Source of the DNA: an uncultured Solirubrobacteraceae bacterium
GTDB lineage: Bacteria; Actinomycetota; Thermoleophilia; Solirubrobacterales; Solirubrobacteraceae
Length of the DNA stretch: 64,000 nucleotides
Direction of reading: 5' to 3'
Assembly: GCA_963722455.1 (NCBI GenBank)
Contig: CAVRMD010000015.1
Span: 24,745 to 88,744, forward strand
The notes under the pieces were generated by a model. It made no database searches and had not been told where the DNA came from. It saw only the letters and a program-made list of their open reading frames with translations. Shown piece after piece: positions 1 to 64,000 of the stretch (the first letter of the stretch is position 1; the number at the start of each line of letters is the position of its first letter). Position numbers and translations under genes: made by a program.

Positions 1-1384
1 CGAGCACGTCGTCGTCGTCGACGGCAGGGCGCCGGAGGGATGCCTCGAGCTCGCCGAGGTCGAGGGCGCCAACCCGTCCTTCGACGCCGAGGCGCACTGG
101 CGCGCCGTGGCGCCCGACGACGTGCTCGCGCTCGTCTACACGGCGGGCACCACCGGCCCGCCGAAGGGCGTGCAGCTCTCGCACCGCAGCATGATGGCCG
201 CCGTGCGCAGCGCCCACGAGGTCATCGGCCTGCCGGATCAGGCGCGGCTCATCTCCTGGCTGCCCTCGGCGCACATCGCCGAGCGCGTCGCCCACCACTA
301 CATCCCGGTCGTGCTCGGCTTCTGCATCACGCCCTGCCCCGATCCGCGCAACGTGATCGCCTACCTGCCCGACGTCCGGCCGAGCTGGTTCTTCGCCGTG
401 CCGCGGGTCTGGGAGCAGCTGAAGTCCAGCCTCGAGGCGATGATCGCCGAGGAGCCCGAGGCGCACCGCGAGCGGGTCCTCGTCGGGATCGAGGCCGCGA
501 CGAAGAAGGTGCGCCTCGAGCAGGCCGGCGAGGAGGTCCCGGGCGACCTCGCGCTCGCCGCGGCCAAGGCCGACGAGACGTACTTCTCGGTGCTGCGCGC
601 GCGGCTCGGGCTCGACGCCACGACCGCCGTCTACGCCGGCGCGGCGCCGACGCCGCGCGCGGTGATCGAGTTCTTCCACGCGATCGGGATCGAGCTCGCG
701 GAGCTGTGGGGCATGGCCGAGACGTGCGGCTGCGGGACGGTCAACCCGCCGCGCCGCATCAGGATCGGCACGGTCGGCCCGCCGGCGCCGGGGGTCGAGC
801 TTCGGCTCGCCCCCGACGGCGAGCTGCTCGTGCGCTCGGAGGTCGTCATGCTCGGCTACCGCGGCGACCCGACCGCGACCGCGGCCGCGATCGACGCCGA
901 CGGGTGGCTGCACAGCGGCGACGTCGCCGAGATCGACGTCGACGGGTACGTGACGATCATCGATCGCAAGAAGGAGATCATCATCAGCGCGGCCGGCAAG
1001 AACATGTCGCCGGCGAGGATCGAGTCGGTGCTCAAGGCCGCCTCGCCGCTCATCGGCCACGCGGTCGTGATCGGCGACCGCCGGCCCTACAACACCGCGC
1101 TCATCGTGCTCGATCCCGGCTTCGCGCCGCTGTGGGCGTCGCGCAACGGACTGCCCGACCGCGACCTCGCGCGGCTGGCGACCGAGGAGCGCGTGCGCGC
1201 CGTCATCCAGGAGGCGGTCGACGCGGCGAACGCCAAGCTCGCGCGCGTCGAGCAGGTCCGCGGCTTTGCGATCGTGCGCGGCGACTGGGCGCCCGGAGGA
1301 GACGAGCTGACGCCGTCGCTGAAGCCCAAGCGCGAGCCGATCGCCGCGAAGTACGACGACGAGATCGCCGCGCTGTACGGCTGA
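1..1384 (+). CDS. AMP-dependent acyl-CoA synthetase/ligase (FadD-like), 5' end outside the window
   Basis: The reading frame is open to the window edge. It carries the AMP-binding motif YTAGTTGPPKGVQLSH, then GWLHSGDVAEIDVDGYVTIIDRKKEIII and the C-terminal TPSLKPKR. Confidence 0.85.
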   Translation, partial: EHVVVVDGRAPEGCLELAEVEGANPSFDAEAHWRAVAPDDVLALVYTAGTTGPPKGVQLSHRSMMAAVRSAHEVIGLPDQARLISWLPSAHIAERVAHHYIPVVLGFCITPCPDPRNVIAYLPDVRPSWFFAVPRVWEQLKSSLEAMIAEEPEAHRERVLVGIEAATKKVRLEQAGEEVPGDLALAAAKADETYFSVLRARLGLDATTAVYAGAAPTPRAVIEFFHAIGIELAELWGMAETCGCGTVNPPRRIRIGTVGPPAPGVELRLAPDGELLVRSEVVMLGYRGDPTATAAAIDADGWLHSGDVAEIDVDGYVTIIDRKKEIIISAAGKNMSPARIESVLKAASPLIGHAVVIGDRRPYNTALIVLDPGFAPLWASRNGLPDRDLARLATEERVRAVIQEAVDAANAKLARVEQVRGFAIVRGDWAPGGDELTPSLKPKREPIAAKYDDEIAALYG

Positions 1385-1411
1385 CGCCGCGCCGGCGGCG
1401 CGACTCGGCGT

Positions 1412-1945
1412 TCAAGCGGCCGGCAGGTCGTCGCGCACGAGGTCGACGACGGGCAGATCGGCGCCGGGATCGATCGTGTCGGCGATCCCCCGGGCGGCGA
1501 ATCCGGCGCGCACGGCATCGATGTAGCCGCGCTGCACGACGGCCGTCGCGTCCCGCAGACCGGCGCGCAGCCGCGCACGCCCGGCGCTCGTCCCGGCGTA
1601 GGTCCAGACGGTGCCCGGCGCCGCGCGGACATGCTCGGTCACGTCGATGCGGGCATAGTTGCGCTCGCGGTCGTCGAGGTCGCGCAGCGCGGCGCCGTCG
1701 ACCGCGAGCAGCACCCCGTCGGTCGACGCACCCGCCTCGGGGACGATGTCCAGAAACGCCACGTAGACGGCCGGCCGGCCCCCGTCCTCGCCCCGCCGGT
1801 AGCACTTGTAGCCGGCGATCTTCACGCGGTTGTCCATCGCCACGCCCCAGACGCGCCGATGGCCCTGCAGGCGGGCGGGGCGACCGCCGTCGAACGCCGC
1901 CAGCGACCCGTAGCCGAACACGAACTGTTCACCGCGGGGGCTCAT
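1412..1945 (-). CDS. gamma-glutamylcyclotransferase (AIG2/GGCT)-like protein
   Basis: FGYGSL near the N-terminus and the overall size and pattern are typical of the GGCT-like fold. The start is taken at the internal ATG (MSPRGEQFVFGYGSL). Confidence 0.5.
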   Translation of the reverse strand: MSPRGEQFVFGYGSLAAFDGGRPARLQGHRRVWGVAMDNRVKIAGYKCYRRGEDGGRPAVYVAFLDIVPEAGASTDGVLLAVDGAALRDLDDRERNYARIDVTEHVRAAPGTVWTYAGTSAGRARLRAGLRDATAVVQRGYIDAVRAGFAARGIADTIDPGADLPVVDLVRDDLPAA

Positions 1946-2005
1946 CGGCTGACCATCATCGCGCCGGATGATCGGGCGCGGGCGAGCGCTTCGTAGAATC
2001 ACCAC

Positions 2006-3262
2006 ATGGCTTCAGCACGACAGATCATGGTCGGCAGCGTTCCCGTCGGCGGCGGCGCCCCCGTCGCCGTGCAGACGATGACGAAGACCGAGACCGCCAA
2101 CCTGCGCGCGACGATGGACCAGATCCACAAGGTCGCCGAGGCCGGCGCGGACATCGTGCGCGTCGCGGTGCCCCGCGACCAGGACGTCGAGGCGCTGCGG
2201 ACGATCGTCGTGCAGTCGCCGATCCCGATCATCGCGGACATCCACTTCAACCACACGCTCGCGCTCAAGGCGATCGACGCGGGCGCGCACTGCATCCGGC
2301 TGAACCCCGGGAACATCGGCGGCCCGGACAAGGTCGCCGAGGTCGTCCAGCGCGCCCGTGCCGCCGGCACCCCGATGCGCATCGGGGTCAACTCCGGCTC
2401 GCTGCCCAGGCACCTGCACGAGCTCGAGCGCTCCGATCCCGTCGCGGCGCTCACGACGGCCGCGACCGAGTTCGTCGAGCTCATGCACCGCCTGGACTTC
2501 TACGACTTCAAGGTCTCGATCAAGTCCACCAACGTCCCGAACACGATCGCCTCCAACCGCCTGCTCAGCTCGAAGATCGACCATCCCCTGCATCTCGGCA
2601 TCACCGAGGCCGGGACGAAGTGGTCGGGCAGCCTGAAGTCCGCGGTCGGCCTCGGCACGCTGCTCGCCGACGGGATCGGCGACACGATCCGCATCAGCCT
2701 CTCGACGTTTCACGCCGAGGAGGAGGTCAAGGTCGCCTGGGAGATCCTCAAGGCGCTGCAGCTGCGCGAGCGCGGGCCGGTCCTCATCGCCTGCCCGACC
2801 TGCGGGCGCCTGCAGTTCGACATGGACACGGTGGTCACCGAGATCGAGCGCCGCCTGGAGGCCTACGCCGACCCGATCGAGGTCGCCGTGCTGGGCTGCG
2901 CGGTCAACGGCATCGGCGAGGCGTCGCACGCCGACTTCGGCATCACGGGCGCCAAGGACGAGGGGCTCATCTTCAGCCGCGGCAAGCCGCTGCGCAAGGT
3001 GCCCACCGCGCAGCTCGTCGACGTGCTCTTCGAGGAGATCGACAAGTTCGCCACGACGAAGAAGGTGGTCGTCGACGAGCGCGCGGCCGCCGAGGGCGCG
3101 GCGTGGCTGAAGGACAACGAGGACGCGACGGCGATGACCCCGGAGCGCCTCGCAGCGCTCGAGAAGGCGCAGTCGGCGGCGCACGACGGGGGCGACGACG
3201 TCCTCGCCGCGCTCGACGAGGACGTCTCGCCCGTCGCCGGGCGCCGCTTCACCCGCGCCTGA
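2006..3262 (+). CDS. ispG: 4-hydroxy-3-methylbut-2-en-1-yl diphosphate synthase
   Basis: Full-length IspG/GcpE pattern: VQTMTKT, IVRVAVP, IPIIADIHF, IRLNPGNIG, CPTCGR and GCAVNGIGE. Confidence 0.95.
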   Translation: MASARQIMVGSVPVGGGAPVAVQTMTKTETANLRATMDQIHKVAEAGADIVRVAVPRDQDVEALRTIVVQSPIPIIADIHFNHTLALKAIDAGAHCIRLNPGNIGGPDKVAEVVQRARAAGTPMRIGVNSGSLPRHLHELERSDPVAALTTAATEFVELMHRLDFYDFKVSIKSTNVPNTIASNRLLSSKIDHPLHLGITEAGTKWSGSLKSAVGLGTLLADGIGDTIRISLSTFHAEEEVKVAWEILKALQLRERGPVLIACPTCGRLQFDMDTVVTEIERRLEAYADPIEVAVLGCAVNGIGEASHADFGITGAKDEGLIFSRGKPLRKVPTAQLVDVLFEEIDKFATTKKVVVDERAAAEGAAWLKDNEDATAMTPERLAALEKAQSAAHDGGDDVLAALDEDVSPVAGRRFTRA

Positions 3263-3289
3263 GCGTCAGGGGCCCTCCGCGCCGGCGGT

Positions 3290-3610
3290 GACGACGTTCG
3301 CCCTGCCGCCCGGGCTCACCCACGATGCGCCACTCGCTGCGTCCCGCGGCCGGTGCGACGCGGTCGACCTCGAAGTAGCCGCGCGCGGCGGCGGTTGCGA
3401 CGGGCGGGCCGATCGTCCGCCACGGCGTCGTTGCGTCCTTCGCCGGGTCGGCCGCGGTGAGCGGCGACTGGCTCTTCGTGTACGGATGGTGGGCGAAGCC
3501 CGTCGCGCGCAGCGCCCGCGGCGCTTGAAGTCGCCGCAGTCGCGGCGGCTGGCGCTGCGACCACGCAGCGCCGTCGCCGACGCGTGTGGCCGCCCGAGGG
3601 CGGCCACAGC
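3290..3610 (-). pseudogene. Decayed fragment of a paralog of the adjacent GH-A hydrolase-like gene
   Basis: The reverse strand reads RDCGDFKRRG in one frame, then LRATGFAHHPYTK...WRTIGPPV...GYFEVDRVAPAAGRSEWRIV in another. This parallels RRCTDFDRKGPLRANGFAHHPYTK...WTTIGESI...GYFTATRVAPSATPAEWRGV of CDS 3633-5276. About 170 codons are missing and there is at least one frameshift. Confidence 0.55.
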
Positions 3611-3632
3611 GGTCAGGCGATGCGGTGCTCGA

Positions 3633-5276
3633 TCAGGTGCCGTCCGAGCCGGGGCTCGTCACGGCGCTGCCGTCGGGCGCCACGTAGACGCCGCGCCACT
3701 CGGCCGGCGTCGCGGACGGTGCGACGCGGGTCGCGGTGAAGTAGCCCATCGTGTCGACCTCGATCGACTCGCCGATCGTCGTCCAGCCGGCGGAGTTGTC
3801 CTTCGGCCTCCACTGCACCCAGGCGGTGTCGGGCCGTCCGTTGGGGCGGAAGCGCAGCTGCCCCCAGAGCGAGACCTTCGGCAGGGCGCCCTCGATGCCG
3901 CTGGGGATCGTGAGGAACGGAAACGAGTAGGAGTACGCCGCCGGCTTGGGCTGCCCGCGCTGGAAGAACAGGCCCGACTGGTAGGTGAACCAGTAGTTCT
4001 TCGAGTTGCGCTTGTGGCGGCGGTTGGGCGCCACGTCGGCGAGCAGGAACTGCGCCTGCGACGCGATCCTCGGGTTGGCCCACGCGAGGTACTCGCCGAG
4101 CACGTTGAACTTCGACTGCGTCGGCAGCGACACGCCGGAGTACTTGTCGGGCGGGTTGGTCTCATAGCCGAACTCGGTCATGAAGAGCGGCAGCCCGGAC
4201 GGCACGTTGCCGGTCTTCGTCGACAGCTCGTCGAGCATCGTCCCGAGCTCGCCGATGTTCGCCATCGTCACAGCGTCGGGGTTGCTGTTTCGCTCGAGCG
4301 GGCCCAGGTTCTTCGTGTACGGGTGGTGGGCGAAGCCGTTGGCCCGCAGCGGGCCCTTGCGGTCGAAGTCCGTGCACCTGCGCGCCTTGGCGGAGTTGCC
4401 GGTGTAGAGCCTGCCGCGCGAGCTCACGCACAGCGTCTCGCGCAGGAACTGCTTGGGGGCCATCGCCGAGGACTCGGACTTGCGCGAGCTGCCCAGCGGG
4501 GCGGTCTCGCCGAGCAGGATGATGTCGTTGTCGACACGGTGGCCGCTTGCGACGAGGCCCTGATAGCCGTACAGCGCGAGCTTGCGGAAGTAGGCCGGGG
4601 ACGCGGGGAAGAGCCGGCCCTTGCGCCGCTCCCACTGGGGGGTCAGCCAGCCGCCCTGGTTGGGCTCGTTCCACAGCGACCACATCGAGACGCGCGGCAG
4701 GATCTCGCGGCCGTGGTTCTCGTCGCGGTACGTGCCGCTGTAGCGCTTGCCGACGGCCGTGACGAACTTCTTGAACTCGGTGATCCGCGGCTTCCAGGTA
4801 CGGCGCAGCCGGCGCAGCTTCTTCGGCGGCTTGCCGTGCGCCCAGGCCGGGCCGGGGCCGGTGACGTTGAAGTAGACGCGGATGCCGTTCTTGGCCGCCT
4901 GGCGCACGAGGTTGTCGTAGCGATCCCAGTTCTGGGTCGGGTACGTCCTCGGGTTGGCCGACTTGAAGCGCCTGTTCTGCTTGCGCGCGGCGTCGCGGAA
5001 GCGCTGGTTCTTCTTGCCCCGGAGCTTGGCGATGTCGGACTTCGTGAAGCGCGCGAACTCGGCGACGGTCTTCCACAGCACCGTGACGCGGACGGTGTCG
5101 ACCCCGAGCGACTTCATCTGGACGATCGACCGTGCCGCCGTGCTGTCGTCGCGGTAGACGAGCAGGTCGTCGTCCATCATGATCGACATCTGCGCCGGGC
5201 TGGCCTGCGCGGCGGCGGGACAGATCACGGCGCCGAGGACAAGCGCGAGGACGAGCGAGCGGATGCTGGGCGACAT
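3633..5276 (-). CDS. Secreted clan GH-A (TIM-barrel, GH5-like) glycoside hydrolase family protein
   Basis: Signal peptide MSPSIRSLVLALVLGAVICPAAAQA. WSLWNEPN is an acid/base-type NEP motif and MTEFGYE is a nucleophile-type motif. The start is chosen at the ATG preceding the signal peptide. Confidence 0.7.
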   Translation of the reverse strand: MSPSIRSLVLALVLGAVICPAAAQASPAQMSIMMDDDLLVYRDDSTAARSIVQMKSLGVDTVRVTVLWKTVAEFARFTKSDIAKLRGKKNQRFRDAARKQNRRFKSANPRTYPTQNWDRYDNLVRQAAKNGIRVYFNVTGPGPAWAHGKPPKKLRRLRRTWKPRITEFKKFVTAVGKRYSGTYRDENHGREILPRVSMWSLWNEPNQGGWLTPQWERRKGRLFPASPAYFRKLALYGYQGLVASGHRVDNDIILLGETAPLGSSRKSESSAMAPKQFLRETLCVSSRGRLYTGNSAKARRCTDFDRKGPLRANGFAHHPYTKNLGPLERNSNPDAVTMANIGELGTMLDELSTKTGNVPSGLPLFMTEFGYETNPPDKYSGVSLPTQSKFNVLGEYLAWANPRIASQAQFLLADVAPNRRHKRNSKNYWFTYQSGLFFQRGQPKPAAYSYSFPFLTIPSGIEGALPKVSLWGQLRFRPNGRPDTAWVQWRPKDNSAGWTTIGESIEVDTMGYFTATRVAPSATPAEWRGVYVAPDGSAVTSPGSDGT

Positions 5277-5382
5277 TGGGCTCCTGCCGAGACGGGGGTG
5301 TGCAAACGCGCGAGCGGGACGGCACATGCCGTCCCGCCTACAACACCCCAAGTGTTGCGGAAGTAGCGCGCGCCTGAGCCGG

Positions 5383-5991
<609 letters not shown>

Positions 5992-6057
5992 GAAGCGTGT
6001 CTCCTCTGTTCGGCGGACTCGTCTCGGACTCTACCCGCGTAGGCTTGCGCGTACCGG

Positions 6058-7755
6058 ATGGTCGCCCGCCTCTCTCACCTGCTGCTGCCGACCGAGCGCG
6101 AGCCACCTGCCGACGCCGAGGCGATCTCGCACAAGCTCATGGTTCGGGCGGGGCTCGTGCGCCAGGTCGGGGCCGGGCTGTGGTCGTGGCTGCCGGCGGG
6201 CTGGCGGGTGCACCAGAAGGTCGTGCAGATCATCCGCGAGGAGCTCGACGAGATCGGCGCCCAGGAGATGCTCATGCCCGTCCTGCAGCCGGCCGAGCTG
6301 TGGCGGCGCAGCGGGCGCTACGAGATCGACGAGCTGCTCAAGCTCAAGGACCGCAAGGGCGCCGACATGGTGCTCGCGATGACCCACGAGGAATGCGTGA
6401 CGACGCACGTCGCGCAGGTCGTGCGCTCCTACCGCGACCTGCCGATGATCCTCTACCACTTCCAGATCAAGGAGCGCGACGAGCCGCGCCCGCGCGCCGG
6501 CGTCCTGCGCACGCGCGAGTTCATCATGAAGGACTCCTACAGCTTCGATCGCGACCAGGCCGGCCTGCAGGCCAGCTACGCCAAGCACGTCGGGGCCTAC
6601 GACCGGATCTTCGAGCGCACCGGCCTGGAGTGGTACAGCGTCGAGTCCGACGTCGGCATGATGGGCGGCTCGGGCGCGCACGAGTACATGGCGCCGTGCG
6701 GGGCGGGGGAGAACGACGTCGTGCTCGCACCCGGCTACGCCGCCAACGTCGAGGTCGCCAGCGCCGACGCCAAGCCCGTCGCGCGGCCGGCACCGCTGGC
6801 CGCCCCCGAGCCCGTGCACACGCCGGGCGCCACCACGATCGATGCCGTCGCGGCGCTGCTGCAGCTGCCCGCCGGCGCGCTGCTGAAGGCGTTCCCCGTC
6901 GTCGTGCAGGACGAGCGCGGCCTCGTGCTCGTCGTCGTGCGCGGCGATCACCGCGTCAACGAGATCAAGCTGACGAACGCGCTCGGCGCCGGCTGGCGCG
7001 CGGCGACCGACGACGAGGTCGCCGAGCGAATCGGGCCGGCGGGGTTCATCGGACCGGTCGGCGCCGCGCCGGCGGTCCTGCTCGACGAGGGCGTCGACGA
7101 GGCCGGCGGCTACGTCGCCGGGGCCAACGAGGCCGATCACCACCTGCGCGGCGTGCAGCCGGGCCGCGACTTCGGCTTCGATCGCGTCGACGTGCGGGTC
7201 GTCGAGCCCGGCGACACGGTCGGCGGGCATCCGGTCCGCGTCGAGCCGGCGATCGAGGTCGGCAACATCTTCCAGCTGGGGACCCGCTACTCCGAGGCGC
7301 TCGGCGCGACCTTTCTCGACGAGGACGGCGCGCAGCACGCGGTCGTCATGGGCTCCTACGGCATCGGCCCGGCGCGGATCGTCGCCGCGGCCGTCGAGCA
7401 GTGCTCCGACGAGAAGGGCATCGCCTGGCCGCGCGCGCTCGCGCCGTGGGACGTCGCGGTCGTCGCGCTCGGCAAGCCCGGCAGCGAGGAGCTCGCCGCC
7501 GCCGAGGCGCTCGCCGCGGCGCTGTCGGAGGCCGGCCTGGACGTCGTGCTCGACGACCGCGACCTCGGGCCGGGCTCGAAGTTCGCCGACGCCGAGCTGC
7601 TGGGCTGCCCGCTGCGGCTCACCGTCGGCCGGCGCTCGCTGAAGGACGGTCGCGCCGAGGCACAGCGCCGCCGCGGCCTGCAGGACGTCGAGGGCGGCGT
7701 CGCGCTCGAGACGGCGGCCGACACCGTGCCGGAGCTATGGCGGACGCTCCCGTAG
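6058..7755 (+). CDS. proS: Proline--tRNA ligase
   Basis: Class II ProRS pattern: AISHKLMVRAGLVRQ, RFRDEPRPRAGVLRTREFIMKD-like block, an insertion domain, and a C-terminal anticodon-binding region. Confidence 0.95.
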   Translation: MVARLSHLLLPTEREPPADAEAISHKLMVRAGLVRQVGAGLWSWLPAGWRVHQKVVQIIREELDEIGAQEMLMPVLQPAELWRRSGRYEIDELLKLKDRKGADMVLAMTHEECVTTHVAQVVRSYRDLPMILYHFQIKERDEPRPRAGVLRTREFIMKDSYSFDRDQAGLQASYAKHVGAYDRIFERTGLEWYSVESDVGMMGGSGAHEYMAPCGAGENDVVLAPGYAANVEVASADAKPVARPAPLAAPEPVHTPGATTIDAVAALLQLPAGALLKAFPVVVQDERGLVLVVVRGDHRVNEIKLTNALGAGWRAATDDEVAERIGPAGFIGPVGAAPAVLLDEGVDEAGGYVAGANEADHHLRGVQPGRDFGFDRVDVRVVEPGDTVGGHPVRVEPAIEVGNIFQLGTRYSEALGATFLDEDGAQHAVVMGSYGIGPARIVAAAVEQCSDEKGIAWPRALAPWDVAVVALGKPGSEELAAAEALAAALSEAGLDVVLDDRDLGPGSKFADAELLGCPLRLTVGRRSLKDGRAEAQRRRGLQDVEGGVALETAADTVPELWRTLP

Positions 7756-8399
7756 AGCAGGCCGCGCAGGCCGCCGAGAAGGTGCGCCTGACGTTCCGCC
7801 GGCTGGCGGGCCTGGATCGCTCCGGTCCGCCGCCGCCGCAGACGCTGCGTGACCAGCCGTGGCACGTGTGGACGATCCCCAACGCGATCGGCTTCGTGCG
7901 CCTGGCCCTCATCCCGGTCTTCCTCGTCCTGGCGCTGGGCTCGCAGAACGGCACGGACTGGCTGCCGGCGCTGCTGTTCGCCGTCATCTCCTGGAGTGAC
8001 TACTTCGACGGGATCGCGGCGCGGATCACCGGCCAGTACAGCCGCTTCGGGGCGCTGCTGGATCCGTTCGTGGATCGCCTGCTCGTCGTATCGGGGCTCG
8101 TCGTGTGCTGGTACTTCGAGCTGCTGCCGCGCTGGGCGATCGCCGTCCTCGTCGCGCGCGAGGTCCTGCTGCTCGTGTTCGGCCAGCTCGCGCTGCGCCG
8201 CGGCCTGCAGCTGACGATCAACTGGCCGGGCCGCCTGGCGGTGTGGCCGACGATGTCGGCGATCTTCTTCGCCCTCACCGGCCTGGCGACGCTGGCCGAG
8301 GTGCTGCTCTACATCGGCCTCGCGCTGGCGTACTACGCGGTCGTGCTCTACGTGCGCGACGCGCGGCGTCAGCTGCGCGGGCTAGGCGGCGCCGGCTGA
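7737..8399 (+). CDS. pgsA: CDP-alcohol phosphatidyltransferase (PgsA-like)
   Basis: Contains D-G-x2-A-R-x8-G-x3-D-x3-D (DYFDGIAARITGQYSRFGALLDPFVDR) and several TM helices. The ATG at 7737 overlaps the end of proS. Confidence 0.85.
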   Translation: MADAPVEQAAQAAEKVRLTFRRLAGLDRSGPPPPQTLRDQPWHVWTIPNAIGFVRLALIPVFLVLALGSQNGTDWLPALLFAVISWSDYFDGIAARITGQYSRFGALLDPFVDRLLVVSGLVVCWYFELLPRWAIAVLVAREVLLLVFGQLALRRGLQLTINWPGRLAVWPTMSAIFFALTGLATLAEVLLYIGLALAYYAVVLYVRDARRQLRGLGGAG

Positions 8400-9266
8400 G
8401 ACGGGCCGGACGGGCCGCGAGCGGCCGAGCTGGCGCTGTGCGGCCAGCCGTGTCGTGATCGCGCTCCAGCGCCCGAGCCGGTTGCGCAGCGTCGCCGACG
8501 ACGGCAGCTCCGGGCGACCGGCGGCGTGGCGCTCGTAGGCCAGGACGGTCGGGATCTCCCCGAGCTCGTCGACGACGCCGAGCAGCGCGGCCCAGCACGC
8601 CGCCTCCGTCCAGCGCCGCTTGCGGGCGCGGGACGGCGTGCTGAGCGGCTGCATCCCGGCCGCGCGCAGGGCGTGCGTCCAGCCGCCCATCCGGTTGAGC
8701 ACCGTGGGCAGGCTGGGGTAGTCCAGGTCGCGCGCCTGCGCCGCGTACTCCTTGGCGCTGGGCACCCGGCCGACCCGGGCGGCGACCGACGTCAGCGCCA
8801 CGATGATGTCGCGGTCGGAGTACGTCTGCACCCGGCGCGCGCCGGCCATCGTCGCCTTGCGCGCCGCGCGGTCGACGTCGGTGGCGAAGCGGTCGATCGT
8901 GCTGCGACAGGCGGCGGCCTGCAGCCCGAGCTTGCCGGCCGCGTTGCGCGGCTGCTCGCCGGCGCGCCACAGCGCGAGCAGCTCGTCCACGCGCTCCTCG
9001 GCCAGCGCCTCGGCGCGGCGCCGGCGGGCGTCGGCGATGTCCTGCGGGTCCGGGCCCCCGTGGGCGCGCAGGATCTGGCGCACGCGCTCGCGCGAGACCG
9101 CGAAGCGCAGCGCGATCTCGTCCAGGCTCCAGCCCTGCTCGCGCAGCGACTGCATCATGCGCACGCGCTGCAGCGAGCCGGGCGCGAGGTCGCAGCCGTC
9201 ACAGTCGGCAGGATCGAGCACCGTCAGCGGGGAGCGGGGGCTCGATGTGCGCAGTGACGGCGGCAT
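8382..9266 (-). CDS. DNA-binding protein: sigma-70 region-4-like HTH plus two homing-endonuclease-associated-type repeats
   Basis: HTH segment WSLDEIALRFAVSRERVRQIL. Two repeats of about 55 aa follow (PSAKEYAAQARDLDYPSLPTVLNRMGGW and PTVLAYERHAAGRPELPSSATLRNRLGRW). Confidence 0.6.
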   Translation of the reverse strand: MPPSLRTSSPRSPLTVLDPADCDGCDLAPGSLQRVRMMQSLREQGWSLDEIALRFAVSRERVRQILRAHGGPDPQDIADARRRRAEALAEERVDELLALWRAGEQPRNAAGKLGLQAAACRSTIDRFATDVDRAARKATMAGARRVQTYSDRDIIVALTSVAARVGRVPSAKEYAAQARDLDYPSLPTVLNRMGGWTHALRAAGMQPLSTPSRARKRRWTEAACWAALLGVVDELGEIPTVLAYERHAAGRPELPSSATLRNRLGRWSAITTRLAAQRQLGRSRPVRPVSAGAA

Positions 9267-9274
9267 GACCTCGG

Positions 9275-9290
9275 GTTAGGCTAGCCTAAC
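9275..9290. promoter_or_regulatory. Perfect 16-bp palindrome GTTAGGCTAGCCTAAC (candidate operator)
   Basis: Self-complementary over all 16 nt. It lies 9 nt upstream of the start codon of the HTH gene 8382-9266, in the divergent intergenic region. Confidence 0.4.
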
Positions 9291-9400
9291 GAAGGGTGCT
9301 CGGGCAAGGCCGGCGCGACACTAGCGCCTCCCGCGGACGAAGCCCGCGCTCTGTGAGCGATCACACGCGCACGGCGCCGTGCACGAGCCTCAAGCTCAGC

Positions 9401-9428
9401 TTGAAGGCAAGACCGGCGCTGGTATGCT
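9401..9428 (+). promoter_or_regulatory. Candidate sigma-70-type promoter (TTGAAG-16 nt-TATGCT)
   Basis: Hexamers are read directly from the sequence, about 50 nt upstream of the GGAGGAG-ATG of the RsiG-like gene. Confidence 0.3.
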
Positions 9429-9477
9429 CGCGGAACGCCGGTTGGCACCCCTGTTTTCACGGAGGAGACCTCTCTTG

Positions 9478-9723
9478 ATGGACACGTTTCCGGACCTCGG
9501 CTCCCTGTCGGATCAGGAGCTGAAGTCCCTGATCCAGCAGCTGACGGACGAGGAAGTGGAGGTGTCCTACCGGCGACGGATCCTGCACGGGAAGATCGAC
9601 ATCCTCCGGGCCGAGCTCGTCAACCGCCTGCGCAAGAAGCACGAGACCGGAGAGGACGTGATCTCCGGCGCCGACGTCCAGCGGCTGACGGACATCCTCG
9701 CCGGCCGTACCACGCAGGAGTAA
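9478..9723 (+). CDS. Small coiled-coil protein, RsiG-like (candidate c-di-GMP-binding anti-sigma factor, single motif)
   Basis: GGAGGAG lies 10 nt upstream of the ATG. The sequence EEVEVSYRRRILHGKIDILRAEL fits E-x3-S-x2-R-x3-(Q/H)-x3-D (E26, S30, R33, H37, D41). Confidence 0.5.
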   Translation: MDTFPDLGSLSDQELKSLIQQLTDEEVEVSYRRRILHGKIDILRAELVNRLRKKHETGEDVISGADVQRLTDILAGRTTQE

Positions 9724-10190
9724 TGGCATACCACTGCCCCGAATGTGGGTTCGTCAACGACGAGGGCGCCAACTACTGCCAGAAGTGCGGCGCCTTCGTC
9801 GGCACGCCCGATCCGCCGAAGGACCCCGTCACCGCGACCTACCGGATCGACGAGACGGGCGAGCTGATCCCCGTCGAGATCGAGGACGTCGTCGCGCAGG
9901 GCGCAGCGCTCGTCATCAGGTCGGGCGGGGGCCGCGTCGGCGAGAGCTTCGCGCTCGAGGGCGACCGCATGCCGATCGGCCGCCGGCCCGACAGCGCCGT
10001 CTTCCTCGACGACGTGACGGTCTCGCGCGACCATGCCCTGATCGTCCGCCGCGGCGGCGACTGGCACCTCGACGATCTCGGCTCGCTGAACGGCACGTAC
10101 GTCAACCGCCACCGCATCGAGACCCACCGCCTGCAGGACGGCGACGAGCTGCAGGTCGGCAAGTACAAGCTCACGTTCTTCTCGCGCTGA
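9723..10190 (+). CDS. Zinc-ribbon plus FHA domain protein (GarA/OdhI-like)
   Basis: N-terminal CPECG...CQKCG ribbon. The FHA core is IGRRPDSAVFLDDVTVSRDHALI...DLGSLNGTYVN. Confidence 0.85.
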   Translation: MAYHCPECGFVNDEGANYCQKCGAFVGTPDPPKDPVTATYRIDETGELIPVEIEDVVAQGAALVIRSGGGRVGESFALEGDRMPIGRRPDSAVFLDDVTVSRDHALIVRRGGDWHLDDLGSLNGTYVNRHRIETHRLQDGDELQVGKYKLTFFSR

Positions 10191-10948
10191 TGGCGATCGC
10201 CGACGAGCACGAGACCGACGTCGCCGCCGCCACGGCCGGCGAGCGCGCGCAGAAGTCGATGACGATCGGCGCCGTCTGCAAGGGGCTGGCCCAGGAGTTC
10301 CCCGACATCTCGATCTCGAAGATCCGCTACCTCGAGGACCAGAAGCTGCTCAATCCGCGGCGCACGGCGGGCGGCTACCGCCTGTACTCCCCGTCGGACA
10401 TCGTGCGCCTGCGGACGATCCTGCGCCTGCAGCGCGACGAGTTCTTGCCCCTGCGGGTCATCCGCCAGGAGCTGGCATCCGGTCGCGCCGGCGACGGCCC
10501 CGTGGCACCCGCGCAGCGCCCGGTCGGCGCCAAGCGCAAGCGGCGCGCGAGCGTCTCGGTGACCGACGCCGGAGCGATGTACCCGCTCGCCGACGTCCTG
10601 GAGGAGACGCGCGCCGATCCCGAGCTCGTGCGCGAGCTCGAGGACTACGGCGTCATCAAGGGCCAGGCGCGCGGCGGCACCCAGTACTACGACGAGACGG
10701 AGCGTGAGATCATCGGCGCGGTCACCGAGCTTGCCCGCTACGGCGTGGGCGGGCGCAACCTGCGGGTCTTTCGCTCCTCCGCCGACCGCGAGTCGGCGCT
10801 GCTGCAGCAGATCCTCGCCCCGGCGCTGCGCTCGCGCAATCCCGAGCGCCGCAAGGAGGCGCTCGAGGCGCTCGAGAACCTCGCGGCGGTCGCCTCGCAC
10901 CTCAAGCACCTGCTGCTGATCCGCGATCTGCGCAAGATCGCGGGCTGA
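10190..10948 (+). CDS. MerR family transcriptional regulator
   Basis: MerR HTH MTIGAVCKGLAQEFPDISISKIRYLEDQKLLNPRRTAGGYRLYS. The ATG overlaps the FHA gene's stop codon (TGATG). Confidence 0.85.
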   Translation: MAIADEHETDVAAATAGERAQKSMTIGAVCKGLAQEFPDISISKIRYLEDQKLLNPRRTAGGYRLYSPSDIVRLRTILRLQRDEFLPLRVIRQELASGRAGDGPVAPAQRPVGAKRKRRASVSVTDAGAMYPLADVLEETRADPELVRELEDYGVIKGQARGGTQYYDETEREIIGAVTELARYGVGGRNLRVFRSSADRESALLQQILAPALRSRNPERRKEALEALENLAAVASHLKHLLLIRDLRKIAG

Positions 10949-10950
10949 CC

Positions 10951-11475
10951 GTGGAGTCGCTGCAGACCTACATCCGCTCGATTCCCGACTTCCCCAAGCC
11001 GGGCATCGTGTTTCGCGACATCACGCCGCTGCTGGCCAGCGCCGAGGGGCTCGCCGCCTCCGTCCACGCGCTGACCGAGCTCACCCGCGAGCTGCGTCCC
11101 GACATCGTCATCGGCGCCGAGGCGCGCGGCTTTCTCTTCGGCCCGGCGCTCGCGCGCGAGCTGAACGCCGGCTTCGCGCTCGCCCGCAAGCCGGGCTCGC
11201 TGCCACACCGCACGATCAGCGCCGAGTACGCGCTCGAGTACGGCACGAGCACGCTCGAGCTGCACGAGGACGCGATCGCGTCCGGCGCCCGCGTGCTCGT
11301 CCACGACGACCTGCTGGCGACCGGCGGCACGGCCAAGGCCCTCTGCGGGCTCGTCGAGCAGCTCGGCGGCGTCGTCGTCGGCTGCGCGTTCGTCATCGAG
11401 CTGGCCTTCCTGCCGGGCCGCGAGGCGCTCACGCCGCACGACGTCCACGCGCTCATCCGCTACGACGAGGAGTGA
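10951..11475 (+). CDS. apt: Adenine phosphoribosyltransferase
   Basis: IPDFPKPGIVFRDITPLL and the PRPP-binding loop VLVHDDLLATGGTA. Confidence 0.93.
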   Translation: MESLQTYIRSIPDFPKPGIVFRDITPLLASAEGLAASVHALTELTRELRPDIVIGAEARGFLFGPALARELNAGFALARKPGSLPHRTISAEYALEYGTSTLELHEDAIASGARVLVHDDLLATGGTAKALCGLVEQLGGVVVGCAFVIELAFLPGREALTPHDVHALIRYDEE

Positions 11476-11484
11476 GCCGCGCCG

Positions 11485-11925
11485 GTGCCCAGCGTGCGCC
11501 GCTCGCGGATCCTGCCCGCGACGCCTGAGGAGCTGTGGACGATCGTCGGCGACGCCCACCACCTGCCGCGCTGGTGGCCGCGGGTGGCGCGCGTGGAGGG
11601 CGTCGACGAGGGGGCGTTCACCCAGGTGCTCACGACGCCCAAGGGCGCTGCGGTGCGCGCCGACTTCCGCGTCCTGCAGTCCAGCGCCCCGGAGGTGCGA
11701 CGCTGGGCGCAGCAGCTCGTCGACACCCCCTTCGAGCGGGTTCTCGCCTCCTCGGAGGTGGAGGTCCGGCTGCAGCCCGACGGCCCGGACGGCACCCGCG
11801 TGGCGGTGTCGATCGTCCAGCGGCTGCGCGGGCTGTCGCTGCTGGGCTCGTTGATGGTGCGCTCGGCCGCCCGGCGCCAGCTCGACGACGCGCTCAGCGG
11901 CCTCGAGGCGCTCGTCGCGCCGTAG
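11485..11925 (+). CDS. SRPBCC (START/polyketide cyclase-like) family protein
   Basis: Size is about 146 aa, with an N-terminal pattern (RSRILPATPEELWTIVGDAHHLPRWWP) typical of SRPBCC proteins. Confidence 0.65.
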   Translation: MPSVRRSRILPATPEELWTIVGDAHHLPRWWPRVARVEGVDEGAFTQVLTTPKGAAVRADFRVLQSSAPEVRRWAQQLVDTPFERVLASSEVEVRLQPDGPDGTRVAVSIVQRLRGLSLLGSLMVRSAARRQLDDALSGLEALVAP

Positions 11926-11940
11926 CGGCGCGCCGGCCGG

Positions 11941-12927
11941 CTACGGCGTGGTCGTCGTCTGCGTCCTGGCCTGCTGTGCCAGCTCGGCGGCGGTCACCAT
12001 CCGGCCGGCGAGGATGATCGTGCCCGGCTGCTTGGGCGACTGATCGGTCTCCCTGGTCAGCAGGACCGCGCCGTAGTTCGGCGTGTTGGCCGACAGGTCG
12101 CTGACGGTCTCGAGCTTGCCGTCCTTGCCGACCGTCGTGTCGGGGAAGCCGAGGAACTCGTTCTTCTCCTTGGAGGTGTACAGCCAGACGCCGTAGGCCG
12201 AGCCGCGCGTGCTGCTCGGCGGCAGGCCCGTCGCCTGCAGCGCCAGGCGGAACTGCTCGGTGTCCGGGAAGCGGACGATCGCGACGTCGCCCTTGGCCTT
12301 GGACTCGCTGCCCTGCGGCGGGCTCATCGTGCCCTGCGCGATGACCTCGAACTGGTCGCCGGTCGGCGTCGTCTGGACGGACGTCGTCGTGCCCGGCGCG
12401 CTCGCCGAGTCGCTGTTGTCGTCGCCGGAGATGCTGAGCACGAGGATGATGACGATCGCCAGGACGACGCCGGCGCCGGCCGCGATGAGGCGGCTGCCGA
12501 GCTTGGAGCTGCGCTGGATCTCCTCCTGGCGCGCGGCGCGCCGATCGAGCGCGTCGAACGCCTCGGCGACCTCCCGGCGCTCGGCCGGGATGTCGGGCAG
12601 CGCGTCGCCGCCGATCGGGTGCAGCGCGGATGCGGTGCCGCGGGCGTACGAGCGCCCGGCGCGAGATCCCTCGAGGTATTCGCGCGTCGCGGCGCGCTGC
12701 GTCGCGGTCTGCTGGCCGAGGAGGTAGTCGGCGATCTCCTGGCGGCGCTCGACGCCGATCGCTCCGGGGTCCGGGCCGACGGCCGCGATCGCCTCGTGCG
12801 CGCGGTCGCGCACGCTGGCGACGTCGGACTTCAGCAATCCGGCCAGGTCGTCGTAGGACTTGTTCTGGCGCAGCAGCAGCTGCAGGATCGCGCGCTGGCC
12901 GTCGGTGAGGCTCTCGGTGGGCGCCAT
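11941..12927 (-). CDS. Membrane-anchored protein with RskA-type (anti-sigma-K-like) extracytoplasmic domain
   Basis: Cytoplasmic helical N-terminus, a single TM (LIAAGAGVVLAIVIILVLSI), and a C-terminal segment (VWLYT...FLGF...) resembling the RskA domain. The start is at the internal ATG at 12927. Confidence 0.5.
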   Translation of the reverse strand: MAPTESLTDGQRAILQLLLRQNKSYDDLAGLLKSDVASVRDRAHEAIAAVGPDPGAIGVERRQEIADYLLGQQTATQRAATREYLEGSRAGRSYARGTASALHPIGGDALPDIPAERREVAEAFDALDRRAARQEEIQRSSKLGSRLIAAGAGVVLAIVIILVLSISGDDNSDSASAPGTTTSVQTTPTGDQFEVIAQGTMSPPQGSESKAKGDVAIVRFPDTEQFRLALQATGLPPSSTRGSAYGVWLYTSKEKNEFLGFPDTTVGKDGKLETVSDLSANTPNYGAVLLTRETDQSPKQPGTIILAGRMVTAAELAQQARTQTTTTP

Positions 12928-13005
12928 GACGGCAAACCCTAGTGGGTCGCCGCGCATGCCGGAGCCCGCAGCCGGCCGCCGCCAGGCACTAGCCTCAGGC
13001 CGCAG

Positions 13006-13437
13006 ATGAGCGACGCCCGGCAGTTCGCGCCGATGATCGGATTCGACGCCCTCTACGGCCTCGAGCTGCTCGACGTCGCCGCGGACGCGGTGTCGGGCCG
13101 GGTCGCCGTGCGGCCCGAGATCTGCCAGCCGTTCGGCCTCGTCCACGGCGGCGTCCTGGCGTCGATCGCCGAGACGCTCGCCTCGCTCGGGACGGCGGTC
13201 GTCGTCATGCCCGAGGGCAAGGCCGCGATGGGCCTGTCCAACAGCACGTCGTTTCTGCGGCCGATCACGGCGGGCACGATCCACGCCCGCGCGAGACGAC
13301 GCCATCGCGGCCGGACGACGTGGATCTGGGACGTCGAGATGAGCGACGACGACGGGCGCCTGTGCGCCCTGACGCGCATGACGATCGCGGTGCGGCCGCT
13401 TCCCGGCGGCGAGGCGCCCGCCGCTCAGCCGCGATAG
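13006..13437 (+). CDS. PaaI-family hotdog-fold thioesterase
   Basis: NPFGLVHGG-type motif (CQPFGLVHGGVLASIAE) and about 140 aa in length. Confidence 0.8.
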   Translation: MSDARQFAPMIGFDALYGLELLDVAADAVSGRVAVRPEICQPFGLVHGGVLASIAETLASLGTAVVVMPEGKAAMGLSNSTSFLRPITAGTIHARARRRHRGRTTWIWDVEMSDDDGRLCALTRMTIAVRPLPGGEAPAAQPR

Positions 13438-15155
13438 CGGTTCGTGATCGGCACGCGCCGGTCGCGGCCGAACGCGCGCGTCGTGATCTTGATGCCGGGC
13501 GGCTGCTGGCGGCGCTTGTACTCGGCGACGTCGACGAGCTTGACGACGCGGTCGACGTCCTGGGCGGGCAGCCCGAGGGCCAGCAGCTGCTCGCGCCCGA
13601 GGTCGTGCTCGACGTAGCCTTCGAGGATCGCGTCGAGCACCTCGTAGGCCGGCAGCGAGTCGTCGTCGCGCTGGTCGGGCCGCAGCTCGGCCGACGGCGG
13701 CCGGGTGAAGAGCTCGGGCGGCACGAGCTCGCCGTCCGCGCGGGCGTCGCGGGCCTTCGCCAGGCGGTAGACGAGCTGCTTGGGCACGTCCTTGATGACC
13801 GCGAAGCCGCCGGCGCTGTCGCCGTAGAGCGTCGAGTAGCCGACGGACATCTCGGACTTGTTGCCCGTCGTCAGGACGAGCCAGCCGAACTTGTTCGACA
13901 GCGCCATGAGCAGGTTGCCGCGGATGCGTGCCTGCAGGTTCTCCTCGGTGAGGTCACGCGCGCGGCCGGCGAAGACCCCGCCGAGCGCGTCGTCGAAGGC
14001 GCGCATCATCGGCTCGATCGGCAGCTCGAGCAGCTCGACGCCGAGGTTCTCGGCGAGCCGCCGCGCGTCGCCGCGCGTCGCGGTCGACGAGTACGGCGAG
14101 GGCATCGTCGCGCAGGTCACGCGCTCGGCGCCGAGGGCGTCGACCGCGATGAGCGCCACGAGCGTCGAGTCGATCCCGCCGCTGAGGCCGAGCACCGCGT
14201 GCTCGAAGCCGTTCTTGCGCAGGTAGTCGCGCGTGCCGAGGACGAGGGCGCCGTAGACCTCCTCGACGGGATCGGGCAGCGGGGCGATCGTTGCGGCGAG
14301 CGCCCGAGCATCGGTGCGCCGGCCGACGGCGAACGCGCCGAGCCGGTCCACGCGCCCGCTGGCGGCGGCCGCCGGGGCCCGGCGCCGCGTGTCGCGCAGG
14401 CGCGCGGAGCCGACGCGCAGCGGATCGACGTCGGCGACGAGCAGATCCTCCTCGAACTGCGGCGAGCGCGCGAGGACGGTGCCGTCGTGGTCGACGATGA
14501 CCGAGTGGCCGTCGAAGACGAGCTCGTCCTGGCCGCCGACGAGGGCGCAGAACGCGATCGCGGCCAGCTCGTCGCGCGCGCGCTGCTGGAGCATGCGCTC
14601 GCGCTCCACGCCCTTGCCGGCGTGGTAGGGCGAGGCGGAGAGGTTGAGGATGACGCGCGCGCCGGAGAGCGCCTCGTCGGACAGCGGCGGGCCGGGCTGC
14701 CAGAGGTCCTCGCAGATCGTCAGGCCGACGGTGACGCCGTCGATGTCGATCGTCGCCCCGCGCTGCCCGGGCTGGAAGTAGCGCAGCTCGTCGAAGACGC
14801 CGTAGTTGGGCAGATGCAGCTTGCGGTAGCTGGCCTGCAGGGCGCCGTCGGCGAGCACCGCGGCGGCATTGTGGACGTCCTCGGCGCGCTCCGGATAGCC
14901 GACGACCGCGACGATGCCGTCGGCGAGGGCGGCGAGGCGGTCCAGCGCGCTGCGGGCATCGACGAGGAAGTGCTCCTTGAGCAGCAGGTCCTCGGGTGGA
15001 TAGCCGGTCAGCGCGAGCTCGGGGAAGCACACGATCTGCGCGCCGGCGTCGCGGGCGGCGCCGATCGCGGCGCCGATCATCGCCTCGTTGCCGGCGATGT
15101 CGCCGACGACCGCGTTGCACTGCGACAGCGCGATCCGCAGCGGCGCCGACGTCAC
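13425..15155 (-). CDS. nadE: Glutamine-dependent NAD+ synthetase
   Basis: N-terminal CN-hydrolase domain (CFPELALTGYPPEDL, ICEDLW) plus a synthetase domain (LGLSGGIDS). The GTG start at 15155 overlaps the upstream stop (GTGA). Confidence 0.92.
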   Translation of the reverse strand: MTSAPLRIALSQCNAVVGDIAGNEAMIGAAIGAARDAGAQIVCFPELALTGYPPEDLLLKEHFLVDARSALDRLAALADGIVAVVGYPERAEDVHNAAAVLADGALQASYRKLHLPNYGVFDELRYFQPGQRGATIDIDGVTVGLTICEDLWQPGPPLSDEALSGARVILNLSASPYHAGKGVERERMLQQRARDELAAIAFCALVGGQDELVFDGHSVIVDHDGTVLARSPQFEEDLLVADVDPLRVGSARLRDTRRRAPAAAASGRVDRLGAFAVGRRTDARALAATIAPLPDPVEEVYGALVLGTRDYLRKNGFEHAVLGLSGGIDSTLVALIAVDALGAERVTCATMPSPYSSTATRGDARRLAENLGVELLELPIEPMMRAFDDALGGVFAGRARDLTEENLQARIRGNLLMALSNKFGWLVLTTGNKSEMSVGYSTLYGDSAGGFAVIKDVPKQLVYRLAKARDARADGELVPPELFTRPPSAELRPDQRDDDSLPAYEVLDAILEGYVEHDLGREQLLALGLPAQDVDRVVKLVDVAEYKRRQQPPGIKITTRAFGRDRRVPITNRYRG

Positions 15156-15562
15156 TGCCGGCGCCCGAGCCAGTACTCGATGAAGCGGCGCAGCCCGGGG
15201 TCCTGCGGCCCGCCGGCCTCGTGGCGGCGGGTCGCCGTGTAGGCGACGACCGCGGGCCGCTGGCCCGGCCGCCGGGCGACGAGGATCGCCTGACCGGCGG
15301 CGACGAGCGCCGGGCTGGGCGCGCCCGCGCTGCGCAGCACGACCTGCTCGAGCTCGCGCGTCAGGCGCTCGTCGCTGTAGCCGAGGACGATGTTGCCCGG
15401 CGCGACGATCGGATCGGTGTTCGCGCCGCGCGCCGTGCCCGGCGCGGGCGTCTGCGCCGGCACCGTCGCGCCGTCGCGCGCCGCGAAGAACGCGGTCACC
15501 CCGGCGATCCCGAGCACGATCAGCGTGAGGACGCCCAGCGCGAGGAATGCCTTCGTGCCCAT
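15152..15562 (-). CDS. Membrane-anchored hypothetical protein
   Basis: N-terminal TM MGTKAFLALGVLTLIVLGIAGVTAFFAA and high GC3. It is translationally coupled to nadE. Confidence 0.55.
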   Translation of the reverse strand: MGTKAFLALGVLTLIVLGIAGVTAFFAARDGATVPAQTPAPGTARGANTDPIVAPGNIVLGYSDERLTRELEQVVLRSAGAPSPALVAAGQAILVARRPGQRPAVVAYTATRRHEAGGPQDPGLRRFIEYWLGRRQ

Positions 15563-15625
15563 CTAGTGGCTCATCCAGGAACGTTCGACCGGTTCCGGGT
15601 GAACCGTGTGTGGATGACCCACTAG
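15563..15625. mobile_element. MITE-like inverted-repeat element, copy A (63 bp; IS630-type CTAG/TA ends)
   Basis: Sequence is C-TA-GTGGCTCATCCA...TGGATGACCCAC-TA-G. It fills the whole gap between the stop of WS/DGAT and the start of 15152-15562. It is homologous, in inverted orientation, to copies at 19008 and 36568. Confidence 0.7.
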
Positions 15626-16974
15626 GTGCTCCTGCCCGCCACCGGCCGGGGAGCATGCGGCCCCGAGCGCCCGCGCGCGGCGCGGCGCGGCACCGAGGCG
15701 CCGTCGACGAGGACGCCGATCGCGCCGCGCAGCGCGTCGGCGAGCACGTCGAGGTCCGACAGCGCGTCGTAGTCGCCGAGCAGGCCGAAGCCGAGCCGGC
15801 CGTCGTAGCTCATGACCGCGACGCCGAGGGCGTGGTCGCCGACGAGCGGCACGACGGGATACAGCGCGCGCAGGCGCCGCCCGAGCAGGTACAGCGGCTG
15901 CTGCGGGCCGGGCACGTTCGTCACGACGAGGTTGAAGAAGCGTCCGCGCCGCTGCAGGCGCGCGGCCTGGCTGAGGATCGTGGGCGCCGCGAAGCCCGAC
16001 AGCTCGGTGAGCGCGCGCGCGCCGATCGCCCGGCGCCCGTCCTCGAGCACGACCTCCGCGTCGCGGATCGCGAGGTACTGGCGCACGGGGTCCTCGATGC
16101 CGACGGGCAGCGACACCCAGGCGGGCGCGACCTCGTTGCCGAGCGCGCCCCGCTCGGATTCCGCGCGAACCGACACCGGCACGAGCGCCTTGAGCACGAG
16201 GTCGGCGGTGTCGACGCCGCGGTGGCGCAGGAAGTGCCCGAGCGCCCCGGCCACGACCGCGAGGACGGCGTCGTTGACCGTGCCGCCGAGCGCGTCCTTG
16301 ACGCGGCGCAGCTGCTCTAGCTCGGCGTCGACCCAGGTGTAGCGGCGGTGTGGGCCGACCTTGGCGTTCAGCGGCGTCGGCGCAGCGGGCAGCAGCCCGG
16401 CGAAGGCGAGGGCGCCCATCGACCGCAGCCCGTCGCGAGCGTCGCCGGCGATCCGCCGCGGGGTGCGCAGCGCCGCCCGCGCCGTGCGTGCGAGCTCGTC
16501 GGGTCGCGTCGCGCGCTCGACGAGCGCCTCGGAGAGCAGCTGGGCGGGGCTCGGCAGCGGGCGCGGCGCCCAGGGCCGGCTCGGCGCGGCGACCGGCGGC
16601 GCGTCGGGCGCGGCGTCGAGCAGGACCGTCGTGATGTCGACCGCCGAGATCCCGTCGACGAGCGCGTGGTGGCTCTTGGCGACGAGCGCGAAGCGCCCGT
16701 CGTGCAGGCCGTCGACGAGCCACAGCTCCCACAGCGGCTTCGTGCGGTCCAGTCCCTGGGCGAACACGCGCCCGGCGAGGTTCTTCAGCTGCTCCTCGCT
16801 GCCCGGCGCGGGCAGTCCCGTGTGGCGCAGGTGGTAGCGCAGGTTGAAGTGCGGGTCGTCGACCCAGACCGGGCGGCCCTGACCCAGCGGCACCTCCGCG
16901 AGCCGCTGGCGGAAGCGCGGGACGAGGTGCAGGCGCGCCTCGATGAGCTCGCGCAGCTCGTCGTATTGCGCCAC
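15622..16974 (-). CDS. Wax ester synthase/diacylglycerol acyltransferase (WS/DGAT); N-terminus problematic
   Basis: HHALVDGIS active-site motif. The conserved N-terminal ISALDASFLHLE lies upstream of the first in-frame start (GTG 16974); see findings. Confidence 0.85.
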   Translation of the reverse strand: MAQYDELRELIEARLHLVPRFRQRLAEVPLGQGRPVWVDDPHFNLRYHLRHTGLPAPGSEEQLKNLAGRVFAQGLDRTKPLWELWLVDGLHDGRFALVAKSHHALVDGISAVDITTVLLDAAPDAPPVAAPSRPWAPRPLPSPAQLLSEALVERATRPDELARTARAALRTPRRIAGDARDGLRSMGALAFAGLLPAAPTPLNAKVGPHRRYTWVDAELEQLRRVKDALGGTVNDAVLAVVAGALGHFLRHRGVDTADLVLKALVPVSVRAESERGALGNEVAPAWVSLPVGIEDPVRQYLAIRDAEVVLEDGRRAIGARALTELSGFAAPTILSQAARLQRRGRFFNLVVTNVPGPQQPLYLLGRRLRALYPVVPLVGDHALGVAVMSYDGRLGFGLLGDYDALSDLDVLADALRGAIGVLVDGASVPRRAARGRSGPHAPRPVAGRST

Positions 16975-17132
16975 CGGACCGTCGAAGACGGTGACCGACG
17001 CGACGTGGACGCGCTGACCCGCCCGCTCGAGATGCAGGAAGGACGCGTCGAGCGCGGAGATGCGGGTGCCGCGGGCGATGCGCTGATTGTTCCATGCGCG
17101 ATGCCTCCGGTCGTGTCGTCATCGTGTAGGCG

Positions 17133-18188
17133 ATGGCCCCGATCGCCCATCTCGACATCGACGCGTTCTACGCGAGCGTCGAGTTGCTGCGCCGTCCGCA
17201 GCTGCGCGGCCTGCCGGTGATCGTCTCCGGCAGCGGCCCGCGCGCGGTCGTCACGACGGCGTCCTACGAGGCTCGCCGCTTCGGCGTCGGCTCGGCGATG
17301 CCGACGGCCCGCGCGCTGCGCCTGTGCCCGGACGCCGTGCTCGTGGCGCCGGACTTCGCGGCGTACCGCGAGGCGTCGCGCGCCGTCATGGCGCTCGTCC
17401 GCGACGCGGTCGACCGCGTCGAGGTCGTCGGCCTCGACGAGGCCTACCTCGACCTCGAGCGGCTCGTCGCGCCGCGCGCGGCGATGCGCCGGCTCGTGCA
17501 GGCGATCCTGGCCGCGACGGGGCTGCACTGCTCGGTCGGGATCGGTCCCAACCGGCTCGTCGCGAAGGTCTGCTCGGACGCCGAGAAGCCGCGCGGCTTC
17601 GTCTTCCTCACGCGCGAGGAGGCGTGCGCGCGCTTCGCGGGCCGGTCGCCGGGCCTCGTGCCGGGGATCGGACCGAAGACCGTCAAGCGCCTGGAGGAGA
17701 TGGGCATCACGACGCTGCGGGCGCTGGCGACGGCGTCGCCGGACGTGCTCGTCGCGCGCTTCGGCGCCAACCACGGACCGGATCTGCGGCGCCGCGCGCG
17801 CTTCGAGGGATCGGCCGCGCTGACGCCGGTGCGGGTCGCCGTCTCCGAGTCGCGCGAGACGACGTTCGACTACGACATCGCCGACGCCGCGCGGTTGGAG
17901 GAGGTCCTCGCCCGCCTCGCCGGCCAGCTCTGCGACGGGCTCGCCGCGCAGCAGCGGCGCGGACGGACGATCGCGATCAAGGTGCGCCTCGCGGACTTCA
18001 CGACCGTCACGCGCGCGCGCACGATCGCGGCGGCGACGAACGACGCCGCGGTCGTGACGCAGGTCGCGCTCGAGCTGCTGCGCGACTACGCGCCGGCGCG
18101 CCCGGTCCGTCTGCTGGGCGTCCGCGTCGCCGCGTTGCAGGGATCGCGCGACGCCCCGGGTGCCGATCAGCTCGCGCTGCCCATGTAG
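17133..18188 (+). CDS. dinB: DNA polymerase IV
   Basis: HLDIDAFYASVE, SYEARRFGV and GLDEAYLDL are Y-family polymerase motifs. Confidence 0.93.
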   Translation: MAPIAHLDIDAFYASVELLRRPQLRGLPVIVSGSGPRAVVTTASYEARRFGVGSAMPTARALRLCPDAVLVAPDFAAYREASRAVMALVRDAVDRVEVVGLDEAYLDLERLVAPRAAMRRLVQAILAATGLHCSVGIGPNRLVAKVCSDAEKPRGFVFLTREEACARFAGRSPGLVPGIGPKTVKRLEEMGITTLRALATASPDVLVARFGANHGPDLRRRARFEGSAALTPVRVAVSESRETTFDYDIADAARLEEVLARLAGQLCDGLAAQQRRGRTIAIKVRLADFTTVTRARTIAAATNDAAVVTQVALELLRDYAPARPVRLLGVRVAALQGSRDAPGADQLALPM

Positions 18189-18198
18189 CGTTCGGCGG

Positions 18199-19011
18199 GT
18201 GCCAACGACCAACATCGCCGGAACCGACCTGTACTACGAGCGCCGCGGGACGGGCGAGCCGCTGCTGCTCATCCAGGGCCTCGGGGGCAACAGCCTGCAC
18301 TGGGGCGAGGACTTCCTCGGCGGGCTGGAGGAGGACTTCGAGCTCGTCCTCTACGACCATCGCGGCGCCGGCCGCAGCGGTCCGCTGAGCGGCGAGCACA
18401 CGATCGCCGACCTCGCCGGCGACGCGCTCGGCCTGCTCGCCGCGCTCGAGATCGACAGCGCCCACGTGGTCGGGATCTCGATGGGCGGGATGGTCGCCCA
18501 GGAGATCGTGCTCGGGGCCCCCGACCGCGTCCGGACGCTCACGCTCGGCTGCACGTTCCCCGGTGGCCCCGACGCGAGGATGACCGACATGTCGGTCGTC
18601 GGGATGCTCGCCGAGGCCGTCCTCTCCGGCGACGAGCAGCGCGCGCTGCGCGTCGGCTACGAGGTCATGATCGCCGCCGAGTACGGCGCGCAGGAGGGCG
18701 CCTTCGAGCTCTACACCGAGCTCGCCGGCCAGTACCCGGCCCCGCTGCCGGTGCTCATGGCGCAGCTCAGCGCGATCATGGGGCACGACACGAGCGAGCG
18801 CCTCGGCGAGATCACGGCGCCGACGCTCGTCGTGCACGGCACGCAGGACCGCCTGCTGCACCACGCCAACGGCGAGCTCATCGCCCGACTCGTGCCCGGC
18901 GCCCGGTTGGAGCTGCTCGACGGCTCGGGCCACATGTTCTTCTGGGAGCAGCCGCAACGCAGCGCGCAACTCGTGCGCGAGCACGCCGCGGCGGCGGCGA
19001 AGCGCTCCTAG
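18199..19011 (+). CDS. Alpha/beta hydrolase
   Basis: Nucleophile elbow GISMGG and an HG-type oxyanion region. The GTG start lies after the dinB stop. It is paralogous to 43612-44415. Confidence 0.8.
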   Translation: MPTTNIAGTDLYYERRGTGEPLLLIQGLGGNSLHWGEDFLGGLEEDFELVLYDHRGAGRSGPLSGEHTIADLAGDALGLLAALEIDSAHVVGISMGGMVAQEIVLGAPDRVRTLTLGCTFPGGPDARMTDMSVVGMLAEAVLSGDEQRALRVGYEVMIAAEYGAQEGAFELYTELAGQYPAPLPVLMAQLSAIMGHDTSERLGEITAPTLVVHGTQDRLLHHANGELIARLVPGARLELLDGSGHMFFWEQPQRSAQLVREHAAAAAKRS

Positions 19012-19175
19012 CGGGTCATCCACAAACGTTTGACCCGGAACCCCGGGCGCCGATCACCGCCTGGCGGCGTCCTCGGACGCTCGATGTGGCAGAGCCACAC
19101 CTTCGGTCCTGCGTCCTTGCCAGTCGGCGCCGGCATCCCGGGTTTCCGGTCGAACGTTCCTGGATGACCCACTAG
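19008..19175. mobile_element. MITE-like inverted-repeat element, copy B (168 bp, with a 91-nt internal segment)
   Basis: Sequence is C-TA-GCGGGTCATCCACAAACGTTTGACCCGGAACCCCGGGCGC...GTTTCCGGTCGAACGTTCCTGGATGACCCAC-TA-G. The arms are nearly identical to copy C. Confidence 0.7.
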
Positions 19176-19181
19176 CGCTCG

Positions 19182-19934
19182 TCAGTACAGCGCCGCGGCG
19201 AGACGCCGCCGCGCGTCGCGCGCGAGCGGGTGCTCGACGCCGAGCTCGTCGAGCACGGCGACGATCGCCTTGCGCAGCCGCTCGCGGTCCTCGCCGCCGG
19301 CGGCCGCGAGCTCGTCGAGCAGGATGTCCAGGCCGCCCTCGTGGTCGTCCTCGTCGAGCTTGGCGAAGGCGGCCGGGATGCGCGGGTGCTCGCCGTCGTC
19401 GCGCTCGAGCTCGATGCGGGCGGCGAGCCCGTCGGCGCGAAACGTGCCGGCCGCCTCGCGCAGCCGCGCGAGCGCGCCGTCGATGTCGCCGCGGCCGTAC
19501 TGCAGCCGGGCGAGGGCGACGTTGGCGTCCGCGTTGGCGGGCTCGCGCTCGAGGACCAGCAGCAGCGACTGCTCGTCGCCGGCCTGCAGCAGCAGCTGCG
19601 TCTGCGACGGGACGAGCCCGTCGAAGAACGCCTCGACCTGGCTGGGCCCCTGGGCGCCGACGAACTCGGCGACGACGTCGCCGTCGCGAAACGCCTTCAC
19701 CGCCGGGATGCCCTGGATCGCAAAGCGCGTCGCGACGCCGGGGTTCGCGTCGGTGTCGACCTTGGCGAGCACGACCTCGCCCTCGCGGGCGGCGGCGGCC
19801 TGCTCGAGGATCGGGCCGAGCTGGCGGCACGGCGCGCACCACGGCGCCCAGAAGTCCACGACCACGGGGATCTCGGCCGAGCGCTGCAGCACCTCGGCCG
19901 CAAAGCCGGCTTCGTCGACGTCGATGACGGTCAT
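19182..19934 (-). CDS. Thioredoxin-domain protein with TPR-like C-terminal domain (YbbN/CnoX-like)
   Basis: WAPWCAPCR active site, followed by a helical repeat region. Confidence 0.85.
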   Translation of the reverse strand: MTVIDVDEAGFAAEVLQRSAEIPVVVDFWAPWCAPCRQLGPILEQAAAAREGEVVLAKVDTDANPGVATRFAIQGIPAVKAFRDGDVVAEFVGAQGPSQVEAFFDGLVPSQTQLLLQAGDEQSLLLVLEREPANADANVALARLQYGRGDIDGALARLREAAGTFRADGLAARIELERDDGEHPRIPAAFAKLDEDDHEGGLDILLDELAAAGGEDRERLRKAIVAVLDELGVEHPLARDARRRLAAALY

Positions 19935-20006
19935 GACGACAGCGTAGACAACGACCGCGGCCGCCTCCGGCGGCGGCCGCCGGCCGCAGATGCAAGGCTT
20001 TCGGCC

Positions 20007-20849
20007 ATGCCCGAGCGCACGATCCACAGCGGTTCCGGCGTTTGCATCAGCGCCGACGACGTGGGGGAGGGGCCGGCGGTCGTCCTGCTGCACGGTCTCA
20101 CCGCATCGCGGCGCTACGTCGTCATGGGCTCCAACGCGCTCGGCCGCGCCGGGCACCGCGTCGTCGCCTACGACGCGCGCGGTCACGGCGCCTCGACGCC
20201 GGCGCCGCACGCCACGGCGTACGGCTACCCGGAGCTGTGCGGCGACCTGCGCGCCGTCCTGGACGGGCTCGGGATCGAGCGCGCCGTGCTGGCCGGCGTC
20301 TCGATGGGCGCCCACACGTGCCTGCGCTTCGCCCTGGAGCTGCCCGAGCGCGTCGCCGCCATCGTCGCGATCACGCCGGCCTTCGACCCCGAGCAGTACG
20401 CCGACCCGGCGCGCGTCGCGCGCTGGGACGCGCTGAGCGACGCGCTGCGCGGCGGCGGGATCGAGCGCTTCGCCGAGGAGTTCGGCATCCAGCGCATCCC
20501 GGAGCGCTGGCGGGCGAGCGTCGCCCGCGCGCTGCGCCAGCGGCTGGCGGTCCACGAGCACCTCGACGCGCTGGCCGACGCGCTGGCCGCGGTGCCGCGC
20601 TCGGCGCCGTTCGCCGATCTCGACGCGCTGGCGGCGGTCACGTGCCCGGCGGTCGTGATCGCCAGCCGCGACGAGGCCGATCCGGGCCACCCGCTCGCGG
20701 TCGCCGAGCGCTACGCGCAGCTGCTGCCGGCGGGACGCCTGGTCGTCGAGGAGCCCGGCCGGTCGCCGCTGGCCTGGCAGGGCGGGCGGGTGGCGAAGCT
20801 CATCGCGCAGGTCGCCGCGCAGGCGGCCGACGGACGGCGAGCGGCGTGA
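20007..20849 (+). CDS. Alpha/beta hydrolase
   Basis: LLHGLTAS and the nucleophile elbow GVSMGA; length about 280 aa. Confidence 0.8.
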   Translation: MPERTIHSGSGVCISADDVGEGPAVVLLHGLTASRRYVVMGSNALGRAGHRVVAYDARGHGASTPAPHATAYGYPELCGDLRAVLDGLGIERAVLAGVSMGAHTCLRFALELPERVAAIVAITPAFDPEQYADPARVARWDALSDALRGGGIERFAEEFGIQRIPERWRASVARALRQRLAVHEHLDALADALAAVPRSAPFADLDALAAVTCPAVVIASRDEADPGHPLAVAERYAQLLPAGRLVVEEPGRSPLAWQGGRVAKLIAQVAAQAADGRRAA

Positions 20850-21315
20850 GCGCCGGGTACTCGGCACCCGGCTGCCGCTCAGGTTGTGCGCCGTGGCGAG
20901 GCTGAACCCCACGCGCGGCCATGGCTCGTCGCCGTCGTGCGCCACTGGGTGAGTCGAGCGCGATCATGCCGCCCTCCACTGAACGAACCCACTTTGGCGC
21001 ACACCGCGCTCAGCACCGCATGCAGCGCCCGATGTCACCCAGGGGGCTCGCCTCGCTCATGCGCCCCGCGATTGCCGCACGGAGCTCCGCCAGCCGCGTC
21101 AGCGCTTCGTGCTCCGTGTCGAGTTCGCGCCTGGTGGCGAGCAGTACCTCGGCGCCGGTCCCGCTGCGCTTCTGCGGCGGCCCGCTCCTCCGCGATCGTG
21201 ACGCTCAGATGTGGGCTCCGTAGTCGGTGAGGCAGCGCTCCCGAGCGTCGATGCCCAAGCCCTCGTCCACTTGGGCGAGCATCATCTCTCGCGCCCCGTA
21301 GGCTCCGCAGCGCTG

Positions 21316-21732
21316 GTGACGGCCGACGAGAACAACGCAAGCGGCACTCCGCTGGTCGGCAAGCTCGGGTTCAAAGCGGGCATGCGCGCGCACTACGTCG
21401 CCGCGCCGCCCGGCTTCGCGGAGCTGCTCGGCGAGTTGCCCGGCGGCGTCACGGTCCTCGCGCGCATCGCCGACGACCTCGATCTCGCGCTGCTGTTCGT
21501 CACGCGGCGACGGGCGCTCGAACGCGGGCTCGCGCGGCTGCAGCCGCGCCTGTCGCGCTCGGGGGCGATCTGGGTCGCGTGGCCGAAGCGGGCCTCGAAG
21601 GTCCCGACCGACGTGACCGAGGACGTCGTCCGCGACGTCGCCCTGCCCCGCGGTCTGGTCGACGTGAAGGTCTGTGCGATCGACGAGGTCTGGTCGGGCC
21701 TGAAGCTCGTCATCCGTCGCGAGCTGCGCTAG
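21316..21732 (+). CDS. DUF3052-like protein
   Basis: SGTPLVGKLGFKAG near the N-terminus and VWSGLKLVIRRELR at the C-terminus resemble DUF3052. The start (GTG 21316) is uncertain. Confidence 0.5.
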   Translation: MTADENNASGTPLVGKLGFKAGMRAHYVAAPPGFAELLGELPGGVTVLARIADDLDLALLFVTRRRALERGLARLQPRLSRSGAIWVAWPKRASKVPTDVTEDVVRDVALPRGLVDVKVCAIDEVWSGLKLVIRRELR

Positions 21733-21847
21733 AGAGGCCGTTCGGGACGCGCGGGCCGGTCCGATCGAGTGGTCTGCTGCGCGGTGCGCACCGGGCTCCC
21801 CGGCCGCGCGCCGCGCACCGGGGGTGGCTCGTCCAGGCGGGGACGGC

Positions 21848-21878
21848 GGATCAGCGGCGCGCGCCCGGCCGCTGATCC
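21848..21878. terminator. Strong hairpin between convergent genes (candidate bidirectional terminator)
   Basis: GGATCAGCGGC-9 nt-GCCGCTGATCC forms a perfect 11-bp stem, 7 nt after the hup stop. There is no U-tract. Confidence 0.45.
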
Positions 21879-21884
21879 GAGGCG

Positions 21885-22160
21885 TCAGCCGTTGAGCGCC
21901 TTCTTCAGTGCGGCGGCTGCCGAGAACTTCGCGGCCTTGCTCGCGGCGATCTGCAGCGGCTCGCCCGTCGCCGGGTTGCGGCCCTCGCGGGCCGAACGCT
22001 CGCTCACGCTGAACTTGCCGAAGCCCGCGATCGCGACTTCGCCGCCGCCGGCGAGCTCGCCGGCGATCGCATCAAAGGTGGCGTCGACGGCGCCCTTGGC
22101 GTCAGAACCGCTGATGCCGGTGTCCGCGGCCACCTTCTGTGCAAGCTCCTGCTTGGTCAT
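21885..22160 (-). CDS. hup: HU family nucleoid-associated DNA-binding protein
   Basis: MTKQELAQKVA...GFGKFSVSERSAREGRNPATGE is the HU signature. Confidence 0.93.
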   Translation of the reverse strand: MTKQELAQKVAADTGISGSDAKGAVDATFDAIAGELAGGGEVAIAGFGKFSVSERSAREGRNPATGEPLQIAASKAAKFSAAAALKKALNG

Positions 22161-22292
22161 GGAGTTCTCCCGTCTTGAGTACAGATGGCGCCTACGCTAG
22201 CGCCTGGCCCGGCGTCCGAGGGCGTTTTCCCCCATTCTGCGGCGCCCATGCCCCTTGACGGCGTGCGAACCGGTCGCGTACGTTGAACAACC

Positions 22293-22904
22293 GTGAGCGT
22301 CGACGCGACCCCGGCCGTCCCCGTCACCGCAACCGGCACCGGGTTGCGCAATCTCGACGGCCAGGCGATCGCGATCACGGTCTTCAGCACGATCAAGTGG
22401 TGGGGGCGCGCGTTCCTGCCCGTGCTCTTCATCGTCACCGCGCGCGTTCCGAAGCTGACCGGAACGCTGCGGGCGCTGTCGTTCATCCACTTCGCGCGCT
22501 GGTCGATCGTCAGGAAGATCCCCTACAACGGGCCACCGCAGCGCAAGCGCCGGCTGCACTACCCGCACATGTACTTCGAGAGCAACTTCAACGGCGGCTG
22601 GGAGGAGTACATCGACGCGTTCTCGCACATCCTCACCAGCGGGATGACGGCCTTCTGGGGCAGCTCCTACGGGTTCCCCAAGCCCCTGCCGACGGCGCCG
22701 TTCAAGGACTACATCCAGGCCAACGAGACCGAGGCCGACCACTACTACTCCGCCTACCCGGAGGCGACGGCGACGATGATCAGGCGCGCGCTCGAGCTCG
22801 ACGAGAAGCTCGCGCCGCTGAAGCGCAACGCCGAGCGGATGGACCCCGACGCGTTCGCCGCGGCCTACCGTGCCTTCCTCGCCGACGCCCAGGCGAGCCT
22901 GTAG
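22293..22904 (+). CDS. Unknown-function protein P1 (paralog of P2; DyP/P450 cassette)
   Basis: High GC3. Shares the blocks IHFARWSIV, YFESNFNGGWEEYIDAF and YYSAYPEATATMIRRAL with the downstream ORF. Confidence 0.7.
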   Translation: MSVDATPAVPVTATGTGLRNLDGQAIAITVFSTIKWWGRAFLPVLFIVTARVPKLTGTLRALSFIHFARWSIVRKIPYNGPPQRKRRLHYPHMYFESNFNGGWEEYIDAFSHILTSGMTAFWGSSYGFPKPLPTAPFKDYIQANETEADHYYSAYPEATATMIRRALELDEKLAPLKRNAERMDPDAFAAAYRAFLADAQASL

Positions 22905-23485
22905 TGCGGTCGCCGAACGTCACCGGGCAGGCGTACGCGTTCATGGCGATGACGCCCGTCAAGCCGGGCGAGGAGGAGGCGCTGGCGACGTACCTGCGCG
23001 GCCTGCGCCCGCTGGACTCCGCGCCCGGCGTGATCGCCGAGCGCGGGCCGCTGGCGAAGCTGCCGCGCACGCACATGGGCCGCTTCGTGATCGTCAAGGA
23101 CTTCCACGCCGACCCGAGCTGGAAGCAGCGCAAGGAGGACCACCTCGATCTGCCCTACCTCATCTTCACGAGCAACTTCGACGGCGACCTCGACAGCTAC
23201 CTCGACGAGCTGTGCGAGAAGCTCGCCCCCGAGGCGCCGCACATCTGGGGGCGCTGCGTGGGCTGCCCGAAGAGCGCCAAGGGCAACGCGCTCAAGCAGT
23301 ACCTCAAGCACAACCAGATCGACACGGGGATCTTCTATGCCGCCTACGGCGACACGACGGTCGGCACCGTCAAGCGCGCGCTGCGCCAGCGCGACCGCAT
23401 GATCGACTTCGCCGTCAGGGCGCAGGGCCTCGAGCCGGCGCAGCTGCAGCAGGCGTTCCTCGCCGAGTTCGGAAGCGCGGACTGA
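22904..23485 (+). CDS. Unknown-function protein P2 (paralog of P1; DyP/P450 cassette)
   Basis: The GTG overlaps the P1 TAG (TAGTG). Blocks THMGRFVIV, IFTSNFDGDLDSYLDEL and FYAAYGDTTVGTVKRAL align with P1. Confidence 0.7.
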   Translation: MRSPNVTGQAYAFMAMTPVKPGEEEALATYLRGLRPLDSAPGVIAERGPLAKLPRTHMGRFVIVKDFHADPSWKQRKEDHLDLPYLIFTSNFDGDLDSYLDELCEKLAPEAPHIWGRCVGCPKSAKGNALKQYLKHNQIDTGIFYAAYGDTTVGTVKRALRQRDRMIDFAVRAQGLEPAQLQQAFLAEFGSAD

Positions 23486-24876
23486 TGGCGGGCGCCGTAC
23501 GGATCGACCTCGCCGACATCCAGGGCGACATCCTGCGCGCCTACGGCAACGACTACGACTGCACGACATACGCGTTCGTGAAGATCACCTGCCCTCCCGA
23601 GCAGGCGCGCGCCTGGTTCGCCGGGCTGCTCGATCACGTCACGACCGCCGAGCCCTGGGCGCCCGGTGTCAAGCCGGTGACGACGCTCAACGTCGCGGTG
23701 ACGGCCGCCGGCCTGACCGCGCTCGGCGTGTCCGACGCGGTCGTCGGCTCGTTCTCGCGCGAGTTCCGCGAGGGGATGTCGGGGCGCGCGCCGCTGCTCG
23801 GCGACATCGGCCCGAGCGCTCCGGAGCAATGGGAGGCGGGGCTGGGCCGAGGCGAGGCGCACGTGCTGTTGACGATCAACGCGATGCAGCCGGCCGATCA
23901 CAAGCGCGCGCTGGGCCTGATGCAGGCCGCGATGGACGACGCCGGCGGCCTGCAGATCGTCGCTCAGGAGGACACCGAGATGCTGCCCGGCTCGCGCGAG
24001 CACTTCGGCTACGCCGACGGCTTCGCGCAGCCCTCGATCGAGGGCGTCAACGACGACAAGGCCCGCGGCGGCGGCGTCCCGCTCAAGAACGGCGCCTGGC
24101 GTCCGCTGGCGCTCGGCGAGTTCATCCTCGGCTACCCCGACGAGGACACGCGCGACGACCCCAAGCGCCACCGCCTGCCCAACGCGCCCGCCGCTCCGCT
24201 GGGTCGCAGCGGCACCTACATGGTCTGGCGCAAGCTCTACCAGGACGTCGCGCGCTGGCGCCGCGTCCTGCGCGACGCCGCCAAGCTGTACGAGGGCGGC
24301 GACGAGCACAAGCTGTCGGCGAAGGCCGTCGGCCGCTGGACCAACGGGGCGCCCCTCTCGAAGTACCCCGACGCGCCCCCGGAGACCTTCGACGCCGCGT
24401 CACCGGGCGCCAACGACTTTCGCTACGACCACGATGCCGACGGGATGCGCTGCCCGCTGGGCGCCCACATCCGTCGCTCCAACCCGCGCGACGCGCTCGG
24501 CTTCGAGGGCAACCTGAGCTTCCGCCACCGGATGATCCGGCGCGGGATGCCCTACGGCAAGGTGCTGCCCGAGGGGCGCCTGCGCGACGACGGCGTCGAT
24601 CGCGGGCTCGTCTTCGTGTGCTTCCAGGGCAGCATCTCGCGCCAGTTCGAGGGCGTGCAGGTCCAGTGGCTCAACGCGGGCAACATCTTCGGGTTGGGCA
24701 ACGACAGCGACTTTTTGCTCGGCAACCAGCAGGGGAAGGGCAAGATGACGATCCAGGGCAAGCCGCCGTTCTTCCTGCACCCGCAGGAGACGTTCGTCAA
24801 GACGCGCGGCGGGGAGTACCTGTTCGTGCCCGGGCTGACCGCGTTGTCGGCGCTCGCCGACGGCACCGCGGGCTAG
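23485..24876 (+). CDS. Dyp-type (dye-decolorizing) haem peroxidase
   Basis: N-terminal IQGDILR, the GxxDG motif (FGYADGFAQP), the proximal-His region CPLGAHIRRSNPRD, and RRGMPYG. The ATG overlaps the P2 stop (TGATG). Confidence 0.88.
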   Translation: MAGAVRIDLADIQGDILRAYGNDYDCTTYAFVKITCPPEQARAWFAGLLDHVTTAEPWAPGVKPVTTLNVAVTAAGLTALGVSDAVVGSFSREFREGMSGRAPLLGDIGPSAPEQWEAGLGRGEAHVLLTINAMQPADHKRALGLMQAAMDDAGGLQIVAQEDTEMLPGSREHFGYADGFAQPSIEGVNDDKARGGGVPLKNGAWRPLALGEFILGYPDEDTRDDPKRHRLPNAPAAPLGRSGTYMVWRKLYQDVARWRRVLRDAAKLYEGGDEHKLSAKAVGRWTNGAPLSKYPDAPPETFDAASPGANDFRYDHDADGMRCPLGAHIRRSNPRDALGFEGNLSFRHRMIRRGMPYGKVLPEGRLRDDGVDRGLVFVCFQGSISRQFEGVQVQWLNAGNIFGLGNDSDFLLGNQQGKGKMTIQGKPPFFLHPQETFVKTRGGEYLFVPGLTALSALADGTAG

Positions 24877-24889
24877 GGCGGCCACCGCG

Positions 24890-26170
24890 ATGGGCATCGT
24901 CGAGCAGATCAAGGAGGTCGCCGAGCGCCTCAGCGAAGACAAGGACCGCGCCGCCGAGGCGGTGTCGGAGATCGTCGGGCGCTTCGCCGACCGCGCGTCG
25001 GGGCCGGCGTTCGAGGCGCTGCGCCGCCACAACCCGATCCTCGCGTCCGGATCGACGACGATCGTGACGCTCAACGAGGACGTCAAGGAGGTCCTCGGCG
25101 ACCCCGCGCGCTTCACCGTCGACCTCTACGGCCCGAAGATGACCGCGATCACGGGGCCCTTCATCCTCGGCGTCGACGACACCCCGCTCTATCACCACGA
25201 CCACGCCGCGATGGACCGCGCCGTCACGCGCGCGGACATGCCGCGCCTGTCGGACCGGATGTACGAGATCGCCTGCGAGTACGTGGCGAGCGGCCTGCAG
25301 GAGGGCGAGCTCGACGTCGTCGCCGAGCTCGCCGACCCGGCGCTCGACGCGGCGATCGCCGAGTACTTCGGCACGCCCGGACCCGACACGCCCACCCAGC
25401 TGCGCTGGGCGCGCAACGTCTTCGAGGAGCTGTTCATCAACGTCGGCAACCTGCCGACGATCCGCGAGCGCGCGCTCGCCGACGCCGAGCAGTGGCGGCA
25501 CCATCTCGACAAGCTCATCGACGCGCGCAAGGCGCTCGTCGATGCCGGGGGAGAGGTGCCCGACGACGTCCTGACGCGACTGCTGCGCTACCAGCGCGAG
25601 GACGAGCCCAACCTGCAGGACATCGCGATCCGCCACAACCTGCTGGGCAACATCACGGGCTGGATCCCGACGATCTCCAATGCCTTCGCGCGCATCGTCG
25701 ACGAGCTGCTCGAGCGCGAGGACGAGCTCGCGGGCGCGCAGGCGGCCGCGCGCGCGGGCGACCGCGAGCTCGTCGGCGCGTACGCGTTCGAGGCGTCGCG
25801 CTTTCGCCCCCAGAACTTCGCGCTGCTGCGCTACGTCCCGGAGGACACGACGATCGCCGCCGGCACCGATCGCGAGACCCGGGTGAAGGCGGGATCGACG
25901 GTCTTCGCGGCGACGCTGTCGGCGATGCACGACGAGCGCGCGATCGAGGCGCCCGACGAGTTTCGCGTCGACCGCCCGTGGAGCGACTACCTGCTCTTCG
26001 GCCACGGGATGCACACGTGCTACGGCCAGCAGATCGTGCGCGCGCAGCTGCCCGCGCTGGCGACCGCGCTGCTCGAGGGACCGCGGATCCGCCGCGCCCG
26101 CGGACGCGCGGGCAAGCTGCGCTTCGAGGGCCCGTTCCCGTCCGGGCTGTCGGTCCGCTTCGAGGACTGA
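24890..26170 (+). CDS. Cytochrome P450
   Basis: Cys-ligand loop FGHGMHTCYGQQI and an ExxR-type region. It starts 13 nt after the DyP stop. Confidence 0.9.
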   Translation: MGIVEQIKEVAERLSEDKDRAAEAVSEIVGRFADRASGPAFEALRRHNPILASGSTTIVTLNEDVKEVLGDPARFTVDLYGPKMTAITGPFILGVDDTPLYHHDHAAMDRAVTRADMPRLSDRMYEIACEYVASGLQEGELDVVAELADPALDAAIAEYFGTPGPDTPTQLRWARNVFEELFINVGNLPTIRERALADAEQWRHHLDKLIDARKALVDAGGEVPDDVLTRLLRYQREDEPNLQDIAIRHNLLGNITGWIPTISNAFARIVDELLEREDELAGAQAAARAGDRELVGAYAFEASRFRPQNFALLRYVPEDTTIAAGTDRETRVKAGSTVFAATLSAMHDERAIEAPDEFRVDRPWSDYLLFGHGMHTCYGQQIVRAQLPALATALLEGPRIRRARGRAGKLRFEGPFPSGLSVRFED

Positions 26171-26456
26171 GCGCGGCTCAGCGGCCCCGAGCAGGACGAG
26201 CCGCGTGGGCTGCGGGCGCTCAAGGACGAGAACCCAACGGCTTATCGCGAGAGGGTTGCAAGACCGACCGACCATGTGTTACGGTCGGCTCGTCTGACGT
26301 CTACGGCGTGTAGGGGCCCTGGCGAGCGACGGGGAGTTGGCCTCATCGGGGCCTGCGGCGTCTGCGTTCGGTGGTCTGCGAGCGGCGCGTAAGCGCGCGC
26401 GGTTGGCCGGGAGGGTCCCTGCGCGGACCATTGCAACGAGGGCGGGGGATCGGAAC

Positions 26457-28064
26457 ATGTCCAGGGGTCGTGTCGGTCGTGGCGGTGTCGTGTTGCTCAC
26501 GCTGATGCTCGGCGTCGTTGGCTGCGGCGGATCAGACCAGGCGGACTCGGCCGGCGCCGGCGGCACGCTCGTGATCGCGCTGCCCAGCCAGCCCGAGGAC
26601 CTCAGCCCGATCACGGGCTCACACAACGTCTACGAGGGCAATCAGAAGTTCTTCAACGGCCTGCTGCGCTACAGCAAGGACCTCGGTACCGAGCCGGACC
26701 TCGCGAGCGAGATGCCCACCCGCAGCGCGGACGGCAAGACCGTGACCGTCAAGCTGCGCGACGACGTCAAGTTCCACGATGGCGCGCCGCTGACAGCGAA
26801 GGACGTCGCGTTTACGTACAGCGCGATCCTCGACGAGGACGCTGCGTCGCCGCTGGCGAGCCTGCTGGATTCGCTGGACTCGACGACGGCCGTCGACGAC
26901 AGGACCGTGCAGTTTGACCTCAACCGCCCGGACCCGGCGTTCCTTGACAAGCTGCAGATCGGGATCGTCCCGGCCGCCCAGCTGCAGGGCAAGGACATCA
27001 AGACCGCGGCGTTCAATCGCAAGCCGATCGGGACCGGTCCGTACGTGCTCAAGGAGTTTCAGCCGGGCGGCCGGATCGTGATGGAGGCCAACGAGAGCTA
27101 CTTCCGCGGGGCACCGAAGATCAAGCGGATCGTGCTGACGGCGGTCGAGGACGAGAACGCTCGCGTCGCGCTGCTGGAGAAGGGCACCGTCGATGCCGCC
27201 GGCATCGCCCCCAAGCTCGCGCCGCGGGTACGCCGCAACGGCGACTACGACGTGCTGGAGGTCCGCACCGCCGACGCCCGCGTCGCCGCGCTGCCCAACC
27301 GCGATCCGGTGCTGCGCGACCCGGCGGTCCGGCGCGCGCTGTCCTACGCGGTCGATCGTCAGAAGATCGTCGACGGCACGCTCGCCGGCGCGGGCGAGCC
27401 CGCCTTCGGCCCGATCATGAAGGACCACTGGGCCTACAGCCCGGCCGCCGAGAGGCCCTATGACCCCGCCGAGGCACAGCGGCTGCTCGATGCCGCGGGC
27501 TGGAAGCGCACCGGCGACGCGACGCGGACCAAGGCCGGCACCAAGCTGTCGTTCACGCTGATGTATCCGCCGGCCGACAGCGTGCGCAAGGACATCGCGC
27601 TGGCCTTCGCGTCGCAGATGAAGCAGGTCGGCGTCGACGTCAAGCTTGAGGGCCGCGAGTTCGATGTCATCGAGAAGCGCCAGGACACGGGCGCGACCGA
27701 GTTTGGCTACGGGACGCCGTATGACCCCGACATCGAGCTGTACACGCTGTTTCACTCGAAGTTCGCCACCGCCGACGAGGACGCGTTCACAAACTACCCG
27801 CGGACGACCAACCCGGCGATCGACGCGGCGCTGGATGCCGAGCGCTCCAAGCTCGACAGGGATGCGCGCAAGCGGGACTTCGTGAGGCTGCAGGAGGAGC
27901 TCGCCAAGGACGCCAGCTGGTTGTGGCTCGTGCGCCTGCGTCACGTCGTCGTGATCTCAAAGCGCGTGGAGGGCATCGATCCGCAGGTCGAGCCGCACGC
28001 GCACGGGTTCTCGCGCGGGACGTCGTGGAACCTCGAGGACTGGACCCTGGAGCCCAAGAGCTGA
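26457..28064 (+). CDS. ABC transporter substrate-binding lipoprotein, family 5 (peptide/nickel type)
   Basis: Lipobox LGVVGCGG and SBP_bac_5-like sequence (VKFHDGAPLTAKDVAFTY). Confidence 0.88.
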   Translation: MSRGRVGRGGVVLLTLMLGVVGCGGSDQADSAGAGGTLVIALPSQPEDLSPITGSHNVYEGNQKFFNGLLRYSKDLGTEPDLASEMPTRSADGKTVTVKLRDDVKFHDGAPLTAKDVAFTYSAILDEDAASPLASLLDSLDSTTAVDDRTVQFDLNRPDPAFLDKLQIGIVPAAQLQGKDIKTAAFNRKPIGTGPYVLKEFQPGGRIVMEANESYFRGAPKIKRIVLTAVEDENARVALLEKGTVDAAGIAPKLAPRVRRNGDYDVLEVRTADARVAALPNRDPVLRDPAVRRALSYAVDRQKIVDGTLAGAGEPAFGPIMKDHWAYSPAAERPYDPAEAQRLLDAAGWKRTGDATRTKAGTKLSFTLMYPPADSVRKDIALAFASQMKQVGVDVKLEGREFDVIEKRQDTGATEFGYGTPYDPDIELYTLFHSKFATADEDAFTNYPRTTNPAIDAALDAERSKLDRDARKRDFVRLQEELAKDASWLWLVRLRHVVVISKRVEGIDPQVEPHAHGFSRGTSWNLEDWTLEPKS

Positions 28065-28083
28065 TGCGCGGGTCCGCGGCCTC

Positions 28084-29049
28084 ATGTTGAAGCTCATCGT
28101 GCGGCGGTTGGCGGTCCTGCCGCTGATCCTGCTCGCGGTCGCGACCGTGACGTTCGCGTTGACGGAGATCTCGCCGTTTGATCCGGTCGAGGCGTACGTC
28201 GGCGCGGAGAGCAACGTCAGCGCGCAGAACAAGGCCGAGATCGCGCACGCGTGGGGATTTGACCAGCCGCTGTATGAGCGCTTCGGGCGCTGGATCGGAC
28301 AGCTCGCGCAGGGCGACATGGGCAACTCGATCGTCGCCGGCGGCCAACCGGTCGCCGGCGAGATCGCGTCGCGGGCCGGCGCGTCGATCGCTCTGCTCGG
28401 CGGCGCACTGGCGCTCGTGCTGATCGGGGGCCTTGTGTTCGGGGTGCTCGCGGCCGCGTTTCGTGGCACGGTGTTTGACTGGTTCGTGCGGACCATGTGC
28501 TACTTCAACACGGCCGCACCATCGTTCTGGGTCGGGCTGCTGGCGCTGTATCTGTTCTCGATCGAGCTCGGCTGGCTGCCCGCGGGCGGCTCCTCGGACC
28601 CGCGCGCGGTCGAGGCGGCGGGCGTCGACCTCGAGCACCTGATCTTGCCGATGGTCGTCCTGTCTCTGACGGGCTACGCCTGGTTCACGTTGTTCGTGCG
28701 CAACACGCTGCTTGAGGTTCTGCGCGAGGATCACGTGCAGTTCGCGCGCGCGCAGGGGATCGGTGAGGTCGCGGTGCTGCTGCGCTACGCGCTGCCCAAC
28801 GCGCTGATCCCGTTCGTGACGCTCGTCGGCACGCATCTCGCCGAGTTGATCGGCGGCACGATCCTGATCGAGAAGATCTTCGGCTGGCCCGGACTCGGCC
28901 TGCTGACCTTCGACGCCGCCATCAACGAGGACATCCCGCTGATCGTCGGCATCACGCTGTGCGGCTGCGTGCTCGTCGTGCTCGGCAACCTGCTCGCCGA
29001 CGTGCTGTACCGGGTCATGGACCCGCGCGTGCGCGAGGCGCTGACGTGA
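28084..29049 (+). CDS. ABC transporter permease (DppB/NikB-like)
   Basis: BPD_transp_1-type multi-TM protein with a typical MLKLIVRRL N-terminus. Confidence 0.9.
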   Translation: MLKLIVRRLAVLPLILLAVATVTFALTEISPFDPVEAYVGAESNVSAQNKAEIAHAWGFDQPLYERFGRWIGQLAQGDMGNSIVAGGQPVAGEIASRAGASIALLGGALALVLIGGLVFGVLAAAFRGTVFDWFVRTMCYFNTAAPSFWVGLLALYLFSIELGWLPAGGSSDPRAVEAAGVDLEHLILPMVVLSLTGYAWFTLFVRNTLLEVLREDHVQFARAQGIGEVAVLLRYALPNALIPFVTLVGTHLAELIGGTILIEKIFGWPGLGLLTFDAAINEDIPLIVGITLCGCVLVVLGNLLADVLYRVMDPRVREALT

Positions 29050-29957
29050 GCGCGGCCGGCGACGCGCTCGGATCCCCCCTGCGCGTCGGTGGCGCAGCGT
29101 CGCGGCGCCTCGCCGAGAGCGTTGGACGCTGGCCTGCGTTCGTGCGCGTCGCGGCAGGCGTGCTGGCGCTGCTCGTCGTGGCGGCCCTGTTGGCGAACGC
29201 CATCGCCCCGCTCGACGACACCGCCGTCGACCTCGACCACGTCCTGCACGCGCCGTCTGCGGCGCATCTGATGGGCACCGACGAGGTCGGTCGCGACCTC
29301 GCGAAGCGGGTGCTGCACGGCATGCGCGTGTCGCTGACGATCGCGGTCCTGGCGGCACTGGCGGCGGTCGCGTTCGGCACGCTGATCGGCGCCGTGGCGG
29401 GCACGATCGGCGGCCGGGTCGACACCGTCGTGATGCGCCTCACCGACGTCGCCGCATCCCAGAACCACCTCCTGTTCGGGATCCTGCTCGTCGTCTTGTT
29501 TCGCCCCGCCCTCGGCGGTGCCGGCGCCGTGATGCTCGCGATCGGATTGACGCACTGGCCGTCGCTGGCACGGATCGTGCGCGGCGAGCTGATGTCCGTG
29601 CGCGAGCGCCCATTCATCCGCGCAAGCGTCGGCGGCGGCGCGGGCCGCTGGCGCCTGGCGCGCCGCCACTACCTGCCCCATCTCATGCCGGCCGTCGGGC
29701 TGGCGTTCGTGCTGACCGTCCCGCACGCGATCTTCCACGAGTCGGCGTACTCGTTTCTCGGACTCGGCCTGCCGGCCCACCAGGCGTCGCTGGGCAACAT
29801 CCTCAACGACGGGCAGCGCTCGCTGCTGGCCGGCGGCTGGTGGATCGCCTTGTTCCCGGGTCTCGCGATCCTCGTCGCCGCGATGACGATCGGCACGCTC
29901 GCGGAGTTCTGGCGCGAGCACCTGCACCCGCGGTGGCGCTCGGAGCTCGAGCTATGA
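29046..29957 (+). CDS. ABC transporter permease (DppC/NikC-like)
   Basis: HLMGTDEVGRD motif. The GTG overlaps the upstream stop (GTGA). Confidence 0.87.
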   Translation: MSAAGDALGSPLRVGGAASRRLAESVGRWPAFVRVAAGVLALLVVAALLANAIAPLDDTAVDLDHVLHAPSAAHLMGTDEVGRDLAKRVLHGMRVSLTIAVLAALAAVAFGTLIGAVAGTIGGRVDTVVMRLTDVAASQNHLLFGILLVVLFRPALGGAGAVMLAIGLTHWPSLARIVRGELMSVRERPFIRASVGGGAGRWRLARRHYLPHLMPAVGLAFVLTVPHAIFHESAYSFLGLGLPAHQASLGNILNDGQRSLLAGGWWIALFPGLAILVAAMTIGTLAEFWREHLHPRWRSELEL

Positions 29958-30895
29958 GCGCGCGGCTCGACGTCGACGAGCTGTCGGTCGGCTTTCGCAC
30001 GCGGGCCGGGACGGTGCAGGCCCTGTCGCGGGCGAGCCTCACGGTCGCGCCGGGCGAGCTGCTGCTCGTCGTCGGCGAGAGCGGCAGCGGCAAGACGGTG
30101 CTCGCGCATTCGCTGCTGCGGCTGCTGCCGCGCAACGTCGACGTCTCAGGGTCGATCCGGCTCGGCGGCGAGGACGTGCTCGCGCTCGAACCCGACGCGC
30201 TGCGGCGCATGCGCGGCCGCAGGATGGCGCTGATCCCCCAGAGCCCCGCGTCGTCGCTGAACCCCGTGCGCAAGCTCGGCGGCCAGCTGCTCGAAGCGGC
30301 CCGGGCGCGCGGACTGACCGAGCATGATGCTCGCCGGCGCCTGCGCGAACTGCTCGCCGAGCTCGGCCTGGACCTCGCGTTCATCAACGGGCGCTATGTC
30401 CATCAGCTGTCGGGCGGGATGCAGCAGCGGATCGTCAACGCGATGGCGCTCGTCGGCGAGCCCGACATCGTGATCGCCGACGAACCGACATCCGGCTTGG
30501 ACTCAGATCTCGTGCACGCCACCGCGGTGCAGCTGCGGGAGATCTCGGCGCGCGGTTCGTCGCTGCTGGTCATCACCCACGACCTGCGCCTCGCCCAGCG
30601 CCTCGGCGGCCGCCTCGCGCTGCTGTACGCAAGCCGGATCGTCGAGATCGGGCCGACGGCAGCGTTCTTCAACGCGCCCGCACACCCCTACGGCCGCGAG
30701 CTGCTGCGAGCGCTGCCCGAGCGCGAAGGCAAGTCGATTCCCGGCCTGTCACCCGAGCTCACCGCGCTGCCCGACCACTGCGCCTTCGCCGACCGCTGCT
30801 CAGCCCGCGTTGACCGCTGCACCGAAGCCGTCCCCGATCTGTATCCCGCTGGCGCTGGCGTCCTGGCGCGCTGCTTTGTCCATGCTGAGCGCTGA
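29954..30895 (+). CDS. ABC transporter ATP-binding protein (DppD/NikD-like)
   Basis: Walker A GESGSGKT, signature LSGGMQQR, and the oligopeptide-type C-terminal Cys motif. ATGA overlap with the upstream gene. Confidence 0.9.
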   Translation: MSARLDVDELSVGFRTRAGTVQALSRASLTVAPGELLLVVGESGSGKTVLAHSLLRLLPRNVDVSGSIRLGGEDVLALEPDALRRMRGRRMALIPQSPASSLNPVRKLGGQLLEAARARGLTEHDARRRLRELLAELGLDLAFINGRYVHQLSGGMQQRIVNAMALVGEPDIVIADEPTSGLDSDLVHATAVQLREISARGSSLLVITHDLRLAQRLGGRLALLYASRIVEIGPTAAFFNAPAHPYGRELLRALPEREGKSIPGLSPELTALPDHCAFADRCSARVDRCTEAVPDLYPAGAGVLARCFVHAER

Positions 30896-31688
30896 CGCAA
30901 TCACCAAGACGTTCGGATCCGGCGCCGGCCGCGTCGTCGCGATCGAGCGCGTCACCCTGCAGCTGCGCGCGGGAGCGCGCCTGGCGCTCGTCGGCCCGAG
31001 CGGCTCGGGCAAGACCACGCTCGCGCAGATCATGGCGCTGCTGCTGGCACCCGACGACGGTGTCGTGAGCGTCGACGCAACGCCCGTCGCGTCCTGCGGC
31101 GTGCGCTGTGACCGCGAGCTGCGCCACCGCGTACAACTCGTGTGGCAGGCGCCGCGCATGGCCGTCGACCCACGGCTGCGCGTCGGCGACGCGATCATCG
31201 AACCGCTCGCAGCCAGCGGCCTGCTGCCAGCCGGCCGCGCCGAGCGCCGGGCGCTGATCGCGTGGTGGGCGGCGCGCGCGGGGTTGACGCGGGATCTCGT
31301 CGAGCGCTACCCGCACGAGGTGTCCGAGGGGCAGCTTCAACGCGCATGCCTCGCGCGCGCGCTGATCGTCAGGCCGCGCTACCTGATCTGCGACGAGCTG
31401 TCCTCGATGCTCGACGTCTCGACGCAGGCCGCGCTGCTGGAGGTGATCGCAGCAGTCCAAGATGAGCGCGAGCTCGGCGTCATGCTCATCACACACGACC
31501 GAACGTTGGCCGGCGCGTGGTGCGAGCAGACCGTCGACATCAGCGACCTGGCAGCCGGCCGCGAGGTCCAGGACGTCTCAGGCACCCCGGCCCGCGCACG
31601 CTCGCGAGCGCTCGGCCGTCAGGTCTGCCGTTCTCCTACGCCGGGCGCGTCTGGTGACGCGTCCCCGCAAGGCCGTCGAGGCAGCTGA
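30882..31688 (+). CDS. ABC transporter ATP-binding protein (DppF/NikE-like)
   Basis: Walker A GPSGSGKT, signature VSEGQLQR and Walker B LICDE. Confidence 0.87.
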   Translation: MLSADAITKTFGSGAGRVVAIERVTLQLRAGARLALVGPSGSGKTTLAQIMALLLAPDDGVVSVDATPVASCGVRCDRELRHRVQLVWQAPRMAVDPRLRVGDAIIEPLAASGLLPAGRAERRALIAWWAARAGLTRDLVERYPHEVSEGQLQRACLARALIVRPRYLICDELSSMLDVSTQAALLEVIAAVQDERELGVMLITHDRTLAGAWCEQTVDISDLAAGREVQDVSGTPARARSRALGRQVCRSPTPGASGDASPQGRRGS

Positions 31689-31754
31689 GATCTCCGATGC
31701 AGTCGCGCGTCGAGGCGCCCGCGAGCGCGGGCGCGCATCGACGGCGGCCCGGGT

Positions 31755-32342
31755 TCAGGCGTGCTCGTGCTCGTGGACGTCCTCCAGCCCCGCCTCGTGG
31801 ACGTGCGGGTGCTCGTGGGCAGCGCCGTCGTGCTCGTGGTCGTGCGCGTGCTCGACGTGCTCGTGGTCGTGGCCCGTGTGGGCGTGCACGTGCGTCTCTC
31901 CGTCGTGCTCGTGGGCGTGGGCGTGCGGTGCGTCGTGGGTGTGCTCGTCGGTCATGTGGCTCCTTGGGTCGTGGTCGTCGCGTGCGATGGCGGGCGCATG
32001 CGGCGGGTCGGCCGCGCCGGCGTGCAGATGCTCGATGTGGCGCAGCGCCTCGTCGAGCAGCGTCGCGACGTGCGGGTCATACAGGGCGTAGATCACATGG
32101 CGGCCGCTGCGGCTGCCGAGCACGAGCCCGAGGTCGCGCAGGATCCGCAGCTGATGCGAGACGGCGGGCTGCTCCATCTCGACGACGGCTGCGAGCTCGC
32201 CGACCGCGCACGCACCCGCCCGCAGCCGCGCGAGGATCCGCACGCGACTGGGCGTCGACAGCGCGCCCATGACGCGCGCGACGTGCTGCGCATCCTGCGC
32301 ACTGATCGGGATGCCCGCGTTGACGCCATGTGCCTCGCTCAT
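31755..32342 (-). CDS. ArsR/SmtB family metalloregulator with an 84-aa His-rich C-terminal tail
   Basis: wHTH VGELAAVVEMEQPAVSHQLRILRDLGLV. The tail holds 26 His in the last 84 residues (HEHDGETHVHAHTGHDHEHVEHAHDHEH...). Confidence 0.85.
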   Translation of the reverse strand: MSEAHGVNAGIPISAQDAQHVARVMGALSTPSRVRILARLRAGACAVGELAAVVEMEQPAVSHQLRILRDLGLVLGSRSGRHVIYALYDPHVATLLDEALRHIEHLHAGAADPPHAPAIARDDHDPRSHMTDEHTHDAPHAHAHEHDGETHVHAHTGHDHEHVEHAHDHEHDGAAHEHPHVHEAGLEDVHEHEHA

Positions 32343-32528
32343 CTCCGTCCATGCTCACATGCACATGTCCGCATGTCAACGCTCGACCGTGTGCGTGGCG
32401 CACGCGCGTCCTGTGGCGCGTTTGGAAGCGACAGGCGATAGCGACCGTGTGGCAATAACGGTAGTGTGGCGGTGACGACCGTGACAGCCACCGAAGCACG
32501 GTCTACCGCTATCTGGAGGTTCGCCGCG

Positions 32529-33548
32529 ATGCACGATCGCGTTCGTCGTCTGCTCATCGTCTGTCTCGTGCTCGCGCCGGCCGGGGGCATCGCCGCATGC
32601 GGCAGCGAGGACGCGGGCGAGGCGTCGAGCAGCGGTGCCGACCAGCTGCAGGTCGGCACGACGGTGGCTCCGATCACGAGCATCGTGGCGAACATCGGCG
32701 GTGACCGCGTGAAGGTCACCGGCATCGTCCCGGAGGGCACGAACTCCCACACCTTCGAGCCCAAGCCGAGCGTCGCCGAACTGATGTCGACGCTCGACGT
32801 GCTGTACGTCAACGGCCTCAAGCTCGAGGAGCCGACCAAGAAGCTCGCCGAGGAGAACCTCAAGGACGGTGGCGAGATCGTCGAGCTCGGCACGAAGGCG
32901 ATCCCCGAGAGCGAGTATGCGTATGACTTCTCGTTTCCGAAGTCCGGCGGCAAGCCCAACCCGCATCTGTGGACCGACCCGAAGTACGCCCTGAAGTACG
33001 CGCAGATCGCCCGTGACGATCTCTCGGAGCGTGATCTTGCCAACGCCGACTACTACAAGGCCAACTACGAGAAGTTCAAGACGAAGGTCGACGCGTTCGA
33101 CAGGGCGATGCGCGCATCCTTCGCGACGCTCCCGCGCGCCAAGCGCAAGCTGCTGACCTACCACGACGCCTACGCGTACTTCGCCAGGGACTACGACTGG
33201 GACGTCATCGGGGCGATCCAGGTCGCTGACTTCGAGGACCCGACGCCGAAGGAGATCGCCGGGCTCATCGACCAGGTCCGCACCGAGAAGGTGCCGGCGA
33301 TCTTCGGCTCAGAGGTGTTCCCGAGCCCGGTGCTCGAGCAGATCGGCAGGGAGACCGGCGTGAAGTACGTCGACGTGCTGCGCGACGACGACCTGCCCGG
33401 GAAACCCGGCGAGGCCGAGCACTCCTGGATGGGGCTACTGCGCTTCGACTACGTCACGATGACCGAGGCGCTGGGTGGCGATGCCTCGGCGTTGAAGGCG
33501 TTTGAGCCCGAGAACGTGGCTCCCGACAACGCGACCTACCCGCAGTGA
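32529..33548 (+). CDS. Metal (Zn/Mn) ABC transporter substrate-binding lipoprotein, ZnuA/TroA family
   Basis: Lipobox IAACGS and cluster-9 SBP pattern (NPHLWTDP, LTYHDAYAYF). GGAGG lies 9 nt upstream. Confidence 0.87.
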   Translation: MHDRVRRLLIVCLVLAPAGGIAACGSEDAGEASSSGADQLQVGTTVAPITSIVANIGGDRVKVTGIVPEGTNSHTFEPKPSVAELMSTLDVLYVNGLKLEEPTKKLAEENLKDGGEIVELGTKAIPESEYAYDFSFPKSGGKPNPHLWTDPKYALKYAQIARDDLSERDLANADYYKANYEKFKTKVDAFDRAMRASFATLPRAKRKLLTYHDAYAYFARDYDWDVIGAIQVADFEDPTPKEIAGLIDQVRTEKVPAIFGSEVFPSPVLEQIGRETGVKYVDVLRDDDLPGKPGEAEHSWMGLLRFDYVTMTEALGGDASALKAFEPENVAPDNATYPQ

Positions 33549-34348
33549 GCCCCGATCGCGAGCACGAGGACCTGCTCGCGCTCGCGGGGGTGTCCTACGG
33601 CTACTCAAGCGAGGCCGTGCTCGTCGACGTCGACCTGGCGATCCGCCGCCGCGAGTTCGTCGGCATCGTCGGGCCGTCGGGCTCGGGCAAGACGACGGCG
33701 CTGCGTGTCATCGCCGGCGGCCTGCGCCCCGCGGCCGGCACGGTCACGCGGCGACCCGGGCTGCACATGGCGTACGTGCCGCAGGTCGAGACCATCAACT
33801 GGAGCTTCCCGGTCACGGTCCGCGAATGCGTCCTGATGTCGCGCGTCTGCGGACGGCGCCTGCCGTGGGCCAGCCGCGCCGAGCGCGCCCAGATCGCCGG
33901 CGTCCTCGCGAGCCTGGACATCGGCGAGCTCGCCGACCGCCACATCCGCGAGCTCTCGGGCGGCCAGCAGCAGCGCGTGTTCATCGCCCGTGCGCTGCTC
34001 GGCGAACCCGACCTGCTGCTGCTGGACGAGCCGACGTCGGGCGTCGACGTGCGCCTGCGCCACGAGCTGCTGCACCTGCTCGACGACCTCAACGCGCGCG
34101 GCCTGGCGATCGTCCTGACGACGCACGACCTCAACGGCATCGCCGCGCACCTGCCGCGGGTCGTCTGCCTGAACCGCAGCGTCATCGGCGACGGCGCCCC
34201 CCACGACGTCCTGACGCCCGACGTGCTCGAGCGCACATACGGCGCGAGCATGCAGGTGCTCGAGCACGGCGGCATGCCCGTCGTCGTCGAGAGCTTCCAG
34301 CATCGCCACTCAAGCGGCGCGCCGCACGCGCACGGGAGCGTCGCGTGA
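33545..34348 (+). CDS. Metal ABC transporter ATP-binding protein (ZnuC-like)
   Basis: Walker A GPSGSGKT, signature LSGGQQQR and Walker B LLLDEP. Confidence 0.9.
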   Translation: MSPDREHEDLLALAGVSYGYSSEAVLVDVDLAIRRREFVGIVGPSGSGKTTALRVIAGGLRPAAGTVTRRPGLHMAYVPQVETINWSFPVTVRECVLMSRVCGRRLPWASRAERAQIAGVLASLDIGELADRHIRELSGGQQQRVFIARALLGEPDLLLLDEPTSGVDVRLRHELLHLLDDLNARGLAIVLTTHDLNGIAAHLPRVVCLNRSVIGDGAPHDVLTPDVLERTYGASMQVLEHGGMPVVVESFQHRHSSGAPHAHGSVA

Positions 34349-35214
34349 TCGACGAGCTGCTGCGACCGCTGGACTTCGAGTTCTTCCGCAACGGCTTGAT
34401 CGTCGCGACGATGGCCGGCGCGCTGTGCGGAGCGATCGGCGTCTACGTCGTCCTGAAGGGCATGAGCTACATCGGCCACGGCCTCTCGCACGCGATCTTC
34501 GGCGGCTTCGCCGCAAGCTCGCTGCTGGGCATCAACTTCCTGCTCGGCGCCGGCGTCTGGGGCGTCGCGTCGGCCTTGATGATCAACGGCGTGACACGCC
34601 GCCGCGTGATCGGCTCCGACGCCGCGATCGGCGTCATCACGACCGCCTCCTTCGCGCTCGGCCTCGCCTTGTTCGCGCTCTTCGGAACCGCCGGACGCAG
34701 CTTCGATGCCGCGCTGTTTGGCAGCATCCTCGGCGTCGGAACCGACGACGTCATCGCGATCTTCGTCGTCTGCGTGCTCGCCGGCGCCCTCATCTTCTTG
34801 CGCTACCGCGCGCTGCTGTACACGACATTCGATCCCGAGGTCGCCGATGTCGCCGGCGTCAACACCGCAAGAATGGACGCGCTGCTGATGGTCATCCTCG
34901 CGGGCTCGATCCTCGCGACGATGCAGGTCCTCGGCGTCACGCTGATCGCCGCGGCGCTCGTCATCCCAGCGGCGATCGCACGCATGCTGACGAACTCGTT
35001 CGCGCGCATGCTGCAGCTCGCTACCGCCATCGGCTCGATCTGCGGATTCGTCGGGATGAACCTCAGCTACCACCTCGACATCCAGTCAGGGCCAACGATC
35101 GTGCTCACCGCCGCCACCGTGTTCGCCGCGGTGTTCGTCGTCACCGGCGCGACCGGCCGGCGCAGAGCGGCCGGCATCACCGCTCCGGCGCCGCTCGTCG
35201 CACGCGCGGACTGA
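34345..35214 (+). CDS. Metal ABC transporter permease (ZnuB-like)
   Basis: ABC-3 family multi-TM protein. The GTG overlaps the upstream stop (GTGA). Confidence 0.9.
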   Translation: MIDELLRPLDFEFFRNGLIVATMAGALCGAIGVYVVLKGMSYIGHGLSHAIFGGFAASSLLGINFLLGAGVWGVASALMINGVTRRRVIGSDAAIGVITTASFALGLALFALFGTAGRSFDAALFGSILGVGTDDVIAIFVVCVLAGALIFLRYRALLYTTFDPEVADVAGVNTARMDALLMVILAGSILATMQVLGVTLIAAALVIPAAIARMLTNSFARMLQLATAIGSICGFVGMNLSYHLDIQSGPTIVLTAATVFAAVFVVTGATGRRRAAGITAPAPLVARAD

Positions 35215-35220
35215 ACCGTG

Positions 35221-35709
35221 TCAGGCCGCGCCAGCACGCTCCCCGCCGTTGCGCGTCCTCGCGCAAGGCGCACAGAGCCCGACGATCGGGAAATGCGAGA
35301 AGCGCGCCTCGAAGCCAGACAGATCGCGGACCGCGTCACGCACGCCATCAAGTGCCGACGGCTCGACGGACTCCAGCACTCCGCAGGACTCGCACGCGAG
35401 ATACTCGCGGTCACCGCGGCCCTCCAGGACGTAGCGCCCGGGGCCGTGACCGGCGTGAAAGTGGCGGATCAGGCCGAGCTCCCCGAGCGTCTCCAGGTTG
35501 CGATAGACCGATGCGATATCCGACTGCGTCCGCGTTCCGCCAAGCCCGTCGGCGATGTCCTCCGCCGAGATCGGCGCACGCGCCTCAAGCAGCGCCTCGA
35601 GCACCAGGCGCCGCGCTGATGTCAGCCGCAGACCGCTGCGGCGCACAGCGTCGATCGCCTCGTCGAGGTCGCTGACCACGACTGGCTGACGGTCAGGAGA
35701 AACGGTCAC
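35221..35709 (-). CDS. Fur family transcriptional regulator (Zur-like)
   Basis: RLTSARRLVLEAL, the HFHAGH region and two CxxC pairs (CESC, CAPC). The GTG at 35709 has GGAGG 5 nt upstream. Confidence 0.87.
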   Translation of the reverse strand: MTVSPDRQPVVVSDLDEAIDAVRRSGLRLTSARRLVLEALLEARAPISAEDIADGLGGTRTQSDIASVYRNLETLGELGLIRHFHAGHGPGRYVLEGRGDREYLACESCGVLESVEPSALDGVRDAVRDLSGFEARFSHFPIVGLCAPCARTRNGGERAGAA

Positions 35710-35769
35710 AGCAGCCTCCGGTCGATCGCTGCTGCAAACGTAGCGCAGCGGCGACAACGACTTGGGGCC

Positions 35770-36519
35770 TCAGCCGGCGAACGCGCTCTCGGGCAGCACG
35801 CGCTGCTCGGGGACGAGCACGAGGCAGTCGTGCGCGTGCAGCTCGCGGCGCGCCTGCAGCCCGCGCAGGTCGGCCTCGCTCGGGATCTGGAACTCGTCGG
35901 CGGCCGCGTAGTCGACGCCGTAGCCGAGGTCCTCGAACGCGCCGATCGTCAGGCGGCTCAGGGGGTTGCGGCCCGGGTCCAGGAAGCCCGTCATGAGCTC
36001 GCTGCCGAAGAGCTCCTCGCGCCAGTGCCCGTCGCGCGTACCGGGCCCGCCGACGTTCGCAAGCGGGACGCTGCGCGGGCGCGCGGCGGGATCGAGCAGG
36101 GCCGCGTACTCGCGGATCGCGTGCTCGCCGGTGAACCGCGGGTCGCTGCCGCCGGCGCCCGTGATGAGCCCGAGGCGGTCGAAGATCGTGCCGAAGCCGA
36201 GCACGTGGCCCATCTCGTGCACGATGACGTTGAGGAGGCTGCCGTCGGCCTCCATCTGGGCGAGGTCGGCGCTGTCGAAGGACATGAGCCCCGTGGCGGG
36301 CAGGAAGCTGCCCGGTCGCAGCTCGATCGGCCCGGCCTGACCGAGGATTGAGCCGGCCCCGTCGATGCGGATGCCCTCGGCGTCGATGCGAACGTCGTCG
36401 ATCTCGTCGCCGTCGATGACGACGGCGGGCACGTCAGCGACGATGATGGCGCTCCAGCGCCGTGCCGCGGTCTCGAAGACCGCGCGCTGGCCGGCGCTCA
36501 GGCCGCCCCGGAAGCGCAC
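35770..36519 (-). CDS. HExxH zinc metalloprotease-like protein (leishmanolysin/M8-like)
   Basis: VIVHEMGHVLGFG motif. There is no signal peptide from the only in-frame start (GTG 36519). Confidence 0.55.
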   Translation of the reverse strand: MRFRGGLSAGQRAVFETAARRWSAIIVADVPAVVIDGDEIDDVRIDAEGIRIDGAGSILGQAGPIELRPGSFLPATGLMSFDSADLAQMEADGSLLNVIVHEMGHVLGFGTIFDRLGLITGAGGSDPRFTGEHAIREYAALLDPAARPRSVPLANVGGPGTRDGHWREELFGSELMTGFLDPGRNPLSRLTIGAFEDLGYGVDYAAADEFQIPSEADLRGLQARRELHAHDCLVLVPEQRVLPESAFAG

Positions 36520-36567
36520 CTCGATCTCAAACGCAGGCTCAGGCGGTGCGGTCGCGATCGCGGCATC

Positions 36568-36643
36568 CTAGTGGGTCATCCACAAACGTTTGACCCGGAA
36601 CCCCGGGCGCGTTTCCGGTCGAACGTTCCTGGATGACCCACCA
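36568..36643. mobile_element. MITE-like inverted-repeat element, copy C (76 bp)
   Basis: Sequence is C-TA-GTGGGTCATCCACAAACGTTTGACCCGGAACCCCGGGCGCGTTTCCGGTCGAACGTTCCTGGATGACCCAC-CA-G. The right TA has degenerated to CA. Confidence 0.7.
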
Positions 36644-36670
36644 GCGGCGCCGCGGGTGCGCGGGACGCCG

Positions 36671-37123
36671 TCAACCCCCGTTGCCGGCCGCGCCGCCCGC
36701 CCAGTCCGCTCCGGGCAACAGCGCGCCATGGCCGTCGCCGTCCAGGCGCTCCAGCAGGAAGATCTCGACGGCGACGTCCGGATCGTGCAGGTTGTCGCTC
36801 AGGAACGCCTCGACGGTGCGCCCGCTGAGCTGCTCGATGACCGCGATGAGGTCGTGGCGCATCGTGTTCTGAAAGGCACGGCGCATCGCCAGCACCTCGG
36901 TCGACTGACCGTGCTCGGCGAGGTTGCGCTCGGCCTTCGTCAGGCAGTCGCGCAGCGTCACGACGATCGTGTCGGAGCCGACCGACGTGCGCGCCTGCGT
37001 GGGGCCACGGCCCGTGTAGTCGCGCAGCAGGCCGACGACGGCGTTGGAGATCGCCGCCGACAGCGACCTCGCGGGGGCCACGACCACGCTTGCGGCGTGG
37101 GGCTCGTCAGGTGTTGCGGGCAT
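36671..37123 (-). CDS. DUF2294-like protein
   Basis: ISNAVVGLLRDYTGRGPTQART...VTLRDCLTKAE pattern. The start is uncertain (ATG 37123 or GTG 37165). Confidence 0.55.
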   Translation of the reverse strand: MPATPDEPHAASVVVAPARSLSAAISNAVVGLLRDYTGRGPTQARTSVGSDTIVVTLRDCLTKAERNLAEHGQSTEVLAMRRAFQNTMRHDLIAVIEQLSGRTVEAFLSDNLHDPDVAVEIFLLERLDGDGHGALLPGADWAGGAAGNGG

Positions 37124-37267
37124 GGCGCCCGTCCCGTCTCGCCCCCCTCGGAGGTACGGCGCCACGCGCGACGGAGGAAGACGCTAAGGATCGCGAGGAC
37201 GTGTGCTGCAATGCAGTCTACGCGGCCGTGCCAGCCGCCACGCGCCGCGGTCGGCGGACGCAGGCGA

Positions 37268-38245
37268 TCAGCGCCCGCAGCAGCGCTTGTACTTCGTGCC
37301 CGAGCCGCACGGGCACGGGTCGTTGCGGCCGGGCTCGTGCCCTGCGCCCGCGCCGCTCAGCGCATCCGCCACGGCCGCGCGGAACGCGTCGAGCTCGTCG
37401 GCGTCCAGCGCGACCTCGAAGTCGGTGCCGAAGCGCAGGGCCGCCGCTCCGCCCGAGCGGCTGACGGCCTCGAAGCCGCCGGCGGATGCGCGGTAGGCGA
37501 ACGGCGCCGCCGCGATCTGCTCGCGCAGCGCGCGCGCCGCGTCGGCGCGCAGGCCGTGGGTGTGCTGGTCCAGCGCGCCGTCCTCGGCGACGTGGTCGAC
37601 GTCGACGACGAGCTGCGGCGGCGCGCCGAAGGCCACGATCGACAGCTCGCCGGTGACCGGGATGCGGCGCGGGTGGCCGAGCGCGCGCCAGGCGGCGATG
37701 GCGCGCCGCCGGTCGGCGTCGTCGCCGGCGGTGTCCTGCGTCAGGGCATAGGCGCGCTCGGCGGCGCCGGCCGCCGCGGGCGAGCGGCGCGCGGCGGCGG
37801 CCATCGCGAGCGCCGCGTAGATGCCGCCGGCCTCGGCCGTCTCGCCCTCGCCGCGGGCCTGCAGCCCGCCGAGCGCCTGCATGCCGGCCGTCACGGCGAT
37901 CTCGACTGCTCGGGCGGCGAGCGCGACGTGGGCCAACCGGCCAAACGCGCTCGTCGTCAGCGGATCGCTGGGACCGACCGACGCCGAGAACGCCTTGATC
38001 GCGTCGGTGAGTGCGCCGAGCTGCTCGGCCTCGGGCGCGCCGGTGCGCCGCAGTATGTCCGCCAGCGACGACTGGGCCATGCCGGTGAGCACGTCCTCGT
38101 CGCCGTGCTTGGTCTGCGCGCGCTGGACGATGCCGCGCAGCAGCGCGACCGCCTCGTCGGGCTGTCCGCCGGCGAGCAGCTCGAGCGCGCGCGCCTCGGC
38201 GGCCTCGATCGCCTCTGGGCGCAGCTCGGCGAGGTCGACAGCCAT
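37268..38245 (-). CDS. SEC-C metal-binding motif protein
   Basis: C-terminal NDPCPCGSGTKYKRCCG and a helical, Ala-rich N-terminal region. Confidence 0.7.
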   Translation of the reverse strand: MAVDLAELRPEAIEAAEARALELLAGGQPDEAVALLRGIVQRAQTKHGDEDVLTGMAQSSLADILRRTGAPEAEQLGALTDAIKAFSASVGPSDPLTTSAFGRLAHVALAARAVEIAVTAGMQALGGLQARGEGETAEAGGIYAALAMAAAARRSPAAAGAAERAYALTQDTAGDDADRRRAIAAWRALGHPRRIPVTGELSIVAFGAPPQLVVDVDHVAEDGALDQHTHGLRADAARALREQIAAAPFAYRASAGGFEAVSRSGGAAALRFGTDFEVALDADELDAFRAAVADALSGAGAGHEPGRNDPCPCGSGTKYKRCCGR

Positions 38246-38269
38246 GTCAGCGCCCCCGCGGGCGGTGCG

Positions 38270-38509
38270 TCAGCCGGCGTGGGTGCCGCAACCGCCGCCG
38301 CCGCAGCAGCCCATCTGGGCCAGCGCGGACCCGACGTCGCGCTGGAAGCGGCGCTGGCCGGCGGCCAGGTTCGGCGTCAGGAACGTCGAGAGCTGACGCT
38401 CGGTCTTGTCGTCGCCGCAGGACGGGCAGGCCGGGGGCGGGGCGTCGGAGCGGACGAGCTCGTCGAAGCGCTCGTCGCATGTCATGCAGGCGTAGTCGTA
38501 AATCGGCAC
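38270..38509 (-). CDS. FmdB family zinc-ribbon protein
   Basis: MPIYDYAC..C...CPSCG plus a Gly/Cys-rich tail. Confidence 0.8.
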   Translation of the reverse strand: MPIYDYACMTCDERFDELVRSDAPPPACPSCGDDKTERQLSTFLTPNLAAGQRRFQRDVGSALAQMGCCGGGGCGTHAG

Positions 38510-38743
38510 CCGCGCATCCTGTCCCCGAACGGCGGTTCTGTCAAGCGGCGCCCGCGCCCCCTCTATAGTCAGCGGGGGCCGCTACCCGCGGTCCGAGCCG
38601 TTCGGGGCGGATGCGCGTCGTCCATCCGCCGCATCGAATCGCCGGCGCAGGTGTCGTTCGTACGCCCGCGGCTGCCGACACGAGCAGGGACCGCAGGATG
38701 TCGCGCGCCGCGCGAAGGACGCCGTTTTCCGATCAAGGACGCC

Positions 38744-39136
38744 ATGCTTCATCCGGACACCACCCGCTACAGGCTCGAGCTGGACATGCTCGAGCGCGAC
38801 AGCGCCCTCAGCGACCGCAGCGCGATCGACCTGCTGCGGCGCGACTTCGCGCTTGCCGCCAACGCGTCCTACCTCGTCGCGCTCAGCGGCGACGAGCTCG
38901 CCATCAACGTCGTCTCGCGCTCGTTCCCGCAGGAGGGGGTGGCGCGCTACGCGGTCGAGCTGGACCTCGTCGAGCGCGCGTCGATGAGCGACCGGCAGGC
39001 GGGCGACCTCGTGCGACGCGAGCTGCGCCGCGCCCAGAACGCGTCGCACTTCCTGCGCATCGCCGTCGACGACTTTCGCGTCACGCTCGTCGAGCGCGTG
39101 CGGCCGCTGATGGCCGTCGCGTCCGCTCGCTCGTAG
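38744..39136 (+). CDS. Hypothetical protein made of two tandem repeats of about 55 aa
   Basis: High GC3. The repeats are RYRLELDMLERDSALSDRSAIDLLRRDFALAANASYLVALSGDELAINVVSR and RYAVELDLVERASMSDRQAGDLVRRELRRAQNASHFLRIAVDDFRVTLVER. Confidence 0.55.
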   Translation: MLHPDTTRYRLELDMLERDSALSDRSAIDLLRRDFALAANASYLVALSGDELAINVVSRSFPQEGVARYAVELDLVERASMSDRQAGDLVRRELRRAQNASHFLRIAVDDFRVTLVERVRPLMAVASARS

Positions 39137-39171
39137 ACGTCGCCGCAGCCCGGCGCGGCCCGGCGCGCCAC

Positions 39172-39477
39172 TCAACCGCCGTCGGCCTGGAAGGCGCGCG
39201 GGTCGGACTCGTCGATCGAGATGATGCACTCGGGCGTGCAGCCGAGCGGAAGCAGCAGCTGCTCGCCCGTCCACCACCATGCCTCGACGCGTGCGATCGA
39301 GGCATCCGGGACGTCGAGCTCGAAGAGGACGCAGCCGTCGGCGCCGAGCGTGATCGCTCGGTCGAAGGCGTAGTCGCGCGCGAGCGCGGCGTTGGGCGCG
39401 ACGTACGTGCCCGGCCGCAGGCCCTCGCGGCGGATGCCCTCGAGGCAGTCGATCGTGGTTCCGTGGTAGACGATCAT
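39172..39477 (-). CDS. Small hypothetical protein with an H-Y-E ADP-ribosyltransferase-like motif order
   Basis: MIVYHGT, then GLRPGTYVAPN, then VLFELDV. The coding call rests on GC3 and ORF length. Confidence 0.45.
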   Translation of the reverse strand: MIVYHGTTIDCLEGIRREGLRPGTYVAPNAALARDYAFDRAITLGADGCVLFELDVPDASIARVEAWWWTGEQLLLPLGCTPECIISIDESDPRAFQADGG

Positions 39478-39519
39478 GCGCTTGGGTCAGTGTGATGCAT
39501 CGCCGGGCCCTTCGATAGC

Positions 39520-40746
39520 TTGCGCTCGCACATGAGCGGCGAACCGAAGCGGATCTCGATCGAGCGGGCCAGGGAGCTCGTGCTCGAGCAGGTCGCGCGC
39601 CTCGAGGGCGAGGAGGTCGGGCTGGGCGAGGCGCTGCGCCGCGTGCTCGCGCAGGACGCCGTCGCACCGACCGACCTGCCGCCCTTCGACTCCTCGGGCA
39701 TGGACGGGTTCGCCGTGCTCGCCGCGGACACGATCGACGCCCCGGTCGCGCTGAAGATCGTCGGCGAGGCGCGCGCCGGCTCGCTCGCCCGGGTGCGCGT
39801 CGAGCATGGGACGGCGATCCGGGTCTCGACCGGCGCCGTCGTCCCGGCGGGCGCCGACGCCGTCGTGCGCCAGGAGCTCACGGAGGTCGAGGACGGCGCG
39901 GTCATCGTCAACGAGGAGGTCGCGTCCGGCAACGACGTGCGCTACGCGGGCGAGGACATCCGCCGCGGCGAGACGATCCTGCACGCCGGCACGCTGCTCG
40001 GCTCCGCCGAGATCGGCGCGCTCGCGGCCGTCAACGTCGCCCGCCCCGTCGTCGTGCGCAGGCCCCGGATCGCCCTCGTGAGCACGGGCGACGAGCTCGT
40101 CTCGCCCGGCCCGGACCTCGAGCCCGGCCAGATCCGCGACGCCAACGCGCCGGCGCTCAGCGCCGCCGCCGACGCCGCCGGTGCGGCGATCGTCGCGAGC
40201 GTGCGCGTCGGCGACGACCGCGACGCGACGGTCGCGACGCTGCGCGACGCGCTCGACGGCGCCGACATCGTCTGCACCGTCGGCGGCGTCTCGGTCGGAC
40301 CCCACGACCACGTCCGGCCGGCGCTCGAGCAGCTCGGGGCGCGCGAGCTCTTCTGCCGCGTGAGCCTGAAGCCCGGCGGGCAGGTGTGCCTCTACGTCGC
40401 GCCCGGCGGGGCCCTGGCGTTCGCGCTGCCCGGCAATCCCGCCTCGGCGCTCACGGCCTTCCGCGTCCTCGTCGTCCCGGCGGTCTACGCGCTGCTGGGC
40501 CGCAGCCTGACGCTGCACACCGCGCGCGGGATCGCGGAGACCGATCTCGCCGGCACGGTCGGTCGCACCTCGGTCATCCGCTGCCATGCCAGGATGCACG
40601 ACGACGGCTGGCACGTGACGCCCAACGGTGACCAGCGATCGCACATCCTGACGTCGATGCTCGGGCTGCCGGCGCTCGCGCTCGTTCCCGAGGACTGCGA
40701 GCTGCTGCCCGCCGGCACGGCCGTGGACATCGAGTTCGTCGGGTAG
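39520..40746 (+). CDS. moeA: Molybdopterin molybdenumtransferase
   Basis: PPFDSSGMDGFAV and a MoeA four-domain length with GGVSVG in the MoCF-binding region. Confidence 0.9.
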   Translation: MRSHMSGEPKRISIERARELVLEQVARLEGEEVGLGEALRRVLAQDAVAPTDLPPFDSSGMDGFAVLAADTIDAPVALKIVGEARAGSLARVRVEHGTAIRVSTGAVVPAGADAVVRQELTEVEDGAVIVNEEVASGNDVRYAGEDIRRGETILHAGTLLGSAEIGALAAVNVARPVVVRRPRIALVSTGDELVSPGPDLEPGQIRDANAPALSAAADAAGAAIVASVRVGDDRDATVATLRDALDGADIVCTVGGVSVGPHDHVRPALEQLGARELFCRVSLKPGGQVCLYVAPGGALAFALPGNPASALTAFRVLVVPAVYALLGRSLTLHTARGIAETDLAGTVGRTSVIRCHARMHDDGWHVTPNGDQRSHILTSMLGLPALALVPEDCELLPAGTAVDIEFVG

Positions 40747-40815
40747 CGCCGATCGGCACGCGCGCTCGCGCCATCGTCGCGCGGGAGGGGAGGGCGGGCC
40801 GCTACGGTCAGCGCA

Positions 40816-41607
40816 ATGTCGAGCGTCCTCGTCCGAGGCTGCGGCGACGTCGGCTCGGCGGTCGCCCACCTGCTCCTGCGCCGCGGCCACCGGGTCGTCG
40901 TGCACGACGTCGCGCTGCCCGCGGCGCCGCGTCGCGGGATGGCGTTCGCCGACGCGATGTTCGACGAGACCGGCGAGCTCGAGGGGATCAGGGCGCGGCG
41001 TCTCGACGACGTGGGACGCCTTGGCGAGGTCGAGGCGGCGGGCGAGCTGGCGCTGACCGCCGTCGCGCTCGCCGAGATCCTCGCGGCGCTGCGCCCGGAC
41101 GCGCTCGTCGACGCCAGGATGCGCAAGCGCGCCCGGCCCGAGGCGCAGCGCGGCCTCGCGCCGCTGACGATCGGGCTCGGGCCCAACTTCGTGGCGGGCC
41201 AGACGACGGACCTCGCGATCGAGACGCAGTGGGGCGACCGGCTCGGGGCCGTCGTCGAGCGCGGGCCGACGCTCGACCTCGGCGGCGAGCCGCGGGCGTT
41301 TCACGGACATGCCCGCGACCGCTTCGTGTACGCGCCGCTGGCGGGGACGATGCGCACGCGGGCGCAGATCGCCCAGCGCGTCCGGACCGGAGAGCTCGTC
41401 GCGCAGATCGCGGGCGAGCGGCTCGTCGCGCCGCTGGACGGCATCCTGCGTGGGCTCGTCCGCGACGGCGTGCCGGTCGCCGCCGGCGCGAAGGTGCTCG
41501 AGGTCGACCCCCGCGGGGACCTGTCGAAGGTGTTCGGGATCGGTCCGCGGCCGCGGCGTATCGCCGAGGGCGTGCTCGCGGCGATCGAGCTGCGCAGCCC
41601 CTCGTGA
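40816..41607 (+). CDS. YqeB/EF2563-like protein (selenium-dependent molybdenum hydroxylase system family, XdhC-type Rossmann)
   Basis: VLVRGCGDVGSAVAHLLLRRGHRVVVHDVALPAAPRRGMAFADAMFDE matches my recollection of the family's N-terminal pattern. It lies next to moeA. Confidence 0.5.
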   Translation: MSSVLVRGCGDVGSAVAHLLLRRGHRVVVHDVALPAAPRRGMAFADAMFDETGELEGIRARRLDDVGRLGEVEAAGELALTAVALAEILAALRPDALVDARMRKRARPEAQRGLAPLTIGLGPNFVAGQTTDLAIETQWGDRLGAVVERGPTLDLGGEPRAFHGHARDRFVYAPLAGTMRTRAQIAQRVRTGELVAQIAGERLVAPLDGILRGLVRDGVPVAAGAKVLEVDPRGDLSKVFGIGPRPRRIAEGVLAAIELRSPS

Positions 41608-41640
41608 AGCCGGCGGCACCGGCCGCACGAGGCTGGCATC

Positions 41641-41892
41641 ATGGCCGCGATGCCCAGCACCCCCGAGCAGTTGACCGAGGACCAGCGCCGCGCGCTGCGC
41701 CGCGCGCACGAGCGGCTGCGGACCGCCGCCCAGGAGGTCCAGTCGCTCGTCGCGACCGAGCCGATCAAGAACCGCTGGGAGCCCGAGCCGGCGCCGCCCG
41801 AGATCCTCGACGCGGCGCGCGACGAGCTGCGCGCCGCGTGGGAGCAGCTCAACGCCAGCTACGGCGAGCTGCTCGGCTGGGAGCCGCTGTGA
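41641..41892 (+). CDS. Small hypothetical protein
   Basis: An 83-aa ORF with high GC3 and helical character; no recognisable family. Confidence 0.4.
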   Translation: MAAMPSTPEQLTEDQRRALRRAHERLRTAAQEVQSLVATEPIKNRWEPEPAPPEILDAARDELRAAWEQLNASYGELLGWEPL

Positions 41893-41924
41893 GCTAGGCG
41901 CGTTTTCCGCGGTTGGCGAAGCGG

Positions 41925-42329
41925 CTAGGCGAGCGGCTGGCGCCGCAGGCGGTAGCCGAGCAGGCGGCGGCGCCCCGAACCGGATTCCGCGTAGGCGCGC
42001 TCGATGCAGTGCCCGGCGCGCTCGAGCTCGTAGATCGCGCTGGCGGGGTCGTCGATTCCCTCGTCGGCGATCGCACGCAGCTCGACCGGCTGGCCCTCGG
42101 CGCGACGCAGGACGCCGAGCAGGCGGCGCTCGGGTGACGGCGGCGGCGCCGCTTCTCCCGCGGGGTCAGCGTCGGCGCGAGCGGGCCGCTGCTGGGCGTT
42201 GCACAGCGCGAGGGTTCCGCCGCACACCCCGCAGGGGACGCCGTGGCGGATCATGTCGGCGGCATCGGCGCTGCTGATGACCGCCCGACAGCGTACGCAC
42301 CTGACCAGCGTCGGCGACTGCGTCGTCAT
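41925..42329 (-). CDS. Zinc-ribbon plus winged-helix-like hypothetical protein
   Basis: CVRC...CGVCG ribbon at the N-terminus and an Arg-rich helical C-terminus. Confidence 0.45.
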   Translation of the reverse strand: MTTQSPTLVRCVRCRAVISSADAADMIRHGVPCGVCGGTLALCNAQQRPARADADPAGEAAPPPSPERRLLGVLRRAEGQPVELRAIADEGIDDPASAIYELERAGHCIERAYAESGSGRRRLLGYRLRRQPLA

Positions 42330-42506
42330 GTCTTCTCCCCTCGGAACCCGATACGAGCGAAGTCCGTCCGACGGCCCTCACGACCTCCGACGTCCCCCGG
42401 CGACTGCATGTGGCTCAGGCGGCCGGGCCTGACCCCCGCGCACACCCTGCCGGCATGATACGCCGCGGGTCGGAGATCCCAAACCTCCGCTGGCGCCCGG
42501 CGGCTG

Positions 42507-43505
42507 CTACGCGTGCGCGATCTCGCGCTCGGCGGCCCGCAGGACGGTCGTGCGCGCCTTGTGGGCGCGCTCGTAGTCGCGGGCGCGCGCCGCACGCTGC
42601 TCGTCGCCGTCGCGCAGGCGGTCGATGATCTCCTGCGCGGTCGCCGCGTCGTAGCCGGCCCAGGGCTCGTCGCCGTAGAGGGCGGCGATGCGGTCCAGGA
42701 CCGTCGTGCGCCCGTCGTTGCGGCGCTCGTAGACCTCGACCTTGGCGAGATCGACCTGGGAGAGCTCGCGCAGCCGGCCGACGACGTCGTCGGCGTTCAG
42801 CGCGTCGTAGTCGGCGATCGGGAGGTCGCTCTCGTCGGCGACGGCGCCCCTCACGGCGCCCTCGGCCTGCGAGACGCCGGGGACGCGGCGCGCCTGGCGC
42901 GCCGCGCGCCCGGTCTCGCTCGCGGCCTTCTTCGCAGCTCCCCGAACGGCCTGCGCGGCGCCGGTGTCGACGATGTCGTAGGAGGCGTCGTCGTCGATCT
43001 CGGCAGCGACGACGGCCCGCGCGAGCGCGGGCAGCTCGCCCTGGATGCGCTGGAGCATCGCCTCCTCGTCGGCGCGCAGCGAGGCCGCGAGCCCAGCGGT
43101 CGCCGCGTCGTCGACGCCGCGCGCGAGCGCTTCGAGCGCCGTGTAGGTGGCGATCTCGAGCGCCTCGGTCGCGCAGGCGTCCTTGGCGTTCTTGAGTACC
43201 TTCTCCTCGCCGCAGGAACCGCGCACGAGATCCAGGGGCGTCTTGGCGAGCGCGAGCGCCTGGCCGGCGGCGTCCTGCGCGAACGAGACGAGCGCCCCGA
43301 TGCTGTCGCGCCCGCGCAGCTCCCTGCGCCGCTTGGCGACCCGCTCGGCGTGCTCGCGCGTCTCGCGCAGATGGGATTCCAGCGCCGTGCGATAGCGCCC
43401 CCGTGGGGCCATCGCGATCTGCTCCTGCAGGACGCGCGTCAGCCCGACCTCCATGGCGTGGGCCTCGTCGAGGTACCGGACGATCGTTGTCTTGGAAGTG
43501 CTCAT
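42507..43505 (-). CDS. Ferritin-like DUF892 (YciE/YciF-type) domain protein with C-terminal extension
   Basis: The opening IVRYLDEAHAMEVGLTRVLQEQI...HLRETREHAERV is typical of DUF892. Confidence 0.65.
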   Translation of the reverse strand: MSTSKTTIVRYLDEAHAMEVGLTRVLQEQIAMAPRGRYRTALESHLRETREHAERVAKRRRELRGRDSIGALVSFAQDAAGQALALAKTPLDLVRGSCGEEKVLKNAKDACATEALEIATYTALEALARGVDDAATAGLAASLRADEEAMLQRIQGELPALARAVVAAEIDDDASYDIVDTGAAQAVRGAAKKAASETGRAARQARRVPGVSQAEGAVRGAVADESDLPIADYDALNADDVVGRLRELSQVDLAKVEVYERRNDGRTTVLDRIAALYGDEPWAGYDAATAQEIIDRLRDGDEQRAARARDYERAHKARTTVLRAAEREIAHA

Positions 43506-43611
43506 GGGTCCGGGCTACCCGACGCTGCGCCGCGCACTCGCTGCGTTACCGGCCGCACACAAGTCCGGATCGCCGCGGAGCGCCCGCCCGGGCGCGCTAG
43601 CGTTGCGGGCT

Positions 43612-44415
43612 GTGCCCCGCGTCGCCGTCAGCGGTACCGAGCTGCACCTCGAGCGTCGCGGCGACGGGGCGCCGCTGCTGCTCGTGCAGGGTCTGGGCGC
43701 CAACAGCCTGCATTGGGGCGAGCCGTTTCTCGCCGCGCTGCAGCGCGACTTCGAGCTGCTGCTCTACGACCATCGCGGGGTCGGGCGCAGCGCGCCGGCC
43801 GGAGGACCGATCAGCACCGCCAGCCTGGCGCGCGACGCGCTGGCGCTGCTCGACGCGCTCGGCCTCGAGCGCGTCCACGTGCTCGGCATCTCGATGGGCG
43901 GGATGGTGGCCCAGGAGCTGGCGCTCGCCGCGGGGCCGCGGCTGTCGTCGCTGACGCTGGGCTGCACGAGCTGCGGCGGGACGCAGTCCAGGCCGACCGC
44001 CCCCGAGGTCGTCCAGCGCCTGACGGCCGCCGCGCTGTCGGGCGATCGCGAGCGCATGCTGCGGATCGGCTTCGAGCACGTCGTCTCGCGCCCGTACGCG
44101 GCCGTCGCCGAGCACTACGAGCAGTTCGCCCGCGCGGCGCGCCAGCACCCGGCGTCGGTCGCCGCGCTGCTCGCGCAGAAGGGGGCCGTCGACGGCCATG
44201 ACGCCTACGCCCGGCTGCGCGGGCTGGCGACGCCCACGCTCGTGCTGCACGGCACGCAGGACGAGCTTCTGGCGGCGATCAACGGCGACCTCGTCGCCTC
44301 GCTCATCCCGGGGGCGCGCCTGGAGCTGCTCGACGGCGCCGGGCACCTCTTCTTCTGGGAGCAGCCAGAGCGCTCGGCGCAGCTCGTGCGACGGTTCGCC
44401 CTGGATGGATGCTGA
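43612..44415 (+). CDS. Alpha/beta hydrolase (paralog of 18199-19011)
   Basis: VPRVAVSGTELHLERRGDGAPLLLVQGLGANSLHWGE and GISMGGMVAQE align almost position-for-position with 18199-19011. Confidence 0.8.
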   Translation: MPRVAVSGTELHLERRGDGAPLLLVQGLGANSLHWGEPFLAALQRDFELLLYDHRGVGRSAPAGGPISTASLARDALALLDALGLERVHVLGISMGGMVAQELALAAGPRLSSLTLGCTSCGGTQSRPTAPEVVQRLTAAALSGDRERMLRIGFEHVVSRPYAAVAEHYEQFARAARQHPASVAALLAQKGAVDGHDAYARLRGLATPTLVLHGTQDELLAAINGDLVASLIPGARLELLDGAGHLFFWEQPERSAQLVRRFALDGC

Positions 44416-44467
44416 CGTCGCGCCGGTTCGTGCCTACCCTCGTCGGAGCACAGAAAGGAACGCAGAC

Positions 44468-44977
44468 ATGACAGAGAGGATCGAGGTGCAGGAGCGCGGG
44501 CGGACGATCTCGTACTCGTTCGAGGACCTGCTGAAGTACCACGGCCCCGGCTCGCCCGGTGGGGTGGCGGCGGCGTTCAAGGTGATGCAGCGGGCGTTCG
44601 CGCTCCTGTCGCCCGACGCGCCGGTCCAGCGCCGCTCGGTCACGGTGCGCACCGCGTTCGGCGGCCCGGGCGCGCGCGACGGCTTCGAGGCCGTCGCGCG
44701 CGCGGTGACCGGCGAGCGCTTCACGCTGGATCCCGAGCTCGCGCAGCCCGAGCGGGGGCGCGTCCTCGAGCGCTTCGTCTTCGAGATCGGCGACGGCGAG
44801 CGCTCGGTGACGCTGCTCATGCGCGAGGGCTACGTGACCGAGGAGTTCATCGACCTGGCGCGCAAGTCCGGGCGCAGCGCGGAGGAGGACGTCCATCTCG
44901 ATGCGCTGAAGGCAGATCTCGCGGCCCGCCTCATGGCGGCGGCGCCGGCGGACGTCTACGACCTCGCGGGCGCGTAG
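44468..44977 (+). CDS. Hypothetical protein
   Basis: AAAGGAA RBS-like purine run upstream of the ATG and high GC3. No family was recognised; there is only a weak FmdE-like HGPGSPGG segment. Confidence 0.55.
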   Translation: MTERIEVQERGRTISYSFEDLLKYHGPGSPGGVAAAFKVMQRAFALLSPDAPVQRRSVTVRTAFGGPGARDGFEAVARAVTGERFTLDPELAQPERGRVLERFVFEIGDGERSVTLLMREGYVTEEFIDLARKSGRSAEEDVHLDALKADLAARLMAAAPADVYDLAGA

Positions 44978-44986
44978 GCTGGTTGC

Positions 44987-45544
44987 ATGGCTGTCCTGGC
45001 AGCACTCGGCGACGTGCCGACGACGGCGATCGCGGTCGTCGCCATCCTGCTCGGCGTGCTGCTGCTCGTGCGCGACAAGCACGGTGGCGAGGCGGCGGCG
45101 AGCGCCGACCGTGAAGAGCGGGCGCCCTCGCTGCTGACGCCGGCCCCGGCCGGCGCCGGCCCCGACGCGCCCGCCGACGACGAGCCCGCCGCGCTTGCGA
45201 CGATGGCGGAGGGCGAGATCGGCCACGGCCCGATCAGGCTCGGCGGCTTCGCACAGCCGCCCGCGGCCGCGGAGCCCGCCGTGCCGCCCGCCGTCGCGGA
45301 GCCCGCCGTGCCGCCCGCGGCCGCGGAGCCCGACGTGCCGCCCGGCGTCGGCGAGGCCGCCGTTGCCGAGCCGGTGGTCGAGCCGCGCGACGCTCCCGAG
45401 CCGGTCCAGCCGCCCGCGCCGGCCGGCCCGCCCGCCTCGATCGCCCCTCCGGGCGCGGCGTCCGCGGCGCCGGCGCCCGCCGAGCCGGCGGGCCGACTGC
45501 CGTTTCGACAGGGAGCGATCAAGCTGCGCCGGCCGCGCGATTGA
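44987..45544 (+). CDS. Membrane-anchored Pro/Ala-rich repeat protein
   Basis: N-terminal TM TTAIAVVAILLGVLLLV, followed by (AEPxVPPxx)x3 repeats. Confidence 0.5.
   Translation: MAVLAALGDVPTTAIAVVAILLGVLLLVRDKHGGEAAASADREERAPSLLTPAPAGAGPDAPADDEPAALATMAEGEIGHGPIRLGGFAQPPAAAEPAVPPAVAEPAVPPAAAEPDVPPGVGEAAVAEPVVEPRDAPEPVQPPAPAGPPASIAPPGAASAAPAPAEPAGRLPFRQGAIKLRRPRD
45269..45349 (+). repeat. 3 x 27-bp in-frame tandem repeat
   Basis: Units at 45269-45295, 45296-45322 and 45323-45349 share GCGGAGCCCGCCGTGCCGCCCGC with few substitutions. Confidence 0.9.
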
Positions 45545-45628
45545 CGCCTGTTCGACGCACCGAGCGCCCGCGGGGCGGGCGCTCGTCGGTCGTCGGTCGT
45601 CGCGCCGCTGTGGCGCGGGCGGTGCTGC

Positions 45629-46573
45629 TCAGGCGGCTTCGCGCAGGCCGGCGAGCGACTGCTCGTCGCTGAGCGTGCGCATCGCCGTCTCCTCGAGCTG
45701 GCGGGCGCGGTCGCGCGTGAGCCCGAGCTCGCGGCTCGTGGCCTCGATCGAGCGCTCGCGTCCGTCGCGCAGTCCGTAGCGCAGCTCCACGACGCGGCGC
45801 TCGTCGCCCGTCAGGCGTCCGAGGGCGTCGGCGACGGTGCGCTCGAGCTCCGTCGACTCGGCCTCGGCGCTCGGGTCCGGGCGTTCGCTGGCGATGAAGT
45901 CGCCGAGGTTGCTGTCGCCGTCGTCGCCGATCGGCACGTCGAGGCTCGTCACGTGGCGGCGCGCCTCGCGCAGCGCCAGCACGTCGGCGACGGTCATGTC
46001 GGCCGCGGCCGCGACCTCCTCGTCGGACGGATCGTGCGAGAGCTTGGCGGTCAGGTCGCGCTCGACGCGGGCCAGCCGGCGCTCGCGCTGCTCGATGTGC
46101 GTGGGAAGGCGGATCGTGCGCGACGTGTTCGCCAGCCCGCGCTGGATGCTCTGGCGGATCCAGAGCGTCGCGTACGTCGAGAACTTGAAGCCCTTGCGCC
46201 AGTCGAACTTCTCGGCGGCGCGGATCAGCCCGAGGGTGCCCTCCTGGACGAGGTCGCCGAGCGGCAGGCCGAGGCCCTGGTAGCGGCGCGCCTGCGAGAC
46301 GACGAGGCGCAGGTTCGCATTGATCATGCGGTCCTTGGCCATGATGTCGCCGCGCTCGATGCGCTTGGCCAGCTCGATCTCCTCGGCGGCGGTGAGCAGC
46401 GCGTAGCGCGAGGCCTGGTTGAGGAAGGTCTGCAGCGAGTCGGCGGTCATCTCCGCCTGCACGCGAGCACCGTGGCGCGCGACGTCCTCCGTCGCCCGGC
46501 GGCGGGGGCGCTTCGCTGGTGCGGTGTGCTGCTCGCCGCGACGGCGCGCGCTGGTTGTCGTAGTCCTAGCCAT
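45629..46573 (-). CDS. RNA polymerase sigma-70 family factor (group 1/2, short N-terminus)
   Basis: Region 2 (LRLVVSQARRYQGLGLPLGDLVQEGTLGLIRAAEKFDWRKGFKFSTYATLWIRQ), region 3 and region 4 (ELRYGL...SIEATSRELGLTRDRARQLE). Confidence 0.9.
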   Translation of the reverse strand: MARTTTTSARRRGEQHTAPAKRPRRRATEDVARHGARVQAEMTADSLQTFLNQASRYALLTAAEEIELAKRIERGDIMAKDRMINANLRLVVSQARRYQGLGLPLGDLVQEGTLGLIRAAEKFDWRKGFKFSTYATLWIRQSIQRGLANTSRTIRLPTHIEQRERRLARVERDLTAKLSHDPSDEEVAAAADMTVADVLALREARRHVTSLDVPIGDDGDSNLGDFIASERPDPSAEAESTELERTVADALGRLTGDERRVVELRYGLRDGRERSIEATSRELGLTRDRARQLEETAMRTLSDEQSLAGLREAA

Positions 46574-46744
46574 GCGTTCCCTTTCAGATGTGTCGAAGCG
46601 CCGTCGTTCCCGATTCACCCCGACCCGTCTGCTCGTTGCCGGCCTGGGAGGCGGCAGTTCGGAAGAGGGGAGAGGGGGCGGTCGAGCGGTGGCGAGCGCC
46701 CGCCTTTCGGGGTGCCCGCACGACGCCGGAGCGAATCGTACCAG

Positions 46745-47377
46745 ATGATTGCGCGAACAACAAATGCTTCGCGATACCCTCTGCCGGTGCGTCGTCTGCC
46801 GGCCCTCGCGGTTGCGCTTCTCATCGTCTGCGGCGCCGTCGCGACCGGCTGCTCGGACGCGAGCGAGCCCGCCGCCCCGCAGTCTGCCACGAGCGCCCGG
46901 TCGGCGACGGCTCCCGCGCCCGCGACGACCGCCGCGCCCCCGGCGCGTGCCGCGACGATCACCGCCTCCGGGGTTGGGGGCGTGCGGCTCGGGATGACGT
47001 ACCGCACCCTGCGCGCCGCCGGCCTGCTGGGGCGGGTCCGTCCGGGGTGCGAGCTCGCCGGCCCCGACACCCGCTCGGCGTCGCTGCGCGCGCCGTTGCG
47101 GGGCTCCGTCGAGCTGACGCTGCGGTCTCCCAGGAAGGTCGCGACCATCCTCGTGACCGCCGGTGCGACGGCCCGCGACGTGGGCATCGGGGCCAGGATG
47201 GCGGCGATCACGGCCGCGTTCCCGAGGGCCAAGGCCGATCACAGCACCGACGACGTCTTCGAGATCACCGTCGTCTCGGTGCCCGCCGCCGGCGGGGGCA
47301 GGCTCGAGTTCGCGGTCAGCACGACGACGCGGCGGGTCACGCTGATCGCGATCCCGGCCATCGCCTTCTGCGAGTAG
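46745..47377 (+). CDS. Lipoprotein, unknown function
   Basis: Lipobox VATGCS after a hydrophobic h-region. Confidence 0.55.
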   Translation: MIARTTNASRYPLPVRRLPALAVALLIVCGAVATGCSDASEPAAPQSATSARSATAPAPATTAAPPARAATITASGVGGVRLGMTYRTLRAAGLLGRVRPGCELAGPDTRSASLRAPLRGSVELTLRSPRKVATILVTAGATARDVGIGARMAAITAAFPRAKADHSTDDVFEITVVSVPAAGGGRLEFAVSTTTRRVTLIAIPAIAFCE

Positions 47378-47396
47378 GGCGCCCGCGGGGCGCGGG

Positions 47397-47885
47397 TCAG
47401 TCGAGCGCCACGAGCTCGAACGCGATCCGGCCCGCATCGATCCTCGCCAGCCCCATCGTGTGATGGCTGGCACGGCGGCGCTCGGTCGGCGAGCCCGGGT
47501 TGAAGATCTGAAAGCCGTCGCGCTCGACGTGCTCGGGCTGGTGGGTGTGGCCGAAGACGACGGCGGCGCAGGTCGGGAACGCGTCGCGCAGACGCTCCGC
47601 GCGCCCGGCGGCGGGTCCGGGGATGTGGACCATGCCGACGCGGACTCCCGCCAGCTCGAGCACGATCCGGCGGGGCAGCAGCCGGCGGACCGCCTCGCCG
47701 TCGACGTTGCCGTGCACCGCGTGGACCGGCGGCCCCAGCGAGCGCAGCAGCTCGAGCACCGAGACGTCGAGCAGGTCTCCAGCGTGCAGGATCGCGTCGG
47801 CCTCGCGACAGCGCCGCAGGCAGGCCGGCGGGATCGCGCGCGCGCCACGCGGCATGTGGGTGTCGCTGATGATCGCCAGCCTCAT
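47397..47885 (-). CDS. Metallophosphoesterase (YfcE/MJ0936 family)
   Basis: MRLAIISDTH, HAGD, GNVD and GHTH motifs in the canonical order. Confidence 0.85.
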   Translation of the reverse strand: MRLAIISDTHMPRGARAIPPACLRRCREADAILHAGDLLDVSVLELLRSLGPPVHAVHGNVDGEAVRRLLPRRIVLELAGVRVGMVHIPGPAAGRAERLRDAFPTCAAVVFGHTHQPEHVERDGFQIFNPGSPTERRRASHHTMGLARIDAGRIAFELVALD

Positions 47886-48091
47886 GCGGTGGCGCCAGCG
47901 TCGCAGCATCGCGGCGGCGGCGTCGAGGCCGCGCGACGACAGGCGCCAGCGTCGCGCGTCCGTGACCGCGCCTGCGCTCAGCGCCCCGTGACCGGCCCGA
48001 CGGGGACGTTTGGCTTCGTCCTCGTCGCGCTGCTTCAGGCCGACGAGCGCGTCGAGCGGATCGTCGGCCTCGCGCGGCGCCCGTTCGATCT

Positions 48092-48125
48092 GCAGCCGAG
48101 CATCTGTCGCAGCCGAGCATCTGCT
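48092..48125. repeat. 17-bp tandem duplication
   Basis: GCAGCCGAGCATCTGTC followed by GCAGCCGAGCATCTGCT; the first 15 nt are identical. Confidence 0.9.
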
Positions 48126-48475
48126 CTACGCGTGCGACAAGGCCGAGATCGAGCGGCTGCTCGCCGATCGCGCCGCCGATCGCCCCGCGTTGGAGCTCTA
48201 CGTGCTGCTTCCCTCGATCGGGCTGGGGGCGCACAGCGTCGGCGCCAAGACGTCGCTCCCCGGGCCGCTCGAGCCGGCCGGCCGCATGCTCGCCGCGCTT
48301 GCGCTGCGCCTCCGCGCCCACCATGGCGAGCGCCAAGCACGTCGAGGAGATCCGGGTCGTCAACGGCCTGACGCGCGGCAACCTCACCGCGGCGCTGCGC
48401 GGCGAGCACGTCGGCACGATCATCCACGCCGACCGAGGTCCAGCGCGCAGCGCACGATCACGCGTGCGACCGTGA
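48120..48475 (+). pseudogene. Possible remnant of an amino-acid-kinase-family (PyrH/ArgB-like) gene
   Basis: [27 protein letters not shown] resembles an AAK C-terminus. Upstream protein-like sequence lies in a different frame, and there is no room for a full gene. Confidence 0.3.
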
Positions 48476-49655
48476 CGAGGTCGGCGACCGCGACGCGCTC
48501 GTCGACCGCGTGGGCGAGGCGGATGCCGCGCGGGCCGAACATGACGCAGGGGATGCCGCGCGCGCAGAACAGGCGCATGTCGGCGCCGTAGCCGACGCCG
48601 GCGAGCGCCGGGGCCGCGCCGAGCTCGGCGGCGCCGGCGCGCCGCACGGTCGCGACCCAGGGGTCGTCGAGCGCGGTCTCGCCGGACGCGAACTGACCGC
48701 CGCTCCAGGCGATCTCGACCGGCGGCCCGTGCTCGTCTGCGGCGGCGGCGACGGCGCGCTCGAGCCCCGCGCGCGCCGCGGCGAGCGACTCGCCGACCGG
48801 CACCCCGAGGCGGCCTTCGAAGACGAGCTCGTCGGGCACCTGGCTTGACCAGCCGCCGGCCCGCAGCCGCCCGACGAGCAGCGGGTAGGGCAGCGGATGG
48901 TCGGCCAGCAGCGGGTGGCGCGGCCGCGCGTTGACCGCCCGCTCGTGCGCGTGCAGCGCGGCGTGGATCGGCAGGTAGCGGTCGATCGCCGACACGCCCT
49001 CCAGGCGCAGCGCGGCGTGCGCGCAGCGGCCGCGGACGGTGCCGGTGAACGTCAGCGCGCCGCCGTGGGCGCAGACGACCTCAAGCTCGGTCGGCTCGGG
49101 GATGAGGCAGGCGGCAAAGGCGCTGTCGCGTCGCAGCGCGGCGAACGTGCCCAGCCCGCCGTCCTCCTCGGAGGGCACTGCCTGCAGGACGACGTCGCCC
49201 GGCAGCTGCCCCCCAGCCGCCCGCAGCGCCGCGAGCGCGTGCAGCGCGGCGACGACCGCGCCCTTCATGTCCGCGCTGCCGCGGCCGTGCACGACGCCGT
49301 CCCGGACCGCGCCCGACCACGGGTCGCGGCTCCAGGGCTCGCGCCCGGGGGCGACGACGTCGATGTGGCCGTTGACGCACAGGCGGGGCGCCGCGCGGTC
49401 GCTGCCGGGCAGCGTGACGATCGCGCCGACGAGCTCGCTGCGCGCCGCCTCCTCGCCGGGATAGCCGGGCGCGCCGCGCAGCTGCGCCAGGTCGAACGCG
49501 ACGAGCTCGGCGTCAAGCCCCAGCTCGCGGGCGATCGCGACGACCTCCTCGGCCGCCGCGCGCTCGTCGCCGGTCACGCTCGCGACGCGCACGAGGCGGC
49601 CGGCGTCGCGCGCGAGGGCGGCGCCGTCGACCCGGGCGAGCGCCGCCGCCGTCAC
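48420..49655 (-). CDS. M20 family metallopeptidase (ArgE/DapE-like)
   Basis: [16 protein letters not shown] and SEEDGG motifs. The GTG start overlaps the upstream stop (GTGA). Confidence 0.85.
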
Positions 49656-51253
49656 GAGGCGGGCGACCCGCCGGGCGCGCGACGCGGAGCGGCGCTCTCG
49701 CGTCGGCGCTCGAGCGCCGCCATCGCGGCGTTGCGGCCGGGGATCGCGCTGACCCCGCCGCCGCGGCGCGCGCCGGCCCCGCAGAGCAGGATCGCGGGGT
49801 CGTCGGTCTCCACGCCCCAGCGCCCGACGTCGGCCTCGTCCTCGGCGAACGGCCAGGCGAGGTCGCGATGGAAGATGTGCCCGCCCGGCATGCGCAGCTC
49901 GTCCTCGATGTCCGCGGGAGAGCGCGCCTCGACGCACGGCGCGCCGTGCGTCGTGCGCAGCAGGCAGTCGGTGATCGGCTCGCCGAGCACGCTGTCCAGC
50001 GACGCGAGCACGGCCTGCAGCGCGGCGTCGCGATCGCCGGCGCGCCTGAACAGCCGCGCCGGCATGTGCAGTCCGAAGAGCGTCAGCGCGTGGACGCCGG
50101 CGGCCGCCTCGCGGGGGCCGAGGATGCTGCGGTCGCAGAGCGTGTGGCAGTAGACCTCGCAGGGCGCCGGCGCCGGGATGCGCCCGGCGGCGGCTTCGGC
50201 GTAGGCGGCCGCGAGCTGCGACGCGCTCTCGTTGACGTGAACCGTGCCGGCGAAGGCGCGCTCGGGCGTGACGCCGCCGTCGCGCAGGCGCGGCAGCCGC
50301 GACAGCAGCATGTTGACCTTCAGCTGCGCGCCCTCGGGCGGCTCGGCGAGCGGCTCGCGGCCGCGCAGCCGTTCGAGCTCGGCCGGTGCGACGTTGGCCA
50401 GGATCATCCGCGCGCCGACCGAGCGGGCGCCGCCGCCGGCGGTCTGAAAGCGCACCTCGCCGTCGCCGGCCGCGGTCACCTCCGCACCGGTGCGAAGCTC
50501 GGCGCCGGCGTTGCGCGCGGCGCCTGCGAGCGCGGCGCTGACCGTGCCCATGCCGCCGATCGGGACCGCCCACTCGCCGGTGCCGCCGCCGATGACGTGG
50601 TACAGAAAGCAGCGGTTCTGGCGCAGGTCGCGGTCCGTCGCGGAGGCGAACGTGCCGATGAGCGCGTCGGTCAGCACGACGCCGCGCACGAGGTCGTCGG
50701 CGAGCAGCCGGGCGACGCCGGCAGCGAGCGGCTCGTCGACGAGCAGGCTCCAGAGCGCGTCGTCGGCCACGATCCGGCGCAGCTGCTCGCGCGAGCGCAG
50801 CGGCTCGGTGAGCGTCGGGAAGACGCGCCGCGCCAGCCCGGCGAGCCGGCGCTGCAGCGCGCGCCAGGCGTCGTGCTCGGCGCCGGATCCGGTCACCCGC
50901 GCGAACGAGGCGCGCGTGGCCTGCTCGTCGCGCTCGACGAGCAGCCCGCGCGCGCAGGCGGCGCGCGGGTCGGGGGTGTACGACGACGTCGTGCGGGGCG
51001 CGCAGCGCACGCGCAGGTCGAGCTCGTCGACGATCTGGCGCGGCAGCAGGCTGACGAGGTAGGCGTAGCGCGACAGGCGCGCGTCGATGCCGGGGAAGAC
51101 CTGCTCGGAGACCGCCGCGCCGCCGAGCTCGTCGCGGCGCTCGAGGACGAGGCACGACCAGCCCGCGCGCGCCAGGTACGCCGCGGCCGCAAGGCCGTTG
51201 TGGCCGCCGCCGACGACGACGGCGTCGTAGCGGTCGGCGCGCGGCGCGGTCAC
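49652..51253 (-). CDS. FAD-dependent oxidoreductase, phytoene desaturase (CrtI)-like family
   Basis: YDAVVVGGGHNGLAAAAYLARAG dinucleotide-binding motif; length about 530 aa. Confidence 0.85.
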   Translation of the reverse strand: MTAPRADRYDAVVVGGGHNGLAAAAYLARAGWSCLVLERRDELGGAAVSEQVFPGIDARLSRYAYLVSLLPRQIVDELDLRVRCAPRTTSSYTPDPRAACARGLLVERDEQATRASFARVTGSGAEHDAWRALQRRLAGLARRVFPTLTEPLRSREQLRRIVADDALWSLLVDEPLAAGVARLLADDLVRGVVLTDALIGTFASATDRDLRQNRCFLYHVIGGGTGEWAVPIGGMGTVSAALAGAARNAGAELRTGAEVTAAGDGEVRFQTAGGGARSVGARMILANVAPAELERLRGREPLAEPPEGAQLKVNMLLSRLPRLRDGGVTPERAFAGTVHVNESASQLAAAYAEAAAGRIPAPAPCEVYCHTLCDRSILGPREAAAGVHALTLFGLHMPARLFRRAGDRDAALQAVLASLDSVLGEPITDCLLRTTHGAPCVEARSPADIEDELRMPGGHIFHRDLAWPFAEDEADVGRWGVETDDPAILLCGAGARRGGGVSAIPGRNAAMAALERRRESAAPRRAPGGSPAS

Positions 51254-51268
51254 GCCGTCCAGTGTGGC

Positions 51269-52174
51269 TCAGCCGGCTTCGCCGGCGCGCGCGAGGACGC
51301 GCAGCGCGGCGACGCGGACCGCCTCGTCGAGCATCTGCCCGTCGAGCGCGACGGCGCCGGCGCCGCCCTCGCGCTCGGCCGCCGCGAGCGCGTCGATGAC
51401 CGCGCGGGCGTGCTCGACCTCCTCGCCGGACGGCGTGAAGAGCTCGTTGAGCGCCGCGACCTGGGCGGGGTGGATCGCCCACTTGCCGTCGAAGCCCATG
51501 TCGCGCGCCCGCTCGGCCGCCGCGCTGAAGCCCTCGTCGACCTTGATGCCGAGGTACGGCCCGTCGATCGCCGCGACGTCGTGCGTGCGCGCGGCGACGA
51601 GGATCGCGTCCTGGATCGCCCGCCAGGAGTCCAGCTCGGCGCGCGCGCCCGCCGCGCGTCCCAGCGAGGCCGAGAGGTCGGCGTAGCCGAGGATGAGCGA
51701 GTCCAGCCGCGGCGAGCAGCCGGCGATCTCGTCCAGCCGCGCGACGCCCGCGGCGGTCTCGATGAGCGCCTGCACGCGCAGCGGCGCGCGGCCGGTCTGG
51801 GCGGCGGCCTCGACGCCGTCGAGCAGCCTGTCGACGAACGCCAGGTCGCCGGCGCTCTCGACCTTCGGGACGATGATCGACGCCGGGCCCTGCGCCCCGC
51901 CGGCCATCGCGATGATGTCGGCGTGGCACCACGCGGTCCGCGCGGCGTTGACGCGGACGCTGCAGTTCACGCCGCGCCAGACGGGCTCCCGGAGCGCGGC
52001 GACGACGGTGTCGCGGGCCTCGTCCTTGGCCGACGTCGCGACGGCGTCCTCGAGGTCGACGATGACCTCGTCGGCGCCCCGTTGAGGCGCTTTGGCGAGC
52101 ATCGACGCCGACGAGCCCGGGACGGAGAGGCACGAGCGGCGCGCGGTGGGGGAGGGGGCGTGTGCGGTGGCCAT
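51269..52174 (-). CDS. HpcH/HpaI aldolase / citrate lyase beta (CitE)-like protein
   Basis: RSCLSVPG, VIVDLEDAV, LIETA and LILGYADL are CitE-type motifs. Confidence 0.85.
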   Translation of the reverse strand: MATAHAPSPTARRSCLSVPGSSASMLAKAPQRGADEVIVDLEDAVATSAKDEARDTVVAALREPVWRGVNCSVRVNAARTAWCHADIIAMAGGAQGPASIIVPKVESAGDLAFVDRLLDGVEAAAQTGRAPLRVQALIETAAGVARLDEIAGCSPRLDSLILGYADLSASLGRAAGARAELDSWRAIQDAILVAARTHDVAAIDGPYLGIKVDEGFSAAAERARDMGFDGKWAIHPAQVAALNELFTPSGEEVEHARAVIDALAAAEREGGAGAVALDGQMLDEAVRVAALRVLARAGEAG

Positions 52175-52217
52175 GTGGCCGCAGCGTAATGAGCGCGCGC
52201 GCGTCTTGCCGTGCGGG

Positions 52218-53276
52218 TCAGGCGGCGCGCACGGAGGCGATCGCGGGCAGGCGCTGCGCGGCGACCGACCACGTCGCGGCGCCGTCGCCCGAGCCGAAGA
52301 TCTCGCCCGACGTCGCGCCGAAGTACAGCTCGAGCGCGGAGCCCTCGCCCTTGGCCGTGAACGCCTGGCGCAGGATCGACAGGAAGGCGTCGCGCTCGGG
52401 CAGCCCGTCGCCGCGCGCCGTCCACGACGCGCCCGCGTCGGTCGTCTCCCAGACCGCCACGCGTCCGTCGGTCACGCGGTCGGCCGTCGTGACCGGGATG
52501 ACGAACGCGCGATCGGGGTCGGCGGGGTCGAGCACGACGGGGAAGCCGAAGTCGTGCGGCAGGCCCGCGGCGATGTCCGTCCACGACGCGCCCGCGTCGT
52601 CGGAGCGATAGACGCCGCCGTGGAACTGCAGGAACAGGCGCTCGGGGCGGCGCCGGGCGCGCTCGAGATGGTGCACGCAGAGGTCGATCGCGGTCGCGCG
52701 CGCCTGCTCGGGCAGGTAGTCGGCGACGATCCCCTCGTTGCCGTGCGACCAGGTCGCGCCGGCGTCGTCGGTCAGCCACACGCCGGCGGCGGAGATCGCG
52801 AGCGCGAGCCGGTCGGGGTCGCCCGGCCAGGGCGCGATCGAGTGCACCGAGAGCCCGCCGGAGTCGCGCCGCCAGCGCGGCCGCGTCGGGTGCGACCAGA
52901 GCGCCTCGTTGAGCGCCCAGGACGCGCCGCCGTCGCTGCTGGCGAAGAGCACGCCCGGGTCGCCGCCCGCGTACAGGACGCCGTCGGCCTCGCCGGCGGC
53001 GATGACCCAGATGCGCGCGAGCGCGTCGCTGCCGCCCTTGGGAAGCGCGACGCCCCGCGCGGGCTGCCACTCCTGCGCGAGGTCGTCGGTGAACCAGATC
53101 CGCGGGCCCCAGAACGGCGACGTGACGGCGGCGAACAGGCGGCCGCTGCGGGCGTCGCGCATCGCGTAGTCGACGGGCTCGCCGACGAACGCGCGCGCGC
53201 CGATCGCAAACGGCGCCCCCGGCTCGCCGTCGAGCACGAAGAGGCCCTTGCGGGTCCCCACGAGCAGCTCCGTCAT
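52218..53276 (-). CDS. BNR/Asp-box repeat beta-propeller protein (sialidase-fold/Ycf48-like)
   Basis: Repeated S-x-D-x-G-x-(S/T)-W boxes: SSDGGASW, TDDAGATW, SDDAGASW, TTDAGASW and SGDGAATW. Confidence 0.7.
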   Translation of the reverse strand: MTELLVGTRKGLFVLDGEPGAPFAIGARAFVGEPVDYAMRDARSGRLFAAVTSPFWGPRIWFTDDLAQEWQPARGVALPKGGSDALARIWVIAAGEADGVLYAGGDPGVLFASSDGGASWALNEALWSHPTRPRWRRDSGGLSVHSIAPWPGDPDRLALAISAAGVWLTDDAGATWSHGNEGIVADYLPEQARATAIDLCVHHLERARRRPERLFLQFHGGVYRSDDAGASWTDIAAGLPHDFGFPVVLDPADPDRAFVIPVTTADRVTDGRVAVWETTDAGASWTARGDGLPERDAFLSILRQAFTAKGEGSALELYFGATSGEIFGSGDGAATWSVAAQRLPAIASVRAA

Positions 53277-53286
53277 CGAGGCAGCG

Positions 53287-53544
53287 TCAGCCGCCGGAGA
53301 TCGCCGGCAGGATCTCGATCCTGTCGGTCGCCTCGACGGCGCTGTCCGGGTCGGCGGGCTCGCCGTTGACGAAGACGTTGATGTGACGGCGCAGGACGCC
53401 GCGCTCGTCGAGGATCCAGCCCTCGAGCCCGGCGTGCTCCTGCTCGAGCGCAGCGAGCAGCTCGCCGACGGTCGTGCCCTCGACGGGCACCTCTGATGTG
53501 CCCGCGAGCTTCTCGAGCTGTCCACGCAGTCGTACGATCGCCAT
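53287..53544 (-). CDS. MoaD/ThiS-family ubiquitin-like sulfur carrier protein
   Basis: 85 aa with a C-terminal ...LPAISGG di-glycine and the VFVNGE motif. Confidence 0.8.
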   Translation of the reverse strand: MAIVRLRGQLEKLAGTSEVPVEGTTVGELLAALEQEHAGLEGWILDERGVLRRHINVFVNGEPADPDSAVEATDRIEILPAISGG

Positions 53545-53635
53545 GGCGCAGATCTTAGGTCGCCGTCGCGCGGCGCGGCCCGCAGCTCGCCGTCGCGGCG
53601 CCGCGGCGCTCACGGTTGCGGCCGGGCCGGGGCGG

Positions 53636-54028
53636 CTACGTGGGGCTGTTGACCATGTGGCCGGCGGTCGACTCCAGGTAGCTCCACAGCTGGTCGCGGT
53701 GCGCGTCGTCGAGCCCCGCCTCGTCGACGGCGACGCGCATCGCGCGCAGCCACGCGTCGCGCTCGGCCGTTCCGATCCGAAACGGCGCGTGGCGCATCCG
53801 CAGGCGCGGGTGCCCGCGCCGGGCGGAGTACGTCGCCGGGCCGCCCCAGTACTGCATGAGAAACAGCCCCAGCCGCTCCTGCGCGGGACCGAGGTCGTCC
53901 TCGGGGTACAGCGCCCGCAGCGGCGCATCGGCCGCGACCTCGGCGTAGAAGCGAGCGACGATGCGGCGGAACGTCGGCGCGCCGCCGACGGCGTCGTAGA
54001 AGGTCTGCCGGGGCGGGACGTCGGCCAC
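53636..54028 (-). CDS. glbO: Group II truncated haemoglobin
   Basis: FYDAVGG...F..IV..FY, GGP..Y and [11 protein letters not shown] are trHbO signatures. Confidence 0.88.
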
Positions 54029-54056
54029 GGATCGATCCTAGCCGGGGCCCTCGCGC

Positions 54057-54320
54057 CTATTGGGCGGCGGTGCTCCAGGAGGCCAGCACGCCGTCCTTGT
54101 CGGCCGCGCGCAGCTCGTTGAAGCCGCCGAGCGGCTCGCCGTCGACGACGATCTGCGGGAAGCTGTCAAGCCCGGTCAGCTCGGTGAGCTGCGCCTGCAG
54201 CTCGGGATGCTCGCTGAGGTTGACCTCCTCGAAGACGACGCCGCGCTTGCTGAGCAGCGACTTGGCGTGCACGCAGTACGCGCAGGAGTCCGTCGAGAAG
54301 AGGACGACGTGGGCGGGCAT
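54057..54320 (-). CDS. Glutaredoxin/NrdH-like redoxin
   Basis: VVLFSTDSCAYCVHAK CxxC site and SFPQIVVDGEPLGGF. Confidence 0.8.
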   Translation of the reverse strand: MPAHVVLFSTDSCAYCVHAKSLLSKRGVVFEEVNLSEHPELQAQLTELTGLDSFPQIVVDGEPLGGFNELRAADKDGVLASWSTAAQ

Positions 54321-54422
54321 GCGTTGAGTATGCACCGCCGCCCTCGCGCCGCGCAGAAACCGTGAGGCAGCGCCGCCGATGCGGTACAACGCCTGACACC
54401 GCGTCCGGGGGAGCACAGGCAG

Positions 54423-54746
54423 ATGCACTGGTCGGGACCCAGAACGAGCGTTGACACGATCGCCCGCTACGGGGATCTCGCCGACCGCGGCGAGGACCCC
54501 GCGGTCGCGGCGAAGGCCTGGAGCGCGGCGGGCTTCGACGACGACGGCGCCGCGAAGTGGCTCGACGCGAGGTGCTTTGACCCGGCGGCGGCGCGCGAGC
54601 TCGCCGATCTCGGCGTCACGCCGGGTCAGGCGTCCAAGCGCACCCGGGACGGGCGTCGCGACTACATCGACACGATCGCCTTCAAGGTCGCCAGCGCGGA
54701 CCTCAGCCCGCGCCAGGGAGCGGCGCGCGCCGCGTCGAGCCGATGA
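54423..54746 (+). CDS. Hypothetical protein
   Basis: ORF with high GC3; no family recognised and the start is uncertain. Confidence 0.35.
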   Translation: MHWSGPRTSVDTIARYGDLADRGEDPAVAAKAWSAAGFDDDGAAKWLDARCFDPAAARELADLGVTPGQASKRTRDGRRDYIDTIAFKVASADLSPRQGAARAASSR

Positions 54747-54946
54747 CGGCGGACGATCGTCACCCGCCGGACTGGCCGCATCCCAACGAGCGCCGGTGTG
54801 CGGACTGCGGCCACATCTGGTTCGCCGGGGAGCGCCGCCACGAGTACCTCGACCACGCGGCAGAGCATCACGAGGGCGTCGTCGTGCTCTGCGTGCTGTG
54901 CCGCCGCCAGCGCGGGCTGCCGCGGGCCGAGCCCGAGGACGCCTAG
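54743..54946 (+). CDS. Small Cys/His-rich hypothetical protein
   Basis: ATGA overlap with the upstream ORF. CADCGH...CVLC suggests a zinc finger. Confidence 0.3.
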   Translation: MTADDRHPPDWPHPNERRCADCGHIWFAGERRHEYLDHAAEHHEGVVVLCVLCRRQRGLPRAEPEDA

Positions 54947-55950
54947 CGTCGCACCGCGACGAAACGGGTGTGCACCTTGCGTGAGGTCCGCCCCGAGGGG
55001 GCCCTCGCGTAGGCGCGCAGGCGATAGCGGCCCGGGCGCAGCGTGCGGCCTCGAAGCCGCCCGCTGAAGCGCAGCTTGTTGGTGCCGCGCTTCCCGCGCC
55101 GCACGATCGAGCCGGGCAGCGTCTTGTAGCCCTTGCGGCCGGCGGCGCGCTGGATGCGCAGCACGAGGGTCGCCTTCGTCGAGAGCTTGTAGCGGATCGT
55201 CGTGCCGCGGCGGCGACCCCGGACGCGAACGCGCTTGGCGATCTTGAGGGCCTGGAGCTTGGGCCGCGAGGGCTTGGTCGTCAGCGGCACGGCCGTCGGC
55301 GCCGGCGGCGGGTCGGACGGGGTCGACACGGGCGTCGGGGCGGGTGGGCCCGGCAGCGCGGTGATGATCGTCGCGCTGGGCTGATCGACGGCGACGAGGG
55401 CGTCGAGGTCGGGCGAATGGGGGCAGGCGTTGCGCGCGGTCTCGTCGATCGTCTGACTGAAGTAGTCGCCGAGATCCTGGGCGTAGTAGGGCAGGCCGGA
55501 GACCGCCGTGCCCACGCCGAGATCGCGAGCGGCGCTGAGGATGTTGCGGCAATGGCCGGTGCTCTGCATCCAGGCGATCACGACGGCGCGGGCGTTGATC
55601 TGGCCGTAGGCGATGTTCTCGCCCACGCCGAACGGGTAGCCCGCGGCCAGCGCGCGCGTGGTCGGCGTCGACCCGCCGGGGCCGGTGTGACCGAAGAAGC
55701 TCTGGGTCGCCATGTCCCGGCTGTGGCCCCGGGCCGAGGATTGCAGACGAGCATCGCCGCGCAGCTGCGGCAGTCCGTAGTGGACGCGCAGCTGGTTGGT
55801 CAGGCAGATGATCGCGTCGCTGACGAGCGCGTGGTTCTGCTCGGTCGGTATGGCGCTCTCGCCGGGGCAGGGCGTCCGTGCCTGCGCGCTGACCGGCGAT
55901 GCGACACCGAAAGCGAGGGTGGTGAGGACGGTGAGCCAGATCCGTGACAT
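54943..55950 (-). CDS. Secreted CAP/SCP/PR1-like domain protein with basic C-terminal extension
   Basis: Signal peptide MSRIWLTVLTTLAFGVASPVSAQA. CAP motifs HSRDM..., GENIAYG and WMQSTGHCRNIL. Confidence 0.8.
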   Translation of the reverse strand: MSRIWLTVLTTLAFGVASPVSAQARTPCPGESAIPTEQNHALVSDAIICLTNQLRVHYGLPQLRGDARLQSSARGHSRDMATQSFFGHTGPGGSTPTTRALAAGYPFGVGENIAYGQINARAVVIAWMQSTGHCRNILSAARDLGVGTAVSGLPYYAQDLGDYFSQTIDETARNACPHSPDLDALVAVDQPSATIITALPGPPAPTPVSTPSDPPPAPTAVPLTTKPSRPKLQALKIAKRVRVRGRRRGTTIRYKLSTKATLVLRIQRAAGRKGYKTLPGSIVRRGKRGTNKLRFSGRLRGRTLRPGRYRLRAYARAPSGRTSRKVHTRFVAVRR

Positions 55951-56247
55951 ATGGACGGAACGGTCTCGTCGGAGGGTTGCGCGACGAGATCGGGCGTGGA
56001 CTGGACGGACGATCGACTCGCGGGCGCAGCGCAAAGCGGACGCATCGTGGACGCCGATGATCTTGACCCTCGTGCCGGTCGGGAAGATGAACGTCGGCGG
56101 ACAGATGAGCACCGCCCGGTGCGCCGCGGGTGGCCCGCCGGCGCGATGCCGGCGCCCGTCCTGCGGGCGACGCGGGATCGGAGCCCCGGCCTGCGCGGCT
56201 GCGAGCGACGCCCGCAGCGCGGCGCCTGTGAGAGCATCAGCGGCCCC

Positions 56248-57276
56248 ATGACCGGCCCCCTGCAACGCGCCCGGCCAGCGGCGTCGACGATCGCGCGCCG
56301 CGACGCAACCGTGCGTCTCGCCCGTCGCCGCGCCGTCCTCGGCCGGGGGCTGCCGGCGCTGTGCGCGCTCGCGCTGCTCGTCGCGGGGGCGGTCGTCACA
56401 GACCCCGCGGCGGCGGCCTCCAAGCGGTCGTGCTTCGGTGCCGCGGCGCGCGACGTCAAGCACCCGTGCACGAATCGGACGCGCTCGGTCAGTCCCAAGC
56501 TGAGCGACCGCTTCCGCCGCGCCGCGTCGCCCTGCGACCCGGTGAAGGCACCGTTCGAGGCGGTCTGCACGTTCGGTGCGCCCGCCGCCGCGGCCAAGCG
56601 CACGATCGCGCTCGTCGGCGACAGCCACGCGCTGCACTGGCGCGGCGCCCTCGACGTCGTCGCGGATGCCAAGCGCTGGCAGGGGTACTCGCTGACCGCG
56701 CCGGGCTGCTTCTTCTCCGCGGCCGTCGACGACCTGCCCGTGGGCCTGCGCGAGCCGTGCCGTCCCTGGTACCGGGCGGTGCAGCGCTGGCTGGCGCGCC
56801 ATCCACGGATCAGCACCGTGTTCGTCTCGCAGAGCGCGCCGACGCCGGTCGTGGTCCCGCGCGGCCGGACCTACGGGCAGGTGAAGATCAGCGGCTTCCG
56901 GCGCGCATGGCGGGCGCTGCCGCGCACCGTCAGGCAGATCGTCGTCATCCGCGACGCGCCGCGCACGACGTCGGCCACGTTCGCGTGCGTCCAGCGCGTG
57001 CTGAAAGCCGGCAGGGAGCGCCCGGGGATCGCCTGCGCGCGGTCGCGCTCAGCCGCGCTGCGCTGGGACACCGCCGTCTCGGCCGCCCGCGGGCTGCGCT
57101 CCAAGCGCTACCGCTGGATCGACATGACGCGCTACTTCTGCGGCTCCAAGCGCTGCTATCCGGTCATCGGCGGCGCGCTCGTGCACCGCGACAGCGACCA
57201 CATCACCGAGGCCTACGCGCGCACGCTCGGTCCGTTTCTGCTGCGCAGGGTCCGCGCGCTGACCGCGCCCCGCTGA
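56248..57276 (+). CDS. SGNH-hydrolase-like secreted protein (as found at the C-terminus of OafA-type acyltransferases)
   Basis: N-terminal RRRAVLGRGLPALCALALL (possible Tat signal). IALVGDSHALHW block I and a C-terminal HRDSDHIT (DxxH). Confidence 0.55.
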   Translation: MTGPLQRARPAASTIARRDATVRLARRRAVLGRGLPALCALALLVAGAVVTDPAAAASKRSCFGAAARDVKHPCTNRTRSVSPKLSDRFRRAASPCDPVKAPFEAVCTFGAPAAAAKRTIALVGDSHALHWRGALDVVADAKRWQGYSLTAPGCFFSAAVDDLPVGLREPCRPWYRAVQRWLARHPRISTVFVSQSAPTPVVVPRGRTYGQVKISGFRRAWRALPRTVRQIVVIRDAPRTTSATFACVQRVLKAGRERPGIACARSRSAALRWDTAVSAARGLRSKRYRWIDMTRYFCGSKRCYPVIGGALVHRDSDHITEAYARTLGPFLLRRVRALTAPR

Positions 57277-57319
57277 CGCGGGCGCGCGCCGCGGCGGCGT
57301 GGGGGAGCGTTTGCCGGTC

Positions 57320-58171
57320 TCAGCGGGTGAGGCGCAGGCCCCGCACCCCGACCGGGACGGGCAGCAGCGCGGCGCTGAACGGCTCGGTGCCGTTCACCAG
57401 GCTGAGCCTTCCGAGGTTGGCGTGCGCGTTGGCGTACGCGAGCTCGCGGCTGAGGTCACCGACGCCGTTGGAGGCGGTCAGCGGCAGGATCGCGACCGTG
57501 CTGAGCACACCCAGCGCCCTGCCGCTCGCGTCGAGAAACGCGCTGCCCGAATCGCCGGGGATGCCGGGGGTCGCCGTGTAGACGGTGTGGTTCCAGCCGT
57601 TCCCCGACTGTCCGAGGCTCAGGCCCGTCTTGGGGCTGAGCGCGGTGACTCCTGCGCGCAGCGACGAGTTGCCGTAGCTGCGGACGGTCTCGCCCAGCGC
57701 CGAGCTGCCGCCGACGCCGGTCGGCCCGCCCCAGTAGGGCACCGACGGATTGACGTCGTCGTAGTCGGCTGGCGCGAGCTTGATCAGCGCCAGGTCGTTG
57801 TAGGCGCAGGTGTTGGCGTCCGTCTCGCCGACCGACGCCATCGTCAGCCAGCTGTTGTAGGCCATCGTCCCGAGCGGCTTGCCGGCGCGATCTGCCACGA
57901 CGGTGCCCAGCGGCAGCGAGCTCGCCGCACAGCCGTCTGTGTCCGTCGCCGCGCCGGTGCCCGAGCAATGCGCGGCCTGCCCGAGGTAGAGCGCGCCGGC
58001 GGCGTCCTTGAAGACGAAGTTCGCGGTGCACTGCGCCCCGTCGGTGAAGGTCATGACGCCGGGATGGATCGTGGCCGTCGCAGCCGGTGCGTACGCCGAC
58101 GCGACGCCGGTGCCGACACCGGATAGGGCGAGCGCGACGGCGGCGAGCGCCAGCAGGCGTGGACGAAGCAT
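57320..58171 (-). CDS. Secreted S1 (chymotrypsin/streptogrisin-like) serine protease
   Basis: Signal peptide, plus the catalytic triad contexts AAHC, NDLALIKL and GDSGSAF. Confidence 0.85.
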   Translation of the reverse strand: MLRPRLLALAAVALALSGVGTGVASAYAPAATATIHPGVMTFTDGAQCTANFVFKDAAGALYLGQAAHCSGTGAATDTDGCAASSLPLGTVVADRAGKPLGTMAYNSWLTMASVGETDANTCAYNDLALIKLAPADYDDVNPSVPYWGGPTGVGGSSALGETVRSYGNSSLRAGVTALSPKTGLSLGQSGNGWNHTVYTATPGIPGDSGSAFLDASGRALGVLSTVAILPLTASNGVGDLSRELAYANAHANLGRLSLVNGTEPFSAALLPVPVGVRGLRLTR

Positions 58172-58246
58172 GGTGTAACTCCCCTCGAACGTGATGGCGT
58201 TACCGTAGCGTCCGCGGCGGGCGCGGGGCGATGATGCAGCGCGACG

Positions 58247-58969
58247 TCATGCGCGCAGCCGCGCGACGGGTCGCTGGGGCGCATAGCTGCGCCGGCGCAG
58301 GCTCGTCGCGGCGGCGGCGGTGAAGGCGACGGCGAGCAGGATCGCCGCGAGCGTCACGGCGCGGGGGATGGCCGGCGCTGCCTGCGCTTCGCCGGCAGCG
58401 GCGGGGGCGGCCGGCTCGGCGTGGTCGGCTGCGCCGGAGGCCACGGCCACGCCCGCGTGGGCGTGGGCGCGCTGCAGCCCGGGCATGCCCGCCGCGCTGA
58501 CGGCGAGCAGCAGCGCGACGCCGGCCGCGGTGCCGGCGAGCCTGGGCGCGCGACGGGTCGCGCGACCCGCGGCGCGCGATCCGCCGGCTGACCGCAGCGC
58601 GTGTGCGGCGAGCGCGAGGAGCGCGATCTCGGCCGAGACCGAGACGATCCCCGCGGTGCTCGTCCAGTCCCCGACGTGGTCGGCCATCCGCGGCAGGGCC
58701 ACGACGCGGCTCAGCGCGTAGCCGGCCAGCGTCGCCGCGCTGAGCGTGCCGATCGCGATCCAGGTGCCCCGCAGCGCGCGCGGGCGGCGGCGCACGAGCA
58801 CGAGCGCCAGGACGACGCAGGCGACGATCAGCAGCGAGAACAGCGTCGCCATGTAGGCGACGCCCTCCTCGAGCTTGTGCGACAGGTCGACGAGATGCGT
58901 GATCGCGACGACGTTCAGCAGCCCGACGGCGATCGTTCGCAGCAGCGCCTCGCGCGGGGTCATCGTCAT
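58247..58969 (-). CDS. Integral membrane hypothetical protein
   Basis: Four to five hydrophobic helices. AAGGAG lies 9 nt upstream of the ATG at 58969. Confidence 0.5.
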   Translation of the reverse strand: MTMTPREALLRTIAVGLLNVVAITHLVDLSHKLEEGVAYMATLFSLLIVACVVLALVLVRRRPRALRGTWIAIGTLSAATLAGYALSRVVALPRMADHVGDWTSTAGIVSVSAEIALLALAAHALRSAGGSRAAGRATRRAPRLAGTAAGVALLLAVSAAGMPGLQRAHAHAGVAVASGAADHAEPAAPAAAGEAQAAPAIPRAVTLAAILLAVAFTAAAATSLRRRSYAPQRPVARLRA

Positions 58970-59088
58970 GGTCGTTGGCTCCTTCGGCGCGTGGCGCGCA
59001 GGATCTGGGGAGGCGGGCTTGGTCGCCGGGTACTGCGTGCGCGCCACCCGCGCGGATCAGCCGCGGCCGAGCTCGGGGCCGGGCAGCG

Positions 59089-60888
59089 TCACGCCTCCAG
59101 CGTCTGCGCCGCCTCCAGCCACGATGCCTCGAGCAGCTCGCGCTCGGTCAGCAGCGCGGCGAGCTGCTCCTGCAGCGCCCGCAGGCGCGCGTGGTCGGTC
59201 GCCGCGACGGCCATCGCAGCATGCAGCTCGCGCTCGTCTTCGCCGAGGCGCTCGAGCGCGCGCTCGAGGCGCTGGACCTCCTTGCGCGCGGCGCGCAGCG
59301 ACCCGCCCGGGCTTCTCGCCGTGGCGCTCCCCGCGGCCGGTCCGCGCGGCCGATCGGCCCCGGACGCCGCCGCCCGCCGCCCCTCGACGTACTGCTCGAT
59401 CCCGCCGGGCAGGTGGCGCAGAGCGCCGGTGCCCGTGAGCGCGTGCACGTCGTCGCAGACGCGCTCGACGAAGTAGCGGTCGTGGCTGACGACGACCAGC
59501 GTGCCGGGCCAGCGATCCAGCAGGTCCTCCAGGGCGGTCAGCGTCTCGATGTCGAGGTCGTTCGTCGGCTCGTCGAGCAGCAGGACGTTGGGCTCGGCCA
59601 TGAGCAGGCGCATGAGCTGCAGGCGCCGGCGCTGGCCGCCCGACAGGTCGGCCACGAGCGTGCGCGCGAGGTCCCCGCGAAAGCCGAACCGGTCGCAGAG
59701 CATGCTGGCCGTGATCTCCTGGCCGTCGCTCAGCGTCGCGTGGCCGCGGACCTGCTCGAGCGCCTCGAGCACGCGCAGCTGCGGCGCGATCTCGGTCGTG
59801 TCCTGGGAGAGGCGGGCCAGGCGGACCGTCGCGCCGCGGTCGACCCGGCCGCCGTCGGGATCGAGCTCGCCCGCGAGCAGCGCCAGCAGCGTCGTCTTGC
59901 CCGAGCCGTTGACGCCGACGAGGGCGACGCGGTCGCCGGGGCCCAGCCGCCACGTCAGCCCGTCCAGCAGCGTCCGATCGCCGAAGCGCAGCGAGACGTC
60001 GACGGCCTCGAGCACCTTGTCGCCGAGCCGCGACGTCGCGAAGCGCAGCAGCTCGGCGCGGTCGCGCACCTCGGGCTCGTCGGCGATGAGCGCCTCGGCG
60101 GCGTCGATGCGGAACTTCGGCTTGCTCGTCCGCGCGGGCGGGCCGCGGCGCAGCCAGGCGAGCTCCTTGCGCAGCAGCTGCCGGCGGCGGTCCGAGCGCG
60201 CCGCCGCCTGGCGGTCGCGCTCGGCGCGCGCGAGGACGAACGCCGCGTAGCCGCCCTCGTAGCGGTGGACGGTCTGCTCGGCGACCTCCCACGTCGCCGT
60301 GCAGACGGCGTCGAGGAACCAGCGATCGTGGGTCACGACGAGCAGCGCGCCGCGCCGCGCGGCGAGGTGCCCGGCGAGCCAGTCGACCGCCTCGACGTCG
60401 AGGTGGTTCGTCGGCTCGTCGAGCAGCAGCAGCTCGGGGCCGTCGAGCAGCAGGCGCGCGATCGCGATGCGGCGCCGCTCGCCGCCCGACAGCGAGGCGA
60501 TCGGGGTGCGCATCCCGCCCGCGAAGCGCTCGAGCGCGACGCCGCCGAGCAGTCCGTCGAGCACGCCGCGAAACGCGCTGTCGGCCGCCCACTCGTGGTC
60601 GGCCCGGCTGCCGACGAGCGCGTCGCGGATCGTCGCGTGGACGTCGAGCTCGTCGCCCTGGCCGAGCAGCGCCAGCCCGACGTCGCGCGCCCGCGTCACC
60701 TGGCCGGCGTCGGGCGGCTCGGCACCGGCGATGAGGCGCAGCAGCGTGGACTTGCCGTCGCCGTTGCGCCCGACGACGCCGATCCGCTCGGCGGCCGCGA
60801 TCCCGAGCGTGACGTCGTGCAGGACGGTGCGGCTGCCGTAGCCCTTGCCGACGGCCTTGAGGTTGACGAGGTTGCGCGCGGCGGCCAT
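59089..60888 (-). CDS. ABC-F family ATPase (two NBDs, no TM domain)
   Basis: Two Walker A sites (GRNGDGKST, GVNGSGKTT), two signatures (LSGGERRR, LSGGQRRR) and a C-terminal coiled coil. Confidence 0.9.
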   Translation of the reverse strand: MAAARNLVNLKAVGKGYGSRTVLHDVTLGIAAAERIGVVGRNGDGKSTLLRLIAGAEPPDAGQVTRARDVGLALLGQGDELDVHATIRDALVGSRADHEWAADSAFRGVLDGLLGGVALERFAGGMRTPIASLSGGERRRIAIARLLLDGPELLLLDEPTNHLDVEAVDWLAGHLAARRGALLVVTHDRWFLDAVCTATWEVAEQTVHRYEGGYAAFVLARAERDRQAAARSDRRRQLLRKELAWLRRGPPARTSKPKFRIDAAEALIADEPEVRDRAELLRFATSRLGDKVLEAVDVSLRFGDRTLLDGLTWRLGPGDRVALVGVNGSGKTTLLALLAGELDPDGGRVDRGATVRLARLSQDTTEIAPQLRVLEALEQVRGHATLSDGQEITASMLCDRFGFRGDLARTLVADLSGGQRRRLQLMRLLMAEPNVLLLDEPTNDLDIETLTALEDLLDRWPGTLVVVSHDRYFVERVCDDVHALTGTGALRHLPGGIEQYVEGRRAAASGADRPRGPAAGSATARSPGGSLRAARKEVQRLERALERLGEDERELHAAMAVAATDHARLRALQEQLAALLTERELLEASWLEAAQTLEA

Positions 60889-60895
60889 CGCCGTC

Positions 60896-62182
60896 TCAGG
60901 CCGGCGGCGCGGTGATGAGCAACGGTGACGCGACGCGGCGGTCGCCGATCCGCAGGTAGAAGAGCGCGATCCCGGCGTGGCCGTCGAGCAGCCCGGGCGC
61001 GAAGCCGCCGGGCAGACCGCAGGGCCAGCCGTCGAGTCCGTTCTCGTAGCGGCTGATCCCGTGCTCGGCAAGGCGCCGGGCCAGCGCGACCCGGCCCGCC
61101 GGATCGTCGTCGAGCAGGTCGGCGCCGAGCAGCAGCGCGTCGGCGGCACCGGCGAGGCCGTCGGCGAGCGCGAAGCTCTCGCCGGCGGCCGCGAGGCCGC
61201 GCTCGACGCGCGCGGCCGTCGTCGTGAGGGCGGCGAGCGCCTCGGTGCGCAGGCGCTCGTCGCCGAGCAGCGACCAGGCGCGCAGCCGGGCGAGGGCGAT
61301 CCCCGGCGCGCCGTGCGCCCAGCTGTCCTCGCGCGGCGCGACGAAGCGACCGCGGCGCTCGCCGCGGTCGATGCCGCGCAGGTCCGGCCAGCCGCCCGCG
61401 TCCGGGTCGTGCCAGCGCCGCTCGTAGTCCAGCGCCCGCAGGGCGGCATCGCGGTGGCGCGCCTCGCCGGTGCGCGCGAACAGCTCGAGCAGGGCCCAGG
61501 CCGCGCCGGCCGCGCCGCGCGAGAAGCCGCAGAGCGGATGCTCGGCGGGTGACGAGGGCGACCGCCAGGCGCCGCCGGCCGGCCCGCGCGTCGCCGTGCC
61601 GGCGAGCTCGTCGCCGAGCTGCGCCGCGCGGCTCACCAGACGATCGTCGCCGAGCAGCCCGGCGAGCGCGAGCAGCCCCGCGACCGCCCCCGCGGTCCCC
61701 TGCACGAGATCGGCGGCCGCGGTCGGCGGCGGCGCTGCGCGGGCGACCCGCGCCGCCCGCGCCAGCAGGCGCTCGTCGGCGAGCAACACGCCGCAGCGCG
61801 CTGCCGCGTAGGCGACGCCGAGCCGTCCGGCGTAGAGCCCGCGTGCCGCGTGGCGCGGGATCTCGTCGACGTGCGCGAGCGCCTGCTCGATCGCGCCGCG
61901 GGCGGTCCGCGCGAGCGCGTCGTCGGCGCCGGCCGCGTGCAGCTGCGCGAGCGCGAGCGCGACGCCGGCCGTCCCGCCCCCGAGGTCGGGGCCGAGGGCG
62001 CGATGCACGACGCGCGCCTGCGATCGACCGCGCGCGGCCTCGACGGCGGGGGCGACCCAGTTGCAGCGCGCGCGGTACCAGACCGCCGCGCGCACGATCC
62101 GCCCGCCGATGCCGGCCGCGGTCGCGAGGGCGTCGGGCCGGGCGGCCGCGGGCGGCGCGATGCTACGAAAGCTCGTAGGCAT
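60896..62182 (-). CDS. LanC-like protein lacking the canonical zinc/catalytic ligands
   Basis: Repeated GxAG helix-hairpin motifs (GGTAGVALALAQL, GRLGVAYAA, QGTAGAVAGLLAL). The His/Cys motifs read GFSRGAAG, SWAHGAPG and LADGLAG instead of GxAHG, SWCxG and LCHG. Confidence 0.8.
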   Translation of the reverse strand: MPTSFRSIAPPAAARPDALATAAGIGGRIVRAAVWYRARCNWVAPAVEAARGRSQARVVHRALGPDLGGGTAGVALALAQLHAAGADDALARTARGAIEQALAHVDEIPRHAARGLYAGRLGVAYAAARCGVLLADERLLARAARVARAAPPPTAAADLVQGTAGAVAGLLALAGLLGDDRLVSRAAQLGDELAGTATRGPAGGAWRSPSSPAEHPLCGFSRGAAGAAWALLELFARTGEARHRDAALRALDYERRWHDPDAGGWPDLRGIDRGERRGRFVAPREDSWAHGAPGIALARLRAWSLLGDERLRTEALAALTTTAARVERGLAAAGESFALADGLAGAADALLLGADLLDDDPAGRVALARRLAEHGISRYENGLDGWPCGLPGGFAPGLLDGHAGIALFYLRIGDRRVASPLLITAPPA

Positions 62183-63176
62183 CCCGCGACCCCGGTCGGA
62201 GGTACGGCGCGTCGAGCGTCAGCCCCGCGTCGGCGAAGCGGCGCTCGACGAGGGCGAGGCGCCGCGCCGGCTCGTCCAGGCGCCGCTCGCGCGCCGCGAG
62301 CACCGCCTCGGCGAGCAGCCGGCAGCGCTGCTCGCCGAAGCGCCGCCCGCCGGCGGGCTCCTCGGCGACGGCGATCCCGCGCGAGAGCGGCTTGGCGAAG
62401 GCCGGCGCGGGGTCGGCGAGCTGGGCGCGCAGCGCGCGCAGCAGCGGGCGCAGCAGCGACGCGACCGCGGCGAAGTCCTCCGTCCGGACGAGCAGGTCGG
62501 CGGCGCTGGCGTCCCGGTAGCGGGCCGGATCGGTCGCGAGCTCGAGGCCAAACGGCAGCTCCGCGCGGTTGAGGACGTACGTCGCCCGCGCGACGAGCGT
62601 CACGGCCCCGGCCGCGGCGACGTTCCAGCTCAGCCGGGTGAGCGCCGCGTCGCCGTCTGCGCGCAGCGGCGCGTCGCCGAGCGCGACGTACAGGCCCGGG
62701 GTGAGTCCCGCGGCCTCCTTCGGCACGCGGACCGCCGGCGGCGCGCCGGCGTCGGTCTCCGCGACGAGCCGGGCGTCGTCGGCGGCCACGCGCAGACGCA
62801 GGCCGTCGGGGCGCTGCACCGTCGTCTCGTCGGGGCCGTGTCCGACGACCCGCCAGCCGGCCTGCCACTGACCGCGACCGCAGTTGGCCTGCGACAGCGC
62901 ACGCACGAAGCCATCGCCGTCGCCCGCCGGCGCCGGCCCGAGCGGCGGGGGAAGCGGCACGCCGGCGCCGTGGAAGTCGCGCTCCAGGCGCCGCGCGATC
63001 GCATCGACGAGCAGCTCGCGCCGGCGCGCCTCGCCGACGCGTGCGCGCTCACGGGGGGTCAGGACCTCGGTGCGCCGGCCGAACCAGACGTAGGCGCACG
63101 GCGGCCGCGCGTCGACCGCGCGCAGCGCCGCCGCGACCTGGCGGCGGTAGCGATCGGTGATCGCGGCGGCGAGCAT
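62163..63176 (-). CDS. Hypothetical protein, HopA1-like lyase candidate (assigned by context)
   Basis: About 337 aa. The ATG overlaps the kinase stop (ATGA) and the 3' end overlaps the LanC-like start by 20 nt. The family assignment is not verified by motif. Confidence 0.4.
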   Translation of the reverse strand: MLAAAITDRYRRQVAAALRAVDARPPCAYVWFGRRTEVLTPRERARVGEARRRELLVDAIARRLERDFHGAGVPLPPPLGPAPAGDGDGFVRALSQANCGRGQWQAGWRVVGHGPDETTVQRPDGLRLRVAADDARLVAETDAGAPPAVRVPKEAAGLTPGLYVALGDAPLRADGDAALTRLSWNVAAAGAVTLVARATYVLNRAELPFGLELATDPARYRDASAADLLVRTEDFAAVASLLRPLLRALRAQLADPAPAFAKPLSRGIAVAEEPAGGRRFGEQRCRLLAEAVLAARERRLDEPARRLALVERRFADAGLTLDAPYLRPGSRDAYELS

Positions 63177-64000
63177 CACGCGTGCGCCAGCTCGCCGCGC
63201 AGCGCGTCGGGCTCGAGCAGCAGCCCGCGCGCGAGGCGCAGCGCGCTCCCGATGCGCGCGGTCAGGCAGCCGGCCTCCTGGGTGTCCTCGTAGCCGCTCT
63301 GGACGAGGCGTGCCGCGGCGTAGCGGACCGAGCGCGCCAGGAGCTGCTCGGCGGGCCGTCCGCTCAGCCCGCGGGCCCGCGCGTAGGCGCGCCACAGCGA
63401 CGCCAGCGCCGGCCGGACCGCCGGCCAGGGGCGCTGCGCCTGCTCGGCGCCCCGCCTGTCGCGGGGATCGAGCCCGTCCGGGATCGTCGCGAGCCCGAAG
63501 CCGAGCAGCTCGCCGATCGCCGATCCGACGTCGAGTGCCGGATCGCCCCAACCGGCCATCTCCCAGTCGACGAGCGCCACGCGCGTCAGGCGCGCCTGCT
63601 GCGGTGCCGGCACGGCGATGCAGTTGGCCAGCTTGACGTCGCGGTGCACGAGCGCCTCGACGCGCCAGCCCGCGCGCAGGTCGTCGAGGGCCGCGGCGAA
63701 CGGCTCGTCGCGCTGGATCGAGGCGATGAGCTCGATGCTCGCCGCGCTGAGATAGCGCAGCGCGTCCAGCGGCGGACGGTGCAGCGACAGCACCCAGGGC
63801 GGATCGCAGCGCAGCTGCTCCTCGTCGGGGGCCACGGCGTGCAGCGCGGCGAGCGCGCGGCCGAGCGCCGCGGCGAGGACCGTCGAGGCTCGCGTGCGCG
63901 CGGCGTGCACGCGGTAGAGGTCCAGGCCGCCGGCGATCCACTCGATCGTGAGCACGCCGGCCGCGCGGTGAAAGCCGTAGACCCGCGGGACATGGCGCGC
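63176..64000 (-). CDS. APH/protein-kinase-like phosphotransferase, 5' end outside the window
   Basis: Catalytic loop HRDVKLANCI and the metal-binding region LVDWEMAGWGDPALD. The frame stays open to the window edge. Confidence 0.75.
   Translation of the reverse strand, partial: ARHVPRVYGFHRAAGVLTIEWIAGGLDLYRVHAARTRASTVLAAALGRALAALHAVAPDEEQLRCDPPWVLSLHRPPLDALRYLSAASIELIASIQRDEPFAAALDDLRAGWRVEALVHRDVKLANCIAVPAPQQARLTRVALVDWEMAGWGDPALDVGSAIGELLGFGLATIPDGLDPRDRRGAEQAQRPWPAVRPALASLWRAYARARGLSGRPAEQLLARSVRYAAARLVQSGYEDTQEAGCLTARIGSALRLARGLLLEPDALRGELAHA

Follow-up and report, generated by a model that had tools for sequence, protein, structure and literature searches.

Among solved structures, the closest relative of the DyP-type haem peroxidase described here is DR_A0145 of Deinococcus radiodurans (DrDyP; PDB 8RE2 and 8RE3), which is 35% identical to it over 453 amino acids (BLASTP). 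Both proteins are assigned by sequence to class C/V, and their catalytic Asp, Arg and His residues align. The published DrDyP work treats the enzyme alone, and the passages of it found by term searches mention neither the P gene nor an operon (PMC10820274); a Deinococcus review says only that DR_A0145 adjoins a catalase-like gene. The DR_A0145 gene is preceded by one coding for a 243-aa "hypothetical protein" that matches the profile of P1 and P2, the two small proteins of our cassette (E=2e-19), and is followed by the catalase-like gene, whose product is of the same family as a domain fused to P1-P2 elsewhere (E=1e-42). The D. radiodurans locus differs from the cassette in three respects: a single P gene stands in place of the paralogous pair, the second haem enzyme is catalase-related and not a cytochrome P450, and genes for a 3-hydroxyacyl-CoA dehydrogenase and a TetR regulator are adjacent.

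To our knowledge, the haem enzymes that transform fatty-acid hydroperoxides fall into two classes, the catalase-related haemoproteins (coral cAOS, MAP_2744c) and the partnerless P450s (CYP74, the Ppo P450 domains). Such enzymes usually occur in fusion with, or next to, the dioxygenase that supplies their substrate. The catalase-related AOS-lipoxygenase fusions of corals and cyanobacteria, and MAP_2744c, feature a small catalase-fold haemoprotein fused or adjacent to a presumed hydroperoxide-maker, a logic documented for the AOS-LOX fusions (PMC5617202). The P module has no lipoxygenase domain; in it the catalase-related protein is partnered by the unrelated P barrel together with a DyP, and our cassette carries a P450 in place of the catalase-related protein. 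Fungal linoleate diol synthases (LDS) and Ppo proteins are haem dioxygenase-P450 fusions; like the module, they combine, in one polypeptide or operon, a peroxidase-type haem domain and a redox-partner-free P450 acting on the hydroperoxide (PMC4420034; PMC13049297). Giant alphaproteobacterial P450-P-DyP proteins mirror this architecture, but the system is bacterial, its peroxidase has the DyP fold in place of the animal-peroxidase/cyclooxygenase one, a P module is invariably added, and its P450s form a clade without relation to those of the fungi.

DyPs are encoded with dedicated partner proteins also in the EfeUOB and encapsulin systems, the known partner systems of such enzymes, which use class A or B DyPs, unlike the class C/V DyP of the cassette. 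As the sequence-only reading had stated, EfeU, EfeO and encapsulin genes are absent, and neither a Tat signal nor an encapsulin targeting tail is seen in this DyP.

The cassette lies on the forward strand of the window, the 64,000-nt stretch of DNA from an uncultured Solirubrobacteraceae bacterium that was analysed. P1 (22293..22904, 203 aa, GTG start, from the open reading frame list) is followed by P2 (22904..23485, 193 aa), whose GTG start overlaps the P1 stop TAG in the sequence TAGTG (22902-22906). The TGA of P2 overlaps the ATG of the DyP gene (23485..24876, 463 aa, with Pfam and NCBIfam matches) in TGATG (23483-23487), while the DyP stop TAG (24874-24876) is separated by 13 nt from the ATG at 24890 of the P450 gene (24890..26170, 426 aa, PF00067 match). 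The initial description of these coordinates, overlaps and gap was reproduced in full from the sequence. The P1-P2 overlap is kept in 53 of 76 related loci and the P2-DyP overlap in 64 of 82, and in 39 of 47 the DyP and P450 genes lie no more than 30 nt apart, showing that the tight packing is not due to chance.

A sigma-70-like promoter element can be read upstream (22255..22284, forward strand), with a -35 TTGACG (22255-22260), an 18-nt spacer and a -10 TACGTT (22279-22284). Its 3' end is only 8 nt short of the P1 GTG, so that the cassette mRNA is probably leaderless. The element was not picked up by a generic consensus promoter scan because its -10 matches TATAAT at only 3/6 positions. Of 82 related loci, 62 show a comparable pattern in the 130 nt upstream of the called P1 start, even where same-strand genes precede P1. 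In some of the 62 it is localized about 100-125 nt upstream, probably because the gene caller chose an internal start.

The DyP has the Pfam domains DyP_N and Dyp_perox_C and matches TIGR01413 with 105.8 bits (cutoff 100.5). The motifs IQGDILR, FGYADG and GAHIRRSNPRD are present as first reported, as is the P450 motif FGHGMHTCYG, the loop of the Cys ligand. The best PDB match of the DyP is 8RE3 (E=4e-70, phmmer), followed by class C/D DyPs; the GXXDG Asp, the proximal His and the distal Arg align, and no signal peptide is evident. The P450 scores 28.7 bits against PF00067 (cutoff 22.8). Its I-helix reads G-W-I-P-T, without an acidic residue, and none of 42 members of the module P450 family has one; the family retains the Cys ligand but not this acid, which serves in O2 activation. 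Some true monooxygenase P450s likewise lack this acid. No redox-partner gene is adjacent. The P450 is 41.5% identical to that of a Skermanella P-DyP-P450 cluster (E=9e-65), its best PDB P450 match has E=2.5e-20, and sequence comparison places it in a clade dedicated to the P-DyP module.

The order P1-P2-DyP is syntenic in every one of the 80 genome loci whose contig is long enough. Among 80 metagenome loci sampled (GC 51-75%), P1 and P2 are found in all and the DyP gene comes next in 68, the remaining 12 contigs stopping before any DyP match. A P450 gene comes next after DyP in about 48 of 85 genome-derived loci; among the metagenome loci that extend far enough downstream, 16 of 34 have it there. 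Of the suggested four-gene co-occurrence, the P1-P2-DyP part was thus found everywhere the contig allows and the P450 part in about half: P1-P2-DyP is the invariant core, while the P450 is a frequent, optional fourth member. The second haem enzyme is interchangeable, being a small catalase-related haemoprotein (Cat) in other lineages. Gene order is P-DrDyP-catalase-like in Deinococcus, P-DyP-Cat in Rhodococcus and Acinetobacter, Cat-P-DyP on at least 24 plasmids and P1-P2-DyP-Cat in metagenome locus L130. Plasmids of Proteobacteria commonly carry the single-P variant Cat-P-DyP, and the crystallised Deinococcus DyP sits in a single-P locus.

Natural fusions join P1, P2 and DyP in proteins of 860-964 aa, and P450, transmembrane helices, P and DyP in proteins of 1423-1620 aa (Sulfitobacter, Novosphingobium, Pararhizobium). 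In a third kind, P1-P2 is fused to a small catalase-related haem domain, in locus L086 with no DyP nearby. The profile of this domain has its best PDB match in 3E4W, the small catalase-related protein MAP_2744c (E=3e-11), and also matches catalases (about 1e-9); its RDQH and R..VY motifs are invariant. Across at least five phyla the module is self-contained, with varying neighbours. Synteny in about 170 loci and these fusions back the proposed operon of two unknown paralogs, DyP and P450, and a physical and functional association of the genes is very probable. A literature search found no description of the P1-P2-DyP-P450 combination, in agreement with the earlier remark that no pathway with a DyP, a P450 and a pair of small proteins was known. 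The cassette is one instance of a conserved bacterial module that is widespread and as yet undescribed.

P1 and P2 share 29% identity over 146 aa (BLASTP, E=1e-19), as expected of true paralogs. P1 belongs to the IHFARW / FESNFNG type of the family and has a hydrophobic first helix. Public data hold an identical 203-aa protein, and none of the 1896 P1 homologs found has a Pfam domain or, if named at all, a name other than "hypothetical protein". P2 contains THMGRF, which corresponds to the family's invariant His-x-x-Arg motif (H236/R239, conserved in 100% of 106 sequences); Deinococcus, Rhodococcus and Sinorhizobium have this motif in their single-P proteins as well. The first impression that the pair matches no nameable family was right at the sequence level, searches of Pfam, NCBIfam, PADLOC and PDB sequences giving zero matches and a family profile search of the PDB finding nothing, but the fold is recognisable as a dimeric alpha+beta barrel. 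In the AlphaFold model of the natural P1-P2 fusion P0266 (pLDDT 93.1, pTM 0.91) both halves pack as a tandem ferredoxin-like barrel, and the proteins of the window are predicted to share this fold with their fused homolog. The top Foldseek matches of the model are tandem ABM-type or alpha+beta-barrel proteins, such as WhiE-ORFI 9LMN, sulfur oxygenase reductase 2CB2, 3MCS, 3F44 and CT0912 3GN6 (probability 0.93-1.0, E=2e-5 to 5e-3), the best being the polyketide ABM/SchA-like WhiE-ORFI and the decarboxylase Abx(+)O. These matches have low TM-scores of 0.3-0.37 and RMSD values of 7-12 A. The modelled likeness, two tandem beta-alpha-beta-beta-alpha-beta halves, is at fold level only: P proteins have no sequence or profile similarity to ABM-type proteins, no sequence-level relation to ABM oxygenases, lipoxygenases or fatty-acid-binding families, and differ in their length of about 190-200 aa per half, extra C-terminal helices and the motifs H-x-x-R, FESNFNG and AYP.

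Genes of lipid metabolism recur beside the single-P/catalase flavour of the module, the only one where this context is strong. In Novosphingobium resinovorum, genes for oleate hydratase, 3-hydroxyacyl-CoA dehydrogenase, acyl-CoA thioesterase and TetR are divergent from Cat-P-DyP; Brucella anthropi has the same set without the thioesterase. The dehydrogenase gene adjoins the single-P cluster also in Deinococcus and Acinetobacter, while Sphingomonas and Paracoccus loci have nearby either thioesterase, TetR and efflux genes or acyl-CoA dehydrogenase and ETF genes. For the P1-P2 flavour of the window the lipid context amounts, apart from homology, to three of about 170 loci, with patatin-like phospholipase genes directly 3' of the P450 (L085, L087) or adjoining DyP (L096); no lipid gene adjoins the cassette within the window. 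Multicopper-oxidase, ZIP and DtxR-family repressor genes precede the cluster in many Solirubrobacteraceae, joined at some loci by Nramp, an adjacency that the window lacks. Elsewhere in the Actinomycetota the preceding genes code for ECF sigma factors, with a 4-nt overlap of the fused P1-P2 start in L088, or for SARP/BTAD regulators. Such neighbours suggest a tie with metal or stress regulation or with secondary metabolism.

The explanation put forward, tentatively and as somewhat short of probable, is a multi-haem system acting on fatty-acid (hydro)peroxides. Its site of action would probably be cytoplasmic or membrane-associated and its substrate probably free unsaturated fatty acids or their hydroperoxides. 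A P1/P2 heterodimer would bind the hydrophobic substrate, which fits the invariant His-x-x-Arg, whose Arg might anchor a carboxylate, and the hydrophobic helix 1 of P1. The heterodimer could either oxygenate the substrate without cofactor, as ABM-type oxygenases do, or present it to DyP. With a peroxide (ROOH or H2O2) DyP would generate or consume a hydroperoxide or radical, and the partnerless P450, or the catalase-related haemoprotein in other lineages, would rearrange or reduce the hydroperoxide, yielding detoxified lipid peroxides or oxylipin-type products. By analogy, the module may be a bacterial counterpart in logic, built of non-homologous parts, of the lipoxygenase-allene-oxide-synthase and dioxygenase-P450 (Ppo/LDS) pairs.

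Another reading, which appears unlikely, sees in P1/P2 an activating or regulatory subunit in general peroxide and oxidative-stress defence, with no specific lipid substrate; it would bind DyP and activate it at neutral pH or supply the physiological reductant, the P450 or catalase-like protein being an auxiliary peroxide scavenger. In its favour, the P and DyP genes always adjoin one another, in many cases through an overlap of stop and start codon, and fused forms exist; ECF sigma factor genes are directly upstream in some Actinomycetota and Mn/Fe regulator and transporter genes accompany the module in Solirubrobacteraceae. DrDyP, whose gene is preceded by a P-family gene, was inactive alone at pH 7.5, with a six-coordinate low-spin haem (PMC10820274). 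The P1-P2 fusion to an unrelated catalase-fold domain without a DyP nearby is not expected for such a subunit, however, and this reading does not account for the oleate hydratase, thioesterase and 3-hydroxyacyl-CoA dehydrogenase genes that recur nearby. DR_A0146 is also reported to have no catalase activity (PMC6300522), and the cited literature ranks DR_A0145 below OsmC in D. radiodurans oxidative-stress resistance.

What unites the three fusion partners (DyP, P450 and the catalase-related domain) could be haem itself, not peroxide chemistry. The P1/P2 barrel would then bind, deliver, store, protect or degrade haem, on the model of IsdG/MhuD, HemQ/Cld or DyP itself, in a module for haem/iron homeostasis. 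IsdG-type haem oxygenases, Cld/HemQ and DyP also have the dimeric alpha+beta barrel found by Foldseek, the P family His and Arg are invariant, and iron, metal or haem genes are near the module in Granulicella (TonB-dependent receptor and Fur), Sulfitobacter (transferrin-binding-like protein and Slam), Sinorhizobium (hemA) and Solirubrobacteraceae. This is nevertheless quite unlikely: P has no sequence similarity to IsdG, Cld or DyP (hhalign probability 0.1 against the DyP alignment), its PDB profile search was empty, IsdG-type proteins are not among the top Foldseek matches, P1 has its own conserved promoter even behind metal genes, the window has no adjoining ones, and we know of no dedicated haem chaperone fused to its own client. 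It is more improbable still that the genes form a tailoring cassette, with an ABM-like cyclase/oxygenase, peroxidase and P450 acting on an aromatic or polyketide-like small molecule produced by genes at another genomic site. WhiE-ORFI and Abx(+)O as best Foldseek matches, the natural-product P450s among the weak NCBIfam matches of the P450, and SARP/BTAD regulators adjoining the module in L087, L088, L170 and the gene of the giant Novosphingobium protein are consistent with this role, as are the anthraquinone dyes among the classic DyP substrates (PMC10820274). The TM-scores are low, however, a self-contained module with changing neighbours in at least five phyla is atypical of tailoring genes and, in line with the original remark that no biosynthetic core was obvious nearby, no PKS, NRPS, terpene or RiPP core gene adjoins the module in the inspected loci. 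The module provides a testable lead to the natural role of these DyP peroxidases.

The cassette comprises four genes on the same strand of the high-GC DNA (about 70-75% G+C) of the window, which the names of close homologs mark as Solirubrobacteraceae-type: P1 (22293-22904, ORF of 203 aa), P2 (22904-23485, 193 aa), DyP (23485-24876, 463 aa) and P450 (24890-26170, 426 aa). The junctions described in the sequence-only reading are found in place, namely TAGTG (22902-22906) between P1 and P2, TGATG (23483-23487) between P2 and DyP, and a gap of 13 nt to the ATG of the P450 gene. P1 and P2, which had been proposed to be paralogs, are indeed paralogous (29% identity, E=1e-19). A sigma-70-like promoter element (22255-22284), composed of TTGACG and TACGTT spaced by 18 nt, ends 8 nt before the GTG of P1. 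In 62 of 82 loci such a pattern occurs no more than 130 nt ahead of the P1 start as called, and loci with same-strand genes in front of P1 are among them, so that P1 is predicted to be the first gene of its own transcript; an mRNA started at this element would probably be leaderless. Conservation among Solirubrobacteraceae loci extends to the promoter spacer (consensus ..CGAAC..GTCGC.) and to the bases that immediately precede the -35 (..ACGTCCC), which could hold an operator. Scans for consensus promoters and terminators in and around the cassette detected nothing, and Rfam yielded only sub-threshold noise on the cassette and its surroundings.

The cassette is neighbored in the window by an HU gene on the opposite strand, hydrolases, DinB and a downstream Opp/Dpp/Nik-type ABC transporter (26490-31688, plus strand), whose five genes code for SBP_bac_5, two permeases and two ATPases and start 320 nt past the P450 gene. 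The 195-aa protein encoded beyond the transporter (31755-32342, minus strand) has an N-terminal part that resembles an ArsR-family regulator by eye and a C-terminal part extremely rich in His, Asp and Glu (HTHDAPHAHAHEHDGETHVHAHTGHDHEHVEH...). These features suggest a nickel or cobalt uptake locus, which is not conserved beside the cassette in other genomes. Two long overlapping ORFs occupy both strands of the segment 19182-20945. The C-terminal part of the minus-strand ORF features the thioredoxin motif WCAPC, and the plus-strand ORF has an alpha/beta-hydrolase domain confined to residues 282-510; the real genes probably code for a thioredoxin-like protein (minus) and a shorter hydrolase (plus).

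The view that the four genes form one unit is supported by their synteny in relatives and by natural gene fusions. Among 80 loci from GTDB species genomes (Solirubrobacterales, Svornostia abyssi, Frankia and Parafrankia) P1, P2 and DyP follow each other in this order wherever the contig allows, and the P450 gene comes next in about half. A second set of 80 loci from metagenomes (51-75% G+C) has P1 and P2 throughout and DyP next in 68, the other 12 contigs stopping before a DyP match; the P450 gene is next in 16 of the 34 loci with enough downstream sequence. Overlapping or near-abutting gene junctions are the rule across loci.

The window DyP scores above the curated cutoffs of DyP_N (32.7 vs 27.5), Dyp_perox_C (27.4 vs 20) and TIGR01413 (105.8 vs 100.5). 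Its distal Asp of GXXDG, distal Arg and proximal His (FGYADG, RRGMPYG and GAHIRRSNPRD) align with those of DrDyP, the crystallized enzyme DR_A0145 of Deinococcus radiodurans; the roles of these residues and the identity of entries 8RE3/8RE2 are those found in passages of PMC10820274. DrDyP (8RE3/8RE2, E=4e-70) heads the PDB ranking, with an ancestral D-type DyP, AnaPX (5C2I), fungal DyPs and DyP2 (4G2C) coming after it in that order, and the match to EfeB/YcdB reaches merely about 3e-3. The protein is thus assigned by sequence to class C/V, nearest to class C/D and not to class A (EfeB) or B, and is predicted to bind haem b and to have peroxidase activity. No twin-arginine motif is seen on inspection of its N-terminus MAGAVRIDLADIQ. 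As noted from the sequence, the cassette differs from EfeUOB and encapsulin-DyP systems: genes for EfeU, EfeO and encapsulin are found neither around it nor in the surveyed genome-derived loci.

The P450 passes PF00067 (28.7 bits vs a cutoff of 22.8) and has the Cys-ligand loop FxxGxxxCxG as FGHGMHTCYG, the Cys being kept in 42 of 42 family members. The I-helix consensus of this clade is G-(W/F)-(I/V)-P-T, with Asp or Glu in none of the 42 sequences, and departs from the (A/G)Gx(D/E)T acid-alcohol pair of O2-activating monooxygenases. This pair characterizes the canonical monooxygenase mechanism and is no requirement for belonging to the P450 superfamily. A ferredoxin or reductase gene, the typical partner of class I bacterial P450s, is absent next to the cassette in the window and in related loci. 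In Skermanella, where P, DyP and P450 are separate genes, the P450 is 41.5% identical to that of the window (E=9e-65), far closer than the best solved P450 (E=2.5e-20), which marks the clade as one dedicated to the module.

A second flavor of the module, with a single P gene, came from a search of a plasmid collection with the window DyP and inspection of the neighborhoods of the matches. The DyP gene of D. radiodurans is preceded by a gene for a 243-aa hypothetical protein that matches the P1/P2 profile (E=2e-19) and followed by one for a 'catalase family protein' that matches the profile of a catalase-related domain (E=1e-42). This trio lies at 3196-6429 of the fetched locus L174 (NZ_OV024759.1 22298-25531, chromosome II) and includes P WP_051618841.1 and the small catalase-related haemoprotein (Cat) WP_010889406.1 (DR_A0146). 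In a Deinococcus review, DR_A0145 and DR_A0146 are mentioned as adjacent and DR_A0146 as being without catalase activity (PMC6300522); the P gene is not mentioned in passages of that review or of PMC10820274. The trio is also found in Rhodococcus koreensis and Acinetobacter lwoffii, and coordinate comparison reveals the order Cat-P-DyP on at least 24 plasmids from genera including Brucella, Agrobacterium, Shinella, Sphingobium, Novosphingobium, Sphingomonas, Roseomonas, Methylobacterium/Methylorubrum, Paracoccus, Haematobacter and Ketogulonicigenium. In the metagenome locus L130, P1-P2-DyP is followed by a catalase-related gene. It follows from the trio loci and L130 that the second haem enzyme is interchangeable, being either a P450 or a catalase-related protein. 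At 5359-6270 of a Sinorhizobium chiapasense plasmid locus (L176) DyP is followed by a NIPSNAP-family protein and then by another, shorter member of the P family (171 aa, E=2e-6 against the P profile); hemA is located 1.1 kb upstream of the first of the two P genes. NIPSNAP is another family of dimeric alpha+beta-barrel proteins.

P, DyP and haem-enzyme parts have been joined repeatedly by nature in fusion proteins of four kinds. P1-P2-DyP polypeptides have 860-964 aa, and a Rhizobium protein of 976 aa combines P and DyP. Giant proteins of 1423-1620 aa are encoded in Sulfitobacter (S. pontiacus plasmid, L082 3583-8445), Novosphingobium (N. aromaticivorans pNL2, L083 3592-7923, WP_011907039.1) and Pararhizobium (L093 4676-8947). 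They are organized as P450, a weak P-like region, two predicted transmembrane helices, P and DyP, and are annotated just as 'cytochrome P450' or 'Dyp-type peroxidase domain-containing protein'. Proteins of the fourth kind (about 620-660 aa) carry P1-P2 followed by a 300-aa domain that has no Pfam match. A profile of this domain finds 3E4W, a small catalase-related protein (E=3e-11), as well as true catalases (about 1e-9), and its motifs RDQH (distal His) and R..VY (proximal Tyr) are invariant. One such fusion of 634 aa (L086 8001-9905, Logan SRR26457244 contig) has no DyP nearby and sits among small same-strand genes, including TrbC- and TraG-like ones, in what looks like a conjugative or integrative element. 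An anti-phage defense role, suggested by this setting, gained no support from PADLOC, which gave no match.

Synteny in at least five phyla and the four kinds of fusion firmly establish that P is associated with a class-C/V DyP and a second haem enzyme. DyPs of class C/V therefore do not stand alone: they are encoded with P in every fetched locus where the contig allows, usually together with a second haem enzyme. The combination had been thought undescribed, and the literature searched bears this out. No paper describing the P family was found, and searches on the fusion proteins, accession numbers, P450-DyP fusions and the gene context of class-C DyPs returned no description of the module.

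The P family is large, with 1896 matches among 90%-identity clusters and 1267 clusters at 50% identity, and its members, where any source names them, are 'hypothetical protein'. That P1 and P2 match no nameable family still stands after profile and sequence searches. Pfam gave no match to either at E<=1, and neither sequence nor profile comparison tied them to the ABM family (PF03992) or its relatives in Pfam; PADLOC gave no match, NCBIfam a single far-sub-threshold match (P1), and the PDB sequence search nothing meaningful. A PDB search with the profile of 59 diverse members came back empty, and scanning 117 members one by one against Pfam disclosed no consistent family. The suspicion, raised by a motif resemblance, that P1 and P2 are split 'half-DyP' proteins was rejected at the sequence level by hhalign of the P family against a DyP alignment (probability 0.1).

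The AlphaFold model of window P1 alone, built on a shallow alignment, was poor (pLDDT 56). P0266, a natural P1-P2 fusion of 368 aa with about 40% identity to window P1 and about 31% to P2, was modelled with a 117-sequence alignment (pLDDT 93.1, pTM 0.91) and displays the order beta-alpha-beta-beta-alpha-beta twice in tandem. Its top Foldseek matches in the PDB are only tandem ferredoxin-like (dimeric alpha+beta barrel) proteins, among them the ABM/SchA-like WhiE-ORFI, sulfur oxygenase reductase, Abx(+)O, the putative monooxygenases 3MCS and 3F44, and CT0912. P1 and P2 are thus predicted from this homolog to adopt a dimeric alpha+beta barrel, which is an assignment of fold and not of family membership because the TM-scores are just 0.3-0.37. 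Conserved positions (P0266 numbering) are E80, N82, N84, Y90, F121, H134, Y136 and Y139 in the P1-type half and H236, R239, C295 and Y322 in the P2-type half; the H-x-x-R motif is what they share with the most distant P members.

Genes of lipid metabolism recur beside the module. Oleate hydratase, 3-hydroxyacyl-CoA dehydrogenase, acyl-CoA thioesterase and TetR genes are divergent from Cat-P-DyP in Novosphingobium resinovorum, and the same set minus the thioesterase lies beside Cat-P-DyP in Brucella anthropi. A 3-hydroxyacyl-CoA dehydrogenase gene adjoins the module in Acinetobacter and in Deinococcus, where it is found with a TetR gene just upstream of the trio in L174. Thioesterases, TetR and efflux genes are near the single-P module in Sphingomonas, and acyl-CoA dehydrogenase, ETF and an adenylate-forming enzyme in Paracoccus. 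In the window flavor, a patatin-like phospholipase gene follows P450 in two loci and is beside DyP in a third.

For the chemistry of the module, as opposed to the association of its genes, we favor, with some hesitation, a fatty-acid (hydro)peroxide system, in which P1/P2 would bind, and possibly oxygenate, the substrate. This possible reading, to which we give somewhat less than an even chance, draws on the fusion partners and the lipid genes nearby, on the giant fusions with their membrane anchor, and on two traits of the P proteins, the hydrophobic first helix (P1) and the invariant His/Arg pair. The three fusion partners of P (DyP, P450 and the catalase-related domain) have in common haem and reaction with peroxides. 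The two enzyme classes known to convert hydroperoxides of fatty acids are the catalase-related haemoproteins and the partnerless P450s, and such enzymes typically form fusions with the dioxygenase that supplies their substrate. Fusions of this type are the AOS-LOX and dioxygenase-P450 proteins (PMC5617202 and PMC4420034). As in these oxylipin synthases, a haem partner of the same class is adjacent or fused, a P450 in the window and a catalase-related domain or gene in relatives, its activity being predicted by analogy. The likeness is one of logic only: the lipoxygenase or animal-haem-peroxidase domain of the synthases is absent, according to Pfam, from all four proteins and from the fusions.

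Other neighbors point elsewhere than to a lipid role. About 35 Solirubrobacteraceae loci (e.g., L081 5778-9918) have, immediately ahead of the cassette, a conserved same-strand block of two-domain multicopper-oxidase-like, ZIP and DtxR/MntR-family repressor genes, with an Nramp gene added in about 10 of them; Granulicella has a TonB-dependent receptor and Fur near the module, and Sulfitobacter a transferrin-binding-like protein and Slam. Since P1 retains a conserved promoter of its own and the window is without the upstream DtxR, ZIP and Nramp genes, P1 is unlikely to be co-transcribed with them. P might alternatively be a subunit that activates DyP or serves stress defense without a specific lipid substrate, which we deem unlikely; DrDyP studied alone is described in passages of PMC10820274 as showing no activity at pH 7.5, its haem being six-coordinate and low-spin. 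A role of P in handling haem is distinctly improbable. IsdG-type haem oxygenases, built on a haem-binding ABM unit of about 110 aa with an Asn-Trp-His catalytic triad, have no sequence match to P1/P2 and do not appear in the Foldseek top 50; P proteins do have conserved Asn, His and Trp, but in another order. ECF sigma factors and SARP/BTAD regulators are found near the module in other Actinomycetota, and natural-product tailoring by the cassette is given very little credence. The window cassette has none of these metal, ECF/SARP, TonB/Fur or transferrin-binding/Slam neighbors.

The fatty-acid (hydro)peroxide reading can be extended to a bolder and rather doubtful proposal: P would be a new class of cofactor-independent fatty-acid oxygenases or carriers, forming with class-C DyP and a hydroperoxide-rearranging P450 or Cat a so far unrecognized bacterial oxylipin or lipid-peroxide pathway that spans phyla. 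If true, the physiological role of class-C DyPs would sit in this pathway and the P partner would switch on enzymes such as DrDyP at neutral pH. The enzymes of the module fall into known superfamilies, and precedents for the proposed logic exist in eukaryotes and cyanobacteria; what appears to be undescribed so far is the P family, together with the P-DyP-(P450/Cat) module itself. Physiological substrates and roles of bacterial DyPs are acknowledged as an open question in passages of PMC10820274, and the module offers a direct experimental handle on these roles. It also defines for annotation a large family of 'hypothetical proteins' and may provide a bacterial counterpart to the eukaryotic lipoxygenase/AOS and dioxygenase/P450 oxylipin machineries.

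Follow-up and report, generated by a model that had tools for sequence, protein, structure and literature searches.

The question raised by this locus is whether a kinase, a HopA1-like protein and a LanC-like protein encoded side by side constitute a working lanthionine synthetase. The genes lie at the end of a 64,000-nucleotide stretch of DNA (the window) from an uncultured Solirubrobacteraceae bacterium. From this architecture, the initial annotation had proposed a three-component, class V-type synthetase or, as a fallback, a system acting on a protein substrate. Class Vb, according to the published accounts, consists of separate LanK, LanY and LanC proteins, represented by SmoK, SmoY and SmoC, with SmoA as the precursor (Pei et al. 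2022, via PMC11186320, PMC12291118 and PMC12328550), and class Va is without LanC (PMC11186320, PMC12291118, PMC12328550). The proposed architecture does match that published for class Vb: APH kinase (PF01636), LanY (PF17914) and LanC (PF05147) are separate proteins in both cases, and the gene order and the overlapping reading frames are those of SmoK/SmoY/SmoC. Massatide was considered as a class Vb prototype and rejected, since it is a class Va peptide.

In the window, the trio consists of three separate open reading frames on the minus strand, and both the reading frames and the Pfam matches bear out the positions first assigned to them. The kinase gene spans 63176..64000 and continues beyond, followed by the genes for the LanY-like protein (337 aa; 62163..63176) and the LanC-like protein (428 aa; 60896..62182). 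The latter two overlap by 20 nt, as originally described. The kinase and LanY-like genes overlap as well, but by 1 nt, in a TGATG at 63176, and not in the ATGA that had been reported. The kinase frame stays open as far as base 64000, and the kinases of relatives have ~62 additional N-terminal residues, from which it follows that the gene extends past the window end, as had been noted. The absence of a short precursor reading frame downstream also held up: the next gene, which starts 7 nt past the LanC stop, encodes a 599-residue ABC-F ATPase (59089..60888, minus strand). To judge from the sequence, the trio and the ABC-F gene form a translationally coupled block. No promoter or terminator was detected between 58900 and 64000, and no RNA family matched in an Rfam scan of the whole window. 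A repeat scan returned only G+C-rich chance matches and an internal duplication of the ABC-F gene.

For comparison, loci were drawn from a scan of species representatives, which did not include the source genome. The kinase, LanY and LanC genes adjoin in most of the 48 loci, which come from several phyla. The trio of the window falls in a subclade of Solirubrobacteraceae that comprises 14 loci and about 100 protein clusters; this subclade is monophyletic and nested among canonical Solirubrobacterales clades.

The kinase was described initially as APH-like, with the motifs HRDVKLANCI and DWEMAGWGDP, and this proved correct: the translation contains HRDVKLANC and DWEMAGWGDP and matches Pfam APH (E = 4.8e-13), with the N-terminus cut off by the window end. 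In the 274 of ~336 residues that are visible, the catalytic residues D121 (of HRD), N126 and D145 (of DWE), numbered from the first visible residue, are in place; those of the N-lobe are known from relatives only, since the window ends inside the gene. The catalytic Lys, Glu, Asp, Asn and Asp are kept throughout the subclade and its canonical relatives, and none of the kinase sites that are at least 90% conserved in the canonical relatives has been lost. The kinase thus has the stand-alone form and intact catalytic residues of the APH-family (PF01636) kinases of class Vb. It also scored 94 bits (E = 7e-27) against the NCBIfam LxmK model, under the cut-off of 315 bits.

The HMM check suggested for the second gene was positive: the protein encoded at 62163..63176 matched Pfam HopA1 (PF17914) with E = 2.1e-26, and the fold agreed. 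The AlphaFold model (pLDDT 92.3) found as its best Foldseek match the solved LxmY lyase (9DK3_B; E = 1.5e-17, TM 0.69–0.73). Single-sequence searches of the PDB with the LanY-like protein and with the kinase fragment gave no match; a profile search and a fold search were needed to reach LxmY. The protein is therefore a stand-alone HopA1-like LanY by fold, as in class Vb, but its catalytic site is different. R181 is kept (equivalent to CaoY R187), whereas E212 stands at the position of the catalytic Lys (CaoY K219), D222 replaces R229 and L229 replaces the catalytic Tyr (CaoY Y236). The E212 codon (62541..62543, minus strand) was placed both by alignment columns and by a profile alignment to LxmY, in which the Lys and Tyr of LxmY fell opposite the Glu and Leu of the subclade. 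The R...K...RxD...Y pattern is kept in every canonical LanY with an intact frame (one locus, L047, is garbled). In the subclade, the Lys position is occupied by Glu (in ~85% of the LanY proteins; Gln in L004) and the Tyr position by Leu, Val, Ser or Ile, and both are likewise replaced in ~110 of 120 homologues from the database. The two residues that serve in the elimination of phosphate are missing from the window and the subclade alike. Four further sites that are at least 90% conserved in canonical LanY have gone as well, two of them close to the Tyr. At the same time, several charged residues have become newly conserved, and Arg, Tyr and Asp are among the new conserved residues. The K219A mutant of CaoY had no lyase activity (PMC9486802).

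The LanC-like protein has the cyclase fold (PF05147; Pfam LANC_like, E = 2.4e-41), as expected for class Vb, and also matched the LanM, LanL and LanKC models in their cyclase parts. Its residues were placed by residue-level alignment to LicM2 (6ST5), and the motif columns were compared over 34 loci and over 120 homologues. With respect to NisC, A289 replaces C284, A340 replaces C330 and D341 replaces H331, and R222 stands in place of the acid/base H212, so that neither the Cys-Cys-His zinc ligands nor the acid/base His of class Vb is present. The WCHG and LCHG motifs are kept in 21 of 22 aligned canonical LanC copies (the exception, L032, being an independent loss) and gone from all 11 distinct subclade copies; Cys-Cys-His is retained in only two of ~100 subclade homologues. 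Of the LanC positions that canonical copies conserve to at least 90%, only the two Cys and a neighboring Ser have been lost. The four active-site positions are highly variable among subclade members and have not been re-fixed. However, the cyclase domains of class III LanKC enzymes also lack the zinc ligands and are still active (PMC9486802; PMC10604976); the loss of the ligands is thus by itself no proof that the LanC-like protein is inactive.

We considered the possibility that a peptide is still modified by an altered chemistry, with a class III-like, metal-independent cyclase, and with elimination carried out by other LanY residues or, as in LanM, in the active site of the kinase. The active zinc-free cyclases of class III (PMC10604976) provide a precedent for the first part, and the prevalent Glu and newly conserved residues of LanY could denote new chemistry rather than absent chemistry. 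All three genes are also under purifying selection (see below), which would agree with such a chemistry. We nevertheless consider such a reading unlikely: there is no accompanying precursor, the LanC positions drift instead of settling on new residues, and a LanY lacking that Lys would, to our knowledge, be unprecedented. Class III resembles the trio in its zinc-free cyclase and differs in other respects. In LanKC, three domains are joined in one polypeptide, the lyase being of the OspF type, with its catalytic residues kept, and the kinase domain of the Ser/Thr protein-kinase type; the precursors are encoded adjacently and the products contain labionin or lanthionine. Here, there are three proteins, with a HopA1/LanY-type lyase among them, and no fused polypeptide with an OspF-type lyase is present; in the LanKC and LanL models, the cyclase parts alone matched, far below cut-off.

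A precursor gene with a Ser/Thr/Cys-rich core, as in class Vb, was found neither downstream in the window nor in the flanking DNA (up to 10 kb to either side of the trio) in the 14 orthologous loci. Most canonical trios are flanked by a conserved Cys/Ser/Thr-rich precursor-like gene, and a profile of this family matched in ~28 canonical loci, versus none in the window or in the subclade loci. Gene calls in three further relatives yielded no small gene. BLAST clustering of 2,189 small reading frames near the trios produced only antisense artefacts for the subclade, and a composition scan for Cys/Ser/Thr-rich small reading frames upstream of the kinases returned only unconserved, Arg-rich ones in random frames.

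A working class Vb synthetase, with its precursor encoded past base 64000 or at another place in the genome, would be consistent with the matching architecture and gene order (PMC11186320). The flank upstream of the kinase lies outside the window in this genome. Some RiPP precursors are encoded apart from their enzymes. Such an enzyme would, however, have to dispense with the LanY residues whose loss inactivates CaoY and with zinc ligands at positions that vary freely, and do so without a nearby precursor in any of the 14 loci. In addition, the metagenome-assembled genome (MAG) of one subclade member (L002) also encodes, at a separate locus (L050), a canonical kinase paired with LanY next to a precursor-like gene. 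We consider this explanation very improbable. Taken together, the loss of the LanY Lys and Tyr, the loss of the LanC zinc ligands and the absence of a precursor make lanthionine synthesis by the known mechanism improbable: going by these residues, the trio is probably unable to act as a lanthionine synthetase in that way and probably no longer makes a lanthipeptide. The three-component synthetase initially proposed thus holds as a matter of architecture and homology, but probably not as a working enzyme, and the data appear to fit the protein-substrate fallback better.

The trio might instead be a functionless, decaying remnant carried upstream of an essential ABC-F gene. Values of dN/dS were 0.32–0.54 for the trio genes and 0.19–0.35 for the ABC-F gene, or about twice as high in the trio; these figures are rough, since dS is probably underestimated at ~78% G+C. 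Drift at the LanC active-site positions would also be consistent with decay, as would the frameshifts or insertions seen in a few relatives (L003, L007, L023 and L052). However, the frameshifted cases are, by their names, presumably nanopore-type MAGs, and the ABC-F gene is broken in them as well. The reading frames are intact and of full length in the window and in most of the 14 subclade genomes, in spite of divergence to 50–60% identity, and dN/dS is far under 1. Moreover, the losses are confined to catalytic sites: dozens of conserved positions elsewhere are retained, and the kinase has kept its full set of catalytic residues. Decay is therefore a highly doubtful explanation.

The explanation that we favor on balance, with somewhat better than an even chance of being right, is that the trio had a three-protein lanthipeptide synthetase of the class Vb type as its ancestor and was later remodelled into an active kinase with two pseudoenzyme partners and a substrate that is not encoded adjacently. 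A single remodelling would have occurred in the ancestor of the Solirubrobacteraceae subclade, in which the module would have given up peptide dehydration and cyclization. The kinase may still phosphorylate Ser or Thr residues on a substrate whose gene lies elsewhere; a protein is a likelier candidate than a dedicated RiPP precursor. LanY would survive as the obligate structural partner of the kinase, and possibly as a binder of the phosphorylated segment that does not eliminate the phosphate, and LanC in a non-catalytic role, as a scaffold or as the subunit that binds the substrate. The end result would be a stable phosphorylation and no thioether ring.

A rationale for retaining a dead LanY comes from class Va, in which LxmK and LxmY are stable solely as a heterodimer (PMC12141560). 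Of the class Va dehydratases LxmK/LxmY and CaoK/CaoY (PDB 9DK1-3; PMC9486802; PMC12141560), LxmY is the best structural counterpart of the LanY-like protein, and the kinase resembles LxmK. Class Va, however, includes LanD and LanX but lacks the LanC present in the trio, and LxmY and CaoY retain the Lys and Tyr that are both replaced here. Relative to class Vb, the trio differs in its LanY without Lys and Tyr, its LanC without zinc ligands, the attached ABC-F gene and orthologous loci devoid of a precursor gene. A LanC fold without a RiPP precursor is also found in the eukaryotic LanCL1 and LanCL2, which have been proposed to act on proteins bearing phosphorylation-derived modifications. The LanCL proteins retain their zinc site, catalyze the addition of glutathione to dehydroamino acids, and are encoded without a kinase/LanY pair; in the trio, the zinc site is lost and the kinase and LanY are present.

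In each of the 14 subclade loci, the ABC-F gene comes next after the trio. The block of kinase, LanY, LanC and ABC-F genes is the only unit common to all sampled members; its flanks vary on both sides, and gene order over the wider downstream region is conserved in part. The protein is an ABC-F ATPase with two ABC domains, a linker, a C-terminal domain and no membrane domain (Pfam ABC_tran twice, ABC_tran_Xtn and ABC_tran_CTD). It fell below the cut-offs of the NCBIfam models for EttA, ribosomal-protection-like ABC-F and Uup, reaching 372.9 bits against the cut-off of 380 for the second of these, and is 77–84% identical across the family. Under the favored explanation, co-transcription with this gene might link the trio to translation control or ribosome protection, which is the weakest step of the proposal; we infer both the target of the trio and the role of the ABC-F protein, and the adjacency could also be merely an inherited gene order.

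Operons that combine a macrolide phosphotransferase with an Msr-type ABC-F protein offer an analogy for a resistance or immunity pair, in which the APH-fold kinase would inactivate an incoming (peptide) antibiotic that targets the ribosome, and the ribosome itself would be protected by the ABC-F protein. A catalytically intact APH-family kinase upstream of the ABC-F gene in a conserved block, and a score close to the ribosomal-protection-like cut-off, could be reconciled with this idea. However, the high identity and low dN/dS of the ABC-F protein are housekeeping-like, its scores are below every specific resistance-family cut-off, and LanY and LanC would be left without a role; we give such a pair very little credence. 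A known anti-phage defense system was rejected in view of the absence of a PADLOC match to the kinase, LanY or LanC, the ABC-F protein giving only generic ATPase matches.

In a more far-reaching form of the favored explanation, which we regard as possible but rather doubtful, a RiPP synthetase would have turned into a signaling complex in a family-level lineage of soil Actinomycetota. An active Ser/Thr kinase would phosphorylate a cellular protein while held by two pseudoenzymes, a dead LanY lyase that binds the phosphorylated site and a zinc-less LanC scaffold, and the complex would be co-expressed with, and possibly regulate, an ABC-F translation factor. If so, bacterial natural-product enzymes would have been repurposed for protein regulation. 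The pseudoenzyme explanation predicts products of +80 Da and not −18 Da, no bound zinc and a possible recovery of lyase activity by E212K/L229Y. If it is true, the trio would be a clean natural example of a RiPP machine that was dismantled and reused, with the kinase retained, the lyase and cyclase demoted to partners and nothing but their catalytic sites erased. Genes of this kind are annotated as "lantibiotic modifying enzyme" or "lanthionine synthetase", and mining tools would include such a locus among lanthipeptide clusters; the evidence at the level of residues indicates that, in this abundant Solirubrobacteraceae clade, it does not belong there.

The precursor-like family of the canonical relatives is unannotated and has a leader domain of ~110 residues, sometimes followed by many repeated Cys-rich cores. 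It may be of interest to RiPP researchers in its own right.

The final 3.1 kb of the window hold three genes on the minus strand, as the initial annotation had proposed: a LanC-like gene (60896–62182, 428 aa; Pfam LANC_like, E = 2.4e-41), a LanY-like gene of the HopA1 family (62163–63176, 337 aa) and an APH-family kinase gene (63176 to the window end at 64000; Pfam APH, E = 4.8e-13). The HopA1 assignment of the middle ORF was confirmed by a match to PF17914 (E = 2.1e-26), and its overlap with the LanC-like gene is indeed 20 nt. The junction between kinase and LanY, however, is not ATGA, as had been stated; the stop and start codons share a single base (TGATG). The kinase gene is cut by the window end, as had been recognised, since its frame is still open at base 64000 and the N-terminus is ≈62 residues longer in the kinases of its relatives. 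Against the NCBIfam model for LxmK, a class V subunit, the kinase scored 94 bits (E = 7e-27), far below the 315-bit cut-off. Among PDB entries, an AlphaFold model of the LanY-like protein (pLDDT 92.3) most closely matched the lyase subunit of LxmKY dehydratase (9DK3_B; E = 1.5e-17, TM 0.69–0.73), with P. syringae HopA1 second.

In class V lanthipeptide biosynthesis, two separate proteins perform the dehydration, an APH-like kinase (LanK) and a phospho-Ser/Thr lyase related to HopA1 (LanY) (PMC9486802). Class Va clusters have no LanC; in class Vb, where SmoA alone has been characterised, a dedicated cyclase of the LanC type is also present (PMC11186320; PMC12291118; PMC12328550). The window trio thus differs from class Va in the presence of LanC. 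The comparison with a three-protein synthetase made in the initial annotation is apt for class Vb, because separate LanK and LanY proteins with a dedicated LanC are the make-up of that class, and the trio is of class Vb ancestry. Unlike class Vb, however, it has lost the LanY catalytic residues and the LanC zinc ligands.

Species-representative genomes were pattern-scanned with an alignment of HopA1-like homologues, yielding 48 loci. In most of these, the kinase, LanY and LanC genes are adjacent and in the same order, with hosts among Solirubrobacterales, Micromonospora, Rhizocola, Alpha- and Betaproteobacteria, Acidobacteriota and Verrucomicrobiota. The nearest relatives (49–61% identity) are all from Solirubrobacteraceae or unclassified actinomycete MAGs, and in every one the trio is directly followed by an ABC-F ATPase gene, 77–84% identical to that of the window (59089–60888, minus strand), which starts 7 nt past the LanC stop. 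Independent gene calls repeated the APH, HopA1, LanC and ABC-F block in three further relatives. In a neighbour-joining tree of the concatenated proteins, the window and the ABC-F-linked loci form one clade (hereafter, the subclade), in which the window branches earliest and which is nested among canonical Solirubrobacterales lineages. A natural LanY–LanC fusion, with HopA1 (PF17914) and LANC_like (PF05147) on one protein, was seen in a 692-aa JGI metagenome protein (P0262).

The lyase CaoY cannot work without R187 and K219; R229 makes a contribution, and the catalytic lysine is paired with a conserved tyrosine, Y236 (PMC9486802). All canonical LanY proteins with an intact frame carry R-x(31)-K-x(9)-R-x-D-x(4)-Y, a spacing that agrees with CaoY to within one residue. 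In the subclade, the lysine is replaced by Glu (Gln in one locus, L004) and the tyrosine by Leu, Val, Ser or Ile, and the RxD is variable. In the window protein the arginine is kept (R181, equivalent to CaoY R187), whereas K219, R229 and Y236 of CaoY correspond to E212, D222 and L229. Profile alignment to the solved LxmY likewise placed “AKVL...RRDAVVLYL” of LxmY opposite “lELl...rrdaAvLll” of the subclade. Only 8 of 120 database homologues, the most distant ones, keep R-K-R-D-Y.

Alignment of the window LanC to the LicM2 cyclase domain gave WAHG for WCHG, LADG for LCHG and SRG for SHG. Both cysteines are gone from every subclade copy, and the four active-site positions are highly variable among ≈100 subclade homologues, only two of which have Cys-Cys-His. 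WCHG and LCHG are retained in 21 of 22 aligned canonical copies. The exception, a Pseudomonadota MAG locus (L032, 10738–11958), lost its zinc ligands independently (WEHG, AAGG); its LanY Lys and Tyr are intact, and the search with the precursor-like profile described below gave no match at that locus. The kinase N-lobe Lys, helix-C Glu, H-x-D Asp, Asn and DWE Asp are conserved in subclade and canonical proteins alike. We then checked systematically for loss in the subclade of positions at least 90% conserved in the canonical proteins: LanY had lost the Lys, the Tyr and four others, two of them near the Tyr; LanC had lost the two Cys and a neighbouring Ser; the kinase had lost none. The kinase motif at 63638–63643 (H119-R120-D121) is HRD in the subclade and HGD in canonical relatives, the Arg being ≥90% conserved within the subclade and Gly, at 80%, the most frequent residue in canonical copies.

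When small ORFs near the trios were clustered, a family of ≈140–156-aa proteins emerged beside most canonical trios, in several phyla (L016, 8384–8854; L024, 4116–4574; L036, 3193–3606; L038, 4465–4914; L011, 4859–5302; L018, 12282–12725; locus-local coordinates here and below). Their conserved N-terminal ≈110-aa domain closes with an (A/K)EFLxGxI-like motif and is followed by a variable tail containing Cys, Ser and Thr. The family has the appearance of a precursor whose leader domain is very long. Pfam and NCBIfam searches gave no match, and the database homologues are all “hypothetical”. In a split arrangement (L013, 3988–4610; L018, 12282–12946; L027, 12227–12902; L014, 3822–4791), a Cys-free leader-like domain protein is immediately followed by a separate 68–74-aa peptide with an LExxEAEFL motif and a C-terminus of YCCR, GCCK or GGCCG. 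Giant members, which may be multi-core precursors, continue the leader-like domain with several hundred residues rich in Cys, Thr and Pro (L030, 4589–6436 and 6258–8645; L022, 7663–8775; L015, 7381–8727; L017, 7889–8812; L044, 6147–7247 and 7405–8538; L035, 7028–8548); that of L030 has >10 tandem repeats of ≈45 aa (GPTGVQHCTAAPQYCGNTAWQGC...; DNA periods 135–138). The family profile matched ≈28 non-subclade loci. It had zero matches in the 64-kb window, in keeping with the initial annotation, and likewise none in the subclade loci, around whose trios neither homology- nor composition-based searches found other conserved small ORFs.

The trio is thus real, but we do not class it with the lanthipeptide synthetases, since the catalytic residues of LanY and the zinc ligands of LanC are missing, as is a neighbouring precursor. 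The losses are specific and common to a monophyletic group, in which the precursor gene was lost and a fixed ABC-F neighbour gained; a single ancestral change of function is therefore the simplest reading. The module would have given up thioether-peptide synthesis and retained an active kinase. LxmK and LxmY of class Va have to form a heterodimer to be soluble and stable (PMC12141560), and by analogy the inactive LanY may have been retained as a kinase partner. In view of the conserved Glu of LanY, and of several charged residues that have newly become conserved in it, its pocket may have been remodelled, e.g., to bind a phospho-residue without eliminating it. For the zinc-less LanC, the free variation at the former active site is more in line with a role as scaffold or binding subunit than with a new catalytic one. 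Altered chemistry is nevertheless possible by analogy, as a class III-like metal-independent cyclase provides a precedent (PMC10604976).

The 7-nt gap, the lack of a terminator-like site near LanC/ABC-F in a scan of 58900–64000, and the conservation of the four-gene block while both flanks differ between members suggest that the trio and ABC-F gene are co-transcribed; a functional link between them is conceivable. Upstream of the kinase, the genes called in different subclade genomes are not related to each other (PhoD, an amino-acid permease fragment, a pyridoxamine-oxidase-like gene). A resistance pairing of APH-fold kinase and ABC-F protein is conceivable, the latter scoring 372.9 bits against a ribosomal-protection-like model (cut-off 380); however, it resembles a conserved housekeeping gene, and such a pairing leaves LanY and LanC unexplained. 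Intact ORFs, losses confined to specific sites and dN/dS <1 make pure decay a poor explanation for the trio. Pairwise Nei–Gojobori ratios within the subclade were 0.32–0.54 for the three trio genes and 0.19–0.35 for ABC-F, values that are indicative only, as dS is likely underestimated at 78% G+C, and that argue against simple decay. The window and most relatives carry undisrupted trio genes; the few trios with frameshifts come from apparently nanopore-derived MAGs in which the ABC-F gene is broken as well. With the LanY Lys and Tyr and the LanC zinc site missing, the trio is unlikely to be a functional synthetase whose precursor is encoded elsewhere.

Near the trio, there was no match to an Rfam family or defence-system model, and no RiPP tailoring, export or dedicated leader-protease gene. 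Further downstream are ordinary genes: an unannotated 266-aa ORF, a trypsin-like peptidase, SGNH and CAP-domain proteins, a glutaredoxin, a truncated globin, a BNR-repeat protein and an HpcH-family aldolase (51269–52174). Mechanical ORFs of 1237 and 773 aa at 48420–52189, on both strands, overlap real genes, including this aldolase, and were rejected as genes, being typical artefacts of ≈77% G+C; the C-terminal part of the 1237-aa ORF appeared M20-type peptidase-like by eye. Finally, a canonical kinase–LanY pair with intact R-K-R-D-Y adjoins a precursor-like gene, with no adjacent LanC, at locus L050 (8890–11621). This locus lies on the same MAG as L002/L049, a genome that also holds a degenerate trio; here the canonical paralogue has thus not been displaced by the degenerate trio, and the genome encodes both.
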